Below, piece after piece: positions 1 through 64,000 of a stretch of DNA of 64,000 bases. Position numbers and translations under genes: made by a program. The stretch comes from Myxococcales bacterium (GTDB lineage Bacteria; Myxococcota_A; UBA9042; JABWCM01; BTVJ01). The stretch spans positions 27,190-91,189 of the forward strand of contig BTVJ01000028.1 of NCBI GenBank assembly GCA_045863395.1. The letters are read 5' to 3'. Numbering within the stretch: the stretch's first letter is position 1; each line of letters begins with the position of its first letter. The notes under the pieces were generated by a model. It was not told the origin of the DNA and did no database searches. It worked only from the letters and a program-made list of their open reading frames with translations.

Positions 1-2
1 AC

Positions 3-1739
3 GCGTGCGCGCCGGCGACGGGCTGCGCCCACGCGCCAGTCTCCTGCGACGACGGCAACCCCTGCACCGACGAGTGGTGCGACACCGACGGGTGCGCATA
101 CGCCGCGGTCTCCTGCGACGACGCGGACCCGTGCACGGTCGACTCGTGCGCTGTCTCTGGCGGCGCGGCGGTCTGCGCCCACTCCGCCGCGCCCTGCGAC
201 GACGACGACCCTTGCACGGCGGACTCCTGTCTCCCCGGCTCCGGCGCCTGCGATCACACCACCCTGGACCCGTGCGTCCCGTGTGTGATCACCTCAGACT
301 GCAACGACGGAGACCCCTGCACCGACGACGCGTGCGTCCTGGGGACGGGACTCTGCTCCCATCTGCCCTCCGTCTGCGACGACCTCAACCCTTGCACCGT
401 GGACTCCTGCGGGCCCGGGGGGTGTCTCTCGAAGCCCGCAGACTGCGACGACGGCAACCCCTGTACGGCGGACGGCTGCGGCGCCCAGGGCTGCTGGAGC
501 ACCGCCCTCCCCTGCGACGATCAGGACGCCTGCACCGCCGACTCCTGCGACCCGACGGCGGGGACGTGCGTCCACGCGGCGCTCGGCTGTGACGACGGGG
601 ACGCCTGCACGGCGGACCTCTGCCTGCCATGGGCGGGCTGCTCCCACACGGTCAAGGACTGCGAGGACTTCGACGGCTGCACCGTGGACTCCTGCGCCGG
701 GGGCGTCTGCACCCACGCCCCGAAGAGCTGCGACGACGGGAGCGTGTGCACCCAGGACGCCTGCGTGCCGGGCACGGGGTGCGTCCATGTCCCCGACCCG
801 TGCCAGGACGACGACCTGTGCACCAACCAGGCATGTGACCCACAAGGGGGCTGCCTGTACGGTCCCGTGAGCTGCGACGACGGGGTTGCCTGCACCGTCG
901 ACGCCTGCGTGAAGGGTAACGGGTGCCAATACGTGGACGACTGCGCCGACGCGGATCCCTGCACCCTCGACGTCTGCTCCCCGGCGGACGGCGCTTGCGT
1001 CCACCTCCCTCTGTCAGACTGCCCCTACTGCACGGGAGACGCCGCGTGCGACGACGGCGACGCCTGCACGACCGACTGGTGCGATCCGATCACGCTCACG
1101 TGTCACAACGACCCGCCCGTGTGCGCTCCTGGTGCGGCCTGCGCCGTGGCGACCTGCGATCCGGCGACGGGGGCCTGCGCCACGGCCCCGCTGGAGTGCG
1201 ACGACGGCGTCCCCTGCACCCTCGACGGGTGCGACCCTGCGGTGGGCACGTGCGTCCACCCCCAGAAGCCCTGTGGGGACGGGGACCCGTGCACGACGGA
1301 CGACTGCGACCCCGCGACGGGCGGGTGCGTCCACGGCGAGGTCCCGGGCTGCGCCGGCTGCCTGGCGGATGGCAAGGAGTGCGAGGATGACGACCTCTGC
1401 ACCATCGACATCTGCGACGTGGCGGACGGCACCTGCGTGCATCTCGTGGGCGGCTGCAACGACGGCGACCCCTGCACCTCCGATGCGTGCAGCGCGCTGG
1501 GGGTCTGCGCACACGCTCCCGTCACTCCGTGCCTCGGGTGCGCGGGCGCGGCGGCCTGTGACGACGACGACCCCTGCACGGACGACGCCTGCCTCCCGAG
1601 CGGGCTCTGCACCCACGAGCAGCGCCCTGACTGCGTCCCCTGCGCGGCCCTCTGCTTCCCCCCGGACACCTGCACCGACGCGTGGTGCGACCTCACGACC
1701 CTCGAGTGCGTGTACGACGACACAGGATGTGTGCCGTAG
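3..1739 (+). CDS. Cys-rich repeat protein (Dictyostelium CTDC-like repeats), 5' end outside window
   Basis: Frame is open from base 3 to TAG at 1737-1739; many tandem CDDG(D/N)PCTxDxC units. Confidence 0.9.
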   Translation, partial: ACAPATGCAHAPVSCDDGNPCTDEWCDTDGCAYAAVSCDDADPCTVDSCAVSGGAAVCAHSAAPCDDDDPCTADSCLPGSGACDHTTLDPCVPCVITSDCNDGDPCTDDACVLGTGLCSHLPSVCDDLNPCTVDSCGPGGCLSKPADCDDGNPCTADGCGAQGCWSTALPCDDQDACTADSCDPTAGTCVHAALGCDDGDACTADLCLPWAGCSHTVKDCEDFDGCTVDSCAGGVCTHAPKSCDDGSVCTQDACVPGTGCVHVPDPCQDDDLCTNQACDPQGGCLYGPVSCDDGVACTVDACVKGNGCQYVDDCADADPCTLDVCSPADGACVHLPLSDCPYCTGDAACDDGDACTTDWCDPITLTCHNDPPVCAPGAACAVATCDPATGACATAPLECDDGVPCTLDGCDPAVGTCVHPQKPCGDGDPCTTDDCDPATGGCVHGEVPGCAGCLADGKECEDDDLCTIDICDVADGTCVHLVGGCNDGDPCTSDACSALGVCAHAPVTPCLGCAGAAACDDDDPCTDDACLPSGLCTHEQRPDCVPCAALCFPPDTCTDAWCDLTTLECVYDDTGCVP

Positions 1740-3851
1740 TCACGGAGTGAACAGCCACCACTCCCCACCGCGACGAGCGGCGCCGCCCTCCACCGCGCGC
1801 AGCCGGACGAACCAGCGGGACCCGGGCGTGAGGCCCGTCAAGGTGACCTCGGTGGGGGTCTCCGCCTCCACCGCCCCCAAGGGCAGCGACTCCTCCAGGT
1901 CTGGGAGCGCCGCCCCCCACTCCACCACCACATCCACGGGGCGCCGGGTGGTGAAGCGCACGCGAGCGGTGGTGGGGAGGAGCTCCACCGCCTCCACCGG
2001 CGAGAACAGGTGGGTGTCGGGCTCCACGGCATCCACACCTTTCGGGACGAGCGGCTCGGTCGCCGCCCGCAGCTTGGCAATGCGCGCCGGGCTCGCCACG
2101 GAGACTCCCGCCAGGCCGTCGGCCGTCATCCCGTCGGCCACCGCCTGGAGCTCCGCGTGGGCCCACACCAGCCACCCGGCCAGCTCCCCGTCATCCGCGG
2201 TCTTGTTGAGGGCCTTGCGCCCGAAGAGCAGCAGGTCCGCGGCCCGCCAGGCCCGGGCTGCCCACCACTGGTGCAGCAGCCGCCGGTCCAGGTCCTCCCG
2301 GTGGGCGGCGCTCAGCGCCACGCCGTCCAGCGCGCCCAGATCCCCCAGCGCAAGCTCCACGGCCTCCGTGCCCTCCTGCCAGATCCACTCCACCGCCTCC
2401 CTGTCCGGGCTGGCCACGCGGTCCCACACCGGCTGCCACGTCGGGTCCCACTTGGGCAGGTTGCCCCGGCCGTTGAGCTCCTCCATCTTCGCCCCCCCTG
2501 GCAGGTCGCTCGACTTCTCCAGGGCCCAGATGCCGAGCGCGTAGTGGGACTTGAGGCGGACGGAGAACGTGTGCTCCAGCACGCGCCGGAGCGCCGCCGC
2601 GTCCCCACCGGACACCCCATACATGGCCGCGAGGGCCTCGCTCCAGGCCGTCTCCAGCGACACGGACGGGTCCAGGGACCACGCCGCCACGGCCCGCAGG
2701 TTGATCTCGTTCGGCGTACCCAGCGCGTGGTGGGAGCCCCGCTGGACCCGCGCGACCGCCCCGATCCCCCCCGCCTCCCGCACGTGCCGCAGGCGCTCGC
2801 GGAAGTACCCAGGCGCCACGAAGGGCAGCTCGGAGAGGCCCTGGTACTCGCCGGCGAGGTCCAGCTCCACCACGGCCTCATGCTCGCCAATCTGACCCAC
2901 GTTGGGGTCCGGCGGGTTGTACGGGTGCCAGTCCTGCGCCTCGCCCTTGTGCATGCCGACGAAGGGCACGCCGTCGGCCGCCGAGAGCCCCTGCGAGTGC
3001 CACGGCACCTCCACCGGCTCGTGGATGAAGGTTCGGACGAACAGCTCCTTCCCCAGCTCACCGACGATGGCTCCGCCCACGTGCTCCGTGATCAGCTCGA
3101 GCTTCATGGCCTGGGGTGGGTGGTCCCAGGGACCGCCCTCCGTGAACTGGTCGCACCAGGCACAGGAGCAGATCGCGATCCACGGCGGCACCGGCGCCGA
3201 CCCGAACATCAGGATGACCCCGTCCACGGACGGGATCCTGGCGATGCCATCCCGGTACGCAGCGGCGCGCTCCGCCCAGATCGCGCCGTCCGGCCCCCAG
3301 CACGGGGCGGGGTTGGGTGGGTCACCCGACAGCTCGTGTGCCCAGACGTAGGCCTTCATGCCGTGCGCGTGCGCCCGCTCGATGGCGGCGTTGAGGGTCT
3401 CAACACGGGCGTCCGCACCCGCGGCGCCGGGCAGGACGTCCTCGATGTTCATGATCAGGCCGTGGCTGAGCTGGATGTGGTTCACGCCGAAGGCCGCCGC
3501 GGCGTCGATGGTCGAGAACACCGCTGCCAGGTCGTCGTCGAGCAGGATCCACCCGTTGATGGGCCCCGTCGCCACCGGGAGGGGGCCGGCGTCGCCTGCC
3601 TGGGGCCCCGCGTCCGCTGCGTCCTGCGTGTCCGAGGGGCCGGCAACATCCGGCGCGCCCGCGTCCGACACCTCGCCCGCGTCGTCGCCCGGCGCCACCC
3701 CGTCCGCGCCCCCGTTGCCGGCGTCGCCCCCCCCGTCACCTCCGGGGCCCAAGTCCGCCGGAGCTGTCCCCGCGTCGCTCGGCGGGCCCTGGCGCTCACC
3801 ATCACCGCAAGACGCGCCCACCACCACCAAGAGGATGAGCCACGCCCTCAT
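1740..3851 (-). CDS. Lipoprotein with putative glycoside-hydrolase-like TIM barrel and C-terminal FN3-like domain
   Basis: Lipobox VVGASC, D/G/A-rich linker, GVNHIQLSH, AHGMKAYVW, DLAGEYQG; start overlaps upstream stop (TGATG; alternative GTG at 3854). Confidence 0.6.
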   Translation of the reverse strand: MRAWLILLVVVGASCGDGERQGPPSDAGTAPADLGPGGDGGGDAGNGGADGVAPGDDAGEVSDAGAPDVAGPSDTQDAADAGPQAGDAGPLPVATGPINGWILLDDDLAAVFSTIDAAAAFGVNHIQLSHGLIMNIEDVLPGAAGADARVETLNAAIERAHAHGMKAYVWAHELSGDPPNPAPCWGPDGAIWAERAAAYRDGIARIPSVDGVILMFGSAPVPPWIAICSCAWCDQFTEGGPWDHPPQAMKLELITEHVGGAIVGELGKELFVRTFIHEPVEVPWHSQGLSAADGVPFVGMHKGEAQDWHPYNPPDPNVGQIGEHEAVVELDLAGEYQGLSELPFVAPGYFRERLRHVREAGGIGAVARVQRGSHHALGTPNEINLRAVAAWSLDPSVSLETAWSEALAAMYGVSGGDAAALRRVLEHTFSVRLKSHYALGIWALEKSSDLPGGAKMEELNGRGNLPKWDPTWQPVWDRVASPDREAVEWIWQEGTEAVELALGDLGALDGVALSAAHREDLDRRLLHQWWAARAWRAADLLLFGRKALNKTADDGELAGWLVWAHAELQAVADGMTADGLAGVSVASPARIAKLRAATEPLVPKGVDAVEPDTHLFSPVEAVELLPTTARVRFTTRRPVDVVVEWGAALPDLEESLPLGAVEAETPTEVTLTGLTPGSRWFVRLRAVEGGAARRGGEWWLFTP

Positions 3852-5488
3852 CACGCCTCCGCCTCCGCCTCACCCCACTTCTGGAGCCGCCGGTACAGGG
3901 TCGCGAGCCCGATTCCCAGGTCCCGGGCCGTCTGGGCGCGGTTGCCGTCGTTCCTGCCGAGGGTGGCCAGGATGACCTCTCGCTCCACGTCCTCCAGGGT
4001 GCGCCCGACGGAGAAGCCCGCGTGGAAGGAGAACCCGCCCCGCACCTCCTCCGGCAGATCGGCCGCGGCGATGCGCCCGCCGTCCGCCATGACCACGGCG
4101 CGCTCCACGGCGTTCTGCAGCTCGCGGACGTTCCCCGGCCACGTGTAGCGCAGCATCAGGTCCGCCGCCTCGGAGGTGAACGAGTCCAGACGGCGACCGG
4201 CGGCACGGCTGGCATCGACAAGGAACGTGCGCGCCAGCGGCAGGATGTCATCCTTCCTGGCCCGAAGCGGCGGGATCTCGATCTCGATGACCCGCAGGCG
4301 GTAGAACAGGTCCTGGCGGAAGCGCCCCGCGGCGACCTCCTCCTTGAGGTTCCGGTTGGTGGCCGCGAGCACCCGCACGTCCACCTTGCGGCTCCTGTTC
4401 TCGCCCACCCGCCGGACCTCCCGCTCCTGGAGCACCCGCAGCAGCTTCACCTGCATGGCGGGCGAGATCTCTCCGATCTCGTCCAGGAACAGCGTGCCCC
4501 CCGCCGCCGCCTCGAAGAGCCCCGGCCTGTCCGACGTCGCCCCCGTGAAGGCCCCCCGGGCGTGGCCGAACAGCTCGCTCTCCAGGAGCGTGTCCGTCAC
4601 GGCGCCGCAGTTGATGGCGAGCATGGGCCCGGCCTCACGCGCCGACCGCTCGTGGATGAGCTGGGCGAGCCGCTCCTTGCCGACGCCGCTCTCCCCGGTG
4701 ATCAGAACGGAGGAGTCCACCTTCGCCACCCGGTGGGCCAGCTCGATGACCTTTCGCATGGCCTCGCTGCGCACCACGAGGCCCCCGGCGTCCCGCTCGC
4801 CCGGATCCACCCGGCGCAGCTCACGCCGGCGCCTTCGGACCTTGCGCTCGAGGTCCCGCAGCGACTGGGTCAGGCGCTCGAGCTCCCCCCCAACGCACCT
4901 CTTCTCATAGAAGGCGGCCTCCGGGCCGAGCGCGGCCCCCCACTCCTCCTTCGGGCGCCCCACCAGGTGGCACACCGGGTCGCCCTTGCCCTGGCACCGG
5001 GTCTCCACGCAGATGACCGGTCGCTGGTTGCAGTAGCTCAGGTAGCCGCTGGCGAAGCCCGTCAGGGACCAGCAGACCGGCTCCTCGGAGCGTCCGACCA
5101 GAAGCAGGTGCTGCTCCGCCTCATAGCTGTCGTGCCAGATGGACTCAGCGAAGGGCGGCGAGGGATCCCCTTCCCGCGGCGGCACCGCCTCCATGCGCAC
5201 CATGCCCTGCAGGGTGTGGAGCCTGCCGCCGGCGATGCGCCACTGGCGCTCGTCGTCCCACGGGAAGTGGTCGCGGAGGCTCTCGGCCACACGCCACCCG
5301 TGGGCGTAGCCGAAGCGGGTCATGACCCCGCGGGCGCCGTGGAGCCCGAGCAGGTCGATGAGCTCGCGGCGCAGCAAGCCCAGTGCAACTGCGTCCATGA
5401 GCAGCACGCGCTGCCCGGCGAAGAGGTGCACGCCCCCCTGTGGTGCAGCGTCGAGCAGCTCGCGAATGTCCAGGTCCTCGATGTTCAT
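3851..5488 (-). CDS. Sigma-54-dependent activator, XylR/DmpR family (XylR_N, V4R, AAA+, HTH)
   Basis: GESGVGKE Walker A, ESELFGH, GAFTGA, LFLDEIGE, WPGNVRELQN, C-terminal HTH; V4R Cys/Glu residues (VCW..ETRC..PVC). Confidence 0.95.
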   Translation of the reverse strand: MNIEDLDIRELLDAAPQGGVHLFAGQRVLLMDAVALGLLRRELIDLLGLHGARGVMTRFGYAHGWRVAESLRDHFPWDDERQWRIAGGRLHTLQGMVRMEAVPPREGDPSPPFAESIWHDSYEAEQHLLLVGRSEEPVCWSLTGFASGYLSYCNQRPVICVETRCQGKGDPVCHLVGRPKEEWGAALGPEAAFYEKRCVGGELERLTQSLRDLERKVRRRRRELRRVDPGERDAGGLVVRSEAMRKVIELAHRVAKVDSSVLITGESGVGKERLAQLIHERSAREAGPMLAINCGAVTDTLLESELFGHARGAFTGATSDRPGLFEAAAGGTLFLDEIGEISPAMQVKLLRVLQEREVRRVGENRSRKVDVRVLAATNRNLKEEVAAGRFRQDLFYRLRVIEIEIPPLRARKDDILPLARTFLVDASRAAGRRLDSFTSEAADLMLRYTWPGNVRELQNAVERAVVMADGGRIAAADLPEEVRGGFSFHAGFSVGRTLEDVEREVILATLGRNDGNRAQTARDLGIGLATLYRRLQKWGEAEAEA

Positions 5489-5521
5489 CCTTCCTCCCGG
5501 CGCCTCGGTTCGAGACAGACC

Positions 5522-5536
5522 CTATCAAAGTGAGAG
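5522..5536. promoter_or_regulatory. Candidate activator-binding site (imperfect palindrome CTATCA-aag-TGAGAG)
   Basis: TCA-N3-TGA dyad about 65-80 bp upstream of the sigma-54 promoter, next to the activator gene. Confidence 0.35.
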
Positions 5537-5601
5537 CAGTCCTGCGAGGAGGATCGGCGCTTGCCCGCGTAACGACAGAGGATCGGGGGCGCGACACCGT
5601 G

Positions 5602-5617
5602 TGGCACGCTCGTTGCA
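5602..5617 (+). promoter_or_regulatory. Sigma-54 -24/-12 promoter
   Basis: TGGCACGCTCGTTGCA matches TGGCAC-N5-TTGCW exactly; lies upstream of yceI and adjacent to a sigma-54 activator gene. Confidence 0.9.
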
Positions 5618-5681
5618 AAGACAAGCTCCAGACACCGCCCGATTTGGTGGACAAGCCAACGAAACACAAGGAGAAACGCCC

Positions 5682-6299
5682 ATGAAGTCTGGAATCGCCG
5701 CCGCCCTCGCGCTCCTGTTCATCGCCCCCGTCGCCTCGGCCGCGGACTACGAGATTCGTCCCGCCACGAGCCGCGTCAGCTTCACCAGCGACGCCCCCTT
5801 CGAGACCATCGTCGGCACGACGTCGTCCGTGGAGGGCACCATCAGCGTGAGCCCCGCAGCCCCTGCCACGGGCGCCAAGGCCACCGTCAAGGTGGACATC
5901 GCGAGCCTCAAGACCGGCGTCGACATGCGGGACGAGCACCTGCGGGGCGAGAGCTGGCTCGACGCCGCGAAGCACTCCCACGCCACCTTCGAGCTGGAGC
6001 GCCTGGAGCTCCCCGCCGGCGCGAAGATCGAGATCGACAAGAAGGTCCAGGGCACGGTGCACGGCAAGCTGACCATCAAGGGCAAGACCCAGACGGTCAA
6101 GGCCCCGGTCACGGTGGGCCTGTTCGCGCCCAACCCCAAGCTGGCAAAGATGGGCCTCGACGGAGAGGTGCTGCGCGCCAAGACGTCCTTCGACGTCGCG
6201 CTGCGCGACTTCGGGGTGGTCGTGCCGGACAACCTCGCCGGGCTCAAGGTCGCCGACACGGTGAACATCGCCATGGACATCACCGCGCTGAAGAAGTAG
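5682..6299 (+). CDS. YceI family periplasmic lipid/polyisoprenoid-binding protein
   Basis: RBS AAGGAG, signal peptide ending ASA-A, SLKTGVDMRDEHL, WLDAAKH, GKLTIKG. Confidence 0.92.
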   Translation: MKSGIAAALALLFIAPVASAADYEIRPATSRVSFTSDAPFETIVGTTSSVEGTISVSPAAPATGAKATVKVDIASLKTGVDMRDEHLRGESWLDAAKHSHATFELERLELPAGAKIEIDKKVQGTVHGKLTIKGKTQTVKAPVTVGLFAPNPKLAKMGLDGEVLRAKTSFDVALRDFGVVVPDNLAGLKVADTVNIAMDITALKK

Positions 6300-6309
6300 C
6301 CCCCTGGCC

Positions 6310-6342
6310 CCGCGCGGCAGATGGCGCTACCCTGCCGCGCGG
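6310..6342 (+). other. Intergenic stem-loop (11-bp GC stem) overlapping the RBS of the DUF692 gene
   Basis: CCGCGCGGCAG (6310-6320) pairs with CTGCCGCGCGG (6332-6342); GGAGG at 6341-6345. Confidence 0.6.
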
Positions 6343-6354
6343 AGGTCCTCGGCC

Positions 6355-7254
6355 ATGTCCTTCCTCGACCGCGTGCGCTCTCTCCCCACCCTGGGCATCG
6401 GCGTCTCGACCGAGTACGGCGCCGCAGACGCCCGAGGCTCCCTGGACCCGCTGGCGCTCCGCCGCTCTCATCCCCGGTTTTGCGCCTTCCTGGAGGTCGG
6501 GGTCGAGACCGCCAAGGGCCTCGACCGCCACGCGCTCGCCTGGGCGCGCGCCGGCCTGCCGACCACGTACCACTTCCTCGACGTGAACCTGGACGAGCCA
6601 GAGGACCTGGACCCGGGCTGGCTCGGCGAGGTGCGCGACGTGGTGGGCACCCTGCGCCCCGCCTGGCTCTGTGGCGACGCCGGCCTGTGGCACTTCGGCC
6701 CCCGGGAGCGCGGGCACATGCTGCTCCTGCCGCCGGTGCTCACGCCGTCCCAGTCCGCGGCCATGGCGGACGGCGTCGCCGCGCTGCGGGACGCCGTGGG
6801 CCTGGAGGTGCTGCCGGAGAACCCGCCGGGCCAGGTCTTCCTCGGCGACTGGCACCTCCTCGACTTCTTCGCGGACCTGTGCGAGCGCGCCGACACGGGG
6901 ATGGTGCTCGACGCCGCCCACCTGGCCATCTTCCAGCGGGTGCGGGGCCTCGACGCCCTCGCCGGCTTCGACGGCTTCCCCCTGGAGCGCATCGTGGAGG
7001 TCCACGTGGCGGGAGCGAGTCTGGGTGAGGTCGTCGGATACTCCTTCATCGAGGACGACCACAGCCCTGCCGTGCTGCCCGAGACGTGGCGCATCTTGGA
7101 GCACGTCGCGCGCGCACCCAACCTGCGGGCGGTCGTCTTCGAGTGCGAGCGCAACCGCGTCTCCGAGGCGCTGCCCGGCTTCGAGCGCATCGCCGCGACG
7201 CTGGACGCTGCGGGCGCGTTCGCTGGCGCCCTGCAGGCATGGGAGACACCATGA
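6355..7254 (+). CDS. DUF692 family multinuclear non-heme iron oxidase (MNIO)
   Basis: LGIG N-terminus, LEV, H, LPENPP, LDAAHL, EVHVAG, DDH, VFECE pattern of the DUF692 TIM barrel. Confidence 0.88.
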   Translation: MSFLDRVRSLPTLGIGVSTEYGAADARGSLDPLALRRSHPRFCAFLEVGVETAKGLDRHALAWARAGLPTTYHFLDVNLDEPEDLDPGWLGEVRDVVGTLRPAWLCGDAGLWHFGPRERGHMLLLPPVLTPSQSAAMADGVAALRDAVGLEVLPENPPGQVFLGDWHLLDFFADLCERADTGMVLDAAHLAIFQRVRGLDALAGFDGFPLERIVEVHVAGASLGEVVGYSFIEDDHSPAVLPETWRILEHVARAPNLRAVVFECERNRVSEALPGFERIAATLDAAGAFAGALQAWETP

Positions 7255-8060
7255 GCCACACCGCGCTACAGCGCGCGCTCGTGCGCATGCTCTACGATCC
7301 GGCGCTGGTCGCCGCGGTCTACGCCGACCCGAGCTGCCTCGGCCTGGGCCCCGAAGAGCAGCGCTGGCTCACCGCCCAGGACCCCCGCGCCTACGCCACG
7401 GACCCTCACCGGCGGGGCCGGACCCTCGCGGCGCTCATCGAGGAGCTGCCGGCGGCCTCGGCCCTGGCCGCCCGCGCCGGGGGCGCGTCTGCGCTGGATG
7501 CCTTCTTCTCGTCGGCGCGCTTCCACGGGTGCATCGAGACGCGGGGCTCCCTCGCCGAGGCCTACGCCGAGCACCTGGCCGGGCTCACGGGCCGCGAGCG
7601 GCGCCTGGCCCCGGTGGCGAGCCTGGAGGGAGCCATCGCCCGGGCGCGGCGCGCCCGGCCCTCGGCGCGGGGCGCGGGCCTCCTCGTGACCGCGCCCGGC
7701 GTCGTCGCCCTGCGGCTCTGCGGAGGCACGTTGGCGCTGCGGCAGGCGGTCATCGCCGCCCTGTCCGCCCACGAAGACGGGCTGGTCGCCGCCGTGGTGG
7801 ACCGCTCCCTGCGGCTGCCGGCGCGGCGCCTCGACCCCGCTACGCCGGAGGAGCTGCTGGTGGAGCGCGCCGCGGACGGCGGCATTGGCGTCAGCGAGGG
7901 GTCCGCCGCCCTCGGGGAGCTGCTGCGCGCTTGCGCCAGCCCCGTTCCCCGCGACGTGGCCCTGGCGGAGGCCCGCCGCCACGGCCTCGAGCCCGGGGAG
8001 GACGCCGAGGTGGTCGACGGCCTGATCACCGACGGCCTGCTGCTGGAGGTGTCCCCATGA
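7251..8060 (+). CDS. MNIO partner protein (DUF2063/RRE-like)
   Basis: ATGA overlap with the DUF692 gene; helical N-terminus, 'VASLEGAIAR' motif, winged-helix-like C-terminus (LGELLRAC..VVDGLITDGLL). Confidence 0.65.
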   Translation: MSHTALQRALVRMLYDPALVAAVYADPSCLGLGPEEQRWLTAQDPRAYATDPHRRGRTLAALIEELPAASALAARAGGASALDAFFSSARFHGCIETRGSLAEAYAEHLAGLTGRERRLAPVASLEGAIARARRARPSARGAGLLVTAPGVVALRLCGGTLALRQAVIAALSAHEDGLVAAVVDRSLRLPARRLDPATPEELLVERAADGGIGVSEGSAALGELLRACASPVPRDVALAEARRHGLEPGEDAEVVDGLITDGLLLEVSP

Positions 8061-10009
8061 AGCCCGCGGCATGGACTGCTGCCCTGGCGTTCGCGGCGTG
8101 CGCCGGCGACCCGTCGACCGGGGGGTCTGGGACGCTCGTAGATGCTGAGGCGAACGCAGGGGCGGACGCCACCCTCGCCGCCGACACTCCGCAGGACCAC
8201 TCGGACGGGTCCTCGTGCCCCTCCCACCTCGTCAGCCCCGAGGGGATCGTCATTCGAGGCTGCGGCGACGCCCGCCTCGTGTTCCTGCCGGCCGCCAAGG
8301 TCGGCGGCGTTTGGCGAGGCGCCGGGCGGGACGGCGCCTGCACGGCCACGGCGGACTCCGTGACCTGTCCCGCAGGGCCCGGCGCCGCCAGCGCGCTGCT
8401 TGGCACCGGCACGCTGCGGGCGCACTGGGACGGCCCCGCCACCGTGGAGGGGCTCGCCCTGGAGGGGACGGGCCAGCTCCCCGGCGCCACGACGTGGCTG
8501 TCCAACGGCTTCCAGTCCTGGTCCCAGAGCGGCGCCCTCGCCATCGCGCCCCCGGTGTCCCAGGAGGCCCTGCGGGTCGCCCTCGACGCGGAGGGCACCG
8601 AGGAGAACCTCCGCAAAGGGGCCGAGCTGTCCTGGTGGTTCACCTGGATCTCCGGGGGGGAGTCGTCCTTCGTCGCGGGTGCCCTGACGGCGGAGCGGTG
8701 GCGATCCTGGGCGCAGGTGTCGGGCTCGGGCGAGACCCTCGCGGTGCGCCTGGTCTGCGGGGACACCGGCGAGGCGATCACGGTGAGCGGCCACCTGGAA
8801 GGCGAGCCCTGGTGGGTCTCCCTGGACGGGACGTTGCACGACCAGCTCCGCGCCTACGGACAGGCCATCCCCTCCCGTCGCCAGAGCACGGCTCGCCCGG
8901 CGGAGGCCGGCTGGAACTCCTGGTACGACCTCTGGGACGGCGTCGACGAGGCCGCGGTGCGGGAGAACGCCCCTCTGGCCCGCGCGATCCTCACGCCGCA
9001 CCTGCCCAGCCCGACGCCCCTGCGCATCGTCGTCGATGACGGCTGGCAGCAGGCGTGGGGGGAGTGGACGCCCAACGCCAAGTTCCCCTCGGGCCTCGAC
9101 GGCCTCGCCGCCGACCTGAACGCCGACGGCTTCGAGGTGGGCGCCTGGTACGCGCCGCTCCTCGTGGACGAGGACGCCCCCCTCGCCACGGCCCACCCGG
9201 AGTGGCTCGTGAGCGGCGCCACCTACAAGCACCCGGTCCACGGGGTCATGCGCATCCTGGACCCCACCCACCCCGACGCAGCGGCCCACATCCGCGGCAC
9301 TGCGGCGACGCTCGCGGGCTGGGGCCTCACGCTCCTCAAGATCGACTTCCTGTTCGCCGGGGCCCAGCGGGGCACCCGCCACGAGGACGTCACCCCCATG
9401 GAGGCCTATGGGCGCGCCATGGAGCTGATTCGCGAAGGAGCGGGCGAGGAGGTCATCCTGCTGGCCGTCGGGGCTCCCCTGTACGGCTCTGCGCTCCATG
9501 TGGACGCCTGGCGCGTCGGCGGCGACATCGCGTTCCAGCCCATCGGGCCCAAGTGGCCGTTCATCGCCAACCAGGCCCGCATGGTGGCGGCGCGGTGGCC
9601 CCTGTGTCTGGCGACGCTCTGCGACGCAGACCCGCCCCTGCTCCGAGCCTTGCCCCAGGTCGAGGTCGAGGCAGGCGGCTGGGTGGCGGCCTTCGCGGGG
9701 GGCGCCCTGTTCCTGTCCGACGATCTGCGGGCGCTCCCGGTTGAGAGACATGGCTGGGGGGTCGACGCCCCACGCCTCGCAGCGGCCCTGTCGGGGACCC
9801 CTTCGGTGCCCGAGGACCTGCTCCCTGAGGCGCCGCCGGCGGCCCTCTCCGACCCCGCCCTGGACGTGATCCTCGTGCAGGACTCCCACGTGGTGCCCAC
9901 GGTCTGGACCCTGCCGTCCGGTGCCCGGGTGGCCTTCAACGCGGGCCCTGTTCCCCTGGAGGTCGAGGGCGTCCAGGTGCCTGCCCATGGAGCGTCACCG
10001 CTGCCCTGA
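8057..10009 (+). CDS. GH36-type alpha-galactosidase-like lipoprotein
   Basis: Lipobox AFAAC; GWNSWY, VVDDGWQ, KFPSGL, GAWYAP, LDPTHP, LKIDFL, WRVGGD; ATGA overlap. Confidence 0.88.
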   Translation: MKPAAWTAALAFAACAGDPSTGGSGTLVDAEANAGADATLAADTPQDHSDGSSCPSHLVSPEGIVIRGCGDARLVFLPAAKVGGVWRGAGRDGACTATADSVTCPAGPGAASALLGTGTLRAHWDGPATVEGLALEGTGQLPGATTWLSNGFQSWSQSGALAIAPPVSQEALRVALDAEGTEENLRKGAELSWWFTWISGGESSFVAGALTAERWRSWAQVSGSGETLAVRLVCGDTGEAITVSGHLEGEPWWVSLDGTLHDQLRAYGQAIPSRRQSTARPAEAGWNSWYDLWDGVDEAAVRENAPLARAILTPHLPSPTPLRIVVDDGWQQAWGEWTPNAKFPSGLDGLAADLNADGFEVGAWYAPLLVDEDAPLATAHPEWLVSGATYKHPVHGVMRILDPTHPDAAAHIRGTAATLAGWGLTLLKIDFLFAGAQRGTRHEDVTPMEAYGRAMELIREGAGEEVILLAVGAPLYGSALHVDAWRVGGDIAFQPIGPKWPFIANQARMVAARWPLCLATLCDADPPLLRALPQVEVEAGGWVAAFAGGALFLSDDLRALPVERHGWGVDAPRLAAALSGTPSVPEDLLPEAPPAALSDPALDVILVQDSHVVPTVWTLPSGARVAFNAGPVPLEVEGVQVPAHGASPLP

Positions 10010-10148
10010 CCCCGCCCGCAAATCCCAACCTACTGGCCTTGACAACGCACCGGAGCATGCGAAACTCGCCCGTCATTCGGGCTGGGTGTGAAGCGACGGG
10101 GAAGCGCCCCGGGACGCAAGGCTGTATGTGTCAAGTAGGAGTTGGACC

Positions 10149-11171
10149 ATGGGCATCAGGTCTGCAGGATTCCGTAGGGTGGCGTGCGCCGTCACGCTGT
10201 CCCTGCTCGTGGGGTCGGGCACGGCCCTGGCGGAGCAGGACCGCCGCGAGGTGATCGGTGGTGAGAACCGCGAGCTCAACGACCACCACTTCATCACGCC
10301 GCTGTACGGCAAGAGCGCCTTCAACAATGGGGCCTTCGGCTTCTCCCAGGGCTTCGGCGTGCTGAGCTTCGTGGCACCGGAGCCCGAGTTCGACGCCAAC
10401 GGCAACCTCGTGGGCGCCACGGACGTGAAGCACAACATCTTCCTGTACTTCCAGGACCTCTTTGCCCAGATCGGCATCCTGAACTATGCGTCCGTGGACC
10501 TGCGCGCCAGCGGCTTCGCGGCCGTCGCCGGAAACGCCGACGACATCATCAGCATCGGCGCCTTCACGAACCTGAACGCGGGCGCCTTCGCCCGCGGCCG
10601 CTTCCTCACCGTGCACGACATCGGCATCCAGCTCAGCGGAGGCTTCGGCGCCAACTACGACCGCACGATGAACGTCTCGATCCGCGACTACGTCGACGGC
10701 GTACAGAACCTGATCGACTCCATCGCCCAAGGCAACATCGACGCGGCGGCCGCGGACCTGGACGGCGTCTTCAAGAACGCAAAGCTCATCACGACGACGA
10801 CGTCCGTCCAGCTCAACCCCGCCATCATGCTCGCCTGGGGCATGGGACCCATCGGCACGCAGCTCACGCTCCAGTCGAGCATCGACATCGACCTCGACAC
10901 CAGCGACCTGTCCGCCACGTTCGGCCCCGACCTCCACGTGGCCTTCGACATCGGTCACTACACCGAGTACTTCCCCTTTGCGTTGACCTTCGAGTATGCG
11001 CTGAACGCCGTCGTCGCCGGCGGCTCGGGGACGGGCCACAACATCGCGGGTGGCATCCAGTTCACGGGCCGGCGCGACATCAACGTCGGCGCCTTCTTCG
11101 CGGCCGACGACGTCACGAACAAGACCCTGAGCTTCATGTACGGCGCCCTCAACATCCAGTACTACTTCTAG
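10149..11171 (+). CDS. Putative outer-membrane beta-barrel protein
   Basis: RBS TAGGAG, signal peptide ending ALA, amphipathic beta strands, C-terminal LNIQYYF (BAM-type signature). Confidence 0.7.
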   Translation: MGIRSAGFRRVACAVTLSLLVGSGTALAEQDRREVIGGENRELNDHHFITPLYGKSAFNNGAFGFSQGFGVLSFVAPEPEFDANGNLVGATDVKHNIFLYFQDLFAQIGILNYASVDLRASGFAAVAGNADDIISIGAFTNLNAGAFARGRFLTVHDIGIQLSGGFGANYDRTMNVSIRDYVDGVQNLIDSIAQGNIDAAAADLDGVFKNAKLITTTTSVQLNPAIMLAWGMGPIGTQLTLQSSIDIDLDTSDLSATFGPDLHVAFDIGHYTEYFPFALTFEYALNAVVAGGSGTGHNIAGGIQFTGRRDINVGAFFAADDVTNKTLSFMYGALNIQYYF

Positions 11172-11187
11172 GTCGCCGCTGCCTCCC

Positions 11188-12669
11188 GTGTGGTTCCTCG
11201 TCGCCGCCCTGCTCGCGGTCGTCACGGCCTGGGTCCTGCTGCGGCGCCGCCCCCCTTCCCACATCCCATCCAGCCTTGGCGCCCGCGGCGCCCGGGTCGG
11301 CTCCCTGGTCGGGCGCTCCCTCGTACGCAAGGCGTGGCTGCGGCTCCGCCAGGTCGTGGCCACGCGGGACCACCGGCGGCGCCTGGAGCAGCAGCACCAC
11401 CTGCACAGCGCCCAGGAGGCGGCCCAGGTCCTCGGGCAGATGAAGGGGGTCTTCATGAAGCTCGGGCAGGTGGTGTCCTTCGCCAACGACGCCCTGCCAG
11501 CGGAGGCCCAGGCCGCGCTCCGGCCCCTCCAGCAGGGGGCGCCGCCCATGGACTTTGCGCTCGCCCGGGGGGTCATCGAGGAGGAGCTCGGCGACCTGGG
11601 GCGCCACTTCAAGAGCGTCGAGGAGGAACCCATCGCCGCGGCGTCCATCGGGCAGGTGCACCGGGCGCGGCTCCTCGACGGCACCCGTGTGGTGCTCAAG
11701 GTCCAGTACCCCGGGGTGGCCGCGGCCATGGAGTCGGACCTCGGCATGACGGCGGGCCTCGCCGCCATGGTGGGCGCCGTCGCCCGCAACCTGGACGCGA
11801 AGAGCGTCGTCGCGGAGCTGGCGGCGCGCATGCGGGAGGAGCTGGACTACGGACGAGAGCTCAAGAACCAGGCGCTCTTCGCCCGCATCTGGGAGGGGCA
11901 CCCGCTGATCCGCGTCCCCCGGGTCTACCCCGCCCACTCCGGTCGCCGCGTGCTGTGCCAGGAGTACGCACGGGGCCTCGGGTTCTACGACTTCCTGGAG
12001 CAGTCCACGGAGCGGGAGCGGCGCCTCGCCGTCTATGTGCTCCACGACTTCGTGTTCGACTCCATGTTCATGCACCGGGTCTTCAACGGCGACCCCCACC
12101 CGGGCAACTACCTGTTCCAGGAAGATGGAGGCGTCACCTTCCTCGACTTCGGGTGCGTGAAGCGCTTCTCGTCGGCGTTCGTGCGAGAGCTCCAGACCCT
12201 GAGCCGCAGCATCTGCGAGGAGGACCGGGGAGCCTTCGATGCCGTGGTCAAGCGGCTCCAAATAGTGCTTCCCGGGCGCCCCTACGACAGCGACCTGATG
12301 TGGCGGTTCTTCGGCTATCACGCGGCGCCGTTTGCCCGTGACGAGCCCTTCGCGTTCACCGCGGAGTGGATCGCCGAGGCGCGCGCGGTCATGGAGCAGA
12401 AAACCCTCCAGCAGATGAACCTGCCGCCGGACATCCTGTTCTTCAACCGCATCACGTTCGGGCTCAACGCGATCTTCCACAAGCTCGGCGCCGCGGACAA
12501 CTTCCACCGCCTCTACAGGCGGTACATGTATGAGGATGAGCAGAGCCCGCCGGCGGTCGCCCGGGCGGGTGTCCCGCTGCCCGACCGCTTCCTGGCCGTG
12601 CGCGGCCCCGAGGAGGCGTGGTATGGTGACGCGGGCGAGGCACAGCCCCCCAAAGGAGACGCTCCATGA
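11188..12669 (+). CDS. ABC1/UbiB/AarF atypical kinase
   Basis: KLGQ, AAASIGQVH, VLKVQYPG, EELDY, DPHPGN, LDFG. Confidence 0.95.
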   Translation: MWFLVAALLAVVTAWVLLRRRPPSHIPSSLGARGARVGSLVGRSLVRKAWLRLRQVVATRDHRRRLEQQHHLHSAQEAAQVLGQMKGVFMKLGQVVSFANDALPAEAQAALRPLQQGAPPMDFALARGVIEEELGDLGRHFKSVEEEPIAAASIGQVHRARLLDGTRVVLKVQYPGVAAAMESDLGMTAGLAAMVGAVARNLDAKSVVAELAARMREELDYGRELKNQALFARIWEGHPLIRVPRVYPAHSGRRVLCQEYARGLGFYDFLEQSTERERRLAVYVLHDFVFDSMFMHRVFNGDPHPGNYLFQEDGGVTFLDFGCVKRFSSAFVRELQTLSRSICEEDRGAFDAVVKRLQIVLPGRPYDSDLMWRFFGYHAAPFARDEPFAFTAEWIAEARAVMEQKTLQQMNLPPDILFFNRITFGLNAIFHKLGAADNFHRLYRRYMYEDEQSPPAVARAGVPLPDRFLAVRGPEEAWYGDAGEAQPPKGDAP

Positions 12670-13604
12670 CAGTCACCCTCAACGTGGTCACCGGCATCCT
12701 CGGCTCGGGCAAGACCACGGCGCTCCTGCACCTGCTCGACGCGCCGGGCCTGACCCACAAGCCGGCGGTGGTGGTCGGTGAGTACGCGGAGGAGGGCCTG
12801 GACGGGGCGCTCCTCGCAGCCTGCGGGGCCACCGTGCGGCAGATCACGCAGACGGGGCTGGGGTCGAGCGCGCGCTCCTACGTGGACCCGGTGCGGGAGC
12901 TGGTCGAGGACCGGGAGCACGCCCGCATCTTCCTCGAGACGAGCGGCGTGACGGAGGTCGGGCGCATCGCCCGGGAGCTGCTCTCCGAGGACCTGGGTGG
13001 CGAGGTGCGCTTCGGGCCGACGGTCACGGTCCTCGATGCAGGGGCGTTCCAGATTCACGACCGCCACTTCGGGGCGCAGCTCTGGGCCCAGGTGGGGGTC
13101 GCCGACGTGGTCATCATCAACAAGACGGACAAAGCGCACCCGGGGGACCTGGAGGTCATCCGGGGCCGCGTGTTGGAGCAGAACCCCGCCGCGCGCGTGC
13201 TCTTCGCCTACATGGGCCAGGTGCGGCGCGCGGAGGTCCTCGGCTCCCAATCAGAGGACTTCCGCCCCCGCCTCCTCGACCCCACCCGCGGCGACGCAGA
13301 GGTCGCGCCCTTCGAGAGCTTCGTCTATCGCAACAAGCGGGTCTGCTTCGACCGGGTGATGTTCGGGCACAAGCTGCTGAACCTGCCCGGCGGACACATC
13401 GCGCGCTTCAAGGGGGTGCTGCGAGGGTGGGACAGGAGCTACGTGATCAACGGGCTCCCCGGGCAGCTCGACTGGGACCCCACTCCCGCGGAGGGTCGCA
13501 CTCGCATCGCCTTCATCGGGCTCGGGCTGCTGGCGCGCCAGCCAGAGATCACGGCCCGGCTCGACGCCGAGCTGCTGGCCCAGCAGGACGACGGGCGCCG
13601 CTAG
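12666..13604 (+). CDS. CobW/COG0523-like P-loop GTPase
   Basis: TGILGSGKTT, ETSG, NKTD, C-terminal RFKG...AFIG CobW_C-like domain; CxCC motif absent. Confidence 0.82.
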   Translation: MTVTLNVVTGILGSGKTTALLHLLDAPGLTHKPAVVVGEYAEEGLDGALLAACGATVRQITQTGLGSSARSYVDPVRELVEDREHARIFLETSGVTEVGRIARELLSEDLGGEVRFGPTVTVLDAGAFQIHDRHFGAQLWAQVGVADVVIINKTDKAHPGDLEVIRGRVLEQNPAARVLFAYMGQVRRAEVLGSQSEDFRPRLLDPTRGDAEVAPFESFVYRNKRVCFDRVMFGHKLLNLPGGHIARFKGVLRGWDRSYVINGLPGQLDWDPTPAEGRTRIAFIGLGLLARQPEITARLDAELLAQQDDGRR

Positions 13605-13705
13605 CGGTCGTTGCACCCCGCGCCACATCGATCCACAATGGCGCCCGCCTCAGCCTGAGGCATGGCACAGCGGCGCCCAACGCACGTGCGCCGGACGGAG
13701 GACAC

Positions 13706-15070
13706 ATGAAGTCAAGGAAGCGCCTCGGGATCCTCGTCGGGGGCGGCCCCGCCCCGGGCATCAACAGCGTCATCGGCGCGGCGACCATCCGCAGCGTCCT
13801 CGAGGGCGTCGAGGTCATCGGCATCCGCGACGGGTTCCAGTGGCTCCAGGCCGGCGACATCGACCACGTCGTGCCGCTGTCCATCGAGGCGGTGAGCCGC
13901 ATCCACTTCCGCGGCGGCTCCTATCTGGGCATCAGCCGGGCGAACCCGACCAAGGACCCGCAGCTCCTGGAGAACACGGTCATCTCGCTCTTGCGCCTCA
14001 ACGTGTCGCAGCTCATCACCATTGGCGGCGACGACACCTGCTTCTCGGCCATGCGCCTGGAGGAGAAGTCCGCCGGGCGCATCCGCGTCGTGCATGTGCC
14101 CAAGACCATCGACAATGACCTCCCGCTCCCAGGACAGATCGACACCTTCGGGTTTCAGACCGCCCGACACATCGGCGTCGAGATCGTGAAGAACCTGATG
14201 GTGGACGCCCACACCACGTCGCGCTGGTACTTCGTGATCTCCATGGGCCGCAAGGCGGGGCACCTGGCCCTGGGCATCGGCAAGGCGGCCGGCGCGACGT
14301 TGACCCTCATCCCCGAGGAGTTCAACGAGCCCATTCGCCTCAAGACCATCGTCGACACGCTGGTGGGGGCCATCCTGAAGCGGCTGGCCTACGGGCGCAA
14401 GGACGGCGTCGCGGTCATCGCCGAGGGCGTGGTGCTCGGCATCCACCCCGACGACATGAAGGAGCTGGAGCACGTCGAGCGCGACTCCCACGGCCACCTT
14501 CGCATCGCCGACGTGGACCTCGGTGAGATCCTGAAGAAGGAGGTCAACAAGCGCCTCGCCGAGTTCGGCATCAAGAACAACATCGTGGCCAAGAACATCG
14601 GCTACGAGCTGCGGTGCGCGGACCCGGTGCCCTTCGACATGGAGTACTGCCGCGACCTGGGCTACTGCGCCGCCAAGTACCTGCTCACGGGCGGGAACGC
14701 CGCCATGATCTCCATGCAGGCGGGGAAGTTCGTGCCCATCCCGTTCGCGGAGATCCTCAACCCGGAGACGGGTCGCGCCAAAGTGCGCCTCGTGGACATC
14801 GAGTCCACCCGCTATGCCATCGCCCGCCGCTACATGATCCGGCTCCGGAGGGACGACTTCGAGGACCCGCACGAGTTGGCCAAGTTCGCCGCGGTCGCCA
14901 AGATGAACCTGCAGCACTTCCGGGAGCAGTTCGAGCCGCTCGTTGCGACCGAGCCGCCGCCACTGCGGTTGGACCCGCTGGCGTCTGCCACGGTGGCGCT
15001 CAACGCCGCGACGCCGGACGGCACGGAGGAGCCGGACCCGCCCGAGGAGAAGGCACGACGGCGCAAGTAG
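13706..15070 (+). CDS. pfp: Pyrophosphate-dependent phosphofructokinase
   Basis: GGGPAPGIN, GGDD plus PKTIDND (PPi-type signature), MGR, GYELR; RBS GGAGG. Confidence 0.93.
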   Translation: MKSRKRLGILVGGGPAPGINSVIGAATIRSVLEGVEVIGIRDGFQWLQAGDIDHVVPLSIEAVSRIHFRGGSYLGISRANPTKDPQLLENTVISLLRLNVSQLITIGGDDTCFSAMRLEEKSAGRIRVVHVPKTIDNDLPLPGQIDTFGFQTARHIGVEIVKNLMVDAHTTSRWYFVISMGRKAGHLALGIGKAAGATLTLIPEEFNEPIRLKTIVDTLVGAILKRLAYGRKDGVAVIAEGVVLGIHPDDMKELEHVERDSHGHLRIADVDLGEILKKEVNKRLAEFGIKNNIVAKNIGYELRCADPVPFDMEYCRDLGYCAAKYLLTGGNAAMISMQAGKFVPIPFAEILNPETGRAKVRLVDIESTRYAIARRYMIRLRRDDFEDPHELAKFAAVAKMNLQHFREQFEPLVATEPPPLRLDPLASATVALNAATPDGTEEPDPPEEKARRRK

Positions 15071-15164
15071 CAGCGCGCAGAGACCAGGCCCCGAGCCTCT
15101 TGGGGACGAGACCCGATCCCTCGAGGGGCGAGGTGGCCGGGCGGGCACCGCGCCCCTCCCCGCG

Positions 15165-18100
15165 TCAGTCCTTGATGCAGATGATGCCCGCGAAGTTGGC
15201 GATGGTGGTGGCGGACTGCACCTGGTAGTTGTCGTTCTGCCCCGCGTCCTTGTAGGCGTTGGTGCTGAACGAGTCCGAGAAGCGGAAGTACTGTCGCGTC
15301 ATGGTGATGGGCTGGCGATTGCCGGCTCCGCAGCACACCCCGTCCTTGCAGTGGTTGCTCGACGTGCCCGGGAGCATGCCCGACGGCGCGCCCGAGAACA
15401 CGTTGGGCGAGGTGTAGCACCCGCCCAGGTGCTGATCGTTCCTCCACCACACCTCGTCGATGCCGTCGCACGCTCCGATGACCGCGGCCGTACCGCCCGC
15501 GGCGCAGGTGACGCCCGAGATGTTGTCGCAGTCGGTGCAGCCGCGCGCGAAGTCGCCGGGGGACAGCGCCAGGAGCCCCGTCGAAGGGGTCGGCGCCCGG
15601 AAGCCGCTGCCGCAGCCGGGGTTCGCCCACGACGAGCAGCCCAGCGGCCAGGTGGGGTTCCACGTCAAAGCTGACCACCCGCACTGGTTCGTGTAGACCG
15701 TCGCTCCGGCGGTCGCGCCGCCCGTGGGGAAGAGGGCCTGGCCCTCCGACGTGGACGCCCAGTGGTATCCCGAGGGGCAGGCATAGGTGCGCGCCTTGTC
15801 CCAGACGTTGTACTTGGAGACTGCATAGTACACGGTCGGGTCAGAGGCGCTCTGCCGGAAGCCGCCGCAGTTGTCCGTGGTCTCCATCCACGCAAGCGGA
15901 TCCGGCGGGCCGTCCTTCATGCACACGATCCCGGCAAAGTTGGTCGTGGCCGCCTGGACCTCCGTCTGGAACTCCTCGCTGTCGGACGCGTCCTTCGCCC
16001 GGTTCATGGCAGCCCCCGACGCCGCGTTGGAGTCGGCGAAGCGGAACCAGCGTCGATCCAAGCCGTGCCAGTGCCTGCCGATCCACGTGAGACCGTCCGC
16101 CGAGACTCCGTCCCACCCACACTGACCGGTGTACACGCGCTGGTAGATCGTCGTGCTCGTCGACTTGAAGATATCCGCAGCCTCCGCATAGGTCATCCAG
16201 TGGAACCCCGACGGACACTGGTAATTGAACGTCTTGTCCCAGACGTTCTTCTTCGCCACCGCGTAGTAGACGCGCGGATCCCAGAGGGACTGTCTGAAGC
16301 CCCCGCAGTTGTCGGTGCGGTCCATCCAGTCGAGGGGATCCGTCGGTGCCGTGTTGGCGATGCAGACGATACCCGCGAAGTTGGCCGCGCCCGTCACCGT
16401 ATTGGAGATTCGGGGCTCCCCGTGGTTTGCGTCTACCGAGGCGTTGGGGGTGAGGCCTGTCGTGGGGTGCGAGGTCGCGAACCGGAAGTACCGGCGGTTT
16501 CTGCCGTGCCACGTGGACCCGGTCCACCCGCACTGCCCGTTGTACTTGTAGTAGGGGATGGGCGAGGTCGTGTCCGACGCGACGTTCAGGATGGCGTCCG
16601 CCTCGGCCTTCGTCGCCCAATGATAGCCGGTCGGGCACTGGTAGGGGAAGTCCGGCTTCCAGATGTTCTGGCGCGACACGGCGTAGCGGATGCGGGAGTC
16701 CCAGCCAGACTGGCGGAAGCCCTTGCAGTCGTCGTCCGTCTGCATCCAGTCCGTCGTGCCCGGCTTCGGGTACGGGTCCGCGCCGTCCTTCTTGCACACG
16801 ATGCCGGCGAAGTTGGCCGTGCTCGTGTCCGTGGCGCCCTTGTAGATGTCGTAGTTGTTGGACCGGATGGTGCGGTTGTTGGTCTTGGAGTCCGCGAAGC
16901 GGAAGAAGTACCGGTTGAGCCCCTTCCAGACGTAGCCATTCCAGCCGCACTGGTTGTAGTAGACTCGCTGGTCGACGGTCGCGGCGTCCGCGGTGAAGGC
17001 CGCGTCATACTCCGCCGTGGTGGCCCAGTGGTAGCCCGCCGGGCACTGGTAGGTGAAATCCTTGTTCCACACGTTCTTCTTGGACACGGCGTAGTAGAAG
17101 CGCGGATCCCAGGTGCTCTGCCGGAAGCCTCCGCAGGCGTCGCTCTGGTCCATCCACGACAGCGGGTCGTTGGTCCACGAGTCGTCGATGCACACCAGAC
17201 CGGCGAAGTTGTTGAGCGACGCGGCGGTGAACGAGGCGTCCTTTGCCGGCACGACCGCGTCTCCGCCGCTGGCGTCCTTGTAGTAGAGGGTTGTCGTCCC
17301 CTGGAGAGAGTCTGAGAAGCGGAAGTACCGTCTGGTCACATTCTGGAACACGAGGGCCGCCCACCCGCACTGACCGGAGTATGTCAGCGAGCCGCCGGTC
17401 CCGTTGAGCAGCGCCTGGCCCTCTGCGGTCGTCGCCCAGTGGTAGCCGTCGGGGCACTGGTAGTCGATGGTGGAGTCGTAGAGGCTCTTGCGCGAGACCG
17501 CGTAGTAGACCTGGGCAGCCCAGGTGCTGTTTCGGAGGCCCTGGCAGTCGTCCTCATCGAGCATCCAGTCCGTCGGCGCCATGGGGGCGTCCTGGGCGCA
17601 CACGATGCCCGCGAACTGATCGGTGCCGGCGTAGACCTCGATGGGGGCACCGTCCAGGTCGGCGGTGTCCTTGGTCTTGTTGCCGTTGGTCACCGAGTCC
17701 TTGAAGCGGAACCAGCGGCGGACCTTGCCGTTCCACGTCGTGGTCGTCCACCCACACTGGCCGGTGTACGTGCCCACGGCGCCCACGTTGGTCGCGTACA
17801 GCCATGGAGAGACCTCGTCCACCGTGGCCCAGTGCCACCCCGGCGGGCAGGTGTACTCGAAGTCCTTGTCCCAGATGTTGCTCTTGCCCACGGCGTACCG
17901 GATGCGCGTGTCCCACGAGCTGCGCCGGAAGCCGCCGCAGTTGTCCGTCGTGTCCATCCAGTCCGGGAGGATCCCGTCACCGCACCCCTTGGCGTCCTCG
18001 ATCTCCATGCCGCCCAGGTACTCGCAGCGCCCCACGCTCTCGTCGAACACCCAGGATCCACCGACGAGTCGATTCAGCGAGTTGAGGTCCCGCTCATGGG

Positions 18101-19469
18101 TGCCGGCCAGGTACACGTTCTTCTTGCACACGTTGGTGGAGATGGCCGCGTTGCACATGGCCTCCTGGATGGCAGGCCACTCCGAGAGGTCCGTATTGAT
18201 GGCGTCCACCTGTTCCTTGGTCGCGAAGTAGGTCGGGGGAAACCCACCCAGGGTCTCCGCGTCCGTGGAGTCCCACACCGGAGAGTAGTGGTGGCCGTCC
18301 ACCGTGTCCGCGTCCTGGGCGTAGTTGACGGTGATGTCGTCGGGGATCTGGGCGTCCGTCGCCGCGCCCGACAGCTCGGCGAAGCTGGTTGCGCCGGTGG
18401 CTACGGTCCCGCACGCCCACTTGGTGCCGTCGTACTTGAGGAGCTGCCCCGAGGCGCAGGACATGGCCAGGCTGATCTCGTTGGACCCGCTGATGACGAG
18501 GCCCCCATTGGCGCCTGCGGTGTAGGTGCCCCCCGTCGGCGAGCACGTCACCGACCCGTCGGCGTTGACCACGCGGATGGCGTTGCCCGCCGTGCACCCG
18601 GTGCCGATGCGCCGCTGGAGGTAGGCCGTGTCCGCCGAGAACACGCCGCCCGCCAGGCCCAGGCCCGTGCCGGCCGCGTAGAGGGTGTCGTTGTCCACGC
18701 CGTCGGCGAAGCCCGCCGGGATGCCGGTGATGCCGGACCACGGGACCCCGCTGATGGTGCCGGAGATGGTGCCGGTCACCGTCAGGTTGCCCACCACGTT
18801 CACGTTGCCGTTGGCGGTGATGGGGCCGGTCTCGAGCGGTGCCCACGCCGTGTTGCCCGCGTTCCTGACCTTGAGGCCCGTCGATGCCTGCACGGAGACG
18901 GCCGTGCCGTCCGCCGCGACCGTCGCCGTGCTGTTGAGCCGCACGGAGCAGGCGCCGGCGCCCCCGTCGCAGAGGATCAGCGACTTCTCGACCTTGAGAT
19001 CGCCGGGCGCCCGGAGGTCCGATGCCAGGCTCGCCGAGTCCACGCACCCGGAGCAGGCCAGGTCCGCGGCGACCGCGGCCGTGTCGGCGCTGCGGGAGTG
19101 GAAGGCCCACGCGGAGGGGAGGATGCGGCGCCGGGGGAGCGGCGCGTCCGTTCCAACCTTCGTCTCCAGCCACAGGGAAGAGTTGTCCTTGAACAGCGCC
19201 TCGGGGAGGCCATCGAGGACCGCGTCGTAGACGCCCGCGTCCACCGCGACGCTCAGCGTCTTGGTCCAGAGCGCGGTGCCGCCCACCTGGCTCGCGAAGA
19301 TGCCGATCACCATGCTGTACGACCCCGTCACCGGGACGCCAGAGGACGAGGTGATGTACCCCTGGATCTGCATGTCGGGTGGCACGGCGGCGCGGACCGG
19401 CGAGGTAACGAGCGCGAGGGTGAAGACGGTGGCTGAAAGGGCCAGAAGATAGGGGCGTACAGGGCGCAT
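15165..19469 (-). CDS. Large secreted fibre-like surface protein with six C-terminal tandem Cys/Trp domains
   Basis: RBS AGGAGGAG, signal peptide, 'QG..G.PV.G...GG.ALW...LWLE.....LPR..I.PSAWA' fibre N-domain, tail-fibre-like shaft, six repeats ending FAG(I/L)(V/I)C. Confidence 0.85.
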   Translation of the reverse strand: MRPVRPYLLALSATVFTLALVTSPVRAAVPPDMQIQGYITSSSGVPVTGSYSMVIGIFASQVGGTALWTKTLSVAVDAGVYDAVLDGLPEALFKDNSSLWLETKVGTDAPLPRRRILPSAWAFHSRSADTAAVAADLACSGCVDSASLASDLRAPGDLKVEKSLILCDGGAGACSVRLNSTATVAADGTAVSVQASTGLKVRNAGNTAWAPLETGPITANGNVNVVGNLTVTGTISGTISGVPWSGITGIPAGFADGVDNDTLYAAGTGLGLAGGVFSADTAYLQRRIGTGCTAGNAIRVVNADGSVTCSPTGGTYTAGANGGLVISGSNEISLAMSCASGQLLKYDGTKWACGTVATGATSFAELSGAATDAQIPDDITVNYAQDADTVDGHHYSPVWDSTDAETLGGFPPTYFATKEQVDAINTDLSEWPAIQEAMCNAAISTNVCKKNVYLAGTHERDLNSLNRLVGGSWVFDESVGRCEYLGGMEIEDAKGCGDGILPDWMDTTDNCGGFRRSSWDTRIRYAVGKSNIWDKDFEYTCPPGWHWATVDEVSPWLYATNVGAVGTYTGQCGWTTTTWNGKVRRWFRFKDSVTNGNKTKDTADLDGAPIEVYAGTDQFAGIVCAQDAPMAPTDWMLDEDDCQGLRNSTWAAQVYYAVSRKSLYDSTIDYQCPDGYHWATTAEGQALLNGTGGSLTYSGQCGWAALVFQNVTRRYFRFSDSLQGTTTLYYKDASGGDAVVPAKDASFTAASLNNFAGLVCIDDSWTNDPLSWMDQSDACGGFRQSTWDPRFYYAVSKKNVWNKDFTYQCPAGYHWATTAEYDAAFTADAATVDQRVYYNQCGWNGYVWKGLNRYFFRFADSKTNNRTIRSNNYDIYKGATDTSTANFAGIVCKKDGADPYPKPGTTDWMQTDDDCKGFRQSGWDSRIRYAVSRQNIWKPDFPYQCPTGYHWATKAEADAILNVASDTTSPIPYYKYNGQCGWTGSTWHGRNRRYFRFATSHPTTGLTPNASVDANHGEPRISNTVTGAANFAGIVCIANTAPTDPLDWMDRTDNCGGFRQSLWDPRVYYAVAKKNVWDKTFNYQCPSGFHWMTYAEAADIFKSTSTTIYQRVYTGQCGWDGVSADGLTWIGRHWHGLDRRWFRFADSNAASGAAMNRAKDASDSEEFQTEVQAATTNFAGIVCMKDGPPDPLAWMETTDNCGGFRQSASDPTVYYAVSKYNVWDKARTYACPSGYHWASTSEGQALFPTGGATAGATVYTNQCGWSALTWNPTWPLGCSSWANPGCGSGFRAPTPSTGLLALSPGDFARGCTDCDNISGVTCAAGGTAAVIGACDGIDEVWWRNDQHLGGCYTSPNVFSGAPSGMLPGTSSNHCKDGVCCGAGNRQPITMTRQYFRFSDSFSTNAYKDAGQNDNYQVQSATTIANFAGIICIKD
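15168..17963 (-). repeat. Six tandem ~130-aa protein domains
   Basis: Each unit reads WMxxxDxCxGFRxSxWD..YAV....W...YxCPxG(Y/W/F)HW.T..E...QCGW...R.FRF.DS...FAGIVC. Confidence 0.9.
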
Positions 19470-19644
19470 GTGCTCCTCCTGTTGGCTGCCAGGATGCGAG
19501 CGGTCGGATGCCGCAGCGCCTCGACGGCGGAGTCTGGGTCGACCGGGTGTGTACGAGCCGCATTGTGCCGCCGCATGACGCGCTGCGCAACCCATTTCGG
19601 CGCAAAGCGGCGCCAATGCTCGCCGGCGCGGGCGTCGCCCGAAC

Positions 19645-22600
19645 CTATGGCCCGTCTGGGGTGTGAACGCACCCGCTGGCGTCGCAGGTGTCGAAGGTGG
19701 TGGGGTCGCCGTCGTCGCAGCTCGCGGGGAGGCCGAAGCAGCCCGCGCCCGCGCACTGGTCCTCCTCGGTGCAGACGTCCCCGTCGTCGCAGGGGCCGGG
19801 GAGGAAGGTCCACGTGCAGCCGACGATCGCGTCGCAGCCGTCGAGGGTGCAGGGGTTCTCGTCGTCGCAGTCCACGACGGCCCCGGTGCAGCCCCCCCCG
19901 GCGCAGGCGTCGTCCTCGGTGCAGGGGTCGCCGTCGTCGCAGGGGCCGCCCACCGGGGCGTGAGCGCAGGCCTGCGTCACGGGGTCGCAGGAGTCGGCGG
20001 TGCACGGCTCGTCGTCGTCGCAGGCGGCGCTCGACCCCGCACACAGGCCGCTGGACCCGCAGGCGTCGTTCTCCGTGCAGGTGTTGCCGTCGTCGCAAGG
20101 CGCGCCCGTCAGCGGGTCGTTGCGGCACCCGCTGGACACGTCGCAGAGGTCGATGGTGCAGAGGTTCCCATCGTCGCAGGCGATCGACTCGGGGGGCACT
20201 GTGCCGAGGCAGAGGCCTCCGGTACAGGCGTCGCCCTCCGTGCAGGCGAGCCCGTCGTCGCAGGGCCCCTCGGCCGGGTCGTGGACACAGCCAAAGATGG
20301 CATCGCACCCGTCGGACGTGCATGGGTTGCCGTCGTCGCAGGGGTCCGGGGTGCCAGTGCAGTTGCCGCCCAGGCACGTGTCCCCTTGCGTGCACACGTC
20401 ACCGTCGTCGCAGTCGCCCGCCGCAGGAGTCCACGTGCACAGCCCCGTCGCCGGCACGCACGCGCCCGCATGGCACGGGTCGCCGTCGTCGCAGTCCAGC
20501 AGCGTGCCCGTGCACACGCCGCCGGTGAAGCACACGTCGAGCTGGGTACACGGGTTGCCGTCGTCGCACTCCAGGAAGGTCGGGATGTGGGCACACCCCA
20601 TGGCGGGGTCGCAGATGGACCACGTGCACGGGTTGCCGTCATCGCACATCGCCGAGCCCCCGTCCTCCGGCGGGGCGCCCATGCACACGCCCTCGACACA
20701 GGAGTCCCCCGCTGTACAGGGGTTGCCGTCGTCGCAGGGTCCCGCCTTCGGGGTCATCTGGCAACCCGTCACCGGGTTGCACGCCGCCGTGACGCACGGG
20801 TTGGAGTCCTCGCACGGGAGTGGCTCGCCGGGCACGCACGCGCCGTCCGCGCAGAGATCGCCGGTCGTGCAGGCGTTGCCATCCTCGCAGGGGCGGTCGT
20901 CGTCGGGGACGTGGACGCAGCCGCCGCCGTCCTCGCAGGTGTCGTAGGTGCACGGCGAGCCGTCGTCGCAGGCGGCGGCGAGCCCCAAGCAGAGGATGCC
21001 GTCGCAGGCGTCGCCGGTCGTGCACGCCTTGCCGTCGTCGCACGGGGTTCCCGCCACCGCCGGGGGGTGCTGGCAGCCCGCGCCGGGGACGCACGGGTCG
21101 GCGGTGCACGGGTTGCCGTCCTCGCAGTCCGCGTCCGGGATGGGGGCGTGGGTGCAGCCGGCGGCCCCACAGCCGTCAGAGGTGCACGGGTCGCCGTCGC
21201 TGCACGGGTCCGGGGTGTGCTTGCACCCGACCCCGGGGCTGCAGGTGTCCAGGGTGCAGGGGTCACCGTCGGCGCAGACCTGAGCGCCGACGGGCGTGAA
21301 CACGCAGGCGCCAGACTTCGGGTCGCACGAGTCAGCGGTGCACGGATCCAGGTCGTTGCACGCCGCCTGTGTCCCCTTGCACAGCCCTGCGGCGTCGCAG
21401 GCGGTCTGGCTCGTGCAGGCGTCCCCGTCATCGCAAGGAGCGCCCACGCCGAGGGCGGAGTGGACGCAGCCTACGGCGGGGTCACAGGCGTCCGCCGTGC
21501 ACGGGTCCCCGTCGGCGCAGGCGATCGACACGTGCTCGCAGCCCTTCCCCGTCTTGCAGGCGTCGAGGGTGCAGGCATCGCCGTCGTCGCAGTAGCCGGC
21601 GGGAGCGGGCACATAGGCGCAGGCGCCGGTCGCCGGGGCGCAGGCCGCGAGCACACAGGGGTCACCGCTGTTGCAGACCAGCGGAGATCCGCCGCAGGCG
21701 CCGCCCTGGCACACGTCACCCTTCGTGCAGGCGTCCCCGTCGTCGCAGGCGCCGCCGTCCTCCTTCGGGATCGCCGCGCACCCGGCGGCCTGGCACACAT
21801 CGGTGGTGCACGGGTCCCCGTCGTCGCACGTGATGGGCGTCCCCGCCGCGCAACCGCCCGCGAGGCACACCTCGGCACCGTTGCACGGGTTCTCGTCGTC
21901 GCAGGCCGCGTCCGTCTCGCAGAAGAAGCCGCAGCCCGCGACGAGCTCGTGGACGCACCCGGCCGGGCCGCAGGAGTCCGCCGTGCAGGGGTCCCCATCG
22001 ACGCACGGGTCGACCGTGTAGGAGCAGCCAGCACCGGTGGCGCACTCTCCTGCCGTACAGGGGTCCCCGTCGTCGCAGACCGGACCGCCCGCGCACTGGC
22101 CCCCGGCGCAGCTTGCAGCGGTACACGGGTCGCCGTCGTCGCAGGGGGTCCCGTCAGGGGCCGGGGAGCTGCCGCAGACGCCACCGTCGCAGGTGTCCAG
22201 CGTGCACGGGTCGCCATCGTCGCACACCGCCTGGCCTGCCTCGCAGTTGGCGATGACGCAGGTCGTGCCTGCGGTGCAGGGGTCCCCGTCGTCGCAGGGC
22301 TGGCCATGGAGCGGCAGACCCGTGCAGCCCAGCCCCGGGACGCAGGTCGGGTCGACGCACGGGTCTCCGTCGTCACAGTCGGTCGGGGCGCCGATGCAGG
22401 CGCCGGCCACGCAGCTCTCGCCGTCCGTGCAGGGGTCGCCGTCGTCGCAGGCTCCTTCCACGGGCACGCTGACGCAGCCCCCGCTCAGGCAGGTGTCCGC
22501 GGTGCAAGGGTCGCCGTCGTCGCAGGACGGCGGCGACCCCGCCACACAAACGCCATCGCACCCCTCCGAGCCGTTGCAGGCGTCGCCATCGTCGCACTGC

Positions 22601-23904
22601 TGGGGGGTCTGGCAGGCATCTCCACAGCCCTCGACGGGCTGGTGGATGCAGCCGGCCGCACCGCAGGCGTCGAGCGTGCAGGGGTCGCCGTCGTCACAGG
22701 TCGTGGGCTTCGACACGCAGCCGAGGATCGGGTGGCAGGTCCACTCCACGCAGCCGCCAGCCTGGCTGGGGCTTCCACAGGCCGCCAGGTCCAGGGTGTG
22801 CTCACAGTCGCCGTCCACGCAGGCGTCCGCGGTGCAAGGGACGCCGTCGTCGCAGGCCACCGGCACCGTCAGGCAGCCGAGGTCCGTGACGCAGTCCGAG
22901 AGGGTGCAGGGGTCGTCGTCGGTGCAGTCCGGGGGAGGCGCGAGGACGACGCAGCCCGAGGCCGGGTCGCAGCCCTCGCCGCCGTTGCACGGGTCCCCGT
23001 CGTCGCAGGCGACGGGAGCCGTGACGCACCCGGCGGGCATGCAGGTGTCCGTGGTGCACGCGTCCCCGTCGTCGCACTCCCCGGGCTTGCAGGGCGGGGC
23101 GCACTGGGGGAGCAGCGCGTGGACGCAGTCACCGGCGACGCACGAGTCCGCGGTGCAGGCATCCCCATCGTCGCAGGTCATGGGAGTGGGCTTGCACCCC
23201 GTGGCGGGCAGGCAGACGTCCGACGTGCAAGGGTCGCCGTCGTCGCACGGGAGCGGGTCGAACGTGCAGGAGCCGCCCACGCAGGCGTCGGCGGTGCAGA
23301 GGGACCCGTCGTCGCAGACCAGCGGCTGGTAGGTGCACTCCCCCCCGGCGCAGCCGTCGATGGTGCAGGGGTCGCCGTCGGAGCATGGGAGCGCCGCCCC
23401 GGCGCACTCGCCGTCGAGAGTGCACTCATCGTCGATGGTGCAGGCACTCCCGTCGTCGCAGGGCGTCCCCACGTCTACGGGCTGTGGCTTGCAGGCTCCG
23501 TCGGAGGGGTCGCAGGCGGCGACGAGGCAGTCCGTGTCGTCCGCGCCGTCACACTCCACCGGCGGGCCGTCCCCGGCGATGCACGCCCCGTCGGCACACA
23601 CCCACGCGGGGCCGCAGAGGGCGTCCTTGGGGCGCTGGCAGTCGTCGTCGGTCTCGCAGGAGGGGACCGCGACGTCCGCCGACGCGTCGGCGCCGCCGCC
23701 TGCGTCGTCGACGTCACCCACGTCCAATCCTCCCCCGTCGGCGCCCCCATCGGTGGAGGCCGCGTCGCCGGCCCCATCCGCGCCCACGTCCTTGGTGGCG
23801 AAGGGCGCGGGCTCGGCCTCGATGCACGACGCGAGCAGCAGCGCAGCGGCCACCGCCCGCACTCCCCACCGAGCGCCCGGACGGGTGCGTGGTTCCATGA
23901 TCAT
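19645..23904 (-). CDS. Large Cys-rich repeat lipoprotein (CTDC-like repeats)
   Basis: Lipobox LLLASC, acidic Gly linker, dozens of CDDGDPCTxDxC units; start at 23904 or 23898. Confidence 0.9.
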   Translation of the reverse strand: MIMEPRTRPGARWGVRAVAAALLLASCIEAEPAPFATKDVGADGAGDAASTDGGADGGGLDVGDVDDAGGGADASADVAVPSCETDDDCQRPKDALCGPAWVCADGACIAGDGPPVECDGADDTDCLVAACDPSDGACKPQPVDVGTPCDDGSACTIDDECTLDGECAGAALPCSDGDPCTIDGCAGGECTYQPLVCDDGSLCTADACVGGSCTFDPLPCDDGDPCTSDVCLPATGCKPTPMTCDDGDACTADSCVAGDCVHALLPQCAPPCKPGECDDGDACTTDTCMPAGCVTAPVACDDGDPCNGGEGCDPASGCVVLAPPPDCTDDDPCTLSDCVTDLGCLTVPVACDDGVPCTADACVDGDCEHTLDLAACGSPSQAGGCVEWTCHPILGCVSKPTTCDDGDPCTLDACGAAGCIHQPVEGCGDACQTPQQCDDGDACNGSEGCDGVCVAGSPPSCDDGDPCTADTCLSGGCVSVPVEGACDDGDPCTDGESCVAGACIGAPTDCDDGDPCVDPTCVPGLGCTGLPLHGQPCDDGDPCTAGTTCVIANCEAGQAVCDDGDPCTLDTCDGGVCGSSPAPDGTPCDDGDPCTAASCAGGQCAGGPVCDDGDPCTAGECATGAGCSYTVDPCVDGDPCTADSCGPAGCVHELVAGCGFFCETDAACDDENPCNGAEVCLAGGCAAGTPITCDDGDPCTTDVCQAAGCAAIPKEDGGACDDGDACTKGDVCQGGACGGSPLVCNSGDPCVLAACAPATGACAYVPAPAGYCDDGDACTLDACKTGKGCEHVSIACADGDPCTADACDPAVGCVHSALGVGAPCDDGDACTSQTACDAAGLCKGTQAACNDLDPCTADSCDPKSGACVFTPVGAQVCADGDPCTLDTCSPGVGCKHTPDPCSDGDPCTSDGCGAAGCTHAPIPDADCEDGNPCTADPCVPGAGCQHPPAVAGTPCDDGKACTTGDACDGILCLGLAAACDDGSPCTYDTCEDGGGCVHVPDDDRPCEDGNACTTGDLCADGACVPGEPLPCEDSNPCVTAACNPVTGCQMTPKAGPCDDGNPCTAGDSCVEGVCMGAPPEDGGSAMCDDGNPCTWSICDPAMGCAHIPTFLECDDGNPCTQLDVCFTGGVCTGTLLDCDDGDPCHAGACVPATGLCTWTPAAGDCDDGDVCTQGDTCLGGNCTGTPDPCDDGNPCTSDGCDAIFGCVHDPAEGPCDDGLACTEGDACTGGLCLGTVPPESIACDDGNLCTIDLCDVSSGCRNDPLTGAPCDDGNTCTENDACGSSGLCAGSSAACDDDEPCTADSCDPVTQACAHAPVGGPCDDGDPCTEDDACAGGGCTGAVVDCDDENPCTLDGCDAIVGCTWTFLPGPCDDGDVCTEEDQCAGAGCFGLPASCDDGDPTTFDTCDASGCVHTPDGP

Positions 23905-24015
23905 GTCTGCCTCCTGGTCCGCGCAGTCCGGCCCAATGTGACTTCGAGCCGTTCACTTCCATGCGAACGGCATCCTAAGTCCAACGTGGGCTCCTGCGCC
24001 AGCCCCCCGGAACCG

Positions 24016-25941
24016 TCAGGCCACTCTCTGCGCGCCAGCCGCGAGGCCGAGCTCTCGGCTCAGCGCGAGGATGCAGGCGAGGCGCCGCCCCCGGTGGACC
24101 CGCACGTAGGGGACACCCGCACGACGACATGCCTGCACCATCTGCGCGTCCATGCTGTGGGACTGGAAGCCCGTTGCGCCCAGGACGAAGTCGTAGCGGC
24201 CGCTGTCCACGCGGTCGCTGACGTCCTGGAGGCGGCGGGGACCGCCCTCGCACCAGTCGAGATCCGAGAAGGAGAACGTCCTCTTCAGCTCGTCGTGCAG
24301 ATCCGGGTCGCGGCGGTTGCCGATGAACAGGGCGGACTTGCCGCGCGTGCGGGGCAGCAGCACCTGGAGCAGAGCGTCCGCCGGGTCCTCGCGCTGCACG
24401 TCCTCCACGGCATCTGGGATCTCCTCCTGCTCCAGGGGGGGAGGCATGGCGCGTCCGTCCAGCGCGGTGGCGGCCGCCAGTATCTTCGTCAGCCGGCGCT
24501 TCCATCGACGCGCGTTGGTGCCATCGGGCGGCTCCATGGCGCTCAGGGCGACCAGCAGGTCTCCGTGGGGCGCCAGGCAGGAAGCGATGCGCTCCCCCGG
24601 CAGCACCTCGATGGCATCGGCCAGCCACCGGGCGACCGACGCAGCCTCCTGCGGCTGGCGCGGGTCGGGCGCCGTCTGCAGAACGCGCCGCTTGAGCAGC
24701 TTCAGGCGCTTGGCGTCGGGGTCCTGGCCGAGCTCGGCGGCCCAGGGGCGCGGGGGCCGGAGGGCTGGGTCGAGCAGCTTTGCGAGTGGCGCGGCGGCCT
24801 TGACCTGTGCGGCGAGCCACCGCAGCCGACCCACGAGCGCGCCCCACTCCTCGAAGTCTGAGACGAACCCGCGGAGCCACCGCACGAGCCGCGCCCACTC
24901 GACCCAGGAGGCCACGTGATCGGGCTTCGGGGCGGTGAGCGCCTTCGGAACGGAGCCCGGAGGGGCGGCGTCCAGGGAGCCGAGCACCGGCTCCACGCGG
25001 CGCCGCAGCTCGTGGAGCTGCTGGTCCGGGCGCAGGGGCCCTGGCTCGAGGAAGCTCGCGTCCGCCCACCCGTACTCGTCGAGGCCGGCGCGCTCGTCGC
25101 GCTCCTCCACGCTCGCGAGGTGGGCCTCGACGGCCAGCGCGGCGGCCAACCACGTGCGGGGCCGCTCGTCCACCGGCAGGCCGATCTCCCGGCCCACGTC
25201 GTTGGGGGTCGTGTCCTTGCGCAGACCGATGACGGCGCCCGGCCACCAGGCCTTGGCCCAGGAGCTCAACATGCGGGCGATCTCGGCGACCCGCTTGACC
25301 ACCACCGGCTCGTCGTCGGTGGCCTCCTCGGCGCTGCGCGCGCGGCAGATCCAAGCGAGCAGGATCAGGCCCTGCCGGTGCGGCGCCATCAGCGCCACCT
25401 CCGGGCGCTCCGCCGTGATGGCGTCGTGCAGGAGGCCGACCGCGCCCAGCGCCGCGTCGACGGTCATGGGCTCGACGAGGCGCCTCCGCTCCGCAGGCGC
25501 CGCTCGCGGGGTCTCCGGCGGAGGCGCCACGGCCGCGACGGGCGCTGCCTCGCCGGGGTGCACCAGGGAGTCATCGTCGGGCACCAGCTCCCGCCGGTCC
25601 GCCTCGACCGCCCCCCCGAGGTCCACCTCCGCGGCGTCCTGCTCCTGCACCAGGTACATCGGCGCGACGTCCGCCGGCGCGGCGTCCGCAAATGGACCGA
25701 CCTGGGGGGCCGCCTCGGCGGCAAGCGCCGCATCCAGGAGGGCGCGGGCCGCCCTCGACGGCAGCGCCTGGCGCAGGGCGTCCAGCGCGGCCTCGTCACG
25801 ATCCGGGCCGCGCCCGAGCCAGCGCTCGTCCTCGCACCAGAGCAGGCACTCGACCCACGCCCCGTCGCGGAACGCGGCCCTGTACCCGAGCCCCTCGAGC
25901 CACCGCAGCGCCGCCTCGACCTCATGGGGGGACTTCAGCAT
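24016..25941 (-). CDS. Uncharacterised protein with C-terminal DUF2325-like domain
   Basis: Start MLKSP at 25941; C-terminus 'ALFIGN....DFVLGATGFQSH......CRRAGVPY' resembles DUF2325. Confidence 0.65.
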   Translation of the reverse strand: MLKSPHEVEAALRWLEGLGYRAAFRDGAWVECLLWCEDERWLGRGPDRDEAALDALRQALPSRAARALLDAALAAEAAPQVGPFADAAPADVAPMYLVQEQDAAEVDLGGAVEADRRELVPDDDSLVHPGEAAPVAAVAPPPETPRAAPAERRRLVEPMTVDAALGAVGLLHDAITAERPEVALMAPHRQGLILLAWICRARSAEEATDDEPVVVKRVAEIARMLSSWAKAWWPGAVIGLRKDTTPNDVGREIGLPVDERPRTWLAAALAVEAHLASVEERDERAGLDEYGWADASFLEPGPLRPDQQLHELRRRVEPVLGSLDAAPPGSVPKALTAPKPDHVASWVEWARLVRWLRGFVSDFEEWGALVGRLRWLAAQVKAAAPLAKLLDPALRPPRPWAAELGQDPDAKRLKLLKRRVLQTAPDPRQPQEAASVARWLADAIEVLPGERIASCLAPHGDLLVALSAMEPPDGTNARRWKRRLTKILAAATALDGRAMPPPLEQEEIPDAVEDVQREDPADALLQVLLPRTRGKSALFIGNRRDPDLHDELKRTFSFSDLDWCEGGPRRLQDVSDRVDSGRYDFVLGATGFQSHSMDAQMVQACRRAGVPYVRVHRGRRLACILALSRELGLAAGAQRVA

Positions 25942-26017
25942 CGGCGCAGTATCTGGACGCCCCGCCGCGATTGCAATCCCTTGCACGTCGCGGGGAGCAC
26001 GGGTAGCCTCGCCCGTC

Positions 26018-27142
26018 ATGGGCAGCCCGGACGTCGTGATCATCGGTGGAGGCTCGGTCGGCTGCGCCGTGGCGCGAGCGCTGGCGCGGGGCGGCGCCCG
26101 TGTCGAGGTGCTGGAGCGCGCGATCCCCGGCGCCGAGGCGTCGAGCGCCGCGGCGGGCATCATCGGCGCGCAAGGCGAGGCCGACTCGCCGGGCCCCTTC
26201 CTGGACCTGTGCCTGCGGAGCCGCTCCCTGTACGCAGACTGGACCGCCGCTCTGGAGGACGAGACCGGGGTCTCCGTCGGCTGGCGCCGGAGCGGGCTCC
26301 TGCACCTGGCCCACGACGAGGTCGAGGGGCGCCTGCTGACCCGGCGGGTCGAGCAGCAGGCCGCCCTCGGGCTCCACGCCGAGGTCCTGGACCGCGCCCA
26401 GGTCCTCGCCCTGGAGCCCGCGGTGGACCCCTCTGTCCTCGGCGCCGTGTGGTTCCCGGAGGACGGCCAGGTGGACCCTCGCCGGCTCGTCAAGGCGCTC
26501 GCCATCGGCGCCGAGCGCGCCGGGGCCCACTTTCGGACCGGTGCCGTCGCGCGGCGGGTCGTCCACGAGGGAGGCCGGGTCCTGGGCGTCGACGTGGACG
26601 GCGTGCTGCTCCCGGCGGGCACCGTCGTCCTCGCGGCGGGCGCCTGGTCGAGCCTGGTGCCCGGGGCCGGCCTCCCCGAGCGGGTGGTCCGCCCGGCCCG
26701 GGGGCAGCTCCTCAAGCTGGAGACGCGCTCCCCGGTCCTCTCGGCGGTGGTCTACTCGGCGGCCGGCTACGTGGTCCCCCGGGCGGACGGGACGGTCCTC
26801 GTAGGCAGCACACTGGAGATGGTCGGCTTCCACAAGGCCGTGACCGTCTCGGGGCTCGCGGCTCTGGCCGCCATCGCCACCGGCATCGCCCCGAGCCTGG
26901 GCGCGGCGTCGGTCGTCGACTCCTGGGCGGGCTTCCGCCCCCACACCGGCGACCTGCTGCCGCTGCTCGGCCCTACCCCGCTCCACGGCCTGCTGCTCGC
27001 CACGGGGCACTACCGCAACGGCATCCTGCTCACGCCGGTGACGGCCGAGATCATCGCGGCCCTCGTGCTCCGCGGCGAATCGCCGGTGGACCTGGGACCC
27101 TTCTCCATGCAGCGCCTCGAGGACCCCGGAGCCGACACATGA
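26018..27142 (+). CDS. thiO: Glycine oxidase (FAD-dependent, DAO family)
   Basis: IIGGGSVG, ASSAAAGII, RPARGQ, YVVPR, WAGFRP, ATGHYRNGILL. Confidence 0.88.
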   Translation: MGSPDVVIIGGGSVGCAVARALARGGARVEVLERAIPGAEASSAAAGIIGAQGEADSPGPFLDLCLRSRSLYADWTAALEDETGVSVGWRRSGLLHLAHDEVEGRLLTRRVEQQAALGLHAEVLDRAQVLALEPAVDPSVLGAVWFPEDGQVDPRRLVKALAIGAERAGAHFRTGAVARRVVHEGGRVLGVDVDGVLLPAGTVVLAAGAWSSLVPGAGLPERVVRPARGQLLKLETRSPVLSAVVYSAAGYVVPRADGTVLVGSTLEMVGFHKAVTVSGLAALAAIATGIAPSLGAASVVDSWAGFRPHTGDLLPLLGPTPLHGLLLATGHYRNGILLTPVTAEIIAALVLRGESPVDLGPFSMQRLEDPGADT

Positions 27143-27510
27143 GCCGCCACTTCCTGGTCATCGGCGCCATCTCCGGCTTCCTGAGCGTCGCGCTGGGCGC
27201 CTTCGCGGCCCACGCGCTCAAGGTGCGGCTCACGGCGCACCTGCTCGCCATCTTCGAGACGGGCGTCCGCTACCAGCTCACCCACGCCCTGGCGCTGCTC
27301 GCCGTGGGCATCCTGGCGCGCGGCTCCGACTCGCGGCTCCTCCAGGTGGCCGGCTGGTCCTTCGTCGGGGGCACCCTGGTCTTCTCGGGCAGCCTGTACG
27401 CCCTGAGCACTCTGGGGGAGCGCTGGCTCGGCGCGATCACGCCCGTCGGCGGCGCCGCCTTCCTGGTGGGCTGGGCGTGCCTCGCCGCCGCCGCTTGGCG
27501 GCAAGGGTAG
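27139..27510 (+). CDS. DUF423 (YgdD/TMEM256) membrane protein
   Basis: GAFAAHAL, FETGVRYQ, FSGSLY, GAITPVGG; ATGA overlap. Confidence 0.93.
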   Translation: MSRHFLVIGAISGFLSVALGAFAAHALKVRLTAHLLAIFETGVRYQLTHALALLAVGILARGSDSRLLQVAGWSFVGGTLVFSGSLYALSTLGERWLGAITPVGGAAFLVGWACLAAAAWRQG

Positions 27511-27563
27511 GCGACCCGGCACCCCCCTCGCCGGGGCACGGTCTTGAACGGAGCGCTCGAAGG

Positions 27564-28256
27564 TCAGCGCAGGTGCAGCACCGCGATGGCGTCCAGGTCG
27601 AAGCCGGCGCTGGGCGGGGCCTTCACCGTGGTCAGATCGCGGATGCGCACGAAGCGGGCCTCGGTGAGCCCGACATCCGCGAGATCGAAGGGGTCGCCAC
27701 CGATGATCGTCGGGTCGGGCGGGAGGCTCCCGGCCGCGTCGAAGGGCTCCACGGGGCGCCAGCCGGCGCAGCCGGGCCAGGGGGGACCGGAGTCGGGATC
27801 GCAGGGAAACGCCACCCAGCTCTTGCCGTCCGAACTCACCGAGACCTCACCCAGCTCCACGAAGGGGTGGTCCGGGTCACCGCCCGCGAAGAACGCGTTC
27901 TCGAAGACGATGAGGTCGGGGCCCGGGCCGTCGGCGACAACCCGGTCTCCAAAGCCCATGACCACGGAGCCCCCCGCGCCCAGCGAGAGCACGTCCAGGG
28001 ACTGCGCGCTCGCGCCGCCGCCCTTGGGTGGGCCGAGGACCACGTCGGGCAGCTTGGCCTGCCCGAAGCCGGCGCCGGGGCCGGGCTCGAAGGCGACCAC
28101 CTCCGAGGCGTAGGTCTCTTCGACCGTCGCCGGGTGGCGCCAGGAGGCTGCCGCGTCCGGGTCCGGCGCTCCCCCGTCGACTCCGGCGGCGCCGGGGTCC
28201 ACGGCACAGGCAGCCAGCGCGAGCGCCCCGCCCAGCGCGCAGGCGCGCCTAGTCAC
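27564..28256 (-). CDS. Cell-surface lipoprotein, BtuH-like putative cobalamin-binding domain
   Basis: Lipobox ALAAC; LSLGAGGSVVMGF, GPDLIVFENAF, ELGEVSVS, GGDPFDL, GFDLDAI; downstream of a B12 riboswitch. Confidence 0.65.
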   Translation of the reverse strand: MTRRACALGGALALAACAVDPGAAGVDGGAPDPDAAASWRHPATVEETYASEVVAFEPGPGAGFGQAKLPDVVLGPPKGGGASAQSLDVLSLGAGGSVVMGFGDRVVADGPGPDLIVFENAFFAGGDPDHPFVELGEVSVSSDGKSWVAFPCDPDSGPPWPGCAGWRPVEPFDAAGSLPPDPTIIGGDPFDLADVGLTEARFVRIRDLTTVKAPPSAGFDLDAIAVLHLR

Positions 28257-29577
28257 CTGCGTCCCCGACCACCAGCGTCCCCGCGTCGTGCACCAGCGCC
28301 CACCGGTCCGTGCCAGGGAGGGGGGTCGCCAGCCGGAACTGGGGCCCCACGGTGAGGGCGGTGGCTGGGCCCGCAGTGGCCCCGTCCTCCGTCACCGTGA
28401 GCGGAATGAGCTGGAAGCCCGCGATCTGGTAGGACTCGTCGTAGGTCTTGGCCAGGACGTGGCCGTCCGGGGTGAACGCGAAGTCGCCGGGGATGTCGAC
28501 GCTCGGGGCCGCTGCAAACACATCGACGGGCGTGTCTGTAGACGCGGCGGCGAGCAGCGCCTCCACGGAGAGCCCGTAGACCCGGTTGCCCTCCGATCCG
28601 TCCGGCCACGTCGTGCCGAAGCCTGCGAAGCCGCCAGCGAGGACGAGGTCGCCGTGGACCGCCACGTCGCCGCTCGCCGTGCCCAGGTTCGTCGCCACCA
28701 GGGTCGCGGACGGTCCCCCGGGACCAAGCTCCACCAGGTAGAGCCCCTGCCCGAGCTCGACCCCGGCGGCCCCGAGGCCGTTGACGAGCAGGCGGTCCTC
28801 GTCGAGGAAGGCCACGGCGTAGTTGCCCGGCGCGTCGAGCGCGGCAGGGTCGCCCGGAACGAGGTCGCCCACGACGACGGAGCCCGGGAAGTCCGCGCCC
28901 ATCGTGGAGTAGCCCCAGGCGGCGCGCGTGAAGGTGGGATCGGTCTCCAGGTAGCCGCCCGGGAAGACCTCGAAGGCGGCGAGGCTCCCGTCCACGTCCA
29001 CGGTGGACAGCAGGGCCGGAGGCTGGCCGTCGAAGGACCGGCGGTGAAGCGCGAAGCGCGCCTTGCCCGCCTCGTCGGCTGCGCTCAGCGCCAGCGCGCC
29101 TTCGTTCGGGAGCCCGGCCAGGGCGACCAGGGCGGTGGTGTCGTCGCAGTGGTTGGAGAGGACGACGAGGCCAGCGCCGAGCGCGGCCTCCAGCGTGGCG
29201 GGGTCGGCGCCACAGGAGGCGACGCAGGCGCCGGCGACGCACGCCTGGTCACCGCACCCGCCGGGGCACGCGCCGACCGGCCCCGAGTCCGCGGAGCCGT
29301 CCGTGCCCTGAGTGGTGTCCACCGTGCCTCCGCCGCTGTCCGTGGCGGCGTCCGTGGTCCCGGTGGCGTCGCCCCCGCCTGTCCCGACGTCTGCCTCTGC
29401 GCCGGTGTCCGCCCCAACGCCTCCACCGGGACCCGCGTCGGCCCCCTGCGCCACGTCCGCGCCCGCACCCCCGGCCGCGTCCGTCCCCTCGCTGTCCGAC
29501 TCACACGCCACCGCGGCCACGGCCACGGCGAGCAGCACCGCCGGCCCCCTCCGGGCCAGCCACACTCGTCGCTTCAT
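28249..29577 (-). CDS. Riboswitch-controlled lipoprotein, probable beta-propeller
   Basis: Lipobox AAVAC, D/G/A/T linker, short Cys motif, beta-rich repeats; RBS GGAGGA; first gene after the riboswitch. Confidence 0.75.
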   Translation of the reverse strand: MKRRVWLARRGPAVLLAVAVAAVACESDSEGTDAAGGAGADVAQGADAGPGGGVGADTGAEADVGTGGGDATGTTDAATDSGGGTVDTTQGTDGSADSGPVGACPGGCGDQACVAGACVASCGADPATLEAALGAGLVVLSNHCDDTTALVALAGLPNEGALALSAADEAGKARFALHRRSFDGQPPALLSTVDVDGSLAAFEVFPGGYLETDPTFTRAAWGYSTMGADFPGSVVVGDLVPGDPAALDAPGNYAVAFLDEDRLLVNGLGAAGVELGQGLYLVELGPGGPSATLVATNLGTASGDVAVHGDLVLAGGFAGFGTTWPDGSEGNRVYGLSVEALLAAASTDTPVDVFAAAPSVDIPGDFAFTPDGHVLAKTYDESYQIAGFQLIPLTVTEDGATAGPATALTVGPQFRLATPLPGTDRWALVHDAGTLVVGDAGD

Positions 29578-29711
29578 GATGTCCTCCGTGGCTTCGGGGC
29601 GGGGCGGACGCCTGCAAGGCGCGCGCACCGATGCCTCCGACCCGAAGCATCTGCTGGTGCTCTCCCGCCCATCGCGAGGGCAGGAGCGCGGCAAACCGTT
29701 CGCCGCAGTCG

Positions 29712-30056
29712 ACGCGCGCAGTATCCTGGCTTCCGGATCACCCTCCCTCGGGCCTTCCCAGCGGCCTGGCCGCCAGTGGCTTGGGTGGGTGTAGCCAGAT
29801 TGCCCCGTCGCGAGCGCGTGGACGCGCCCGCATGGCAAGGAGCGGGGTTCCCGACGAGGGGGCGCGTACTCGTGGTACTCGTTCCCTCGTCGGGATGCCC
29901 GCGACGCTGCCAGGCGGGATGCGTCCGCGCGCGCAGCAGGGGCAATCTGGCCACACCCACCCAGTCCGAGTTCGTCACCGGATACAGTTGCGGGGGCAGC
30001 GCCGGCCTCACACCGGCTTCCTGCTGCGTCGCGGGGGCACGTACCACGCTCCATGA
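29712..30056 (-). ncRNA. Cobalamin (B12) riboswitch with very long internal hairpin
   Basis: Minus strand reads AGGAAGCCGGTGTGAGGCCGGCGCTGCCCCCGCAACTGT ... GCCACTGG ... TGGGAAGG ... AAGCCAGGATACTGC (B12 box). Confidence 0.92.
29782..29963. repeat. 182-nt imperfect inverted repeat inside the riboswitch
   Basis: 25-nt terminal arms with 1 mismatch; inner CCCGACGAGGG/CCCTCGTCGGG pair. Confidence 0.9.
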
Positions 30057-30155
30057 CGCAGGTCAAGCACCCGCACGGGACCCTGGATGAGGGCTGGCGA
30101 GCCCCTCGCCCTCGTGATAGGCTCGCGCCGCAGCGGACCCCGAGAGGAGTGGATC

Positions 30156-31727
30156 ATGAAGAAGAGCTTGATGTTCGCGGTGTTGGCCCTGGTGATGGGC
30201 GCGTGCGCCGACGAGACGCAGGACGCCGGGCAGAGCGAGCTGGCCGAGGTCGTCGCCCCTGGCAAGCAGGACAACTACGTCTCGCCCACCTCCAAGGAGT
30301 TCAACCTGTGGGGCATCGGCGAGCTCAGCCTCGAGCCGTCGTGGAAGGACAAGACCTTCCAGGAGCGGGAGGCCCACGTGCAGGACCTGCTCGGGGCCCG
30401 CTTCAAGGCCTACTCGCACTTCATCAATGTCTACCTCACCGACAAGACCTCCCACGACGCCAACCACGGCTACGGCGGGTTCTCGGGCTGGGTCCGGTCG
30501 AGCAGCCTCGACTGGATCCGGGAGCCCGTGGACGAGGACGGCATGGCCTGGGCCTTCATCTGGGAGCTCCAGATCGGGGCGCCGCGCAACCTGATGGACC
30601 GCCTCCCCATCGAGGTCCGCGAGGACGGCGACGTCTACTTCGTGGTCAAGATGCCCAAGCTGAGCGAGTCGGCGCTGCTGGCCGGCAGCTACCCCAAGGA
30701 CTTCGACCCCTCCAAGCACACGGGGGAGCTGGAGGACCTGGAGGTCGTGGTGGAGCCGGCCCCCGAGAGCCACGACGCGTGGCCAGACTACCGCGGCATG
30801 TTCGACGACGGCCGGCTGGAGGTGCTCATCGTCGTCGGCGGCGACTACAACGAGCAGCGCTACGACGCCCAGGCCGCCGAGCAGATCTTCAAGTGGCTGA
30901 AGGGCGCGGGCTTCAAGCACGACGCGAAGTTGCTCGCAGACCTGCGGGTGGACGGCGCCCCGTTCACGCGAACCCTGAAGGCAGGGGGCAAGGACGTGGC
31001 GGTGGAGGTGTCGCTCGTCCACCCCGACATCGTCGAGGACGCCCAGCTCGACCTCTTGCGCCAGCGCATCGTCAAAGGCTTCCAGACCGCGGACGTGGTG
31101 CTCTACGACGGCCACGCGGGGTCGGACCCGGACTACTCGGGGGTCGTCTACCACTACAACCCGCGCAAGGCGATCAGCGCCACCGAGCTCAGCAAGCTGG
31201 AGCTGCCGTCCAAGTACCAAGTCTATGTCTTCAACGGCTGCAAGACGTACAGCACGTACCCGGAGACGGTCTACAAGAACCCCTCGAAGACCACGGCCAA
31301 CCTGGACATCATCTCCACGGTGAGCTTCGCGTGGCTGAACCTCCAGACCTTCACCACCTCGGGCTTCCTGTCGGAGCTGGTGGCGCTGCGCAACGGGACG
31401 CACGATCCGCGCACCTTCGTAGAGATCCTGACCACCATCAACAAGGGCGGGAACTCCAACGTGTACTACGGCGTCCACGGCGTCGACGACAACGCGCACA
31501 TCAATCCCTACGCCGACACGGCGAAGCTCTGCGCGAGCTGCACCAAGGACGCGGACTGCTCCGGCGCCGGCAACCTGTGCGTGCGGTTCTCCTGGGGCGC
31601 GGCGTGCGGCGCCGAGTGCACCGCCAACGACGGGTGCCCCGCCGGCTACGCCTGCACTGAGGTGGCTCTCGGCGGCGCCATCAGCGGTCGCCAGTGCCTT
31701 CCCAAGACCTTGAAGTGCGCCCCCTGA
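30156..31727 (+). CDS. Lipoprotein with putative caspase/gingipain-like (clan CD) His-Cys dyad and Cys-rich tail
   Basis: RBS GAGGAG, lipobox VMGAC; VVLYDGHAG and VYVFNGCKT motifs. Confidence 0.6.
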   Translation: MKKSLMFAVLALVMGACADETQDAGQSELAEVVAPGKQDNYVSPTSKEFNLWGIGELSLEPSWKDKTFQEREAHVQDLLGARFKAYSHFINVYLTDKTSHDANHGYGGFSGWVRSSSLDWIREPVDEDGMAWAFIWELQIGAPRNLMDRLPIEVREDGDVYFVVKMPKLSESALLAGSYPKDFDPSKHTGELEDLEVVVEPAPESHDAWPDYRGMFDDGRLEVLIVVGGDYNEQRYDAQAAEQIFKWLKGAGFKHDAKLLADLRVDGAPFTRTLKAGGKDVAVEVSLVHPDIVEDAQLDLLRQRIVKGFQTADVVLYDGHAGSDPDYSGVVYHYNPRKAISATELSKLELPSKYQVYVFNGCKTYSTYPETVYKNPSKTTANLDIISTVSFAWLNLQTFTTSGFLSELVALRNGTHDPRTFVEILTTINKGGNSNVYYGVHGVDDNAHINPYADTAKLCASCTKDADCSGAGNLCVRFSWGAACGAECTANDGCPAGYACTEVALGGAISGRQCLPKTLKCAP

Positions 31728-33121
31728 CCGCCAAGACGGCCCCTGCGCTGGCCCCTGCGCTGGTCCTTGGGCTGGTCCTTGGGCTGGTCCTTGGGCTGGT
31801 CCTTGGGCTGGGCGGCGCCGCCGTGGCCGACACCCGCCCGGACGTGGCGGTGCAGCTCCTCGGGTGGTCGCCGGACGGCGCCCGCTACGCCTTCGTGCGG
31901 CACCGCACCGCCCACCTGGACGACGGGCGCGTCGAGCGCTCCGAGCGGACGTTCCTGCGGGAGGTCGATGAGGACCTGACGGAGCACACGCTCCCGCTCA
32001 GCGACGAGGAGGTCCGCGCCGAGGTCGCCAAGGAGGGCTTCGTGGTCGCCCCCCTCGCGCGGCGGCAGGCCGGGGAGCTGGCGTGGGTGTTCGTGGACGA
32101 GGCGGGGCACCCCTGGCTCCGCTTCACCGTGGTCGTCGGGGAGCGCCTGTCTTGGGAGCTGGCGACCCGGGGTGCCGACGGGGTCCGCCGCACGCTGGCG
32201 GCGCGCCCCGTCGAGGATCTGTACGTGGACTTCGAGCCCGACGTGTACGTGGCCCCCGGCGGTGGGCGCGCGCTGCTCGTGGTCGGCATGAGGGCCCCGT
32301 ACCGGCACGGCGCCGACATCGCGGTGGTCCCGCTCGCGGCCCCCCCGCCGCCCCCCCAGCTCCCGGTCACGCCCGCGCCGCCCGGCGCCAGAGAGGTGGC
32401 GCTGGAGCCGGGTGACGTGGTCCTGCGCTGGGAGGAGACCGACGCGGTCGTCCCCGTGACGGCGGAGGAGGACCCGGACGTCGCCGCGCTCGAGACGGCC
32501 GTCGCAGCGCCCGCAGAGCCTCGTCCGGAGCCAGCCCCCGGGACCGCCGTCGGCGAGAGTGCTCAAGGGCTCCCCGACCTCCCTCCGGCTGTCGAAGGGG
32601 GCACCCGGGGTCCGGGCGAGACCGTGGATCCTGCCGGCGACCCCCTCGCCCTCCCGCCGCTCGCAGAGGACCCAGACATCCTGCCGCCGTTCCAGGAGCC
32701 GGACGAGCCGCAGCCCGAGTGGGAGCACCCGGAGGTGGAGGTCGCGAAGGGCTCCGCGCCTGCTCCCACCCCCGCGCCCGCCCAGACCCGCCCGACGCCT
32801 GCACGGTCCATCGAGACCACGCCCGCGGTCACGGCGCCCGGCTCGATCACGCTGCTCGGCTTCATCAAGGTGGGAGACATCTACGGGGGCGCCCCCATCG
32901 CAGGCGCCACCGTGACCCTGAGCACGGGGCAGACCGCGACCACCAACGCCAAGGGCCTTTACAAGATCACGGCAGCGCCTGGGACGGTCACCGTGACGGC
33001 GAGCGCCAGAGGCTACGCGACCTGGTCCGAGGACAAGGACCTGGAGCCGGGCGTGGAGAACTGGAAGAGCCTGGCCCTCGTGAAGCCTGGTGAGGCACGG
33101 CCCACGGCTACCCCCCGATGA
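31715..33121 (+). CDS. Secreted protein with Pro/Glu-rich linker and C-terminal carboxypeptidase-regulatory-like (Cna-B type) domain
   Basis: Hydrophobic N-terminus; PIAGATVTL..TTNAKGLY...GTVTVTASARGY; start uncertain (31694, 31715 or 31724). Confidence 0.7.
   Translation: MRPLTAKTAPALAPALVLGLVLGLVLGLVLGLGGAAVADTRPDVAVQLLGWSPDGARYAFVRHRTAHLDDGRVERSERTFLREVDEDLTEHTLPLSDEEVRAEVAKEGFVVAPLARRQAGELAWVFVDEAGHPWLRFTVVVGERLSWELATRGADGVRRTLAARPVEDLYVDFEPDVYVAPGGGRALLVVGMRAPYRHGADIAVVPLAAPPPPPQLPVTPAPPGAREVALEPGDVVLRWEETDAVVPVTAEEDPDVAALETAVAAPAEPRPEPAPGTAVGESAQGLPDLPPAVEGGTRGPGETVDPAGDPLALPPLAEDPDILPPFQEPDEPQPEWEHPEVEVAKGSAPAPTPAPAQTRPTPARSIETTPAVTAPGSITLLGFIKVGDIYGGAPIAGATVTLSTGQTATTNAKGLYKITAAPGTVTVTASARGYATWSEDKDLEPGVENWKSLALVKPGEARPTATPR
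31738..31811 (+). repeat. 12-bp coding tandem repeats (2x GGCCCCTGCGCT, then 4x GCTGGTCCTTGG)
   Basis: Encode APAL-APAL-(VLGL)4 in the signal region. Confidence 0.85.
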
Positions 33122-33641
33122 GGGTGCGCTTGCCGCTCACGGACATGGTCGCCGAGCAGTCGACGACGGCGCCGAGGTAGCGCCGCACCGAGGTGCCCGT
33201 CAGGGTGGCCTGCCCTCCCCCTTGCGACAGCTTCATGGTGCCGCGGGTGACCTCGATGTACTTCACGCCCACCTGCAGGTCGTAGAAGATCCCATAGGTG
33301 AACGAGCCGTCCTGGTCGACGCCGCCCTTGAAGGTGTACGCGCTACCCAGATCGTCGACGGCACGGGTGAGCTCCCCGCCGTTCTGGAGCAGCACCACGT
33401 CCTCGTCGTCCTTCTCGCCCTTCTTGGGCAGCACGTCCCCGGCCAGGTTGAACAGGTCGCAGTTGGTCACCGTGACCGTCGTGTCGAGCACCCACGTGCC
33501 CGAGTACAGGGCCCCTTGGGCGGTCCCGGGAGTGATGGCCTCCACGTCCTGCTCCTCCACCACCTCGCCGCCGGGGATGAGCTGCCCGGCAGAGTCACAC
33601 CCCATCAACACCGCGAACACTCCGATCACCAGCTTCTTCAC
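33108..33641 (-). CDS. Hypothetical lipoprotein
   Basis: GTG start with RBS GGAGGAG; KKLVIGVFAVLMGC lipobox. Confidence 0.75.
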   Translation of the reverse strand: MKKLVIGVFAVLMGCDSAGQLIPGGEVVEEQDVEAITPGTAQGALYSGTWVLDTTVTVTNCDLFNLAGDVLPKKGEKDDEDVVLLQNGGELTRAVDDLGSAYTFKGGVDQDGSFTYGIFYDLQVGVKYIEVTRGTMKLSQGGGQATLTGTSVRRYLGAVVDCSATMSVSGKRTLIGG

Positions 33642-33667
33642 GTCTCCTCCTCTTGGACGGGCGGCCA

Positions 33668-34372
33668 TCAAACGGCCTCCCGGCGTCGCACAGTCAAGTT
33701 CTCGATGGGATTCTCGTAGTCGCGCCCCTGGAAGATGCGCTTGACGAAGACTCCCGGCAGGTGGATGTCGTCCGGGCCGAGCGCCCCGAGCGGCACAAGC
33801 TCCTCCACCTCGGCGATCGTCACCTTTGCGGCCATCGCCATCAGCGGGCTGAAGTTGCGCGCGGTGCCGTAGAAGCGGAGGTTTCCGAAGGGGTCTCCGG
33901 CGCGGGCGCGGATGATGGCGAAGTCGGCCGTCAGGGGCCGCTCGAAGATCATGCGCTTTCCGTCGATGACCCGCTCCTCCTTGCCCTCGGCGACCACGGT
34001 GCCCACCCCCGTCGGCGTGAAGAACCCGCCCAGCCCCGCGCCCCCCGCCCGCATGCGCTCGGCGAGGGTGCCCTGGGGGTTGAGCTCCACCTCGACCTCT
34101 CCCGCGAGCATCTGGGCCTGGAGGTCCGGGTTGCCGCCGATGTAGCTGGCGATGACCTTGCGCACCTGGCGGGTCTTCAAGAGCGCGGCGAGTCCCCGCC
34201 CCTGGTTGCCGCAGTTGTTGCTGACCAGGGTCAGGTCGCGGGTCCCGAGCTCCAGGATGGCCCGGATGCAGTTCTCCGCGTTGCCGCACAGCCCGAAACC
34301 ACCCGACATGACGCTGGCGCCGTCCCGCAGGTCATGGAGCGCCGCTCGCGCGTCCGCGTACACCTTGTTCAT
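33668..34372 (-). CDS. scoA: 3-oxoacid CoA-transferase subunit A
   Basis: GGFGLCG, SNNCG, PQGTLAERMRAGGAG, FFTPTGVGT, TARNFSPLMA. Confidence 0.9.
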   Translation of the reverse strand: MNKVYADARAALHDLRDGASVMSGGFGLCGNAENCIRAILELGTRDLTLVSNNCGNQGRGLAALLKTRQVRKVIASYIGGNPDLQAQMLAGEVEVELNPQGTLAERMRAGGAGLGGFFTPTGVGTVVAEGKEERVIDGKRMIFERPLTADFAIIRARAGDPFGNLRFYGTARNFSPLMAMAAKVTIAEVEELVPLGALGPDDIHLPGVFVKRIFQGRDYENPIENLTVRRREAV

Positions 34373-35691
34373 GAGCCGAACACCTCCGACAGGGCGTCAT
34401 CGATGAGCGCGATGCCCTCCCGCAGCTCCGCCTCGGTGATGCAGAGCGGGGGGGCGAGGAAGACGAAGTTGCCCTTCACCAGCATGTGGACCCGACGCGC
34501 CTTCAGGGCCTTCTTGAGCGCCGCCATGGGCGTGCCCGCCTCCGGGGAGTGGAGCGGCACGAAGGGCTCCCGGGTCGCGCGGTCCTTCACCAACTCCAGT
34601 GTCCCGAGCAGCCCGATGACCCGGGCGTCGCCGATCACGTCCCACTTCTCGTGGAGGCGCGCCCACTCGTCACGAACCACGGACTCCAGGGCTGCGGCGC
34701 GCTCGACGAGCCCGTCCTCCTGATAGACCCGGATGGCGGCGACCGATGCGGCGCAGGAGACGGGGTGTGCGTAACTGGTCAGCCCCGCCCAGAGGGTGCG
34801 TTCCTGGAAGTATCGGGCGATGGCCGGGCTCACGGCCGTGACTCCCAAGGGGGCGTATCCGCCCGTGACCCCCTTGCCCATGGTCAGCAGATCCGGCACC
34901 ACCCCCCAGTGATCGACGGCGAACCAGCGCCCGGTGCGCCCGAAGCCGGTGAGCACCTCGTCCGCCACGAGCAGGATGCCGTGCCGGTCGCAGATCTCCC
35001 GGATGCGGGGCCAGTAGCTCGGCGGGGGCACGAAGCCGCCGTTGGCGCCAGTGACGCCCTCCATGAACACGGCGGCGATGGTGGTCGGGCCCTCCAGCTC
35101 GATGACCCGCTCCAGGTGCTCGGCGCAGGCGAGGCCGCAGCAGTCGGGGGTGCGCCCGAAGGGGCAGCGGTAGCAGTACGGGTCCTCGGCGCGCACGACC
35201 CCCCACAGGCCCGGCTCCACCGGGAGGCGCCGGGGATCGCCCGTCAGGGACAGGGCGCCCATGCTCGCTCCGTGGTAGCTCCGGCGCCGCGCCACCACCT
35301 TGAGCCGGCCCGTCACCATGCGGGCGATCTTGTAGGCGTTCTCGTTGGCCTCCGCGCCTGACAGCCCGAGGAAGAAGTGCTGCATGTCGCCGGGCGTTAT
35401 GGCGGCGAGCTGCTCCCCCAGCGCCGCCTTCGCCTCGAACAGGGCGGCGGGGTGCGCACAGGCCAGCTCGCGCGCCTGCCGCGCGATCGCCTCGCTGATT
35501 CGCTCCTCCCCGTGGCCCACGTTGCAGTTCCAGACCTGGCTCTCGAAGTCGAGCCAGCGGTCACCGGCGTGGTCCCAGAACACGGCCCCGCGCCCGTGCG
35601 AGATGGACACGGGGCTCGCCGCCGCCTGAGCGGTCCAGGTATAGAGGATGTGCGCGCGCTGGCGCTCCTCCAGGGTCTTCGCGGCTGTCAC
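34369..35691 (-). CDS. Class III PLP aminotransferase
   Basis: SGAEANE, SYHG, ADEVLTGFGRTG, PDLLTMGKG. Confidence 0.95.
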   Translation of the reverse strand: MTAAKTLEERQRAHILYTWTAQAAASPVSISHGRGAVFWDHAGDRWLDFESQVWNCNVGHGEERISEAIARQARELACAHPAALFEAKAALGEQLAAITPGDMQHFFLGLSGAEANENAYKIARMVTGRLKVVARRRSYHGASMGALSLTGDPRRLPVEPGLWGVVRAEDPYCYRCPFGRTPDCCGLACAEHLERVIELEGPTTIAAVFMEGVTGANGGFVPPPSYWPRIREICDRHGILLVADEVLTGFGRTGRWFAVDHWGVVPDLLTMGKGVTGGYAPLGVTAVSPAIARYFQERTLWAGLTSYAHPVSCAASVAAIRVYQEDGLVERAAALESVVRDEWARLHEKWDVIGDARVIGLLGTLELVKDRATREPFVPLHSPEAGTPMAALKKALKARRVHMLVKGNFVFLAPPLCITEAELREGIALIDDALSEVFGS

Positions 35692-35707
35692 GGAGACACC
35701 CCCAAGT

Positions 35708-37786
35708 CTACGGCCCTGGCGCCACGGCGCACTGGCTGAAGAGGCTCTTGAAGTCGATGGTCTTCTTGAGGTTGGCCAGGAAGTCCGCCTCGTCGTCCAC
35801 GCTGACCACCACGTGGACCCCGCCGCCGTAGAGCGCGATCAGCCGGTTGGCGTTGGTCACGTCGTCCGCGCTCGCCTTGTCCGCCGCGCTCGCGTCCACG
35901 ACGTTGACGATCACGTCGATGGGGTTGCCGTTGGCGTCGCGCAGGCGGTTCGACGGGACCTCGCTGGTGTCCACGTAGGCGATCTTCTGCTTCTGCGGGT
36001 CGTTCTTGATGGCGTCGTTGGTGCAGAAGCCCTCTTCGGAGCAGTAGGGCTTGAAGCACTCGGTCTCGCCCGGCTTGTCCTTCTTGGCGCGACAGAAGTT
36101 GAGCTTGCTGCACTGGTCATCGGACGTGCAGCCGAGTCCATAGCGAAGCCGCTTGGCCTGCACCTGCGGGTTGAAGAAGTCGTTGGTGGACGGATACTCG
36201 GTCTCGCCGCCATCCGTGAAGAGGACGACCACATTCAGGCGGCACGCTTTCAGCGGGTCGAAGCACTTGCCCTCGGGACCGCAGAAGTATCCAGGGCTGC
36301 CGCAGTCCGCGTCTTCGAGACAGTTCTTGCCGTCGACGACCACATAGCGGCGCATGTACTCTCCGGCGTAGAACAGGCTCTTGCCGAGGGGGGTCCAGCC
36401 GTGGGCGCGCAGCTCCGGGTTGGTGAAGGTGTGGCAGCGGCGGTTCCCGGCGGGGCCGAGACACACTCCGTCCTGGCAGTCCTGCGGTGAACCACAGATT
36501 GCCGAGGTCTTGAGCAGAGTCTCCTTGAAGTCCATCCACTGAAGGAGCGGGAGCAGATTGGACGTGGACCCGGGGGGCGGGAAGGGCACGAGCAGCACCT
36601 CGTCCAGGGCCTCGTCGAACCAGGTCTTGGTGCCCATGACCGTCTCGTGGGCGCCGTCGTCGCCGGTCATGACGGTGTCGCCCTCGTAGTAGCCGCCCTC
36701 GCACACGGGCGTGGAGCGCTTGGCAGATTGGGGGAAGCGCTGGAGCGCGAAGATCACGTCGAAGGAGTCATCGCTGGAGAAGAACTGGGAGAAGACCTTC
36801 TTGCTGACTCCCATGGTCGTGAATGGCGCGTCGCTCGGCTCGCAGGCGGGCCAGGGCACCAGGCACTGGTCCGTCGCGCCGCCCCCGCAGAGCTTGGGGT
36901 ACTTGCTGGTGCCGGGGAACAGGTTCATGGAGCCCGACGTGTCGACGACCACCAACACCCGCTGGCGCATGTTCTGACAGTCGCCGTCGCGGCACTCCTG
37001 GCCTGGGGGGCAGTTCTTGACGATGATCTCTCCCGACTCGGTGCACACCTTCTGCTGGTACTTGACGCACTCCGTCTTGCCGGGCTCGCACTGCTTGCTC
37101 AGACAGACCCCGGAGACGCAGCTCTGGCCGGTCTGGCAGGGGATGAGGTGGCCCCCGGTGCCGTCCTTGCGGCACAGCCGGATGGCGTCGCCCTCGCAGG
37201 TCGGGACCCCCGGCTGGCAGGGTTTCGGGACGCACGCGTAGTCCTTGCAGGTCTCGCCTTTGCCACAGGTGGAGTCGTCCAGACAGTCGCCGCAGGTCTG
37301 CTTCGAAGGGACGCACACCTGGCTCTTGCAGTCGGCCTTCGCGGTGCAGGGGCCGTAGGGCGGCCGGCACACGTGGTCGACGCACACGAAGCTCCCCTTG
37401 CAGTCCTCGTCGGCGCGGCACTCGACGCAGGTGCCCGCCTCACCGCAGACGCCGGTCTTGCAGGGCTCGGATGGGGAGCAGGCCGCCTCGGCGATACACT
37501 CGCCGTTGAAGCAGACCTTGCCGTCGAGGCACTGGCCGGTGACGTTGCACTGGACGCAGCCGCCCTTGCGGCTGTCGCACACCTGCGTGCCGCACTGGTC
37601 GCTATCGACGCACGGGTCACCGACCACGTACTCGGGGTCGGGGCCGCCGGTGTCGGTGGCGACGTCGGCGGTGGCGACGTCCGCGCTCGCGTCGGCGACA
37701 TCGGACGTGGGTGGCTCGTCCGCCGCCTCGTCGGCACAGGCGACGAGCGCGGCAGTCAGCACCAGGATCCAGGTCTTCACGTTCAT
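35708..37786 (-). CDS. Cys-rich lipoprotein with vWA (MIDAS) domain
   Basis: Lipobox ALVAC; VVDTSGSM, TPLGKSL, LFTDG. Confidence 0.85.
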   Translation of the reverse strand: MNVKTWILVLTAALVACADEAADEPPTSDVADASADVATADVATDTGGPDPEYVVGDPCVDSDQCGTQVCDSRKGGCVQCNVTGQCLDGKVCFNGECIAEAACSPSEPCKTGVCGEAGTCVECRADEDCKGSFVCVDHVCRPPYGPCTAKADCKSQVCVPSKQTCGDCLDDSTCGKGETCKDYACVPKPCQPGVPTCEGDAIRLCRKDGTGGHLIPCQTGQSCVSGVCLSKQCEPGKTECVKYQQKVCTESGEIIVKNCPPGQECRDGDCQNMRQRVLVVVDTSGSMNLFPGTSKYPKLCGGGATDQCLVPWPACEPSDAPFTTMGVSKKVFSQFFSSDDSFDVIFALQRFPQSAKRSTPVCEGGYYEGDTVMTGDDGAHETVMGTKTWFDEALDEVLLVPFPPPGSTSNLLPLLQWMDFKETLLKTSAICGSPQDCQDGVCLGPAGNRRCHTFTNPELRAHGWTPLGKSLFYAGEYMRRYVVVDGKNCLEDADCGSPGYFCGPEGKCFDPLKACRLNVVVLFTDGGETEYPSTNDFFNPQVQAKRLRYGLGCTSDDQCSKLNFCRAKKDKPGETECFKPYCSEEGFCTNDAIKNDPQKQKIAYVDTSEVPSNRLRDANGNPIDVIVNVVDASAADKASADDVTNANRLIALYGGGVHVVVSVDDEADFLANLKKTIDFKSLFSQCAVAPGP

Positions 37787-37862
37787 CGTCCCTCCAAGGC
37801 TCGGCCCGGCAGCATAGCAGGGGGCGCGCCGTGCATCCACGGGCGCCCCGGTCCTGGAGGGG

Positions 37863-38621
37863 TCAGTGGCCTCCGACCAGGAGGACCAGCAGCATCACGG
37901 CGGCGCCGCACAGCATCCACAGCGTGTTGCGCCAGCGCCGGGTGCGCATGGCCTCGGGGATGAGATCCGCGGCGCCAATGTAGAGGAAGGCCCCTGCCAC
38001 GAGCGACGTGAGCACGCCGAGGGTGTCGGGGGCCAGCGTGTCGGTGCCGAGCGCCCCGTAGGAGGCAAAGGCGGCGACCGGAGTGATCAGCGCCACGAAG
38101 AGCGCCGTCCCTTGCGAGGCCGCCACCGACCGGCCCGAGTGGAGCAGCACGGTGAACACGGCGACCCCCTCGGGGATCTTGTGCGCGATGACGGCGACGG
38201 CCGTGCTGAAGGCGAAGTCCTCGGCGGAGCGCGCGGACACCCCGAGCGCCAGCCCGTCGAACAGGGCGTGCAGGCCGAAGCCGAGCGCGGTCATCAGCCC
38301 GAGGGAGGCCCGGGGTCTGGCGCAGTCGCCGGGCTCGTGGACGTGGTCCGCGTGGAAGTGCGGGACGAACTGCTTCTCCATGACCAGGAGCGCCAGAAAC
38401 CCGACGGTGGTCCAGATGTAGAAGGTGGGCGTGAGCTCGGCGGCCTCGGGGAGCAGGTGCAGGAGGGCGGCGCCGGTGACGACCCCACCGGCGAAGGCGG
38501 TCAGCGCGAGGGCATGCCGCCGGGTCCACTCGGTGCGGACGCGGACGAGCGCGATGCCCAGCAGGCTCATCCCCCCCGCGGCCAGGCCCGCGGACGCCAC
38601 ACGAAAGAGCGGGTCCGTCAC
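37863..38621 (-). CDS. ZIP family metal transporter
   Basis: HLLPEA, His-rich loop HFHADHVH, HALFDG, HKIPEG, YIGAADLIPE. Confidence 0.93.
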   Translation of the reverse strand: MTDPLFRVASAGLAAGGMSLLGIALVRVRTEWTRRHALALTAFAGGVVTGAALLHLLPEAAELTPTFYIWTTVGFLALLVMEKQFVPHFHADHVHEPGDCARPRASLGLMTALGFGLHALFDGLALGVSARSAEDFAFSTAVAVIAHKIPEGVAVFTVLLHSGRSVAASQGTALFVALITPVAAFASYGALGTDTLAPDTLGVLTSLVAGAFLYIGAADLIPEAMRTRRWRNTLWMLCGAAVMLLVLLVGGH

Positions 38622-38700
38622 TGCACGTCACCTCCGGCGCGCACGATGCGCGGGGGCGCAATACCGCAACGGCGGGGGGAAGGCAAGGCGCGAGCGGGCA

Positions 38701-39573
38701 TCACCGGTCGAAGGGAAAGTACAAGCTCAGCGCAGGGGGCGCGCCATCGCGGAACAAGACGCCCGCGTGCTCCGCGGTGCGCAGGCCGACGCGTTCGCCG
38801 AGCGCCGAGGGGCTCGGGAGGCCGCCGAGGGTGACGCCGCCGGCAGCACAGGCACGGTCCAGGTCGCGCAGCGCGACGCCGAAGACGTCGAGCTTGGCGA
38901 CGGGGGCGGCGCCGTCCTCTCGGAGGAACATGCTGAGGAGCAGGCTGCCGGAGACGGCGCGCACGTGGGGGAGCGCCGCGAGGAAGCGGCGCGCTCCGTC
39001 GAAGGGGACGCCGAGCAGAGCGAAGGCCTCCTCGATGCGCTCCGGCGCCGGGTCGCCGTGGCACATGCCCAGGTAGACCTTGGTGTCCGGGGAGTCGCCC
39101 AGGCCGAGGGCGACGATCTGGGCGCAGCCGACGTCGAGGGCCCGCGCGACCCGGTGGACGGCGGCGCAGCCCGCCGGAGTCGCGCCGCTCTCCAGGAGCA
39201 CGGGATCGATGGCGCCCATGGCGACGGGCCGGCGCAGGTAGACCCCCGCACGGGGCACGGCGGGCCCGACCACGTCCACCTTGACGACCATCCAGTCGTC
39301 GACGCTGCTGCGCAGGCGCCCCACGCGGGCCTGGTCCTCCTCGCTGAAGCCCTCGTCCATGAGCCACTGGGCGAGCGTGTCGTGGAAGGCCGCGCCCTGC
39401 CCTACGCTGAGCGCCGTGACGCTCGGCAATTCGTACAGCGCGCCGTACTCCATGTAGTGGGAGAGGTAGGGGCCGAAGCGGTCGAGGAAGCTCGCCAGGC
39501 GCTCGCCGGGGAGGAGCCCCAACGCGGAGGCAAGCCCCGCCAGGCGGTCATACAGATCATCGCGGATGCCCAA
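38701..39573 (-). CDS. Hypothetical protein (possible prenyltransferase-barrel-like fold)
   Basis: TTG start with RBS AGGAGG; repeated beta-hairpin motifs (KVD..AGVYL, TKVYL, AKLD, LSLYF). Confidence 0.55.
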   Translation of the reverse strand: MGIRDDLYDRLAGLASALGLLPGERLASFLDRFGPYLSHYMEYGALYELPSVTALSVGQGAAFHDTLAQWLMDEGFSEEDQARVGRLRSSVDDWMVVKVDVVGPAVPRAGVYLRRPVAMGAIDPVLLESGATPAGCAAVHRVARALDVGCAQIVALGLGDSPDTKVYLGMCHGDPAPERIEEAFALLGVPFDGARRFLAALPHVRAVSGSLLLSMFLREDGAAPVAKLDVFGVALRDLDRACAAGGVTLGGLPSPSALGERVGLRTAEHAGVLFRDGAPPALSLYFPFDR

Positions 39574-39789
39574 CGGGCCCTCCTGGTCGGCTCCGGCAGC
39601 GCACGGGCTGGACAAGGATAGCCGGTCGCCTGCGAAGGTTCCAGAAGTTCGCGAGCGGCGAGCGGGAGCGAGGGGCGCTGATGGTCGGGCGCGACACCGA
39701 GCGCCAGAGCGGAGCTTCGTTGGGGGGTTGACGGCGCCGCCCGCCTTGGGGAATCCTGCCGCGCTGCGACCAAGCCCCTGAGGAGCGCC

Positions 39790-40932
39790 ATGGACGACCC
39801 CAAGACCCTGTTCGACCCGACGGATGAGCACCGCATGCTGCGCCAGATGGTGCGCGACTTCGCCTGGAAGGAGGTGGAGCCCCAGGCGGAGGCGCAGGAC
39901 GCGAGAGGGGGCCTCAACCGTGCCCTCTTTGCGAAGGTCGCGGAGCTCGGGATGCTCGGCCTGACTGTGCCCGCCGCGGACGGGGGGGCCGGCCTCGACG
40001 CCACCGCCGCCGTCATCGTGCACCACGAGCTGTCCAAGGTGGACCCGGGCTTCTGCCTCGCGTACCTGGCCCACGCCATCCTGTTCGTCAACAACTTCTA
40101 CTGGGCGTCCAACGACGAGCAGCGGGCCCGGTTCCTGGACAAGGTGCTGAGTGGGGAGTGGGTCGGCGCCATGGCCATGACCGAGCCGGGCGCCGGCACC
40201 GACGTGCTCGGCATGACGACGACGGCGACGCCGCATGAGGGCGGCTTCCTGCTCAACGGCACCAAGACCTTCATCACCAACGGCACGGAGGCGGACGTCG
40301 CCATCGTCTACGCCAAGGTGGACGGTCGCATCACCTCCTTCGTGGTGGAGAGCTCGTCGCCCGGCTTCACCCGCAGCCAGCCGATCAAGAAGATGGGCAT
40401 GCGCGCGTCCAGCATGGCAGAGCTCAACTTCGACGCCGTGTTCGTGCCGGCAGCCAACGTGCTCGGCGATGTCGGCGGGGGCCTCATCCACATGATGCGC
40501 AACCTGGAGATCGAGCGCCTGACCCTGGCTGCCATGAGCCTCGGCATCGCCGACCGCTGCGTGGAGGTCATGGTCCGCTACGCCCAGGACCGCCGCGCCT
40601 TCGGGCAGCCGCTCAACCGCTTCGGGCAGATCCAGCGGTACATCGGGGAGAGCTACGCCAAGACCGAGGCCATGCGCTGCCTGATCTACCAGGTGGCGCG
40701 GTCCGTGGGGCCCGGCGTCCGCAACCGGGTCGGGACCGACGCGGCCAAGCTGTTTGCGTCGACCGCCGCCAAGGAGGTCGCCGACAACGCGGTCCAGGTG
40801 CTCGGCGGGTGGGGCTACTGCGCCGAGTTCACGGTCGAGCGGCTCCTGCGCGACGCCAAGCTGCTGGAGATCGGCGGCGGCACCATCGAGTCCCACCAGA
40901 AGAACATCACCAAGGACCTCGCCATCGGGTGA
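39790..40932 (+). CDS. Acyl-CoA dehydrogenase (isovaleryl-CoA dehydrogenase-like)
   Basis: AMTEPGAGTD, LNGTKTFITNG, KMGMRAS, RRAFGQ, GGWGY, EIGGGT. Confidence 0.93.
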   Translation: MDDPKTLFDPTDEHRMLRQMVRDFAWKEVEPQAEAQDARGGLNRALFAKVAELGMLGLTVPAADGGAGLDATAAVIVHHELSKVDPGFCLAYLAHAILFVNNFYWASNDEQRARFLDKVLSGEWVGAMAMTEPGAGTDVLGMTTTATPHEGGFLLNGTKTFITNGTEADVAIVYAKVDGRITSFVVESSSPGFTRSQPIKKMGMRASSMAELNFDAVFVPAANVLGDVGGGLIHMMRNLEIERLTLAAMSLGIADRCVEVMVRYAQDRRAFGQPLNRFGQIQRYIGESYAKTEAMRCLIYQVARSVGPGVRNRVGTDAAKLFASTAAKEVADNAVQVLGGWGYCAEFTVERLLRDAKLLEIGGGTIESHQKNITKDLAIG

Positions 40933-41023
40933 TGTAACCTGCGGGTGCCTCCCGAGCTTGCGCCCATTGCCGTAGAGTTCCGGTCTGGTCCGCGAAGATC
41001 CATCACCTGACGGTTACATCGCC
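40928..41023. repeat. Imperfect ~20-bp inverted repeat enclosing ~55 nt
   Basis: GGTGATGTAACCTGCGGGTG ... CACCTGACGGTTACATCGCC. Confidence 0.6.
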
Positions 41024-41188
41024 ATTCCCCTCCCCAGGTCGCTCAGGCATCCCCAAGCTCGCGAAATCGTGCCCGTCCCGCGGACCCGGATCCGTGCTCC
41101 CTCCAGACCCGCCGATTGGGGATAACGGGGTATACAACGCCCCATATCACTGTGCTAGGCTCCGCCGCGCCTGGGAGGAGGCGACGCA

Positions 41189-42514
41189 ATGAGCACCATC
41201 GGACGAGGCAGCGCAGGCGCTTGGGACAGCCCGGCCGGGCGCGTGCTGTCGGCCATCGGGCGGCGGCTCTTTGGAGCGCGCATCCCCACCTGGCCGCTTC
41301 TCACCCCCCCGCTCCCCATCGAGGACCTGCCCTGCCCTGCCACCCTGAGGTTCCCGCTGGGACGCAACAACGGCGTGTCGCTGCCACCCATCGCCAGGAA
41401 GGGGGGCGAGGTCGTCGTGGGCCAGTCGATCAGCGACGAGCCCGACGCCCCGGTGCGCCGGAGCCCGGTGAGCGGCACGGTCACGGGCATCGCCAACGCC
41501 CCGGACGTGCGCGGCGTGAAGGGGGGCCGCGTGGTGCTGGTCGAGCCCCGGGAGGCCGCGCCGTTCGAGCCGGTCACATCCAGCGCCGGCGCCGCCATCC
41601 GCGCCCGCCTGCTGGAGGCCGGCGTCATGGCCGGCGTCCGCCCGCGCCTCCTGGGGGAGCTGCTTGGGGTGGGGGACGTGGTCGTGCTGGCCACGGACAT
41701 GGAGCCCGGGGTGTCCGTCGCGCGCCAGCTCCTCCGCGACCGCATGGAGGACGCGCCGCTGGCCGCCCGCCTGCTCGCCCGGGTCACCGGCGGGGCGGCG
41801 GCCCTCGCCGTGCTGCCAGATCAAGAAGAGGTCCGGGCGGTCGCCGCACGCCACGACGTGGACGTGTTGGTCCTGACGCCGGTCTACCCCCACGCGCTGG
41901 AGCCCCTGGTCGGGGCGCGCACTGGCGCCACTGTGATCCCGCTCGAGGCCGCCCTCGCCGCCCTGGACGCGGTCCGGGAGGGCCGCCCCCAGGCACGCAA
42001 GGCGCTCACCGTGATCGCCCCCACGGGCTCCCGCAACGTGCGCGTCGCCATCGGCGCCCGCATCGGCGACGTGCTCGCCCACCTCGGGGTCGAGCCGCAG
42101 GAGCGGGACAAGCTCGTCGCAGGCGGCCCCATGCGCGGGTTTGCGCAGCACTCCCTGGATGGCGCCGTCGACGCGGGGCTCGACGCCCTGGTGCTGATCC
42201 CGGCGACCGAGGTCACCGAGTGGAGCGACGCCCCGTGCATCAACTGCGGGGTGTGCGTCGACGCGTGCCCGCAGGACATGCAGGTGCAGCTCATCGGGCG
42301 CTGCGCCGAGTTCGGGCTCTTCGACCGGGCCGGCGAGCTGGGCGCCCTGGACTGCGCCGAGTGCGGGATCTGTGCGGCGGTGTGTACGGCACGCCGGCCG
42401 CTCCTGCAGCTCATCCGGCTCGCGAAGCGGGAGCTGCAGGCGCAAGAAGAGGCCGCGTCCGCTGCCGGGGAGGCGGCGGCCGAGGCCGAGGACCGGAGGA
42501 CCGTCGCCGCGTGA
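41189..42514 (+). CDS. rnfC: RnfC-like subunit (flavin/NAD motifs degenerate, two 4Fe-4S motifs retained)
   Basis: SPVSGTV barrel-sandwich, IGARIGDVL SLBB, GGPMRG, CINCGVCVDACP, CAECGICAAVC; first gene of the rnf cluster. Confidence 0.85.
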   Translation: MSTIGRGSAGAWDSPAGRVLSAIGRRLFGARIPTWPLLTPPLPIEDLPCPATLRFPLGRNNGVSLPPIARKGGEVVVGQSISDEPDAPVRRSPVSGTVTGIANAPDVRGVKGGRVVLVEPREAAPFEPVTSSAGAAIRARLLEAGVMAGVRPRLLGELLGVGDVVVLATDMEPGVSVARQLLRDRMEDAPLAARLLARVTGGAAALAVLPDQEEVRAVAARHDVDVLVLTPVYPHALEPLVGARTGATVIPLEAALAALDAVREGRPQARKALTVIAPTGSRNVRVAIGARIGDVLAHLGVEPQERDKLVAGGPMRGFAQHSLDGAVDAGLDALVLIPATEVTEWSDAPCINCGVCVDACPQDMQVQLIGRCAEFGLFDRAGELGALDCAECGICAAVCTARRPLLQLIRLAKRELQAQEEAASAAGEAAAEAEDRRTVAA

Positions 42515-42568
42515 GGCCCCGAAGCCTCTCGCATGGGAGCACGACGTCCTCGTGAAGTGGGAGCTGCC

Positions 42569-43534
42569 ATGACCCCTCGCACCGTGACTCTGACCGTGGG
42601 CGCAGCGCCGCACTGGCGCACCCGCAACAGCGTCGCCCGCCTGCACCTGGCGATGATCCTGGCCCTGGCCCCCGCGGCGCTCCTCGGCGCGGTCGGCCAC
42701 GCCTTCGGGCCCAAGGCGGCGGCCCTGGACGGCGCCTTCGGGCCGCTCAACGCCATCATCCGCGAGCTGACCATCGCCATGGGCGTGGACTCGGCGGTGC
42801 TGTGGCTCTTCGGCATCCTGGGCACCGTCGCGCTGGCCATGGGCGTCGCGGTGCTCGTCGAGTACGGCTGCCAGGTGGCCATGCGCCAGCGCTACCACGC
42901 CATGGACGGCCACGGCGCGCTGATGGGCATGCTGCTCGCGCTCATGATGCCCCCGACCGTGCCCTGGTGGGTGCTGATCATCGGCGTGGCGGCGGCGATC
43001 TTCATCGGCAAGCAGCTCTACGGGGGGCTCGGCGGCTACCCGATGCACCCGGCGGTGGTCGGCTGGCTCGTCCTGCTCCTGTCCTTCCCCAACCACGTCT
43101 ACCCGGTGGGGGCGGCGAGCATCGCCGCGCCGTCGGAGCTGGCGGTGCTCGCCACCGCGGTCGGGGGCCTCGCGCTCTGGTGGCTCGGACACATCCGGCT
43201 GGAGATCCCCACCGGCGTGTTGGTCGCCGTGGTGCTCTTCTCGCTGCTGTTCGGGTCGAAGCTCCACGGGGGGGTCATCGACCAGCTCATGACCGGCCAC
43301 GTCATGCTGGCCGCCTTCTTCCTGGCGACGGACACGACGTCGTCGCCGTCGAACCGGGTCCCCATGCTGCTCTTCGGCTTCGGGGTGGGGACGATGATCA
43401 TGCTGATCCGCGCCTTCGGCATCTGGCCGGACGCGGCGCCCTTCGCCGTGATGCTGATGAACGCGATCTTCCCGCTGCTCGACCGCATCCGGCCCCAGCG
43501 AAAGACCCTCGTCCCGCGGGAGGTCAGCCCATGA
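42569..43534 (+). CDS. rnfD: RnfD subunit (short form)
   Basis: APH, GKQLYGGLGGYPMHPA, FFLATD..SSP, FAVMLMN..PLLD. Confidence 0.9.
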   Translation: MTPRTVTLTVGAAPHWRTRNSVARLHLAMILALAPAALLGAVGHAFGPKAAALDGAFGPLNAIIRELTIAMGVDSAVLWLFGILGTVALAMGVAVLVEYGCQVAMRQRYHAMDGHGALMGMLLALMMPPTVPWWVLIIGVAAAIFIGKQLYGGLGGYPMHPAVVGWLVLLLSFPNHVYPVGAASIAAPSELAVLATAVGGLALWWLGHIRLEIPTGVLVAVVLFSLLFGSKLHGGVIDQLMTGHVMLAAFFLATDTTSSPSNRVPMLLFGFGVGTMIMLIRAFGIWPDAAPFAVMLMNAIFPLLDRIRPQRKTLVPREVSP

Positions 43535-44154
43535 CGTCGCCGGTCCGCATGGTCCTCGTGCTCTCCCTCATCGCGCTGGTCAGCGGGGTCGCGCTCGGCG
43601 GCCTGTTCAGCGTGACCCGGGAGCAGGCCGAGAACAACGTGCTGAAGTTCAAGAAGATCCCCGCGGTGGTCGCCATCTCCGAGGCGGTCTCCGGTCCCCT
43701 GGACGACGCGGCCAAGGCGGCCCTGGAGCAGCAGCTCCTCGCGGAGAAGAGGACGGTGGACGTCGGCGGCAAGGACCCGCTCCTGTTCTTCGTGGTGTCG
43801 AAGGACGGCGCGCCGCACGCGGTCGCCCTGGAGGGCGTCGGGCAGGGGTTCGGCGGCGACGTGGGCGTCATGGCGGGCATCGCCATCGAGGGCGGTGGCC
43901 TGGTGGGCATCGGCGTGACGACCATGTCGGAGACCCCCGGCGTCGGCACCCGCGTCCTGGAGCCGACTTTTACTAAACAATTCGCTGGGATGCCCGCAGA
44001 CACAGTCGTCAAGGTGAAGAAGGACGGGGGCGCCGTGGATGCGGTCAGCGGGGCGACCATCACGAGCCGCGCCGTGGCTGCGGGCGTGCAAGGGGCACGA
44101 GAGACATTCGAGCAGCACCGGGAGGCGATCCTGGGTGCCGTGGGGGCGCCATGA
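43531..44154 (+). CDS. rnfG: RnfG subunit
   Basis: N-terminal TM helix, GFGG, ETPGVG, DAVSGATITS FMN-attachment motif. Confidence 0.93.
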   Translation: MTSPVRMVLVLSLIALVSGVALGGLFSVTREQAENNVLKFKKIPAVVAISEAVSGPLDDAAKAALEQQLLAEKRTVDVGGKDPLLFFVVSKDGAPHAVALEGVGQGFGGDVGVMAGIAIEGGGLVGIGVTTMSETPGVGTRVLEPTFTKQFAGMPADTVVKVKKDGGAVDAVSGATITSRAVAAGVQGARETFEQHREAILGAVGAP

Positions 44155-44744
44155 CAGCGCTGGCCAAGGAGTTCACGAAGGGCCTGTGGGCGGAGATCCC
44201 GCCCTTCCGCCTGGTCTTGGGCCTCTGCCCGGCACTGGCGGTCACCACCACGGCCGAGAACGGCCTCGGGATGGGGCTGTCCGCCACCTTCGTGCTGGTG
44301 GGAGCGAACGCGCTGGTCTCGGCCATGCGCAACATCATCCCGAACGAGGTGCGTGTCGCCTCGTACATCGTGATCATCGCGACCTTCGTCGTCGCGGTGG
44401 AGATGCTGACCAAGGCGTACTTCTTCCAGCTCTCGGAGAGCCTCGGCCTGTTCATCCCCCTCATCGTGGTGAACTGCATCATCCTCGGGCGCGCGGAGGC
44501 CTTCGCCCGCAAGAACGGAGTGGCCGCCGCCGTCGCCGACGGGCTCGGCATGGGGCTCGGCTTCACGCTGGCGCTCCTGGCGGTGGGCATCATCCGCGAG
44601 GTGCTCGGGGCCGGCAAGCTGGGCCTCTTCTTTGGTGACACGGTGCTGCTGGACACCCCCATCGGCTTCCTGCAGGAGGCTCCGGGGGCCTTCGTGACCC
44701 TGGGCCTGATGCTCGGGCTCATGAACGTCGTGGGACGGAAGTAG
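44151..44744 (+). CDS. rnfE: RnfE subunit
   Basis: LGLCPALAVT, FIPLIVVNCIILGRAE. Confidence 0.95.
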   Translation: MTALAKEFTKGLWAEIPPFRLVLGLCPALAVTTTAENGLGMGLSATFVLVGANALVSAMRNIIPNEVRVASYIVIIATFVVAVEMLTKAYFFQLSESLGLFIPLIVVNCIILGRAEAFARKNGVAAAVADGLGMGLGFTLALLAVGIIREVLGAGKLGLFFGDTVLLDTPIGFLQEAPGAFVTLGLMLGLMNVVGRK

Positions 44745-44755
44745 GAGGCCAGACG

Positions 44756-45331
44756 ATGGAAGGGACCCTCGCGCTCATCGTCAGCGCGATCTTCATCAAT
44801 AACATCCTGCTCGCCAAGTTCCTGGGCAACTGCCCCTTCCTCGGCGTCTCGAAGAAGATGGACACCGCCATCGGCATGGGCGCCGCGGTGGTGTTCGTGC
44901 TCACCGTGGCGGCGCTCTTCACCTGGGTGGTCGAGCACCTGCTGCTTGCCCCCCTCGGGCTCGGCTACATCCGCACGCTGGCGTTCATCCTCGTCATCGC
45001 GGCCCTGGTCCAGTTCGTCGAGCTGTTCCTGCGCAAGTCGATTCCGGCGCTCTACAAGTCGCTGGGCATCTTCCTGCCGCTGATCACCACCAACTGCGCG
45101 GTGCTCGGCGTGGCAATCCTGAATGTCCAAGAGGATCTGAGCCTGTTCCAGGCCCTGATCTTCTCGGCCTCGGCGGCGGCAGGCTTCGGCCTCGCCCTGG
45201 TGATCTTCGCCGGCATCCGCGAGCGCTTCGAGACCGCCCGCATCCCGAAGCCCCTGGAGGGCACGGGGATCGGCCTCGTGACGGCGGGCCTCCTGGCCCT
45301 GAGCTTCTACGCCTTCAAGGGCATGATCTGA
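44756..45331 (+). CDS. rnfA: RnfA subunit
   Basis: FLGNCPFLGVS, FLPLITTNCAVLG. Confidence 0.95.
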   Translation: MEGTLALIVSAIFINNILLAKFLGNCPFLGVSKKMDTAIGMGAAVVFVLTVAALFTWVVEHLLLAPLGLGYIRTLAFILVIAALVQFVELFLRKSIPALYKSLGIFLPLITTNCAVLGVAILNVQEDLSLFQALIFSASAAAGFGLALVIFAGIRERFETARIPKPLEGTGIGLVTAGLLALSFYAFKGMI

Positions 45332-45347
45332 TTCAAGGGAGGGTCCC

Positions 45348-47486
45348 ATGCTGATGCCTGCGTTCGTGATGCTGGGAATCGGGATGCTCTCCGCCGGGGT
45401 GCTCGCCTGGGCGGCCCGCGTGTTTCGCGTGGACGTGGACCCGCGCATCGGCGCCCTGGAGGACGCGCTGCCCGGCGCCAACTGCGGCGGCTGCGGCTAC
45501 ACGGGCTGCTCTGCCTGCGCCGAGGCGATCGTCAAGGGGGCCGCGCCGTTCGAGGCCTGCATCGTCGGTGGCTCGGAGACCGCCGCCAAGGTCGCCGCCG
45601 TCATGGGCGGCCAGGCGGGGTTCGCGGAGCCCAAGCTGGCGCTCCACGCATGCACCGGTGGTGACCGGGCCGAGCGCAAGTTCCACTACGAGGGGGCCCT
45701 CGACTGCCGCGCCATGGCCGAGCAGTTCGGCGGGGATCTCACCTGCCGCTACGGCTGCCTCGGCGGCGGCACCTGCGTCGCGGTCTGCCCCTTCGACGCG
45801 CTCCACATGGGCGACGACGGCCTGCCCGTGGTCAACCCCGGCAAGTGCACCGGCTGCGGAAACTGCGAGAAGGTGTGCCCCACCAAGGTGATCACCATCC
45901 AGACCATGACGGACCGGCTGCTCCACCACAACCACGAGGAGGAGTGTCTGTCTCCGTGCAAGCAGCTCTGCCCGGCGCAGATAGACATCTCCGGGTACAT
46001 CGATCACGCATCCAAGGGGCGGTATCGCGAGGCCATCGACCTGATCAAGGAGCGGAACCCCCTGCCGCTGATCTGCGGGCGCGTCTGCCCCGCGCCCTGC
46101 GAGGCGGGCTGCCGGAGGGCCGCGGTCGACGACGCCCCCGTCCACCACAACTACATCAAGCGCTTCGTCGCCGACTGGGACATGAACAACCCCAACCGGG
46201 TGAAGGACCCGGTGCTGCCCGACACGGGCAAGAACGTTGGCATCGTCGGCGGGGGCCCTTGCGGACTCTCCGCGGCCTACTATCTGCGGCGTCTGGGCCA
46301 TGCGGTGACCATCTACGACGCCAAGCCGGCGCTCGGCGGCATGCTCATGTATGGGATCCCGGAGTATCGCCTGCCGAAGAAGGTGCTCCAGTTCGAGATT
46401 CAGGAGATCCTGGACCTCGGCGTCGAGGCGAAGACGAATGTGGCGCTGGGGCGCGACCTCCACGTCGCGGAGCTGGAGAGCCGGCACGACGCGATCCTCA
46501 TGGCCATGGGCGCCTGGGACAACTCCTCCATGGGCGTCGATGGCGAGAGCCTCGACGGGGTCTGGAAGGGGACCGAGTTCCTGCAGAAGCGCGAGCTCGG
46601 AATCTCCGTGGATCTGGCTGGCAAGCGCGTCGCGGTGGTCGGCGGCGGAAACACCGCCATGGACGCCGCCCGCTCGGCGCTCCGCATGGGCGCCGCCGAG
46701 GTGCACCTGCTGTATCGCCGCACCCGCAAGGAGATGCCCGCCAACGCCGTCGAGATCGAGGCGGCGGAGCACGAGGGCGTGAGATACCAGTTCCTGGTGG
46801 CCCCGACCCGGCTGATCGGGGACGAGGGCGGGCGCCTGAAGCAGATCGAGTTCCTGCGCATGGAGCTGGGTGAGCCGGACTCTTCTGGGCGGCGGCGCCC
46901 GGTCCCCGTCGAGGGCTCCGAGACCACCATGGACCTGGACGTGGTCATCGCGGCCATCGGCCAGAAGCCGCTCCTCGACTGGTACACGGACGACCTGAAG
47001 GCACGCGGGCTCAAGATCACCAAGTGGAACACCATCGTCGCCAACGAGGAGACGCTGCAATCGGATGTGCCCGTGATCTTCACGGGCGGCGACCTGTTCA
47101 CGGGTCCCGCCTTGCTCATCGACGCCGTCGGTGCTGGCCGGCGGGCGGCACGGTCGATTCACCACTTCCTGCGCGGCGAGTCTCTGGCCCACCGGCCGGG
47201 CACCTTCAAGGGCCCGAAGAAGCTCCCGGAGTCTGCCCTCGTTCCGGTTGGGGGGGTGGTCGTCCTGCCCAAGATTCCACAGCCCGAGCTGCCGGTGGCC
47301 GAGCGGATCAAGACCTTCGAGGAGGTCGACCTGGTCCTGACGCCCGAGCTGATGGCGAAGGAGGCGGACCGCTGCATGCGCTGCGGGACGCTGTGCTACT
47401 TCACGGACGCCCAGCGCAAGCTGCACGTCGAGGGCAAGCCGCTGAAGGACCGGGTGGACGACCTCCTCCGGGTCTCCCCGATGTGA
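45348..47486 (+). CDS. rnfB: RnfB fused to a GltD/NfnL-like FAD/NAD(P) oxidoreductase
   Basis: LPGANCGGCG, ferredoxin motifs, then PCKQLCP, CGRVCPAPCE, GGGPCG, GIPEYRLP, GGGNTAMD, YRR, GGD. Confidence 0.92.
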   Translation: MLMPAFVMLGIGMLSAGVLAWAARVFRVDVDPRIGALEDALPGANCGGCGYTGCSACAEAIVKGAAPFEACIVGGSETAAKVAAVMGGQAGFAEPKLALHACTGGDRAERKFHYEGALDCRAMAEQFGGDLTCRYGCLGGGTCVAVCPFDALHMGDDGLPVVNPGKCTGCGNCEKVCPTKVITIQTMTDRLLHHNHEEECLSPCKQLCPAQIDISGYIDHASKGRYREAIDLIKERNPLPLICGRVCPAPCEAGCRRAAVDDAPVHHNYIKRFVADWDMNNPNRVKDPVLPDTGKNVGIVGGGPCGLSAAYYLRRLGHAVTIYDAKPALGGMLMYGIPEYRLPKKVLQFEIQEILDLGVEAKTNVALGRDLHVAELESRHDAILMAMGAWDNSSMGVDGESLDGVWKGTEFLQKRELGISVDLAGKRVAVVGGGNTAMDAARSALRMGAAEVHLLYRRTRKEMPANAVEIEAAEHEGVRYQFLVAPTRLIGDEGGRLKQIEFLRMELGEPDSSGRRRPVPVEGSETTMDLDVVIAAIGQKPLLDWYTDDLKARGLKITKWNTIVANEETLQSDVPVIFTGGDLFTGPALLIDAVGAGRRAARSIHHFLRGESLAHRPGTFKGPKKLPESALVPVGGVVVLPKIPQPELPVAERIKTFEEVDLVLTPELMAKEADRCMRCGTLCYFTDAQRKLHVEGKPLKDRVDDLLRVSPM

Positions 47487-47496
47487 GGGTGACCGA

Positions 47497-47985
47497 ATGC
47501 GGACCGGACACGTCGTCGAGGTGCGAGGAGACATGGCGCGGGTCTCCACCAGCAAGCAGGGCCCCTGCGAGGGGTGCAACGAGAAGGGCTCGTGCCAGCC
47601 GAGCTTCGGCTCGGCCGCCGCGCTGCTGGAGACCGTCGAGTGCCGCAATCTGGCCGGCGCGCGCCGGGGAGACACGGTCGAGATTGAGCTTCTGGGGCAC
47701 GCGGAGCTGCGGGTGAGCCTGCTGGTGTGGATCGTGCCCATCGTGGGGCTGATCGCGGGCGCGGCGGTCGGCGCCGGCGTGGCCGAGGCCGCCGGCGTAG
47801 GGCCCGACGTGGCCTCGCTGACCGGGGCTCTGCTCGGAGTCTCAGGGGCCTACGGGGCGCTGATGCGCTTGGACCGACGAGCTGCTACGGACGCGCGCCT
47901 CGTGCCCGCGGTCAAGCGGGTGCTGGAACGCGCGCACCCTCGGCACCCGGTGCGCCTGGTCCGCTGTGAAGACGGGAGAGCGTGA
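47497..47985 (+). CDS. rseC: RseC/MucC family protein
   Basis: G.VVE, CEGC....C, GARRGDTV, two TM helices. Confidence 0.85.
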   Translation: MRTGHVVEVRGDMARVSTSKQGPCEGCNEKGSCQPSFGSAAALLETVECRNLAGARRGDTVEIELLGHAELRVSLLVWIVPIVGLIAGAAVGAGVAEAAGVGPDVASLTGALLGVSGAYGALMRLDRRAATDARLVPAVKRVLERAHPRHPVRLVRCEDGRA

Positions 47986-49526
47986 TGGCGCTGCGAAGTC
48001 GTCGAGTCAAGGTCGGGTTGCTCCTCGCGGGCGTGCTGGGGCTGGTCGCCGCGGGCGCCCTCGGCGAGCTCATGAAGCCCAAGGCCGAGCCGGACACGGT
48101 CGTCGCGAGCCGCTTCGGCGACGTCAAATGGAACCACGAGCTGCACGCTCGCATGAAAGAGATTGGCACCTGCACCGTGTGCCACCACACGGAGCGGCCC
48201 GGTGAGACCAAGCCCCGGGCCTGCCACGACTGCCACAAGCGTCAGACCAACCCCGCGGTGCTGCTGGCGGACCTCCACATGAAGGTGGAGACCCCGAAAT
48301 ACAGTGGAGAGAACGGCCCGCCGCCCATGACGGCCTTCCACGGCAAGTGCGTCGGCTGCCACAAGGCGATGAAGCAGGGCCCCGTCGGGTGCAAGGACTG
48401 CCACGCCCAGACCTTCAAGGGCCAGCACGGCGTCGTGAGCTGGGACCACCAGGCCCACGCGCGGCGCATCGACATGGGCCCCGAGTTTCAGGGGAAGAAG
48501 GCCTGCGCGCGGTGCCACCACCAGGACAAGGAGGCGACCTGGGACGGAGAGTACCGCGCGTGCAGCGCCTGCCACAAGCCGGCAGAGCAGGCTGCGCTGA
48601 AGGTGGCGACGGGAATCAAGTCCCACGAGAAGCTCCTGCACGGAGACTGCAAGCGCTGCCACGTCGTCAAGAACCCGGAGACCGACGGCCGAGGCTGCAA
48701 GGACTGCCACAAGGGCTGGGTGGTGGACACGCAGGGTGGCGCAAGACCACCGGTGGAGCAGGCGGTGCACGCCCGCTGCATGGACTGTCACCGCAAGGAC
48801 TGGCCGGGCCTCGTCCCCGGGATGCCCGTCGGCTGCAACGAGTGTCACCGTCCAGACCAGTCGGTGGTGGCCGATCTCGAGGTCGGCCTCCTGCTGTGGG
48901 ACCACGACCGGCACGCGCGGGATCCGGGAGTCACCTGCTCGACCTGCCACCACACGGACAAGCCGGACCAGCCGCACATGGCGTGCAACAAGTGCCACGG
49001 GACGGGTCTCTACGACAACCCGAGCGTGGGCGAAGCGCTGCGCAAGCGGTGCCTGGAGTGTCACAAGGAGAAGGGCAACGGCCTGCTCGAGTGGGACCAG
49101 GTGGTGGCAAAGGGAGACGACCCCAAGGATCCAAAGAGCCTGACGTGGCACACCTACGAGGGCCCCGACGGGAAGCTCACGTGGAACCACCAGGAGCACG
49201 CCACGTCCTGGTCCTTCTCGTGCAGGAACTGCCACCACGGGATCCTGAAGGACGGAGACTCCTACGCGTCGGCCACCAAGGCGGGCGTGACGTGGACTGG
49301 CGAGGCGGCGAGGATCCAGAAGTGCACCGCGTGCCATGGAGAGACGGGCCCCGTCGCGGGCAGCGTCGCGGAGGGGACGAAGGCTCCCCCGCATGACGCG
49401 GCCTTCAAGAAGGTGTGTATGGAGTGCCACGTGCGCCTCGGGGGCGGCCCCCAGACCTGGGAGGCGTTCTTCGCGGTGGAGCCCCTCAAGCGAGGCTCGG
49501 AGGCGGGCGCAGGAGAGTCGAGATGA
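47985..49526 (+). CDS. Hexadecaheme class III (c3-type) cytochrome c, HmcA-like
   Basis: Signal peptide; 16 CxxCH motifs; repeated W(N/D)HxxH...CxxCHH c3 modules. Confidence 0.92.
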   Translation: MALRSRRVKVGLLLAGVLGLVAAGALGELMKPKAEPDTVVASRFGDVKWNHELHARMKEIGTCTVCHHTERPGETKPRACHDCHKRQTNPAVLLADLHMKVETPKYSGENGPPPMTAFHGKCVGCHKAMKQGPVGCKDCHAQTFKGQHGVVSWDHQAHARRIDMGPEFQGKKACARCHHQDKEATWDGEYRACSACHKPAEQAALKVATGIKSHEKLLHGDCKRCHVVKNPETDGRGCKDCHKGWVVDTQGGARPPVEQAVHARCMDCHRKDWPGLVPGMPVGCNECHRPDQSVVADLEVGLLLWDHDRHARDPGVTCSTCHHTDKPDQPHMACNKCHGTGLYDNPSVGEALRKRCLECHKEKGNGLLEWDQVVAKGDDPKDPKSLTWHTYEGPDGKLTWNHQEHATSWSFSCRNCHHGILKDGDSYASATKAGVTWTGEAARIQKCTACHGETGPVAGSVAEGTKAPPHDAAFKKVCMECHVRLGGGPQTWEAFFAVEPLKRGSEAGAGESR

Positions 49527-50356
49527 GCATGGACCCGACCAAGGCGATCCTCACGGACGTGACCAAGTGCATCGGGTGCGAGCGCTGCGTCGAGGCCTGC
49601 GTGCAGCAGAACAAGCTGCCTGACGAGATCCCCACCCACTACACGGCGGACGACGGCCTGTCCGCGCGGCGGTACACGTCCATCGTGCGGCTCAAAGTGA
49701 AGGAAGGGAAGTGGCGCAACGTGCGGCGTCAGTGCATGCACTGCGCGGAGCCCTCCTGCGCGTCGGCCTGCCTGGTCGGGGCCTTCACCAAGTCTCCCGA
49801 CGGCGCCGTCGTCTACGACGCGGACAAGTGCATCGGCTGCCGCTACTGCATGCTGGCGTGCCCGTTCATGATCCCGCGGTATGAGTACGACCAGACCCTG
49901 CCGCTCGTCCGCAAGTGCAAGATGGACGAGTCCTGCCGCGTCGAGGGGGGCATGCCCGCCTGCGTCTCGGCGTGCCCGACGGGGGCGACCATCTTCGGTC
50001 CCCGAGAGAAGCTGGTGGCAGAGGCGAAACGGCGCATCGCGGAGAAGCCGGACGTCTACATCGACCACGTCTACGGCGAGAAGGAGTTTGGCGGGACGTC
50101 GGTGATCTACGTGAGCGACGTGCCGCTGAACAAGACGCTGAAGGTCCCCACCGAGGAGGAGTTCCGCAAGCGCCGCGTGCGGGCCCTCGCGCAGAGCTCC
50201 ATCCCCAAGCTGCTCCACGGGTGGGTGTTGGTGACGCCGGTCCAGTTCGCGACGGTCGCCGCCGGCCTGACGGGGGCGTGGTTCCTGCGGCGGCGCTCCC
50301 GCCTGATGGCAGAGAAGGCGGCGGCAGACAAGGCCCCCACGCGTGACGAGGAGTGA
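49523..50356 (+). CDS. 4Fe-4S electron-transfer subunit (HmcB/HybA/FdnH family)
   Basis: CIGCERCVEAC, CMHCAEPSCASAC, CIGCRYCMLACP, PACVSACP, YGEKEFGGT, C-terminal TM helix. Confidence 0.92.
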   Translation: MSMDPTKAILTDVTKCIGCERCVEACVQQNKLPDEIPTHYTADDGLSARRYTSIVRLKVKEGKWRNVRRQCMHCAEPSCASACLVGAFTKSPDGAVVYDADKCIGCRYCMLACPFMIPRYEYDQTLPLVRKCKMDESCRVEGGMPACVSACPTGATIFGPREKLVAEAKRRIAEKPDVYIDHVYGEKEFGGTSVIYVSDVPLNKTLKVPTEEEFRKRRVRALAQSSIPKLLHGWVLVTPVQFATVAAGLTGAWFLRRRSRLMAEKAAADKAPTRDEE

Positions 50357-50357
50357 G

Positions 50358-52253
50358 ATGACCGGCAACTCCAAGGGGCTCAAGCGATTCAAGGACGTCC
50401 TGTGGGCGCTGGCCTTCGCCGGCCTGGCCGCGGGCATCGGCCGCTTCGTCTTCGGACTCGGCGCGTCCACCAACATGATGGACGCCCTGCCGTGGGGCTG
50501 GTGGAAGGTCTTCAACATGGTCGCCGGCGCAGCGCTCGCGACCAGCGGCTTCGTCGTCGCGGCGATCATCTACATCCTTCAGCTCGACAAGTACCGCGCC
50601 GTGGCGCGCCTGAGCGTCGTCGTGGGCTTCCTGGGCTACGGGTCGAGCCTCGTGGCGCTGCTCTTCGACATCGGGCTCCCGCACCGTGGCTGGCACCCCT
50701 TCTTCATGTGGAACCCCCACTCGTTCCTCTTCGAGGTCTTCTGGTGCGTGTCCATCTACTGGGGCGTCACGGCGGTGGAGCTGTTGCCCATCGTGACGGA
50801 GCGCTTCGGCCGCTTCCGCACGTTCGCCCACACGCTCCACGAGAAGATGCTGCCGTTCGTCGTGCTGGGCATCACGCTGTCGACCATGCACCACAGCTCG
50901 CTGGGGTCGCTGTTCATGGCGTCGCCGACGCGCCTCCACCCGCTGTGGCACAGCATGTGGATCCCGCCGCAGTTCTTCGTGAGCGCCATGGGCGCGGGCA
51001 TGGCCGCCATCGTGCTCCTGATGATCTTCATCTCGCAGGTGTACGGGCGGGAGCTGGACCGGAAGGCCGTCGAGGGGCTGTCCAAGGGCGCGGCCGTCAT
51101 GCTCGGGATCTTCCTGCTGCTGCGCGTCGCCGACCTGACCGTCAACGAGAAGTGGTCGTTCGTCTTCGGCGCCGACGTGACCTGGGAGAGCCGGGTCTTC
51201 TGGGTGGAGCTCGCGCTCCAGGCCGTCCTGCCCGTGGCCCTGCTGTCATCGAGGTGGGTGCGCCAGAACCTCATCGCGCTCGGGGTCACCTGCACGATGG
51301 CGCTGCTGGGGCTGATCATGCACCGGCTGGACACGGGCATCGTGGGCTACTTCTCGACGTCCGAGGCCATCTACATCCCCAACGTGAGCGAGCTGGTGCT
51401 GAGCTTCGGCGTGCTCGCCGCGGCGGCCCTGTTCTTCTTCCTGCTGGTCGAGCGGTTCCACGTCCTCGAGGTGGGCCACGACCACCCGCCACTGTGGACC
51501 CCGGAGGAGACCCGCGCCGTGTTCCGCGGTGAAGGGGCCCGTCGGGCGCTGCGCATCGTGCTCATCGCCATCCCCGTGACGGTGGTCGCGCTGCGCTCCC
51601 AGGCCACGGGCCCCTTCGAGCCCATCGTCGCGCCGGTGGAGGCCGCCGTCGTGGCGACGGACCCGATGCGCACGGTGCTGAGACTCGACGCCAACTCCAA
51701 CGGCATGTGGGTGGACTTCCCGCACAAGCTCCACCAGACGGAGCTGCAGAAGCTCTACGGGCTCGCCGAGAAGGAGACCTGCGTCAAGTGCCACCACCTC
51801 AACATCCCGAAGGACAACAACACGGTCTGCCGCCGCTGCCACGCGGACATGGAGGTCCCGACCCCCATGTTCCGCATGGAGAACCACAAGGATCGCTTCA
51901 AGACCGACGCCGACCGGGAGGCTTTCCTGGCAGTGAACCTCGGTGACAAGCGCGCGGCCTTCAAGGCGTGCGCCGGCTGCCACAAGGACAACATGGCCGG
52001 GCTGCTGACCTACGAGCCCAAGGGCTTCGACCACCAGGCGCCCGGGTACAAGGACGCGATGCACGGAGCCTGTCTGACCTGCCACCGCCTCCGTGAGCGC
52101 GAGAAGAACATCAAGCCGTCGGACCCCAAGAGCCCCGGCAACTGCCTCTTCTGCCACCGGGACTGGGCCGACGAGGGCCTGTTCACGGAGAAGGAGGCCA
52201 TCCGCCCGGCGACGGACGGAGCGCCGCCACCTCCAGCGAGCGGAACGCCGTAG
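50358..52253 (+). CDS. NrfD/HmcC/HybB membrane subunit fused to a pentaheme c3-type domain
   Basis: PWGWW, DIGLPHR, SFLFEV, LSTMHHSSLG, HPLW; C-terminal CVKCH, CRRCH, CAGCH, CLTCH, CLFCH. Confidence 0.9.
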   Translation: MTGNSKGLKRFKDVLWALAFAGLAAGIGRFVFGLGASTNMMDALPWGWWKVFNMVAGAALATSGFVVAAIIYILQLDKYRAVARLSVVVGFLGYGSSLVALLFDIGLPHRGWHPFFMWNPHSFLFEVFWCVSIYWGVTAVELLPIVTERFGRFRTFAHTLHEKMLPFVVLGITLSTMHHSSLGSLFMASPTRLHPLWHSMWIPPQFFVSAMGAGMAAIVLLMIFISQVYGRELDRKAVEGLSKGAAVMLGIFLLLRVADLTVNEKWSFVFGADVTWESRVFWVELALQAVLPVALLSSRWVRQNLIALGVTCTMALLGLIMHRLDTGIVGYFSTSEAIYIPNVSELVLSFGVLAAAALFFFLLVERFHVLEVGHDHPPLWTPEETRAVFRGEGARRALRIVLIAIPVTVVALRSQATGPFEPIVAPVEAAVVATDPMRTVLRLDANSNGMWVDFPHKLHQTELQKLYGLAEKETCVKCHHLNIPKDNNTVCRRCHADMEVPTPMFRMENHKDRFKTDADREAFLAVNLGDKRAAFKACAGCHKDNMAGLLTYEPKGFDHQAPGYKDAMHGACLTCHRLREREKNIKPSDPKSPGNCLFCHRDWADEGLFTEKEAIRPATDGAPPPPASGTP

Positions 52254-52283
52254 CATGACGAGGGGTCACATGACGAGGGGTCA
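52254..52283 (+). repeat. 15-bp direct tandem repeat CATGACGAGGGGTCA x2
   Basis: Copies at 52254-52268 and 52269-52283, starting immediately after the stop codon. Confidence 0.9.
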
Positions 52284-52344
52284 AGTATACTCATATCTCA
52301 TATCCTGGCGCGCCAGGATATGAGATATGAGTACACTTGACCCC
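52277..52344. repeat. 68-bp near-perfect palindrome, REP-like
   Basis: GGGGTCAAGTATACTCATATCTCATATCCTGGCG | CGCCAGGATATGAGATATGAGTACACTTGACCCC, one mismatch, no spacer. Confidence 0.9.
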
Positions 52345-52420
52345 CCTTGTTCCGCCCCGACCGAGTTCGGTAGAGTCCGCCCCGCCGAGCGCTCCTGCTC
52401 CCCACGCCCCGGGTGATCCC

Positions 52421-54640
52421 ATGCGAAAGCTCCTGTCCCTCTGCGTCGTCCTCGCCGCGTGTGGCGGCTCCTCTGAACCGGCCGGGTCCGGCTCCGACGC
52501 CACCGCCGACGTCGGAGGCATCGGCGCCGCCGACCCCGACGTCTCGGCAGGTTCGGAGGACACCGCTGCGCCCGACACGGCAACCGCCCAGGAGGACGCC
52601 ACCGCAGAGGACACCGGTGGCCCCGTTGGTGCCGACGTCGCCGCCGAGGACGTGCCGCCGGTCATCGAGGTGCCGCCCTGGGGCGTCGCCCTCACCCCCG
52701 ACGAGCTGGACGCGCTCTACATCTTCGGCATCACCAGCGACCCGATGAGCGCCCTGTCGCTGCTCGGCACCGCGGTCACCGGCATCAGCGCGGTGCCCGC
52801 GGTCATCGACTTCGACGGCGCCACGGCGACGATCCGCGCCGCCAGCGACGCCGGCAAGCCGGTCCCCGGGCCCGCCGGCGTCATCGAGTCCTACCCGGCC
52901 TCGACCCTGGAGGACGGCCGCGTGCTCATCGACCTCCGCACGACCCTCGATCCCCTCGCGGTGCAGCTCTACGCCAACTGCACCTATGAGCGAAGCAAGT
53001 CCGCGCCGGCGGCGGACCCGGTCTACGCGGACAGCCTGATCACGTGGCCCATGCAGGAGACCTACATCTCCACGGGGAGCTGCAGCGAGGGCACCCTGCC
53101 CGTGGCCAAGGGCGTCAACGTCCACTTCCTGCGCCGCGCCGACGCCAACCCGACCTTCGAGCCCCGCGCCGCCACCAATGACGTCCCCTTCGGCTTCTTC
53201 ATGGCGGGCGACATCACGGGCAACAACGGCGGCACCCTCCTCGACCGCATGCCGCTGCCGGCGGACGCGAGCGGCAACGGGACCATCAAGTACCTCGTGT
53301 CCAAGGACCTGCCGGAGGCGCTGGTGCCGGCCATCGACGCGGCCTTCGAGAACTGGAACGACGCGCTGGAGGAGGCGGCGGGCGTGCGCCCCCTCTCCTG
53401 GGAGCGGGCGACGGAGACCCTGATCCCCTGGGACCCCCGCTACCGCACCATCACCTGGGACAAGACGCAGACGGCGGGCGCGGTGGCGCCGTTCGTCTCG
53501 GATCCGCGCACGGGCGAGATGTTCGCCACGGCAGTGATCCTGTGGATGGGCGACCTCCAGCTCCTGGTCGCGTCCTACCTGGACTTCCTGGAGAAGCACC
53601 CCGACGCCCCGTGGGTGGACTTCGCCCCGACGAGCCTGCTCTTCGGTGACGTGGCCGCCCCAACGGACCTGGGCGATGGCTCACGGCTCCCGCCCCGCGT
53701 CCTCCGGCGGCACATCGTGGAGCGCAAGCCCTTCGACCTGGGCGTCGTGCGCCAGATGTGGCTCTCGCTCGACAAGAGCATCACCCCCGAGGAGATGTCC
53801 CTCCAGGTGGTCGCGGAGTTCCTGAGCCACGAGCTGGGCCACAACTTCGGCCTGCGCCACAACTTCAAGGGGTCGGTAGACCGGGACGCCCACCCGCCCG
53901 AGGCGCCCTCCACGACAGTCATGGACTACGTGGTCGGCATGGGCCGGCCGGGCACCTACGATCTCGACGCCATGCGCTACGCCTATGGTGCGGGCCCCGA
54001 GAGCACCAAGTACCTGTACTGCACCGACGAGGACGTGTTCTCGGACCCGGGCTGCGCGCGCTGGGACTTCGGCCACCCGCTGGTCTACGCCCTCGAGCTC
54101 TACGACTCCATCGCGGAGGCCGTCCCCTTCGGCCAGGACCCGCAGAGCCTCCAGAGCCAGTCTCAGCAGCAGGGCTGGAACCAGATGTTCAACCAGCTCC
54201 GCGACTTCGTGAACAGCGCCTACGAGCAGTGGGACCCCGCGCTGGCGGTGGACACCTTCACGGAGGTCCAGGGCCGCATCGTCTGCGAGGGCGATTGTCA
54301 GGTGAACCCCTGGCTCCGCGCCCGCCTGGTCAACTACATGCTGCGCACGAAGAAGGGCGGCGGAGGTGGCGGTGGCTTTGGAGGCGGTGCGCCCTACCCC
54401 GCCCTGACGGAGACCCAGGCTGCGTCCCTCTACGAGACCCTCTACGCGCTGGTCGTCGACAACGCCCAGCCCCTGTACCTGCGCACGAGCATCGTCGACC
54501 GCCTCTCCAAGGCCCAGCTCGCGGGCGGCGACGACGTGCTCACTGCGCTGGCCGCCCACTTCGGAGCCCTCGTGGAGCCCACGGCGGACGAGGCGGCGGT
54601 CATCGACGCCATCGAGAAGACGGGCACCGCACTTCCGTAA
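52421..54640 (+). CDS. Zinc metalloprotease lipoprotein (metzincin, DUF4953/EcxA-like)
   Basis: Lipobox VLAAC; WNDA, DPRY, DPRTGE, HELGHNFGLRHN, Met-turn VMDY. Confidence 0.9.
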   Translation: MRKLLSLCVVLAACGGSSEPAGSGSDATADVGGIGAADPDVSAGSEDTAAPDTATAQEDATAEDTGGPVGADVAAEDVPPVIEVPPWGVALTPDELDALYIFGITSDPMSALSLLGTAVTGISAVPAVIDFDGATATIRAASDAGKPVPGPAGVIESYPASTLEDGRVLIDLRTTLDPLAVQLYANCTYERSKSAPAADPVYADSLITWPMQETYISTGSCSEGTLPVAKGVNVHFLRRADANPTFEPRAATNDVPFGFFMAGDITGNNGGTLLDRMPLPADASGNGTIKYLVSKDLPEALVPAIDAAFENWNDALEEAAGVRPLSWERATETLIPWDPRYRTITWDKTQTAGAVAPFVSDPRTGEMFATAVILWMGDLQLLVASYLDFLEKHPDAPWVDFAPTSLLFGDVAAPTDLGDGSRLPPRVLRRHIVERKPFDLGVVRQMWLSLDKSITPEEMSLQVVAEFLSHELGHNFGLRHNFKGSVDRDAHPPEAPSTTVMDYVVGMGRPGTYDLDAMRYAYGAGPESTKYLYCTDEDVFSDPGCARWDFGHPLVYALELYDSIAEAVPFGQDPQSLQSQSQQQGWNQMFNQLRDFVNSAYEQWDPALAVDTFTEVQGRIVCEGDCQVNPWLRARLVNYMLRTKKGGGGGGGFGGGAPYPALTETQAASLYETLYALVVDNAQPLYLRTSIVDRLSKAQLAGGDDVLTALAAHFGALVEPTADEAAVIDAIEKTGTALP

Positions 54641-54752
54641 CGCCTGGTTGACAGGGTCGCCGTGGAGGGCGACCTTGGAGGTGTGGCTCCGGGCGGGGCG
54701 GCGACACGACCCCGCGCTCACCGCCGTCACGGCGCCACCCCAGGAGGCGCCC

Positions 54753-55424
54753 ATGCGCGCGATCTCCGTCTTGCTGCTCGCCTCTCTGCTCGCCCTCCCG
54801 TCCCTTGCCCAGTCACCCCCTCGTGGCAGTCGCTGCTCGGTGGCCTTGTCCTGGTTCTCGGTGGCGCCGCAACCCGGAGCCCCGGCGCGCGTGGACCGCA
54901 ACATGCACTGCTCCGAGCTGAGCCGGCAGGGGTGGCAGACCATCTGGAGCCTGATCGGGCCCGACGACGGCGCCTACGACGAGGTGTTCCTCGTGCCTCT
55001 GGCCATTCGGGGGAGCCCGGCGGACGACGAGGCCATCGGGGCCTTCGCGGTGGTGCCGCGCGCACCGCAGGGAGCGGACGTCGGAGTGTGGACCGTAGCT
55101 GGGCAGGCGACGGGGGTGCTGATCATCCACGTCGGCGACCCCGCGCCCGTGCTCGCCGACGCGGCCATTGCCATGCAGCTCCTGGAGGGGCTTCGCGTCC
55201 CCAGGCCTACGGCGGCCCAGGGGCGGAGCTGGCTCTCGGGGTACCTGCCGGAGCTGGCGCCGGACCCGTTCATCACCGAGGCGTCTCCGAAGGTGGTTGG
55301 TAGACCTGGGGCGGAGCTGGCCCCGGCATCTCCGGTGCAGCCGGTGGCAGTCCCCGTGCCCTGCCTCATGGACGCGCAGTGTGTCACGGACCAGTTCGCC
55401 ATCGGCATCCGGTTCCGGTTCTGA
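54753..55424 (+). CDS. Hypothetical secreted protein
   Basis: RBS AGGAGG, signal peptide ending SLA-Q. Confidence 0.65.
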   Translation: MRAISVLLLASLLALPSLAQSPPRGSRCSVALSWFSVAPQPGAPARVDRNMHCSELSRQGWQTIWSLIGPDDGAYDEVFLVPLAIRGSPADDEAIGAFAVVPRAPQGADVGVWTVAGQATGVLIIHVGDPAPVLADAAIAMQLLEGLRVPRPTAAQGRSWLSGYLPELAPDPFITEASPKVVGRPGAELAPASPVQPVAVPVPCLMDAQCVTDQFAIGIRFRF

Positions 55425-55457
55425 GCGCCCGCGCGGGGCGCCTGGCGGCGGAGGCGC

Positions 55458-57608
55458 CTACTGCTCCAGGTTCATGCCACCGGGGTAGCCGTAGGCCGTC
55501 ACCGAGCCATAGCCGTAGACCAGCAGGCCGAAGGGCTCCTCCGACGTGAGGCTGTGGGTGCCCTTGCTCACCTCGCGCCAGGCGTACTGCCACGACCCGT
55601 CACCCAGCGGAGAGAAGGCCCCGTCGGGGATGGGCGCGCCATCGACGACCACGGGCACGCCGGCGGGGCGAATGACGGTGGTCCAATTGGTGCCGAAGCC
55701 GTCCGCCGTGCGGATGACGTAGCCGTCACGGAACTGCTTGCTCGGCGGGATCAGGATCATGCTGGGGTCGCCGGTCGGTAAGTCACCGCCGTTCATGGGC
55801 TGGGTCTGTCCCTGGCTCATCAGGAACTGCACCACCTGGATCTTGCCGCTCGCGGAAAGGACGAAGCTCTCCTTGGTCTCCACGCGGACGCGGTCACCCG
55901 CCTTCGCCAGCACCTTGCCGTGGAGCCCATCGACCTGCGGGGTCGTGCTCAGGGAGACGCCGTCCTCGCCCGCGACGACGACCCAGCGGTCGGCCTCCTG
56001 GCCTCGAGGCTTGGACTTGACGCAGAGCGCCTCGGTGCCCCAGGTCTCGACGGGCATGAGCTGCTCCTCCATGTGCTCGGTGCAGCAGGAGTCCCACACG
56101 TCGGTGATCTGGAGCTTCAGCGCCTCCTGCACGCCGGCCACCTGGTGCCCGCTGAACACGGCGACGGGCTTGTCCGCCTCGATGCGCGTCCCGGTCAGGT
56201 CCTCGATGATCTTGCCCGGCGTGATGATCTCGGTCTTGCCGAGCTGCTCCAGGTTGAGGACGTCGTAGGGCTCCAGCGTGAACGTGAAGGTCTGGCCCGC
56301 GGCGAGGACCGCGGGGGATGTGCCGTCTTGTGGTACGCCCCCCGCCGGGTTCGCGATGACGTCGACGGTGGGCGTCACGGACACCGTCGTCGTGCCTGCG
56401 GGCGCCACCACCGCCAGGAAGCCGTTGTTGGCAGGGAACCAGGGGTTGCCGAACAGGTCCTTGATCTCTGCCCGTGACGGGAGCGACACGGCGTAGTAGA
56501 GCTTGCCGAGGCCATTGCGCGGCAGCAACAGGGAGCCGTCGTTGGACGCGGCGTTCTCCGAGTCGAAGGGGTTGAACTGGTACGCGACCACCGGGCGCGA
56601 CGCCACGACGCGGATGGCCTTCGGGGCCACCACCGAGCCACTGACGTTCATCACGGGCATCTTGAACTCGCGGCTCTGCCCCGCCGGGACCACGTTGTCC
56701 GGGATGTCCAGGTCGTAGACCGCGTCCGCCGGGGCCTCGCAGACCGTCGCCACCGCGCCGCAGGTGGACTTGGACGGCGAGCACGCCGAGCCGTCGGCGC
56801 AGCGCACCTTCACGCTGAAGGTCACGCTCGCGTCGCCGCTCGACGGGTTGCTGATCACCACGCTGTGCGGGAACATCTCGGGGGTGGGGTTGTTCGGGAA
56901 GGCCGGGTGGTGGGTGGGGTCGTTGTCCAGGTCCACGGACCAGTACTCGCAGCCCACGTTGGTGTTGTACTTGATGTCCGCCTCGCACAGGCTCATGCAC
57001 TTGCCGCCGAGACAGGTCGTGTCGGGTCCGCACGACTGCTCCGCCTCGAAGCCGCTGCCGTCGGCGGCGCACACCCGGAAGGTGCCGCTGCTCGTACACT
57101 GGCCCACGCCTGGGGTGCAGGCCGCGTCCGCACACTTGCCCGCCACGCACTTCTGCTCGCCCTTGCACGGGGTCGCCGCTACGGCTCGACCGTCGGGCAG
57201 GCAGACGAGCTCGTAGGAGAGACCGTCGCAGCCCGTCACCGCGCCCGGTGTGCAGGTCGCGGGCTTCGTGCAGAGCCCGTCCAGGCAGAAGGCGTCATCC
57301 CCGCACTTGGTGTTGAACTGCCAGGCGCCGGACACGCACACCGCCGTGTTGGCCTCATTGAGGCAGCCGAGCGCGCCATCGGTGCAGGTGCCGGTGGGGG
57401 CGTCGACCCCTGGCGACGTGGAGTCTGCCGGAGCGGCGTCCACTGCGGAGGCAGCGTCGGCTCCCGGCCCCCCCGCGCCCACGTCGCTGCTCCCCGCCCC
57501 GGAGACGTCCGTGGAGCTGGAGTCGCTCCCCGTGCCGCCTCCTGGGGACTCGCCGCCGCTGGAGCTGCACGCCACGAGGATCACGAGGCCGAGGGGTCGC
57601 CACTTCAT
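55458..57608 (-). CDS. IgGFc-binding-domain lipoprotein with Cys-rich N-terminus
   Basis: Lipobox ILVAC; GCEYWSVDLDN, AYQFNP, SNDGSLLLP, KPVAVFSGH, HMEEQ, GDPSM, YGYPGG. Confidence 0.9.
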   Translation of the reverse strand: MKWRPLGLVILVACSSSGGESPGGGTGSDSSSTDVSGAGSSDVGAGGPGADAASAVDAAPADSTSPGVDAPTGTCTDGALGCLNEANTAVCVSGAWQFNTKCGDDAFCLDGLCTKPATCTPGAVTGCDGLSYELVCLPDGRAVAATPCKGEQKCVAGKCADAACTPGVGQCTSSGTFRVCAADGSGFEAEQSCGPDTTCLGGKCMSLCEADIKYNTNVGCEYWSVDLDNDPTHHPAFPNNPTPEMFPHSVVISNPSSGDASVTFSVKVRCADGSACSPSKSTCGAVATVCEAPADAVYDLDIPDNVVPAGQSREFKMPVMNVSGSVVAPKAIRVVASRPVVAYQFNPFDSENAASNDGSLLLPRNGLGKLYYAVSLPSRAEIKDLFGNPWFPANNGFLAVVAPAGTTTVSVTPTVDVIANPAGGVPQDGTSPAVLAAGQTFTFTLEPYDVLNLEQLGKTEIITPGKIIEDLTGTRIEADKPVAVFSGHQVAGVQEALKLQITDVWDSCCTEHMEEQLMPVETWGTEALCVKSKPRGQEADRWVVVAGEDGVSLSTTPQVDGLHGKVLAKAGDRVRVETKESFVLSASGKIQVVQFLMSQGQTQPMNGGDLPTGDPSMILIPPSKQFRDGYVIRTADGFGTNWTTVIRPAGVPVVVDGAPIPDGAFSPLGDGSWQYAWREVSKGTHSLTSEEPFGLLVYGYGSVTAYGYPGGMNLEQ

Positions 57609-57727
57609 CGGGTCACTCCGGCACCGCCGGGCGCGAGCCCGGGCCAAAGAAGGTGGTTGCATGGTCCGCGGGAGTGTGCGCCGGTGTCAAGGGCGACGCC
57701 AGGGAGCGGCATCGGGGGAGGTGGGCG

Positions 57728-58858
57728 CTACCAGCGCAGCAGCGCGGCCACCCAGGGCGAGCCGGTGGGGACGGCGTCGGGTGGGACGGCGTACACGGTG
57801 CCGCCGTGCTCGATGGCCGCGATGGCCGCCTCGTTGAGCAGGTCCACGTCGCCGGGCAGCTCCTCCTCGTGCTCCAGGATGGTGCCCGTGGCGCGGTCAC
57901 AGAGGCCCCACCGCTGCACGCCGGTCGCGACGAAGAGCACGTCCACGCGCCCGAAGAGGGCAGCGCGCATGACCTTCTGGATGTCGCGGAGCACGCGGCT
58001 CGACTCCGCCATGCTCACGACGCGGCGGGCGTCCCGCTCGCGACGGGCGTCCAGCTCGGGCGCCACCAGGGCCAGCGCGCGCTCGTGCAGCTCCCTGTCC
58101 GTCGCGGTGTCCCAGCTCCCCTCCACCACCTGGGGGAGCAGGTACGGGTAGGTGGAGACCGACGCGAACACGGGGTGGTGCCAGGCGACGGTGGCGAGGA
58201 TGAGCGGACCGTTCTCACCGCGCAGCACCGGACGCAGGGCCCGGTCCACGATGCGGAACCAGTCGGCGACGTCGCTCTTCGGGCGCTCCTCGCCGACCCC
58301 ATGGCCCCCGTTGAAGCCGCGCCCGTTCCCCGGGTGCCCCTGGAGGCTCGCCCGCTCCACCTGGTAGCCCAGGGCCTGGTCCATGCTCTCGGGGGCATCG
58401 GGCAACGGGATCCTGCGAACGTCGTTGCGGGTGCACTGGAGCAGCCGCACCTGGTTGGCGCTCAGCGCCAGCACGTAGAAGGCCCCGTCGGCGCTGAGCA
58501 GCGGCAGGAGCGGCTTGACGTGGAAGCGGTCGGAGACGGCAGCGACCTCGGGGACAGGGAGCGGGAGGCGCCACACCCGCGCCAGCTCGGGAGCCACGAA
58601 CACGGCCTGCCCGGCTCCTCCCTGGGCCCAGAGCTGCGGTGTGTCCAGGAGACGAGCGGCTGGGGCCAGCAGCTCGTCGGCGCTCGGGCCCCGCCACCCG
58701 AGGGCGATGAGGTCCTCCCGGACACGGCGGAGCTGGTTCCTGAACCGGATGGCGTCCTGCTCGTGCCCCTGGCCGACGGCGTGGAGCGGCGTGAGCAGCG
58801 ACACATGGGGCCCCTCGCGGGGCTCGAGGAGCGTCCTGGCCTCTTCGCGTGTGAACAT
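57728..58858 (-). CDS. Bacterial archaeo-eukaryotic release-factor family protein (baeRF7/baeRF3-like)
   Basis: HVSLLTP, IRFRN, RFHVKPLL, FYVLALS, PLILA, GRVDVL, AALLRW; RBS AAGGAGG. Confidence 0.85.
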   Translation of the reverse strand: MFTREEARTLLEPREGPHVSLLTPLHAVGQGHEQDAIRFRNQLRRVREDLIALGWRGPSADELLAPAARLLDTPQLWAQGGAGQAVFVAPELARVWRLPLPVPEVAAVSDRFHVKPLLPLLSADGAFYVLALSANQVRLLQCTRNDVRRIPLPDAPESMDQALGYQVERASLQGHPGNGRGFNGGHGVGEERPKSDVADWFRIVDRALRPVLRGENGPLILATVAWHHPVFASVSTYPYLLPQVVEGSWDTATDRELHERALALVAPELDARRERDARRVVSMAESSRVLRDIQKVMRAALFGRVDVLFVATGVQRWGLCDRATGTILEHEEELPGDVDLLNEAAIAAIEHGGTVYAVPPDAVPTGSPWVAALLRW

Positions 58859-59025
58859 GCGGGTTCCTCCTTCGGGGTCCGGCCATCGCGGCCGTGTCTC
58901 ATGCAAGGCACGGCGAGGGGGCGCGTCCACACCACCGGTGACGCATGACGCGACCGAGCGGTCCCCCCTCGACGAGCCCGCAGGAGCCGGCTACCCTGCT
59001 CACCACCTGCCACGAGGAGGAACCC

Positions 59026-60033
59026 ATGAACCTGCGACTCATCCCCCTGCTCTTGATCGTGCTGGCCAGGTGCGACCTCGCCAACCAAGTGGACAGCGAC
59101 TGCCTGTCCCTGGCCAAGAACTCCAAGAACCGGGACCCTGCGCTGGAGAAGAAGTGCGCCAGCCAGGTCGACTTCCTGCCCGACGCCGAGAAGAGCTTCG
59201 TGTCCGTGGTGGACGTACCCTATGTGGGGACGGACGGCGGCAAGGTGGTGGTCAACCTGGTGCTGACGGACAGCGCCGGCAAGCCCATCACCGGCATCAC
59301 GGCCGAGGCCGTGACCGTCACGGGCAAGAAGCCCGACGGGACGACCGAGGAGGTGGGCGTGGCCGATGTCGGGACGCTGCGAGAGACGGTCACCGGAGTG
59401 ACCCTCCCGCGCGCGTCCTTCGCGGCGGTCATCGACTACTCGGGCTCGATCCCCGACGGAAGCCTCTCCACCATGAGCCAGGGCCTCTCCGGCCTCTACA
59501 AGCTACTCGCCGCGCCCTTCGAGTCGGAGGTGGTCCACTTCTCGACGGAGGTGGTGGTCGTGCAGGAGTACACGAGCGACGGAGCCGCCCTCTCGACGGC
59601 GGCAGCGGACCAGAGCACGGAGCGGGAGCTGACGTCGCTGTTCGACGGGCTCCTGAAGGGCGTGCAGGACACGGCGGCCAGGGCGGAGTCCCGCTACCGC
59701 TTCGTGCTGCTGTTCACCGACGGCGCGGACAACGACAGCACCGCGAAGGAGTCGGACGTCATCGCGGCCGCCAAGGCGGCGAAGGTCCCGATCTTCATCA
59801 TCGCCGTTGGTTTCGCGGACCTGGACCTGATTCGAAGGCTGGCGACGGAGACCGGCGGCTACTTCACCTACATCCCGAGCTTCAAGTCGCTCTCGGGCGC
59901 GTACCAGGAGCTGAACGAGCTGATCGGCGGAAACCTGCAGATCGCGGTGGACGCGGACACGGGGGCCTACGAGTCCATCACGGTCGAGGTGGAGACGAAG
60001 GACGGGAAGAAGAGCGTCACGGTGAAGCCGTAG
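59026..60033 (+). CDS. Exported vWA-domain protein
   Basis: RBS GAGGAGG, signal region; DYSGS, TSLFDG, LFTDGADN, LATETGG. Confidence 0.88.
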   Translation: MNLRLIPLLLIVLARCDLANQVDSDCLSLAKNSKNRDPALEKKCASQVDFLPDAEKSFVSVVDVPYVGTDGGKVVVNLVLTDSAGKPITGITAEAVTVTGKKPDGTTEEVGVADVGTLRETVTGVTLPRASFAAVIDYSGSIPDGSLSTMSQGLSGLYKLLAAPFESEVVHFSTEVVVVQEYTSDGAALSTAAADQSTERELTSLFDGLLKGVQDTAARAESRYRFVLLFTDGADNDSTAKESDVIAAAKAAKVPIFIIAVGFADLDLIRRLATETGGYFTYIPSFKSLSGAYQELNELIGGNLQIAVDADTGAYESITVEVETKDGKKSVTVKP

Positions 60034-60177
60034 AGAGGGACGGGTCCGGGAGAGTCGCGCACCGGACGGTCGCCGAGCGTCGGAGACGGTTGGGGGCGCG
60101 GCGCCAGGCGCCCTTGGGGAGTCTGCTGGGGGGCGCAGATCCCGCATTTCTTTGGTCCTCGTTCGAGACGCGCGAGC

Positions 60178-60193
60178 TGGCACGGTCTCTGCT
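60178..60193 (+). promoter_or_regulatory. Sigma-54 -24/-12 promoter
   Basis: TGGCACGGTCTCTGCT (GG-N10-GC), 53 bp upstream of the ATG at 60247. Confidence 0.7.
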
Positions 60194-60246
60194 TCTGGTC
60201 TGGCGCCACTCTGGCAATCATCAGGGTCAGCACCAAAGGAGAGACC

Positions 60247-61506
60247 ATGAAACACATCGCATATGTGGCGCATCGCTCTGCCGAGCGAGCGCCGGACGCG
60301 ACAGAGTCCGACGACAGAGGCCCGGTGCCGGCAGGGAGCGGACCGCAGGAGTCCCACGCGCACCGTGGCCTCACGCGCCCATGGCGCCTCATCCTGGCCC
60401 TCGCGCTGCTGGGGGGGAGCGTGGGGTGCGCGGATCAGGTGGTCGCGGGGTCGGGCGCTCAGGAGGACGGGGCGGCCGAGGCCGAGGGCGAGGGAGGGAG
60501 CGGCGGGGGAGCGGCTGCGGGCGGCGGGGGTGCGGCTGCGGGCGGCGAGGGAGCGGCTGCGGGCGGCGAGGGTGGCCAGGGAGCCGCGCCCGTAGACGGG
60601 ACCCCGGCTCAGGAGCCCGGTAGCGGAGGGACCCCGGCCGACCCCGCCGACCCCATGGACCCGCCTGGGGAGACGGGCCGAGCCGGCGAGACCGACCCGG
60701 AGACGCCCGTCGCGGGAGAGAGTGACCCGGAGGCCATCGACGACCGAGGCGACCAGGGGGGGCGCGCCGTGCCGGGCGACCCGGACCCCCAAGCGCCAGG
60801 CGACGATGCGGACACCGGTGCTCCGGTCGACGAACCGGGCGCCGAGGTCGACCCGGTGCCCATCGACGAGCCCATCGACGAGCCCATCGACGAGCCCATC
60901 GACGAGCCCATCGACGAGCCCATCGACGAGCCCGGGCCAGGCGAGGAGGACGATGAGCCGGCCACGCCCGGCGACGATACCGAGGAGCCGCTGCCACCCA
61001 CGGAGGAGCCCGTGGGGCCGACGTGCGGAGACGGCACCTGTGACGCGGGAGAGACCTGCGCCACCTGCCCTGACTGCCCGTGCGACGGATTCTGCGCGCC
61101 GGACGGCGCCTGCGCGCCGCTGCTCAACCAGTACAAGAGCTGCGCACAGGACGCGCAGTGCGCGTCGGATGTGTGCGAGCTCTGCGAGGCCAAGACGGGC
61201 AAGAGCTTCTGCGTGGCCCCCGAGAGCAAGGGCCTCGGGGACGTCTGCCGCCTCGACGTGGAGTGCGCCGTGGGCGTGTGCAGCAGCAAGGGACCCGCGG
61301 CCCCCTTCGGCGGGGTGTGCGCGAGCAACCAGGGCAAGTGCCAGTGCGCCATCGACGCAGACTGCCTCTCGACCCAGTACTGCAGCGGCATCGTCAACAC
61401 GGCGGAGACCGCCTGCTTCTCCAAGCAGCCCCAGGGTGGCCCCTGTGCCGAGGACCGCTGGTGCCTGAGCGGGGCCTGCAACCTCACCAAGAACACCTGC
61501 CTGTAG
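60247..61506 (+). CDS. Lipoprotein with long acidic/Pro linker and Cys-rich C-terminal domain
   Basis: RBS AAGGAG, hydrophobic segment ending SVGC, (PIDE)6, Cys-rich tail. Confidence 0.8.
   Translation: MKHIAYVAHRSAERAPDATESDDRGPVPAGSGPQESHAHRGLTRPWRLILALALLGGSVGCADQVVAGSGAQEDGAAEAEGEGGSGGGAAAGGGGAAAGGEGAAAGGEGGQGAAPVDGTPAQEPGSGGTPADPADPMDPPGETGRAGETDPETPVAGESDPEAIDDRGDQGGRAVPGDPDPQAPGDDADTGAPVDEPGAEVDPVPIDEPIDEPIDEPIDEPIDEPIDEPGPGEEDDEPATPGDDTEEPLPPTEEPVGPTCGDGTCDAGETCATCPDCPCDGFCAPDGACAPLLNQYKSCAQDAQCASDVCELCEAKTGKSFCVAPESKGLGDVCRLDVECAVGVCSSKGPAAPFGGVCASNQGKCQCAIDADCLSTQYCSGIVNTAETACFSKQPQGGPCAEDRWCLSGACNLTKNTCL
60859..60930 (+). repeat. 12-bp coding tandem repeat CCCATCGACGAG x6
   Basis: Six perfect copies encoding PIDE. 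Confidence 0.95.
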
Positions 61507-61595
61507 GGTGGCGTCCCGCTCGGGCCCCCGCGGCGAGGACCGCTGGTGCCTGAGCGGGGCCTGCAATCTCACCGAGAACACCTGCCTGTAGGGTG
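61449..61595 (+). repeat. 62-bp direct repeat duplicating the gene 3' end
   Basis: 61449-61510 versus 61534-61595, 2 mismatches; includes the stop codon. Confidence 0.92.
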
Positions 61596-61707
61596 TCATC
61601 TCCCTCGGGTGGGGCGACCGCCTCTCCCTCCGCGCGGTCTGCACTCCCACGCAACGACCTCGCTGAAGGGGCGAACACGGCCCTCGCCCGAACCGCGCGA
61701 GGAGCCC

Positions 61708-62631
61708 ATGACCCGCACCCTGCTCGACCTGTTCGCCAAGGCGATCACCCAGGCGCTGCTCGACCCGTTCGGGGAGCTCACCTTCGAGGAGGAGGTGGTC
61801 GCCTCCACGCGAAGGGCCGACATCGTCTTTCGGCCACGGCTGGAGCGCCCTGCCGTTGAGCCTGACCTGCTCGCCGGCCTCGTTGCGGGGCCCACGCTCA
61901 TCGAGCACTCCTCCCGCGGGCTGGACGTGGCTGCCGCGCGGCGGGCGCTGGCCGTCGCCGCGGTCCTCGGCGAGCGGCGGGGGGAGCCACCTTGGGCGGC
62001 CATCCTGGTCGCACCGAGCGTGTCAGCCGGCCTTGGCCGGGCCTTCGGTGCGACGCCGCAGGGTCCCGGCGTCTTTCGCCTGGCGCCGGCCCTGGGTATG
62101 CTCTGGATCGCGGCCAACGCCCTCCCCCGAACGCCGGAGTCATTGGGGCTTCGGCTCTTGGGCTCGGGCCGCGTCCGGCGCGAGGCGGTCCTGGAGCTGC
62201 GGGGCCGAGCGGCGGGCGACCCCTTGCGTGAGGCCGTCGCCGCCTTCGCCACGGAGCGCGGGTCCAAGGCGCGGCACCTGGTCGGTTCACTCTCCCCCGA
62301 GGAGGAGACGCTCATGGCACACGTCAGTCCCGAGTTCCTGGAGTGGAAGCGCGCCTTCGCGGCGGAGGCCGAGGCCCGGGGCCGCACCCTGGGTCACGAA
62401 GCCGGCGTTCGAGACGGGATGCAGGTTGGCAAGGCGGAGGAGGCGCAGGCGGCAGCCCTGCGCCTGCTGCGCCGTCGGTTCGGAGACGCCGCGTTCGCCG
62501 CGGAGCCGGCGCTGGAACTCGTCGCCGCTCTCGCTGACCCCACCGACGCCGTCGAGCTGGCATTCGATGCCGTGAGCCCCGCCGACTTCGCGGCTCGGCT
62601 CGCGGCGCTGGCTGAGGGGTGCGTCGGATAG
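61708..62631 (+). CDS. Rpn/YhgA-related PD-(D/E)XK-like protein, copy 1
   Basis: MTR..DLFAK, EV....RRADIVF, LIE, GVFRL, LPRTPESLGLRLLG, GxxxG repeats, LLRRRFG (DUF4351-like tail). Confidence 0.75.
   Translation: MTRTLLDLFAKAITQALLDPFGELTFEEEVVASTRRADIVFRPRLERPAVEPDLLAGLVAGPTLIEHSSRGLDVAAARRALAVAAVLGERRGEPPWAAILVAPSVSAGLGRAFGATPQGPGVFRLAPALGMLWIAANALPRTPESLGLRLLGSGRVRREAVLELRGRAAGDPLREAVAAFATERGSKARHLVGSLSPEEETLMAHVSPEFLEWKRAFAAEAEARGRTLGHEAGVRDGMQVGKAEEAQAAALRLLRRRFGDAAFAAEPALELVAALADPTDAVELAFDAVSPADFAARLAALAEGCVG
62314..62631 (+). CDS. Putative nested in-frame small protein (RpnS-like antitoxin), copy 1
   Basis: GAGGAGGAG followed 6 nt later by in-frame ATG at 62314. Confidence 0.55.
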   Translation: MAHVSPEFLEWKRAFAAEAEARGRTLGHEAGVRDGMQVGKAEEAQAAALRLLRRRFGDAAFAAEPALELVAALADPTDAVELAFDAVSPADFAARLAALAEGCVG

Positions 62632-62754
62632 AGGGAGACCGAGCGCGGAAGCGACGAGACACACATCGGGCGGCCACGGGGAAGTGCCGTCCCTCCGCAA
62701 CGCCCCCCGCACCCGGCACGACAGGGGCCCTCGCCCGAACCGCGCGAGGAGCCC

Positions 62755-63714
62755 ATGACCCGCACCCTGCTCGACCTGTTCGCCAAGGCGATCACCCAAG
62801 CGCTGCTCGACCCCTTCGGGGACCTCACCTTCGAGGAGGAGGTGGTCGCCCCCGCGCGGAGGGCCGACATCGTCTTTCGGCCGCGGCCGGAGCGCCCCGC
62901 CGTCGCCACCGACCTGCTCGCCGGCCTCTTGGCGGGACCCACGCTCATCGAGCACTGCTCGCGGGGGCTGGACGTGGCGGCCGTCCGGCGTGCGCTGGCC
63001 GTCGCCTCGGTCCTCGGCGAGAGGCGGGGGGAGGCAGCGTGGGCGGCCGTCCTGGTCGCGCCCGCGGTACCGGCCAGCCTCGGCCGGGCCTTCGGCGCGA
63101 CGGCGGAGTGTCCCGGCGTCTTTCGCCTGGCGCCGGCCCTGGGTATGCTCTGGATCGCGGCCAACGCCCTCCCCCGAACGCCGGAGTCATTGGGGCTTCG
63201 GCTCTTGGGCTCGGGCCGCGTCCGGCGCGAGGCGGTCCTGGAGCTGCGGGGCCGAGCGGCGGGCGACCCCTTGCGTGAGGCCGTCGCCGCCTTCGCCACG
63301 GAGCGCGGGTCCAAGGCGCGGCACCTGGTCGGTTCACTCTCCCCCGAGGAGGAGACGCTCATGGCACACGTCAGTCCCGAGTTCCTGGAGTGGAAGCGCG
63401 CCTTCGCGGCGGAGGCCGAGGCCCGGGGCCGCACCCTTGGGCACGAGGCCGGCGTTCGAGACGGGATGCAGGCCGGAGTGCAGGCCGGCATGCAGGCCGG
63501 CATGCAGGCCGGCAAGGCGGAGGAGGCGCGCGCAGCAGCCCTGCGCCTGCTCCGCCGCCGGTTCGGAGACGCAGCGTTCGTCGCGGAGCCGGCGCTGGAC
63601 CTCGTCTCCGCGCTCTCCGACCCCACCGACGCCGTCGAGCTGGCCTTCGATGCGGTGAGCCCCGCCGAATTTGCGGAGCGGCTCGCTGCGATGGCGCGCA
63701 AGCCCGCGGTGTAG
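62755..63714 (+). CDS. Rpn/YhgA-related PD-(D/E)XK-like protein, copy 2
   Basis: Tandem paralogue with the same upstream/RBS sequence and expanded G(M/V)QA repeats. Confidence 0.75.
   Translation: MTRTLLDLFAKAITQALLDPFGDLTFEEEVVAPARRADIVFRPRPERPAVATDLLAGLLAGPTLIEHCSRGLDVAAVRRALAVASVLGERRGEAAWAAVLVAPAVPASLGRAFGATAECPGVFRLAPALGMLWIAANALPRTPESLGLRLLGSGRVRREAVLELRGRAAGDPLREAVAAFATERGSKARHLVGSLSPEEETLMAHVSPEFLEWKRAFAAEAEARGRTLGHEAGVRDGMQAGVQAGMQAGMQAGKAEEARAAALRLLRRRFGDAAFVAEPALDLVSALSDPTDAVELAFDAVSPAEFAERLAAMARKPAV
63361..63714 (+). CDS. Putative nested in-frame small protein (RpnS-like antitoxin), copy 2
   Basis: GAGGAGGAG followed 6 nt later by in-frame ATG at 63361. Confidence 0.55.
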   Translation: MAHVSPEFLEWKRAFAAEAEARGRTLGHEAGVRDGMQAGVQAGMQAGMQAGKAEEARAAALRLLRRRFGDAAFVAEPALDLVSALSDPTDAVELAFDAVSPAEFAERLAAMARKPAV

Positions 63715-63852
63715 CCCGACCGCCGGCTCGCGGAGGCCCGCTACGGTCGCCCATGGTGGGATGCAGCCGGGACCGTGGCGGGGCTGCTGGGGGCCATGAC
63801 GCGGGCGCCCGAGACGGTCCGCCCCCCCGCTGACCCGAATTTTCACGTGAGC

Positions 63853-63904
63853 GGGGCTTCGCCCCGAGCCCCACCAGGGGCCGCTGACGCGCCCCCTGGA
63901 CCCC
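63853..63904. repeat. REP-like double hairpin
   Basis: GGGGCTTCGCCCC (UUCG loop) followed by CCAGGGG...CCCCTGG-ACCCC. Confidence 0.45.
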
Positions 63905-64000
63905 ATGGGGGAGGCTCCGTCGTGGGATCGCGCCGTCGTCGCGGTGTCGGGTAGCCAGGGGCGGTTTCCCGCCCCCAGCTCCCACAGAACCGGACTTGTG

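Follow-up and report, generated by a model that had tools for sequence, protein, structure and literature searches.

Known systems related to the cluster

Rnf complexes of the Rnf2 type, defined by an RnfB of ~700 aa and an RnfC without NADH domain (PMC5109826), are part of the core genome of Desulfobacteraceae, where they are abundantly formed and their partner is stated to be unknown (PMC5109826, PMC11887813). The Qrc complex of the same family lacks an obvious donor (PMC11887813). In Methanosarcina acetivorans the model for an NAD-independent Rnf is a discharge from RnfG through the multiheme cytochrome MmcA into the membrane carrier methanophenazine (PMC4023990).

The ten-gene cluster described here (Table 1) lies in a 64,000-nucleotide stretch of a Myxococcales contig, the whole of which is called the window. 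By its sequence, the Rnf half is an Rnf2 of the Tol2 type, with an RnfB of ~700 aa that carries a nucleotide-binding domain. The remodelled Rnf of the original prediction had already been published (PMC5109826, PMC11887813). It shares with Rnf2 of Desulfobacula toluolica Tol2 the gene order rnfCDGEAB, 50–54% identity in RnfB, an RnfC without NADH domain, an RnfD without Thr motif and a neighbouring c3-type cytochrome. It differs in the outright deletion of the RnfD linker, in a 16-heme cytochrome encoded downstream instead of one with 4–8 hemes upstream, in the added genes for a 4Fe-4S subunit, NrfD::5-heme and RseC, and in hosts both with and without dsrA. The outright linker loss across a whole RnfD clade is new, as are the intact RnfA/E ligands and RnfG flavin site beside it, the cytochrome/4Fe-4S/NrfD module placed after rnf and an NrfD that is sister to HmcE/DsrK-linked NrfDs. 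The linker loss, the lack of a Tat signal and D58N were not part of the original prediction. Literature searches gave no description of the joined arrangement, nor is it described in the passages covered of PMC12174285, PMC5736913 and bioRxiv 2024.05.23.595608.

Canonical Rnf (7ZC6, 9ERI, 8AHX) has the same six subunits RnfABCDGE, A/E/G core, ion-pumping residues and RnfD fold, whereas the present complex has neither the RnfC FMN/NAD site nor the covalent FMN site of RnfD, and its RnfB carries its own flavoprotein. The Methanosarcina Rnf differs by its donor, ferredoxin, and has no NrfD. Na+-NQR resembles the cluster in the predicted NAD(P)H to quinone reaction through an A/E/G-type core, but electrons return there by the NqrB FMN and riboflavin, while here they are predicted to leave through a wire of periplasmic hemes and NrfD. 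The two-subunit NQR/RNF-like system (PMC8238504) is distinct, as RnfD has 321 aa here, there is no NqrF-type fusion and the rnf set is full. The second module resembles Hmc/Nhc and HybAB/QrcCD in its c3-type multiheme cytochrome, 4Fe-4S subunit and 10-TM NrfD with HybB-type residues, and Nhc in particular in combining a cytochrome, HmcB and HmcC without HmcEF. It departs from them by subunits below the family cut-offs, by the absence of HmcDEF and of a Tat leader, by a heme domain fused to NrfD and by a D58N replacement.

Organization and conservation of the gene cluster

The order rnfC-D-G-E-A-B::GltD, rseC, 16-heme cytochrome, 4Fe-4S subunit, NrfD::5-heme is encoded by ten + strand ORFs at 41189–52253, whose families were confirmed by NCBIfam and Pfam searches. 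Their junctions are overlaps of 4–14 bp or gaps of 10–16 bp except between rnfC and rnfD (54 bp), in agreement with the co-directional genes, at most ~55 bp apart, of the original prediction. Its statement that hmcDEF, hydrogenase and molybdoenzyme genes are absent also holds within the cluster; elsewhere the host genome has eight molybdopterin-family matches and one NiFe large subunit.

Table 1. Coordinates of the cluster genes and of the flanking elements in the window.
Feature	Position	Strand	Description
rnfC	41189..42514	+	RnfC; FMN/NADH motifs lost, two [4Fe-4S] motifs retained
rnfD	42569..43534	+	RnfD without periplasmic FMN-Thr linker; 321 aa
rnfG	43531..44154	+	RnfG, periplasmic FMN shuttle; PF04205 match
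rnfE	44151..44744	+	RnfE, [2Fe-2S] Cys and R67/E115 ion pair; above TIGR01948 cut-off
rnfA	44756..45331	+	RnfA, both [2Fe-2S] Cys; above TIGR01943 cut-off
rnfB::GltD	45348..47486	+	RnfB with GltD/NfnB-type FAD-NAD(P)H domain; 712 aa
rseC	47497..47985	+	RseC; PF04246, E 1.7e-21
cytochrome	47982..49526	+	N-terminally anchored, c3/c7-type, 16 CxxCH; PF02085
4Fe-4S subunit	49523..50356	+	HybA/HmcB-like, 4x[4Fe-4S], with C-tail; 16 Cys
NrfD::cytochrome	50343..52253	+	HybB/HmcC-type membrane protein with C-terminal 5-heme domain (5 CxxCH)
upstream intergenic region	40933..41188	+	likely promoter side of the ten-gene cluster
long palindrome 3' of NrfD gene	52277..52345	undefined	member of a genome-wide repeat family

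Contigs from the RNA libraries of three studies start at 41149–41193, where three DNA runs span the gap, which is a weak hint that the starts mark the promoter side upstream of rnfC. The palindrome has 38 blastn places in the genome and may end the transcript; the fold of 52251–52350 is −62.9 kcal/mol. The 3' end of the RNA carries no information, since a contig from DNA breaks off at 52266 too. The scan of the window gave no sigma70-like promoter and seven terminator-like sites (4.0 ± 2.1 in shuffled sequences), the four on the + strand lying inside coding sequence. With none above chance, an internal promoter or terminator splitting the modules was rejected for the window.

The cytochrome/4Fe-4S/NrfD::5-heme module follows rnf in 19/19 other distinct loci that are long enough, from several phyla. 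Searching from rnfB (at least 67% identity), the cytochrome comes next in 13 of 14 loci, the contig of the fourteenth ending after rseC; searching from NrfD or the cytochrome, the six further distinct loci of sufficient length all have rnf upstream. This bears out the expected synteny of rnf with cytochrome and NrfC/NrfD genes. The cytochrome gene comes directly after rnfB in 7 loci, and in L030/L031 rnfA runs straight into it, the only rnfB being a 43%-identical paralogue that is divergent upstream. Flanking genes are not conserved, so the cluster is a cassette, and the upstream acyl-CoA dehydrogenase was rejected as a partner for the same reason. A restriction to sulfate reducers was also rejected: dsrA scores above cut-off in 3/5 relatives, while none was detected in the genome of the host, which is 97% complete.

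The position and orientation of rseC differ between relatives. The single operon that had been proposed stands for this window but not in general, since in 11 loci rseC lies on the opposite strand between rnfB and the cytochrome gene. A TACAAT box stands 6–7 nt before its ATG in 4/8 of those inspected. This antisense gene is in keeping with a quite improbable alternative, namely that Rnf2 and an Nhc-like cytochrome:quinone oxidoreductase are two separate complexes, co-regulated as a cassette, that exchange no electrons directly. Modules of FeS, HybB-like and cytochrome subunits are known to stand alone, and dhcA of D. alaskensis, co-transcribed with rnf, is dispensable (PMC4215793). Yet both modules occur together in all 20 informative loci (counting the window), whose hosts are unrelated, the two are directly adjacent in 7 loci, a single RNA-library contig bridges rnfB-rseC-cytochrome in the window, and complex prediction weakly favours contact between RnfD/RnfG and the cytochrome (see below).

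The outward half: RnfA, RnfE, RnfG and RnfB

The essential residues were taken from PMC11889175 (including RnfE R67/E115) and PMC9588780. The ligands of the RnfA/E [2Fe-2S] cluster are intact in the alignment and RnfE R67/E115 is kept. The flavin site of RnfG is likewise intact, the threonine of its SGAT motif (T176) being invariant in 22/22 rows. The nearest solved relatives of RnfB::GltD are Nfn/Stn-type NADP enzymes (9bov, 9n5u, 8oh5, 5jca) and its GltD-type domain keeps GGGNTA and YRRT, which we take to be an NADP-type signature. The cytoplasmic NAD(P)(H) site of the original prediction can be narrowed accordingly, as it looks NADP(H)-type by these relatives and motifs. Electron bifurcation at RnfB is unsupported, there being no NfnA/NfnS-type partner in the cluster.

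The return half: RnfC and RnfD

RnfC scores 147 bits against TIGR01945 (cut-off 246) and has no Complex1_51K match in the Pfam search, its NADH-binding domain being missing. The motifs GLGGAxFP, NGxECEP and YPQG are absent from this protein and from all 21 related RnfC rows, while they are kept in the canonical RnfC of a second Rnf encoded separately in the same genome.

In RnfD the periplasmic linker with the FMN-threonine is missing from 88/88 clade members, in which the segment measures 31 aa (87 proteins) or 29 aa (one), as compared to 56–96 aa in 32 other proteins among the matches listed. The short-linker proteins form one clade of the tree, which under midpoint rooting is tentatively placed as sister to nine Desulfobacterales-type rows (SH-aLRT 89, unstarred). 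All eight Desulfobacterales Rnf2 loci that reach rnfC have an RnfD without the Thr motif, and seven carry, ahead of rnfC, the gene of a c3-type cytochrome that is small and anchored, the eighth contig starting in rnfC. In the AF2 model of RnfD (pLDDT 85.4) the fold of RnfD/NqrB is preserved (274 residues aligned to 9eri_D, Z 28.8, rmsd 6.6 Å); a fold from the single sequence was poor (pLDDT 50) and was discarded. A flavinylated Ser standing in for the Thr was judged unlikely from the alignment: S184 is nearly invariant, but it falls on the S of GSLGE, a motif that lies downstream, and no constant GA precedes it. A loose pattern for flavinylated Ser matched 3/88 clade segments.

Part of the return half is retained. 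The riboflavin Asp of RnfD is kept in 88/88 proteins; the RnfD fold and the [4Fe-4S] motifs of RnfC are conserved too. Five distinct loci (L001, L004, L005, L026/28, L031) encode RnfC and RnfD as one fused protein. For an RnfD-like protein lacking the Thr, the prediction is that the FMN of an RnfG-type protein enters its pocket directly (PMC11334425). The return leg may therefore still conduct. It is conceivable, if unlikely, that Rnf2 is a closed circuit joining NADP(H) at RnfB to a carrier such as ferredoxin at the clusters of RnfC. In that case RnfG would insert its FMN straight into the pocket of RnfD, which is left without a cap, and the cytochrome module would serve as an optional third port. 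A precedent for such a model (PMC11334425) and a non-NAD partner of RnfC, of undefined identity (PMC5109826), were proposed earlier. Against this circuit, 87/88 proteins have His in place of the riboflavin Asn, the FMN-contacting GE motif is gone, and the linker deletion coincides with the cytochrome/NrfD module; the example of NqrA illustrates that such a subunit can persist as a scaffold.

The cytochrome, 4Fe-4S and NrfD subunits

The module was first called Hmc-like, but it is not an Hmc: its three subunits score below the HmcA, HmcB and HmcC cut-offs and the cluster has no hmcDEF. The cytochrome reaches 77 bits against HmcA (cut-off 400), over residues 78–245 only. It has a single hydrophobic helix, at the N-terminus, and 16 further His invariant in a 60-row alignment besides the 16 CxxCH, so that all hemes are predicted to be bis-His, in domains of 4+6+3+3. 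Its first domain is equally close to Rnf2 small cytochromes and to HmcA-like ones (bit scores ~50). Phmmer against the PDB found no match for NrfD and only a c7 for the cytochrome; profile searches were needed to relate both to solved structures, and with solved HmcA the cytochrome matches are patchy.

The 4Fe-4S subunit reaches 240 bits against HmcB (cut-off 420), lacks profile positions 1–35, and keeps the Tyr equivalent to QrcC Y113 within CIGCRYC. It has no Tat leader and the cluster encodes no Tat partner; Tat signals on the cytochrome, NrfD or the products of flanking genes are not conserved. An export route of an undescribed kind may be needed.

NrfD reaches 217 bits against HmcC (cut-off 550). 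The Rnf-linked NrfDs form one clade in the tree, sister to the HmcE/DsrK-linked ones, which sit with HmcE/TmcC- and DsrK/HmcF-like genes. All 19 keep HybB residues Y99, D109, S129, E133, Y141, E148, E155, H184 and R329, and by its quinone-site and proton-path residues NrfD appears to belong with the HybB/QrcD branch. The exception is the position of HybB D58 (QrcD D70), which is Asn in 19/19; a Lys three residues before it may compensate. Qrc is inactivated by the QrcD replacements D70A/H, and HybB D58A can still evolve H2 but no longer reduces menaquinone (PMC13059093). With Asn in place of an Asp that HybB and QrcD need for quinone reduction, electrons may flow in either direction.

With the same wiring, menaquinol or low-potential periplasmic hemes could reduce NADP+, driven by the ion gradient. 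This reversal seems rather unlikely. It would agree with D58N, which mirrors the HybB mutant keeping only the quinol-oxidising direction, with the c3-type bis-His hemes, usually of low potential, with the complex I-family genes that the host already has for NADH oxidation, and with the reversibility of Rnf. On the other hand, the remaining channel and quinone-site residues of NrfD match HybB, and the abundant, constitutive Rnf2 of Desulfobacteraceae, where Qrc has no obvious donor, fits a catabolic outward flow (PMC11887813).

Proposed path from NADPH to menaquinone

The preferred reading, given a probability of about 0.4, is that the Rnf2-type complex and the heme/NrfD module form an ion-translocating NADPH:menaquinone oxidoreductase in which the module replaces the return leg. 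From the observed gene content, synteny and lost or kept motifs we infer the following path. NADPH would be oxidised at the RnfB FAD, and electrons would move outward by way of the clusters of RnfB and the [2Fe-2S] centre of RnfA/E, taking Na+ along. RnfG-FMN would pass them to the anchored 16-heme cytochrome and this, through the 4Fe-4S subunit, to menaquinone at a periplasm-side site of NrfD. With NrfD protons taken from the cytoplasm as in QrcD, ~1 net charge per electron would be moved. The drop from NADPH to menaquinone is roughly 250 mV by textbook potentials. The 21 hemes might open a branch to periplasmic partners. The host genome has menB, two apbE and complex I-family genes; MqnA of the futalosine route was not found in it.

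That Rnf feeds the module is suggested by an intact outward half beside a degraded return half. The single electron chain of the original prediction gains from the conserved synteny, the loss of the RnfC/RnfD flavin sites and a weakly supportive complex prediction, and loses from the antisense rseC. RnfD, RnfG and cytochrome residues 1–145 were predicted together at 0.52 (best control 0.00), with contact agreement of at least 66% and partner pLDDT of at least 76. This mark is reached by 116/157 solved and 2/215 mismatched pairs, but at 0.60 or below by only 18 solved pairs and both mismatches. Against the chain stand the kept RnfC clusters and RnfD riboflavin Asp, the Asn of NrfD, the dispensable dhcA, loci L030/L031, where rnfA directly precedes the cytochrome, and a periplasmic location of the 4Fe-4S subunit that its sequence does not explain. 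An RnfG at −129 mV would be uphill to typical c3 hemes. This value is the Em of RnfG in M. acetivorans (PMC4023990).

Significance

An Rnf with an open circuit, whose RnfD/RnfC return leg is replaced by a heme wire and NrfD, is tentatively regarded as a distinct ion-translocating NAD(P)H:quinone oxidoreductase. The cluster sets a cytochrome-to-quinone module beside an Rnf2 whose RnfD flavin loop is deleted, and thereby offers a testable answer to the questions of the Rnf2 partner and of the Qrc donor. If true, electrons of Rnf2 in Desulfobacteraceae would leave via RnfG for the pool of periplasmic cytochrome c3, and Rnf2 would be the missing donor of Qrc. The cluster would then represent a further way in which the Rnf core is made into an NAD(P)H:quinone pump, distributed patchily across unrelated lineages.

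Gene cluster organization and transcription

The ten genes of the cluster are all found on the forward strand at window positions 41189-52253 and are separated by tight junctions, according to ORF calls. The gene families identified by NCBIfam and Pfam profile searches, as well as the heme numbers of the cytochrome (16) and of the NrfD fusion (5), agree with the original prediction. A sequence scan of the interior of the cluster, which had been proposed to form one operon, detected no promoter-like sites (0) and no excess of terminator-like sites. Its GC content equals that of the window.

The stretch was found in six RNA-library runs from three studies, five of which were compared with three DNA runs at the level of read contigs. 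RNA contigs start shortly upstream of rnfC (41149, 41179, 41180 and 41193), while the gap preceding this gene is spanned in all three DNA runs; the fifth RNA run has a break of only 13 bp (41057-41070). One RNA contig (45085-48166) spans the rnfB, rseC and cytochrome genes and the next (48181-52265) the last three genes of the cluster. Such contigs give a weak hint of cluster transcription and cannot prove a single transcript.

Features of the window, the host genome (G000) and related loci
Location	Coordinates	Observation
Window	6355-8060	DUF692/MbnB-family gene and partner ORF, adjoining YceI protein and XylR-type regulator
Window	42700-42800	Clade-specific insertion in RnfD (residues about 46-75), extra helix in model
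Window	52277-52345	~69-bp palindrome of REP-like repeat family (38 blastn places in host genome), many copies with paired stem changes; directly preceded by 15-bp tandem duplication, missing in one DNA run
Window	61708-63714	Two near-identical ORFs in tandem; no Pfam match
L067, host contig C81	3044-12302	Canonical rnf whose rnfB and rnfC are separated by a 1423-aa pyruvate:ferredoxin oxidoreductase-like gene
L069, host contig C17	7335-11571	Second signal-less 4Fe-4S and NrfD::3-heme pair, membrane-anchored GcvH-like genes on flanks
Host contigs C4; C13	110817-116106; 25298-29257	Very large multiheme ORFs with 23, 26 and 24 CxxCH
L031, related locus	1-7486	rnfA directly into cytochrome; divergent rnfB::GltD paralogue upstream, its second nucleotide motif degenerate

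The Rnf module

The Rnf half matches the published Tol2-type Rnf2 (PMC5109826, PMC11887813), featuring a large RnfB with nucleotide-binding sites and an RnfC without the NADH domain. The nearest relatives of the RnfB extension are Nfn/Stn-type NADP enzymes. The RnfC motifs GLGGAxFP, NGxECEP and YPQG are present in the second, canonical Rnf of the host on contig C81, used as internal control, and absent from cluster RnfC and 21 related proteins, all of which keep the RnfC [4Fe-4S] cluster motifs. RnfA/E conserve R67/E115 together with all four Cys, and the Thr of RnfG is likewise present (residue roles from PMC11889175 and PMC9588780).

The RnfD comparison covered the best 120 of 149 matches, comprising 88 proteins in one clade (46-100% identity) and 32 lower-scoring ones. 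Within this set the periplasmic linker carrying the FMN-threonine is absent from the 88 clade members (29-31 aa vs 56-96 aa). All 88 keep the riboflavin Asp, while the riboflavin Asn is replaced by His in 87; the modelled fold is otherwise normal. In a tree of 48 sequences the short-linker clade forms one side of a branch (support 100), with Desulfobacterales Rnf2 as sister at moderate support (89). RnfD of Desulfobacterales Rnf2 and of Desulfovibrio type (loci L015-L023; proteins P0089, P0090) have the linker with a YPL-like sequence replacing ATPL, so that Thr loss extends beyond the short-linker clade. It may be relevant to the unsuccessful attempts to measure ferredoxin:NAD+ activity in D. 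alaskensis vesicles. In structural alignment the RnfD model matches NqrB over a greater number of residues than it does RnfD, and its insertion is a possible docking site for the cytochrome.

The cytochrome/4Fe-4S/NrfD module

Outside its heme motifs the cytochrome carries 16 invariant His, as many as it has hemes, in blocks of 4+6+3+3, a pattern that would fit a catalytically silent wire. The module had been described as Hmc-like; its cytochrome is no HmcA ortholog by profile cut-offs and by domain and solved-structure profile comparisons.

The residues that form the quinone site and channel of HybB are conserved in NrfD (roles from PMC8076601 and PMC13059093) except D58, which is Asn in all 19 proteins of the Rnf-linked group. 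These were grouped by identity, three being from short contigs without visible rnf linkage, and form a single clade (support 100/99). Its sister comprises NrfD::6-heme proteins adjoining HmcE/TmcC- and DsrK/HmcF-like genes. The simplest history, on a midpoint-rooted tree, would be that an Hmc/DsrMK-like module exchanged its cytoplasm-facing arm for Rnf2. Four loci (L042, L046, L047, L075) have clusters of DsrK/HmcF-like, HmcE-like, signal-less 4Fe-4S and NrfD::6-heme genes, a compact Hmc-like complex without HmcA.

The 4Fe-4S subunit carries the HybA-type tail. A Tat leader is absent from every Rnf-linked and sister homolog in the alignment and present in its classical HmcB-like proteins. Tailed subunits without signal normally hitchhike on a Tat partner, as stated in bioRxiv 2023.11.02.564894. 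No such partner is encoded in the cluster or its flanks.

Distribution and synteny

The two modules co-occur in 20/20 informative loci, window included. A search with RnfB yielded 24 loci (14 at ≥67% identity, nine Desulfobacterales-type, one distant). The cytochrome gene is next after Rnf in 13 of the 14, the contig ending in the remaining one; record titles of RnfB-found loci include SAR324, Planctomycetaceae, Phycisphaerales, Sandaracinaceae, Gemmatimonadetes and Acidobacteria. The NrfD search returned 24 metagenome loci, 11 of them at ≥49% over the module: four distinct informative loci, all with rnf, four too short and three near-duplicates. Two more new loci, both complete, came from the cytochrome search. 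The cluster is rare, occurring in 2/301 genomes of the host phylum (the host and a duplicate of a counted locus) and in 1/301, 5/88 and 2/12 genomes of three further phyla; the seed genome is part of every one of these counts. This patchy distribution across phyla suggests transfer.

The rseC gene is co-directional in two loci, lies in antisense orientation between the two modules in 11 (L002, L003, L006, L009-L014, L035, L089), is divergent upstream in five and was not seen in three truncated loci. Among eight inspected loci, the antisense rseC stop overlaps or abuts that of rnfB in five, and a TACAAT box lies 6-7 nt before the rseC ATG in four, a possible sign of a leaderless transcript. Antisense rseC inside the cluster possibly defines a non-contiguous operon.

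No other RnfD/NqrB gene was found in three of five relatives' genomes, whose completeness is not given; dsrA is present in three of these five and was not found in the host genome. The latter codes for three heme-copper oxidase-family proteins, menB, apbE and complex I-family proteins. The large multiheme ORFs of contigs C4 and C13 are possible periplasmic or outer partners.

Direction of electron flow

Electrons in canonical Rnf go out via RnfA/E to RnfG and return via the RnfD FMN, riboflavin and RnfC. The cluster differs in keeping the outward half intact without the two flavins of the return half, and in informative loci cluster-type Rnf always adjoins a periplasmic wire that terminates in a quinone-site protein. 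For these reasons the favored reading (probability roughly 0.4) is a chain in which NADPH would reduce menaquinone by way of RnfG and the hemes. The same chain running in reverse is unlikely. So is a closed circuit through RnfC to which the second module is a side port (PMC11334425).

The proposed complex of RnfD, RnfG and the cytochrome scored 0.52 in structure prediction vs 0.00 for the control, and 0.00 with RnfD replaced; this gives weak support to the contact, although such low passes are often wrong. Mere co-regulation of the two modules, in line with the dispensability of dhcA (PMC4215793 and PMC4841214), is quite improbable.

Relation to known Rnf2 systems

PMC5109826 and PMC11887813 state that the Rnf2 partner is unknown. 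Neither an rnf cluster linked to a multiheme/4Fe-4S/NrfD module nor the RnfD linker deletion was found described in the searched full-text literature, which includes only a minority of subscription papers; fig. S18 of PMC11887813 may bear on novelty. The cluster is a variant of the known but uncharacterised Rnf2.
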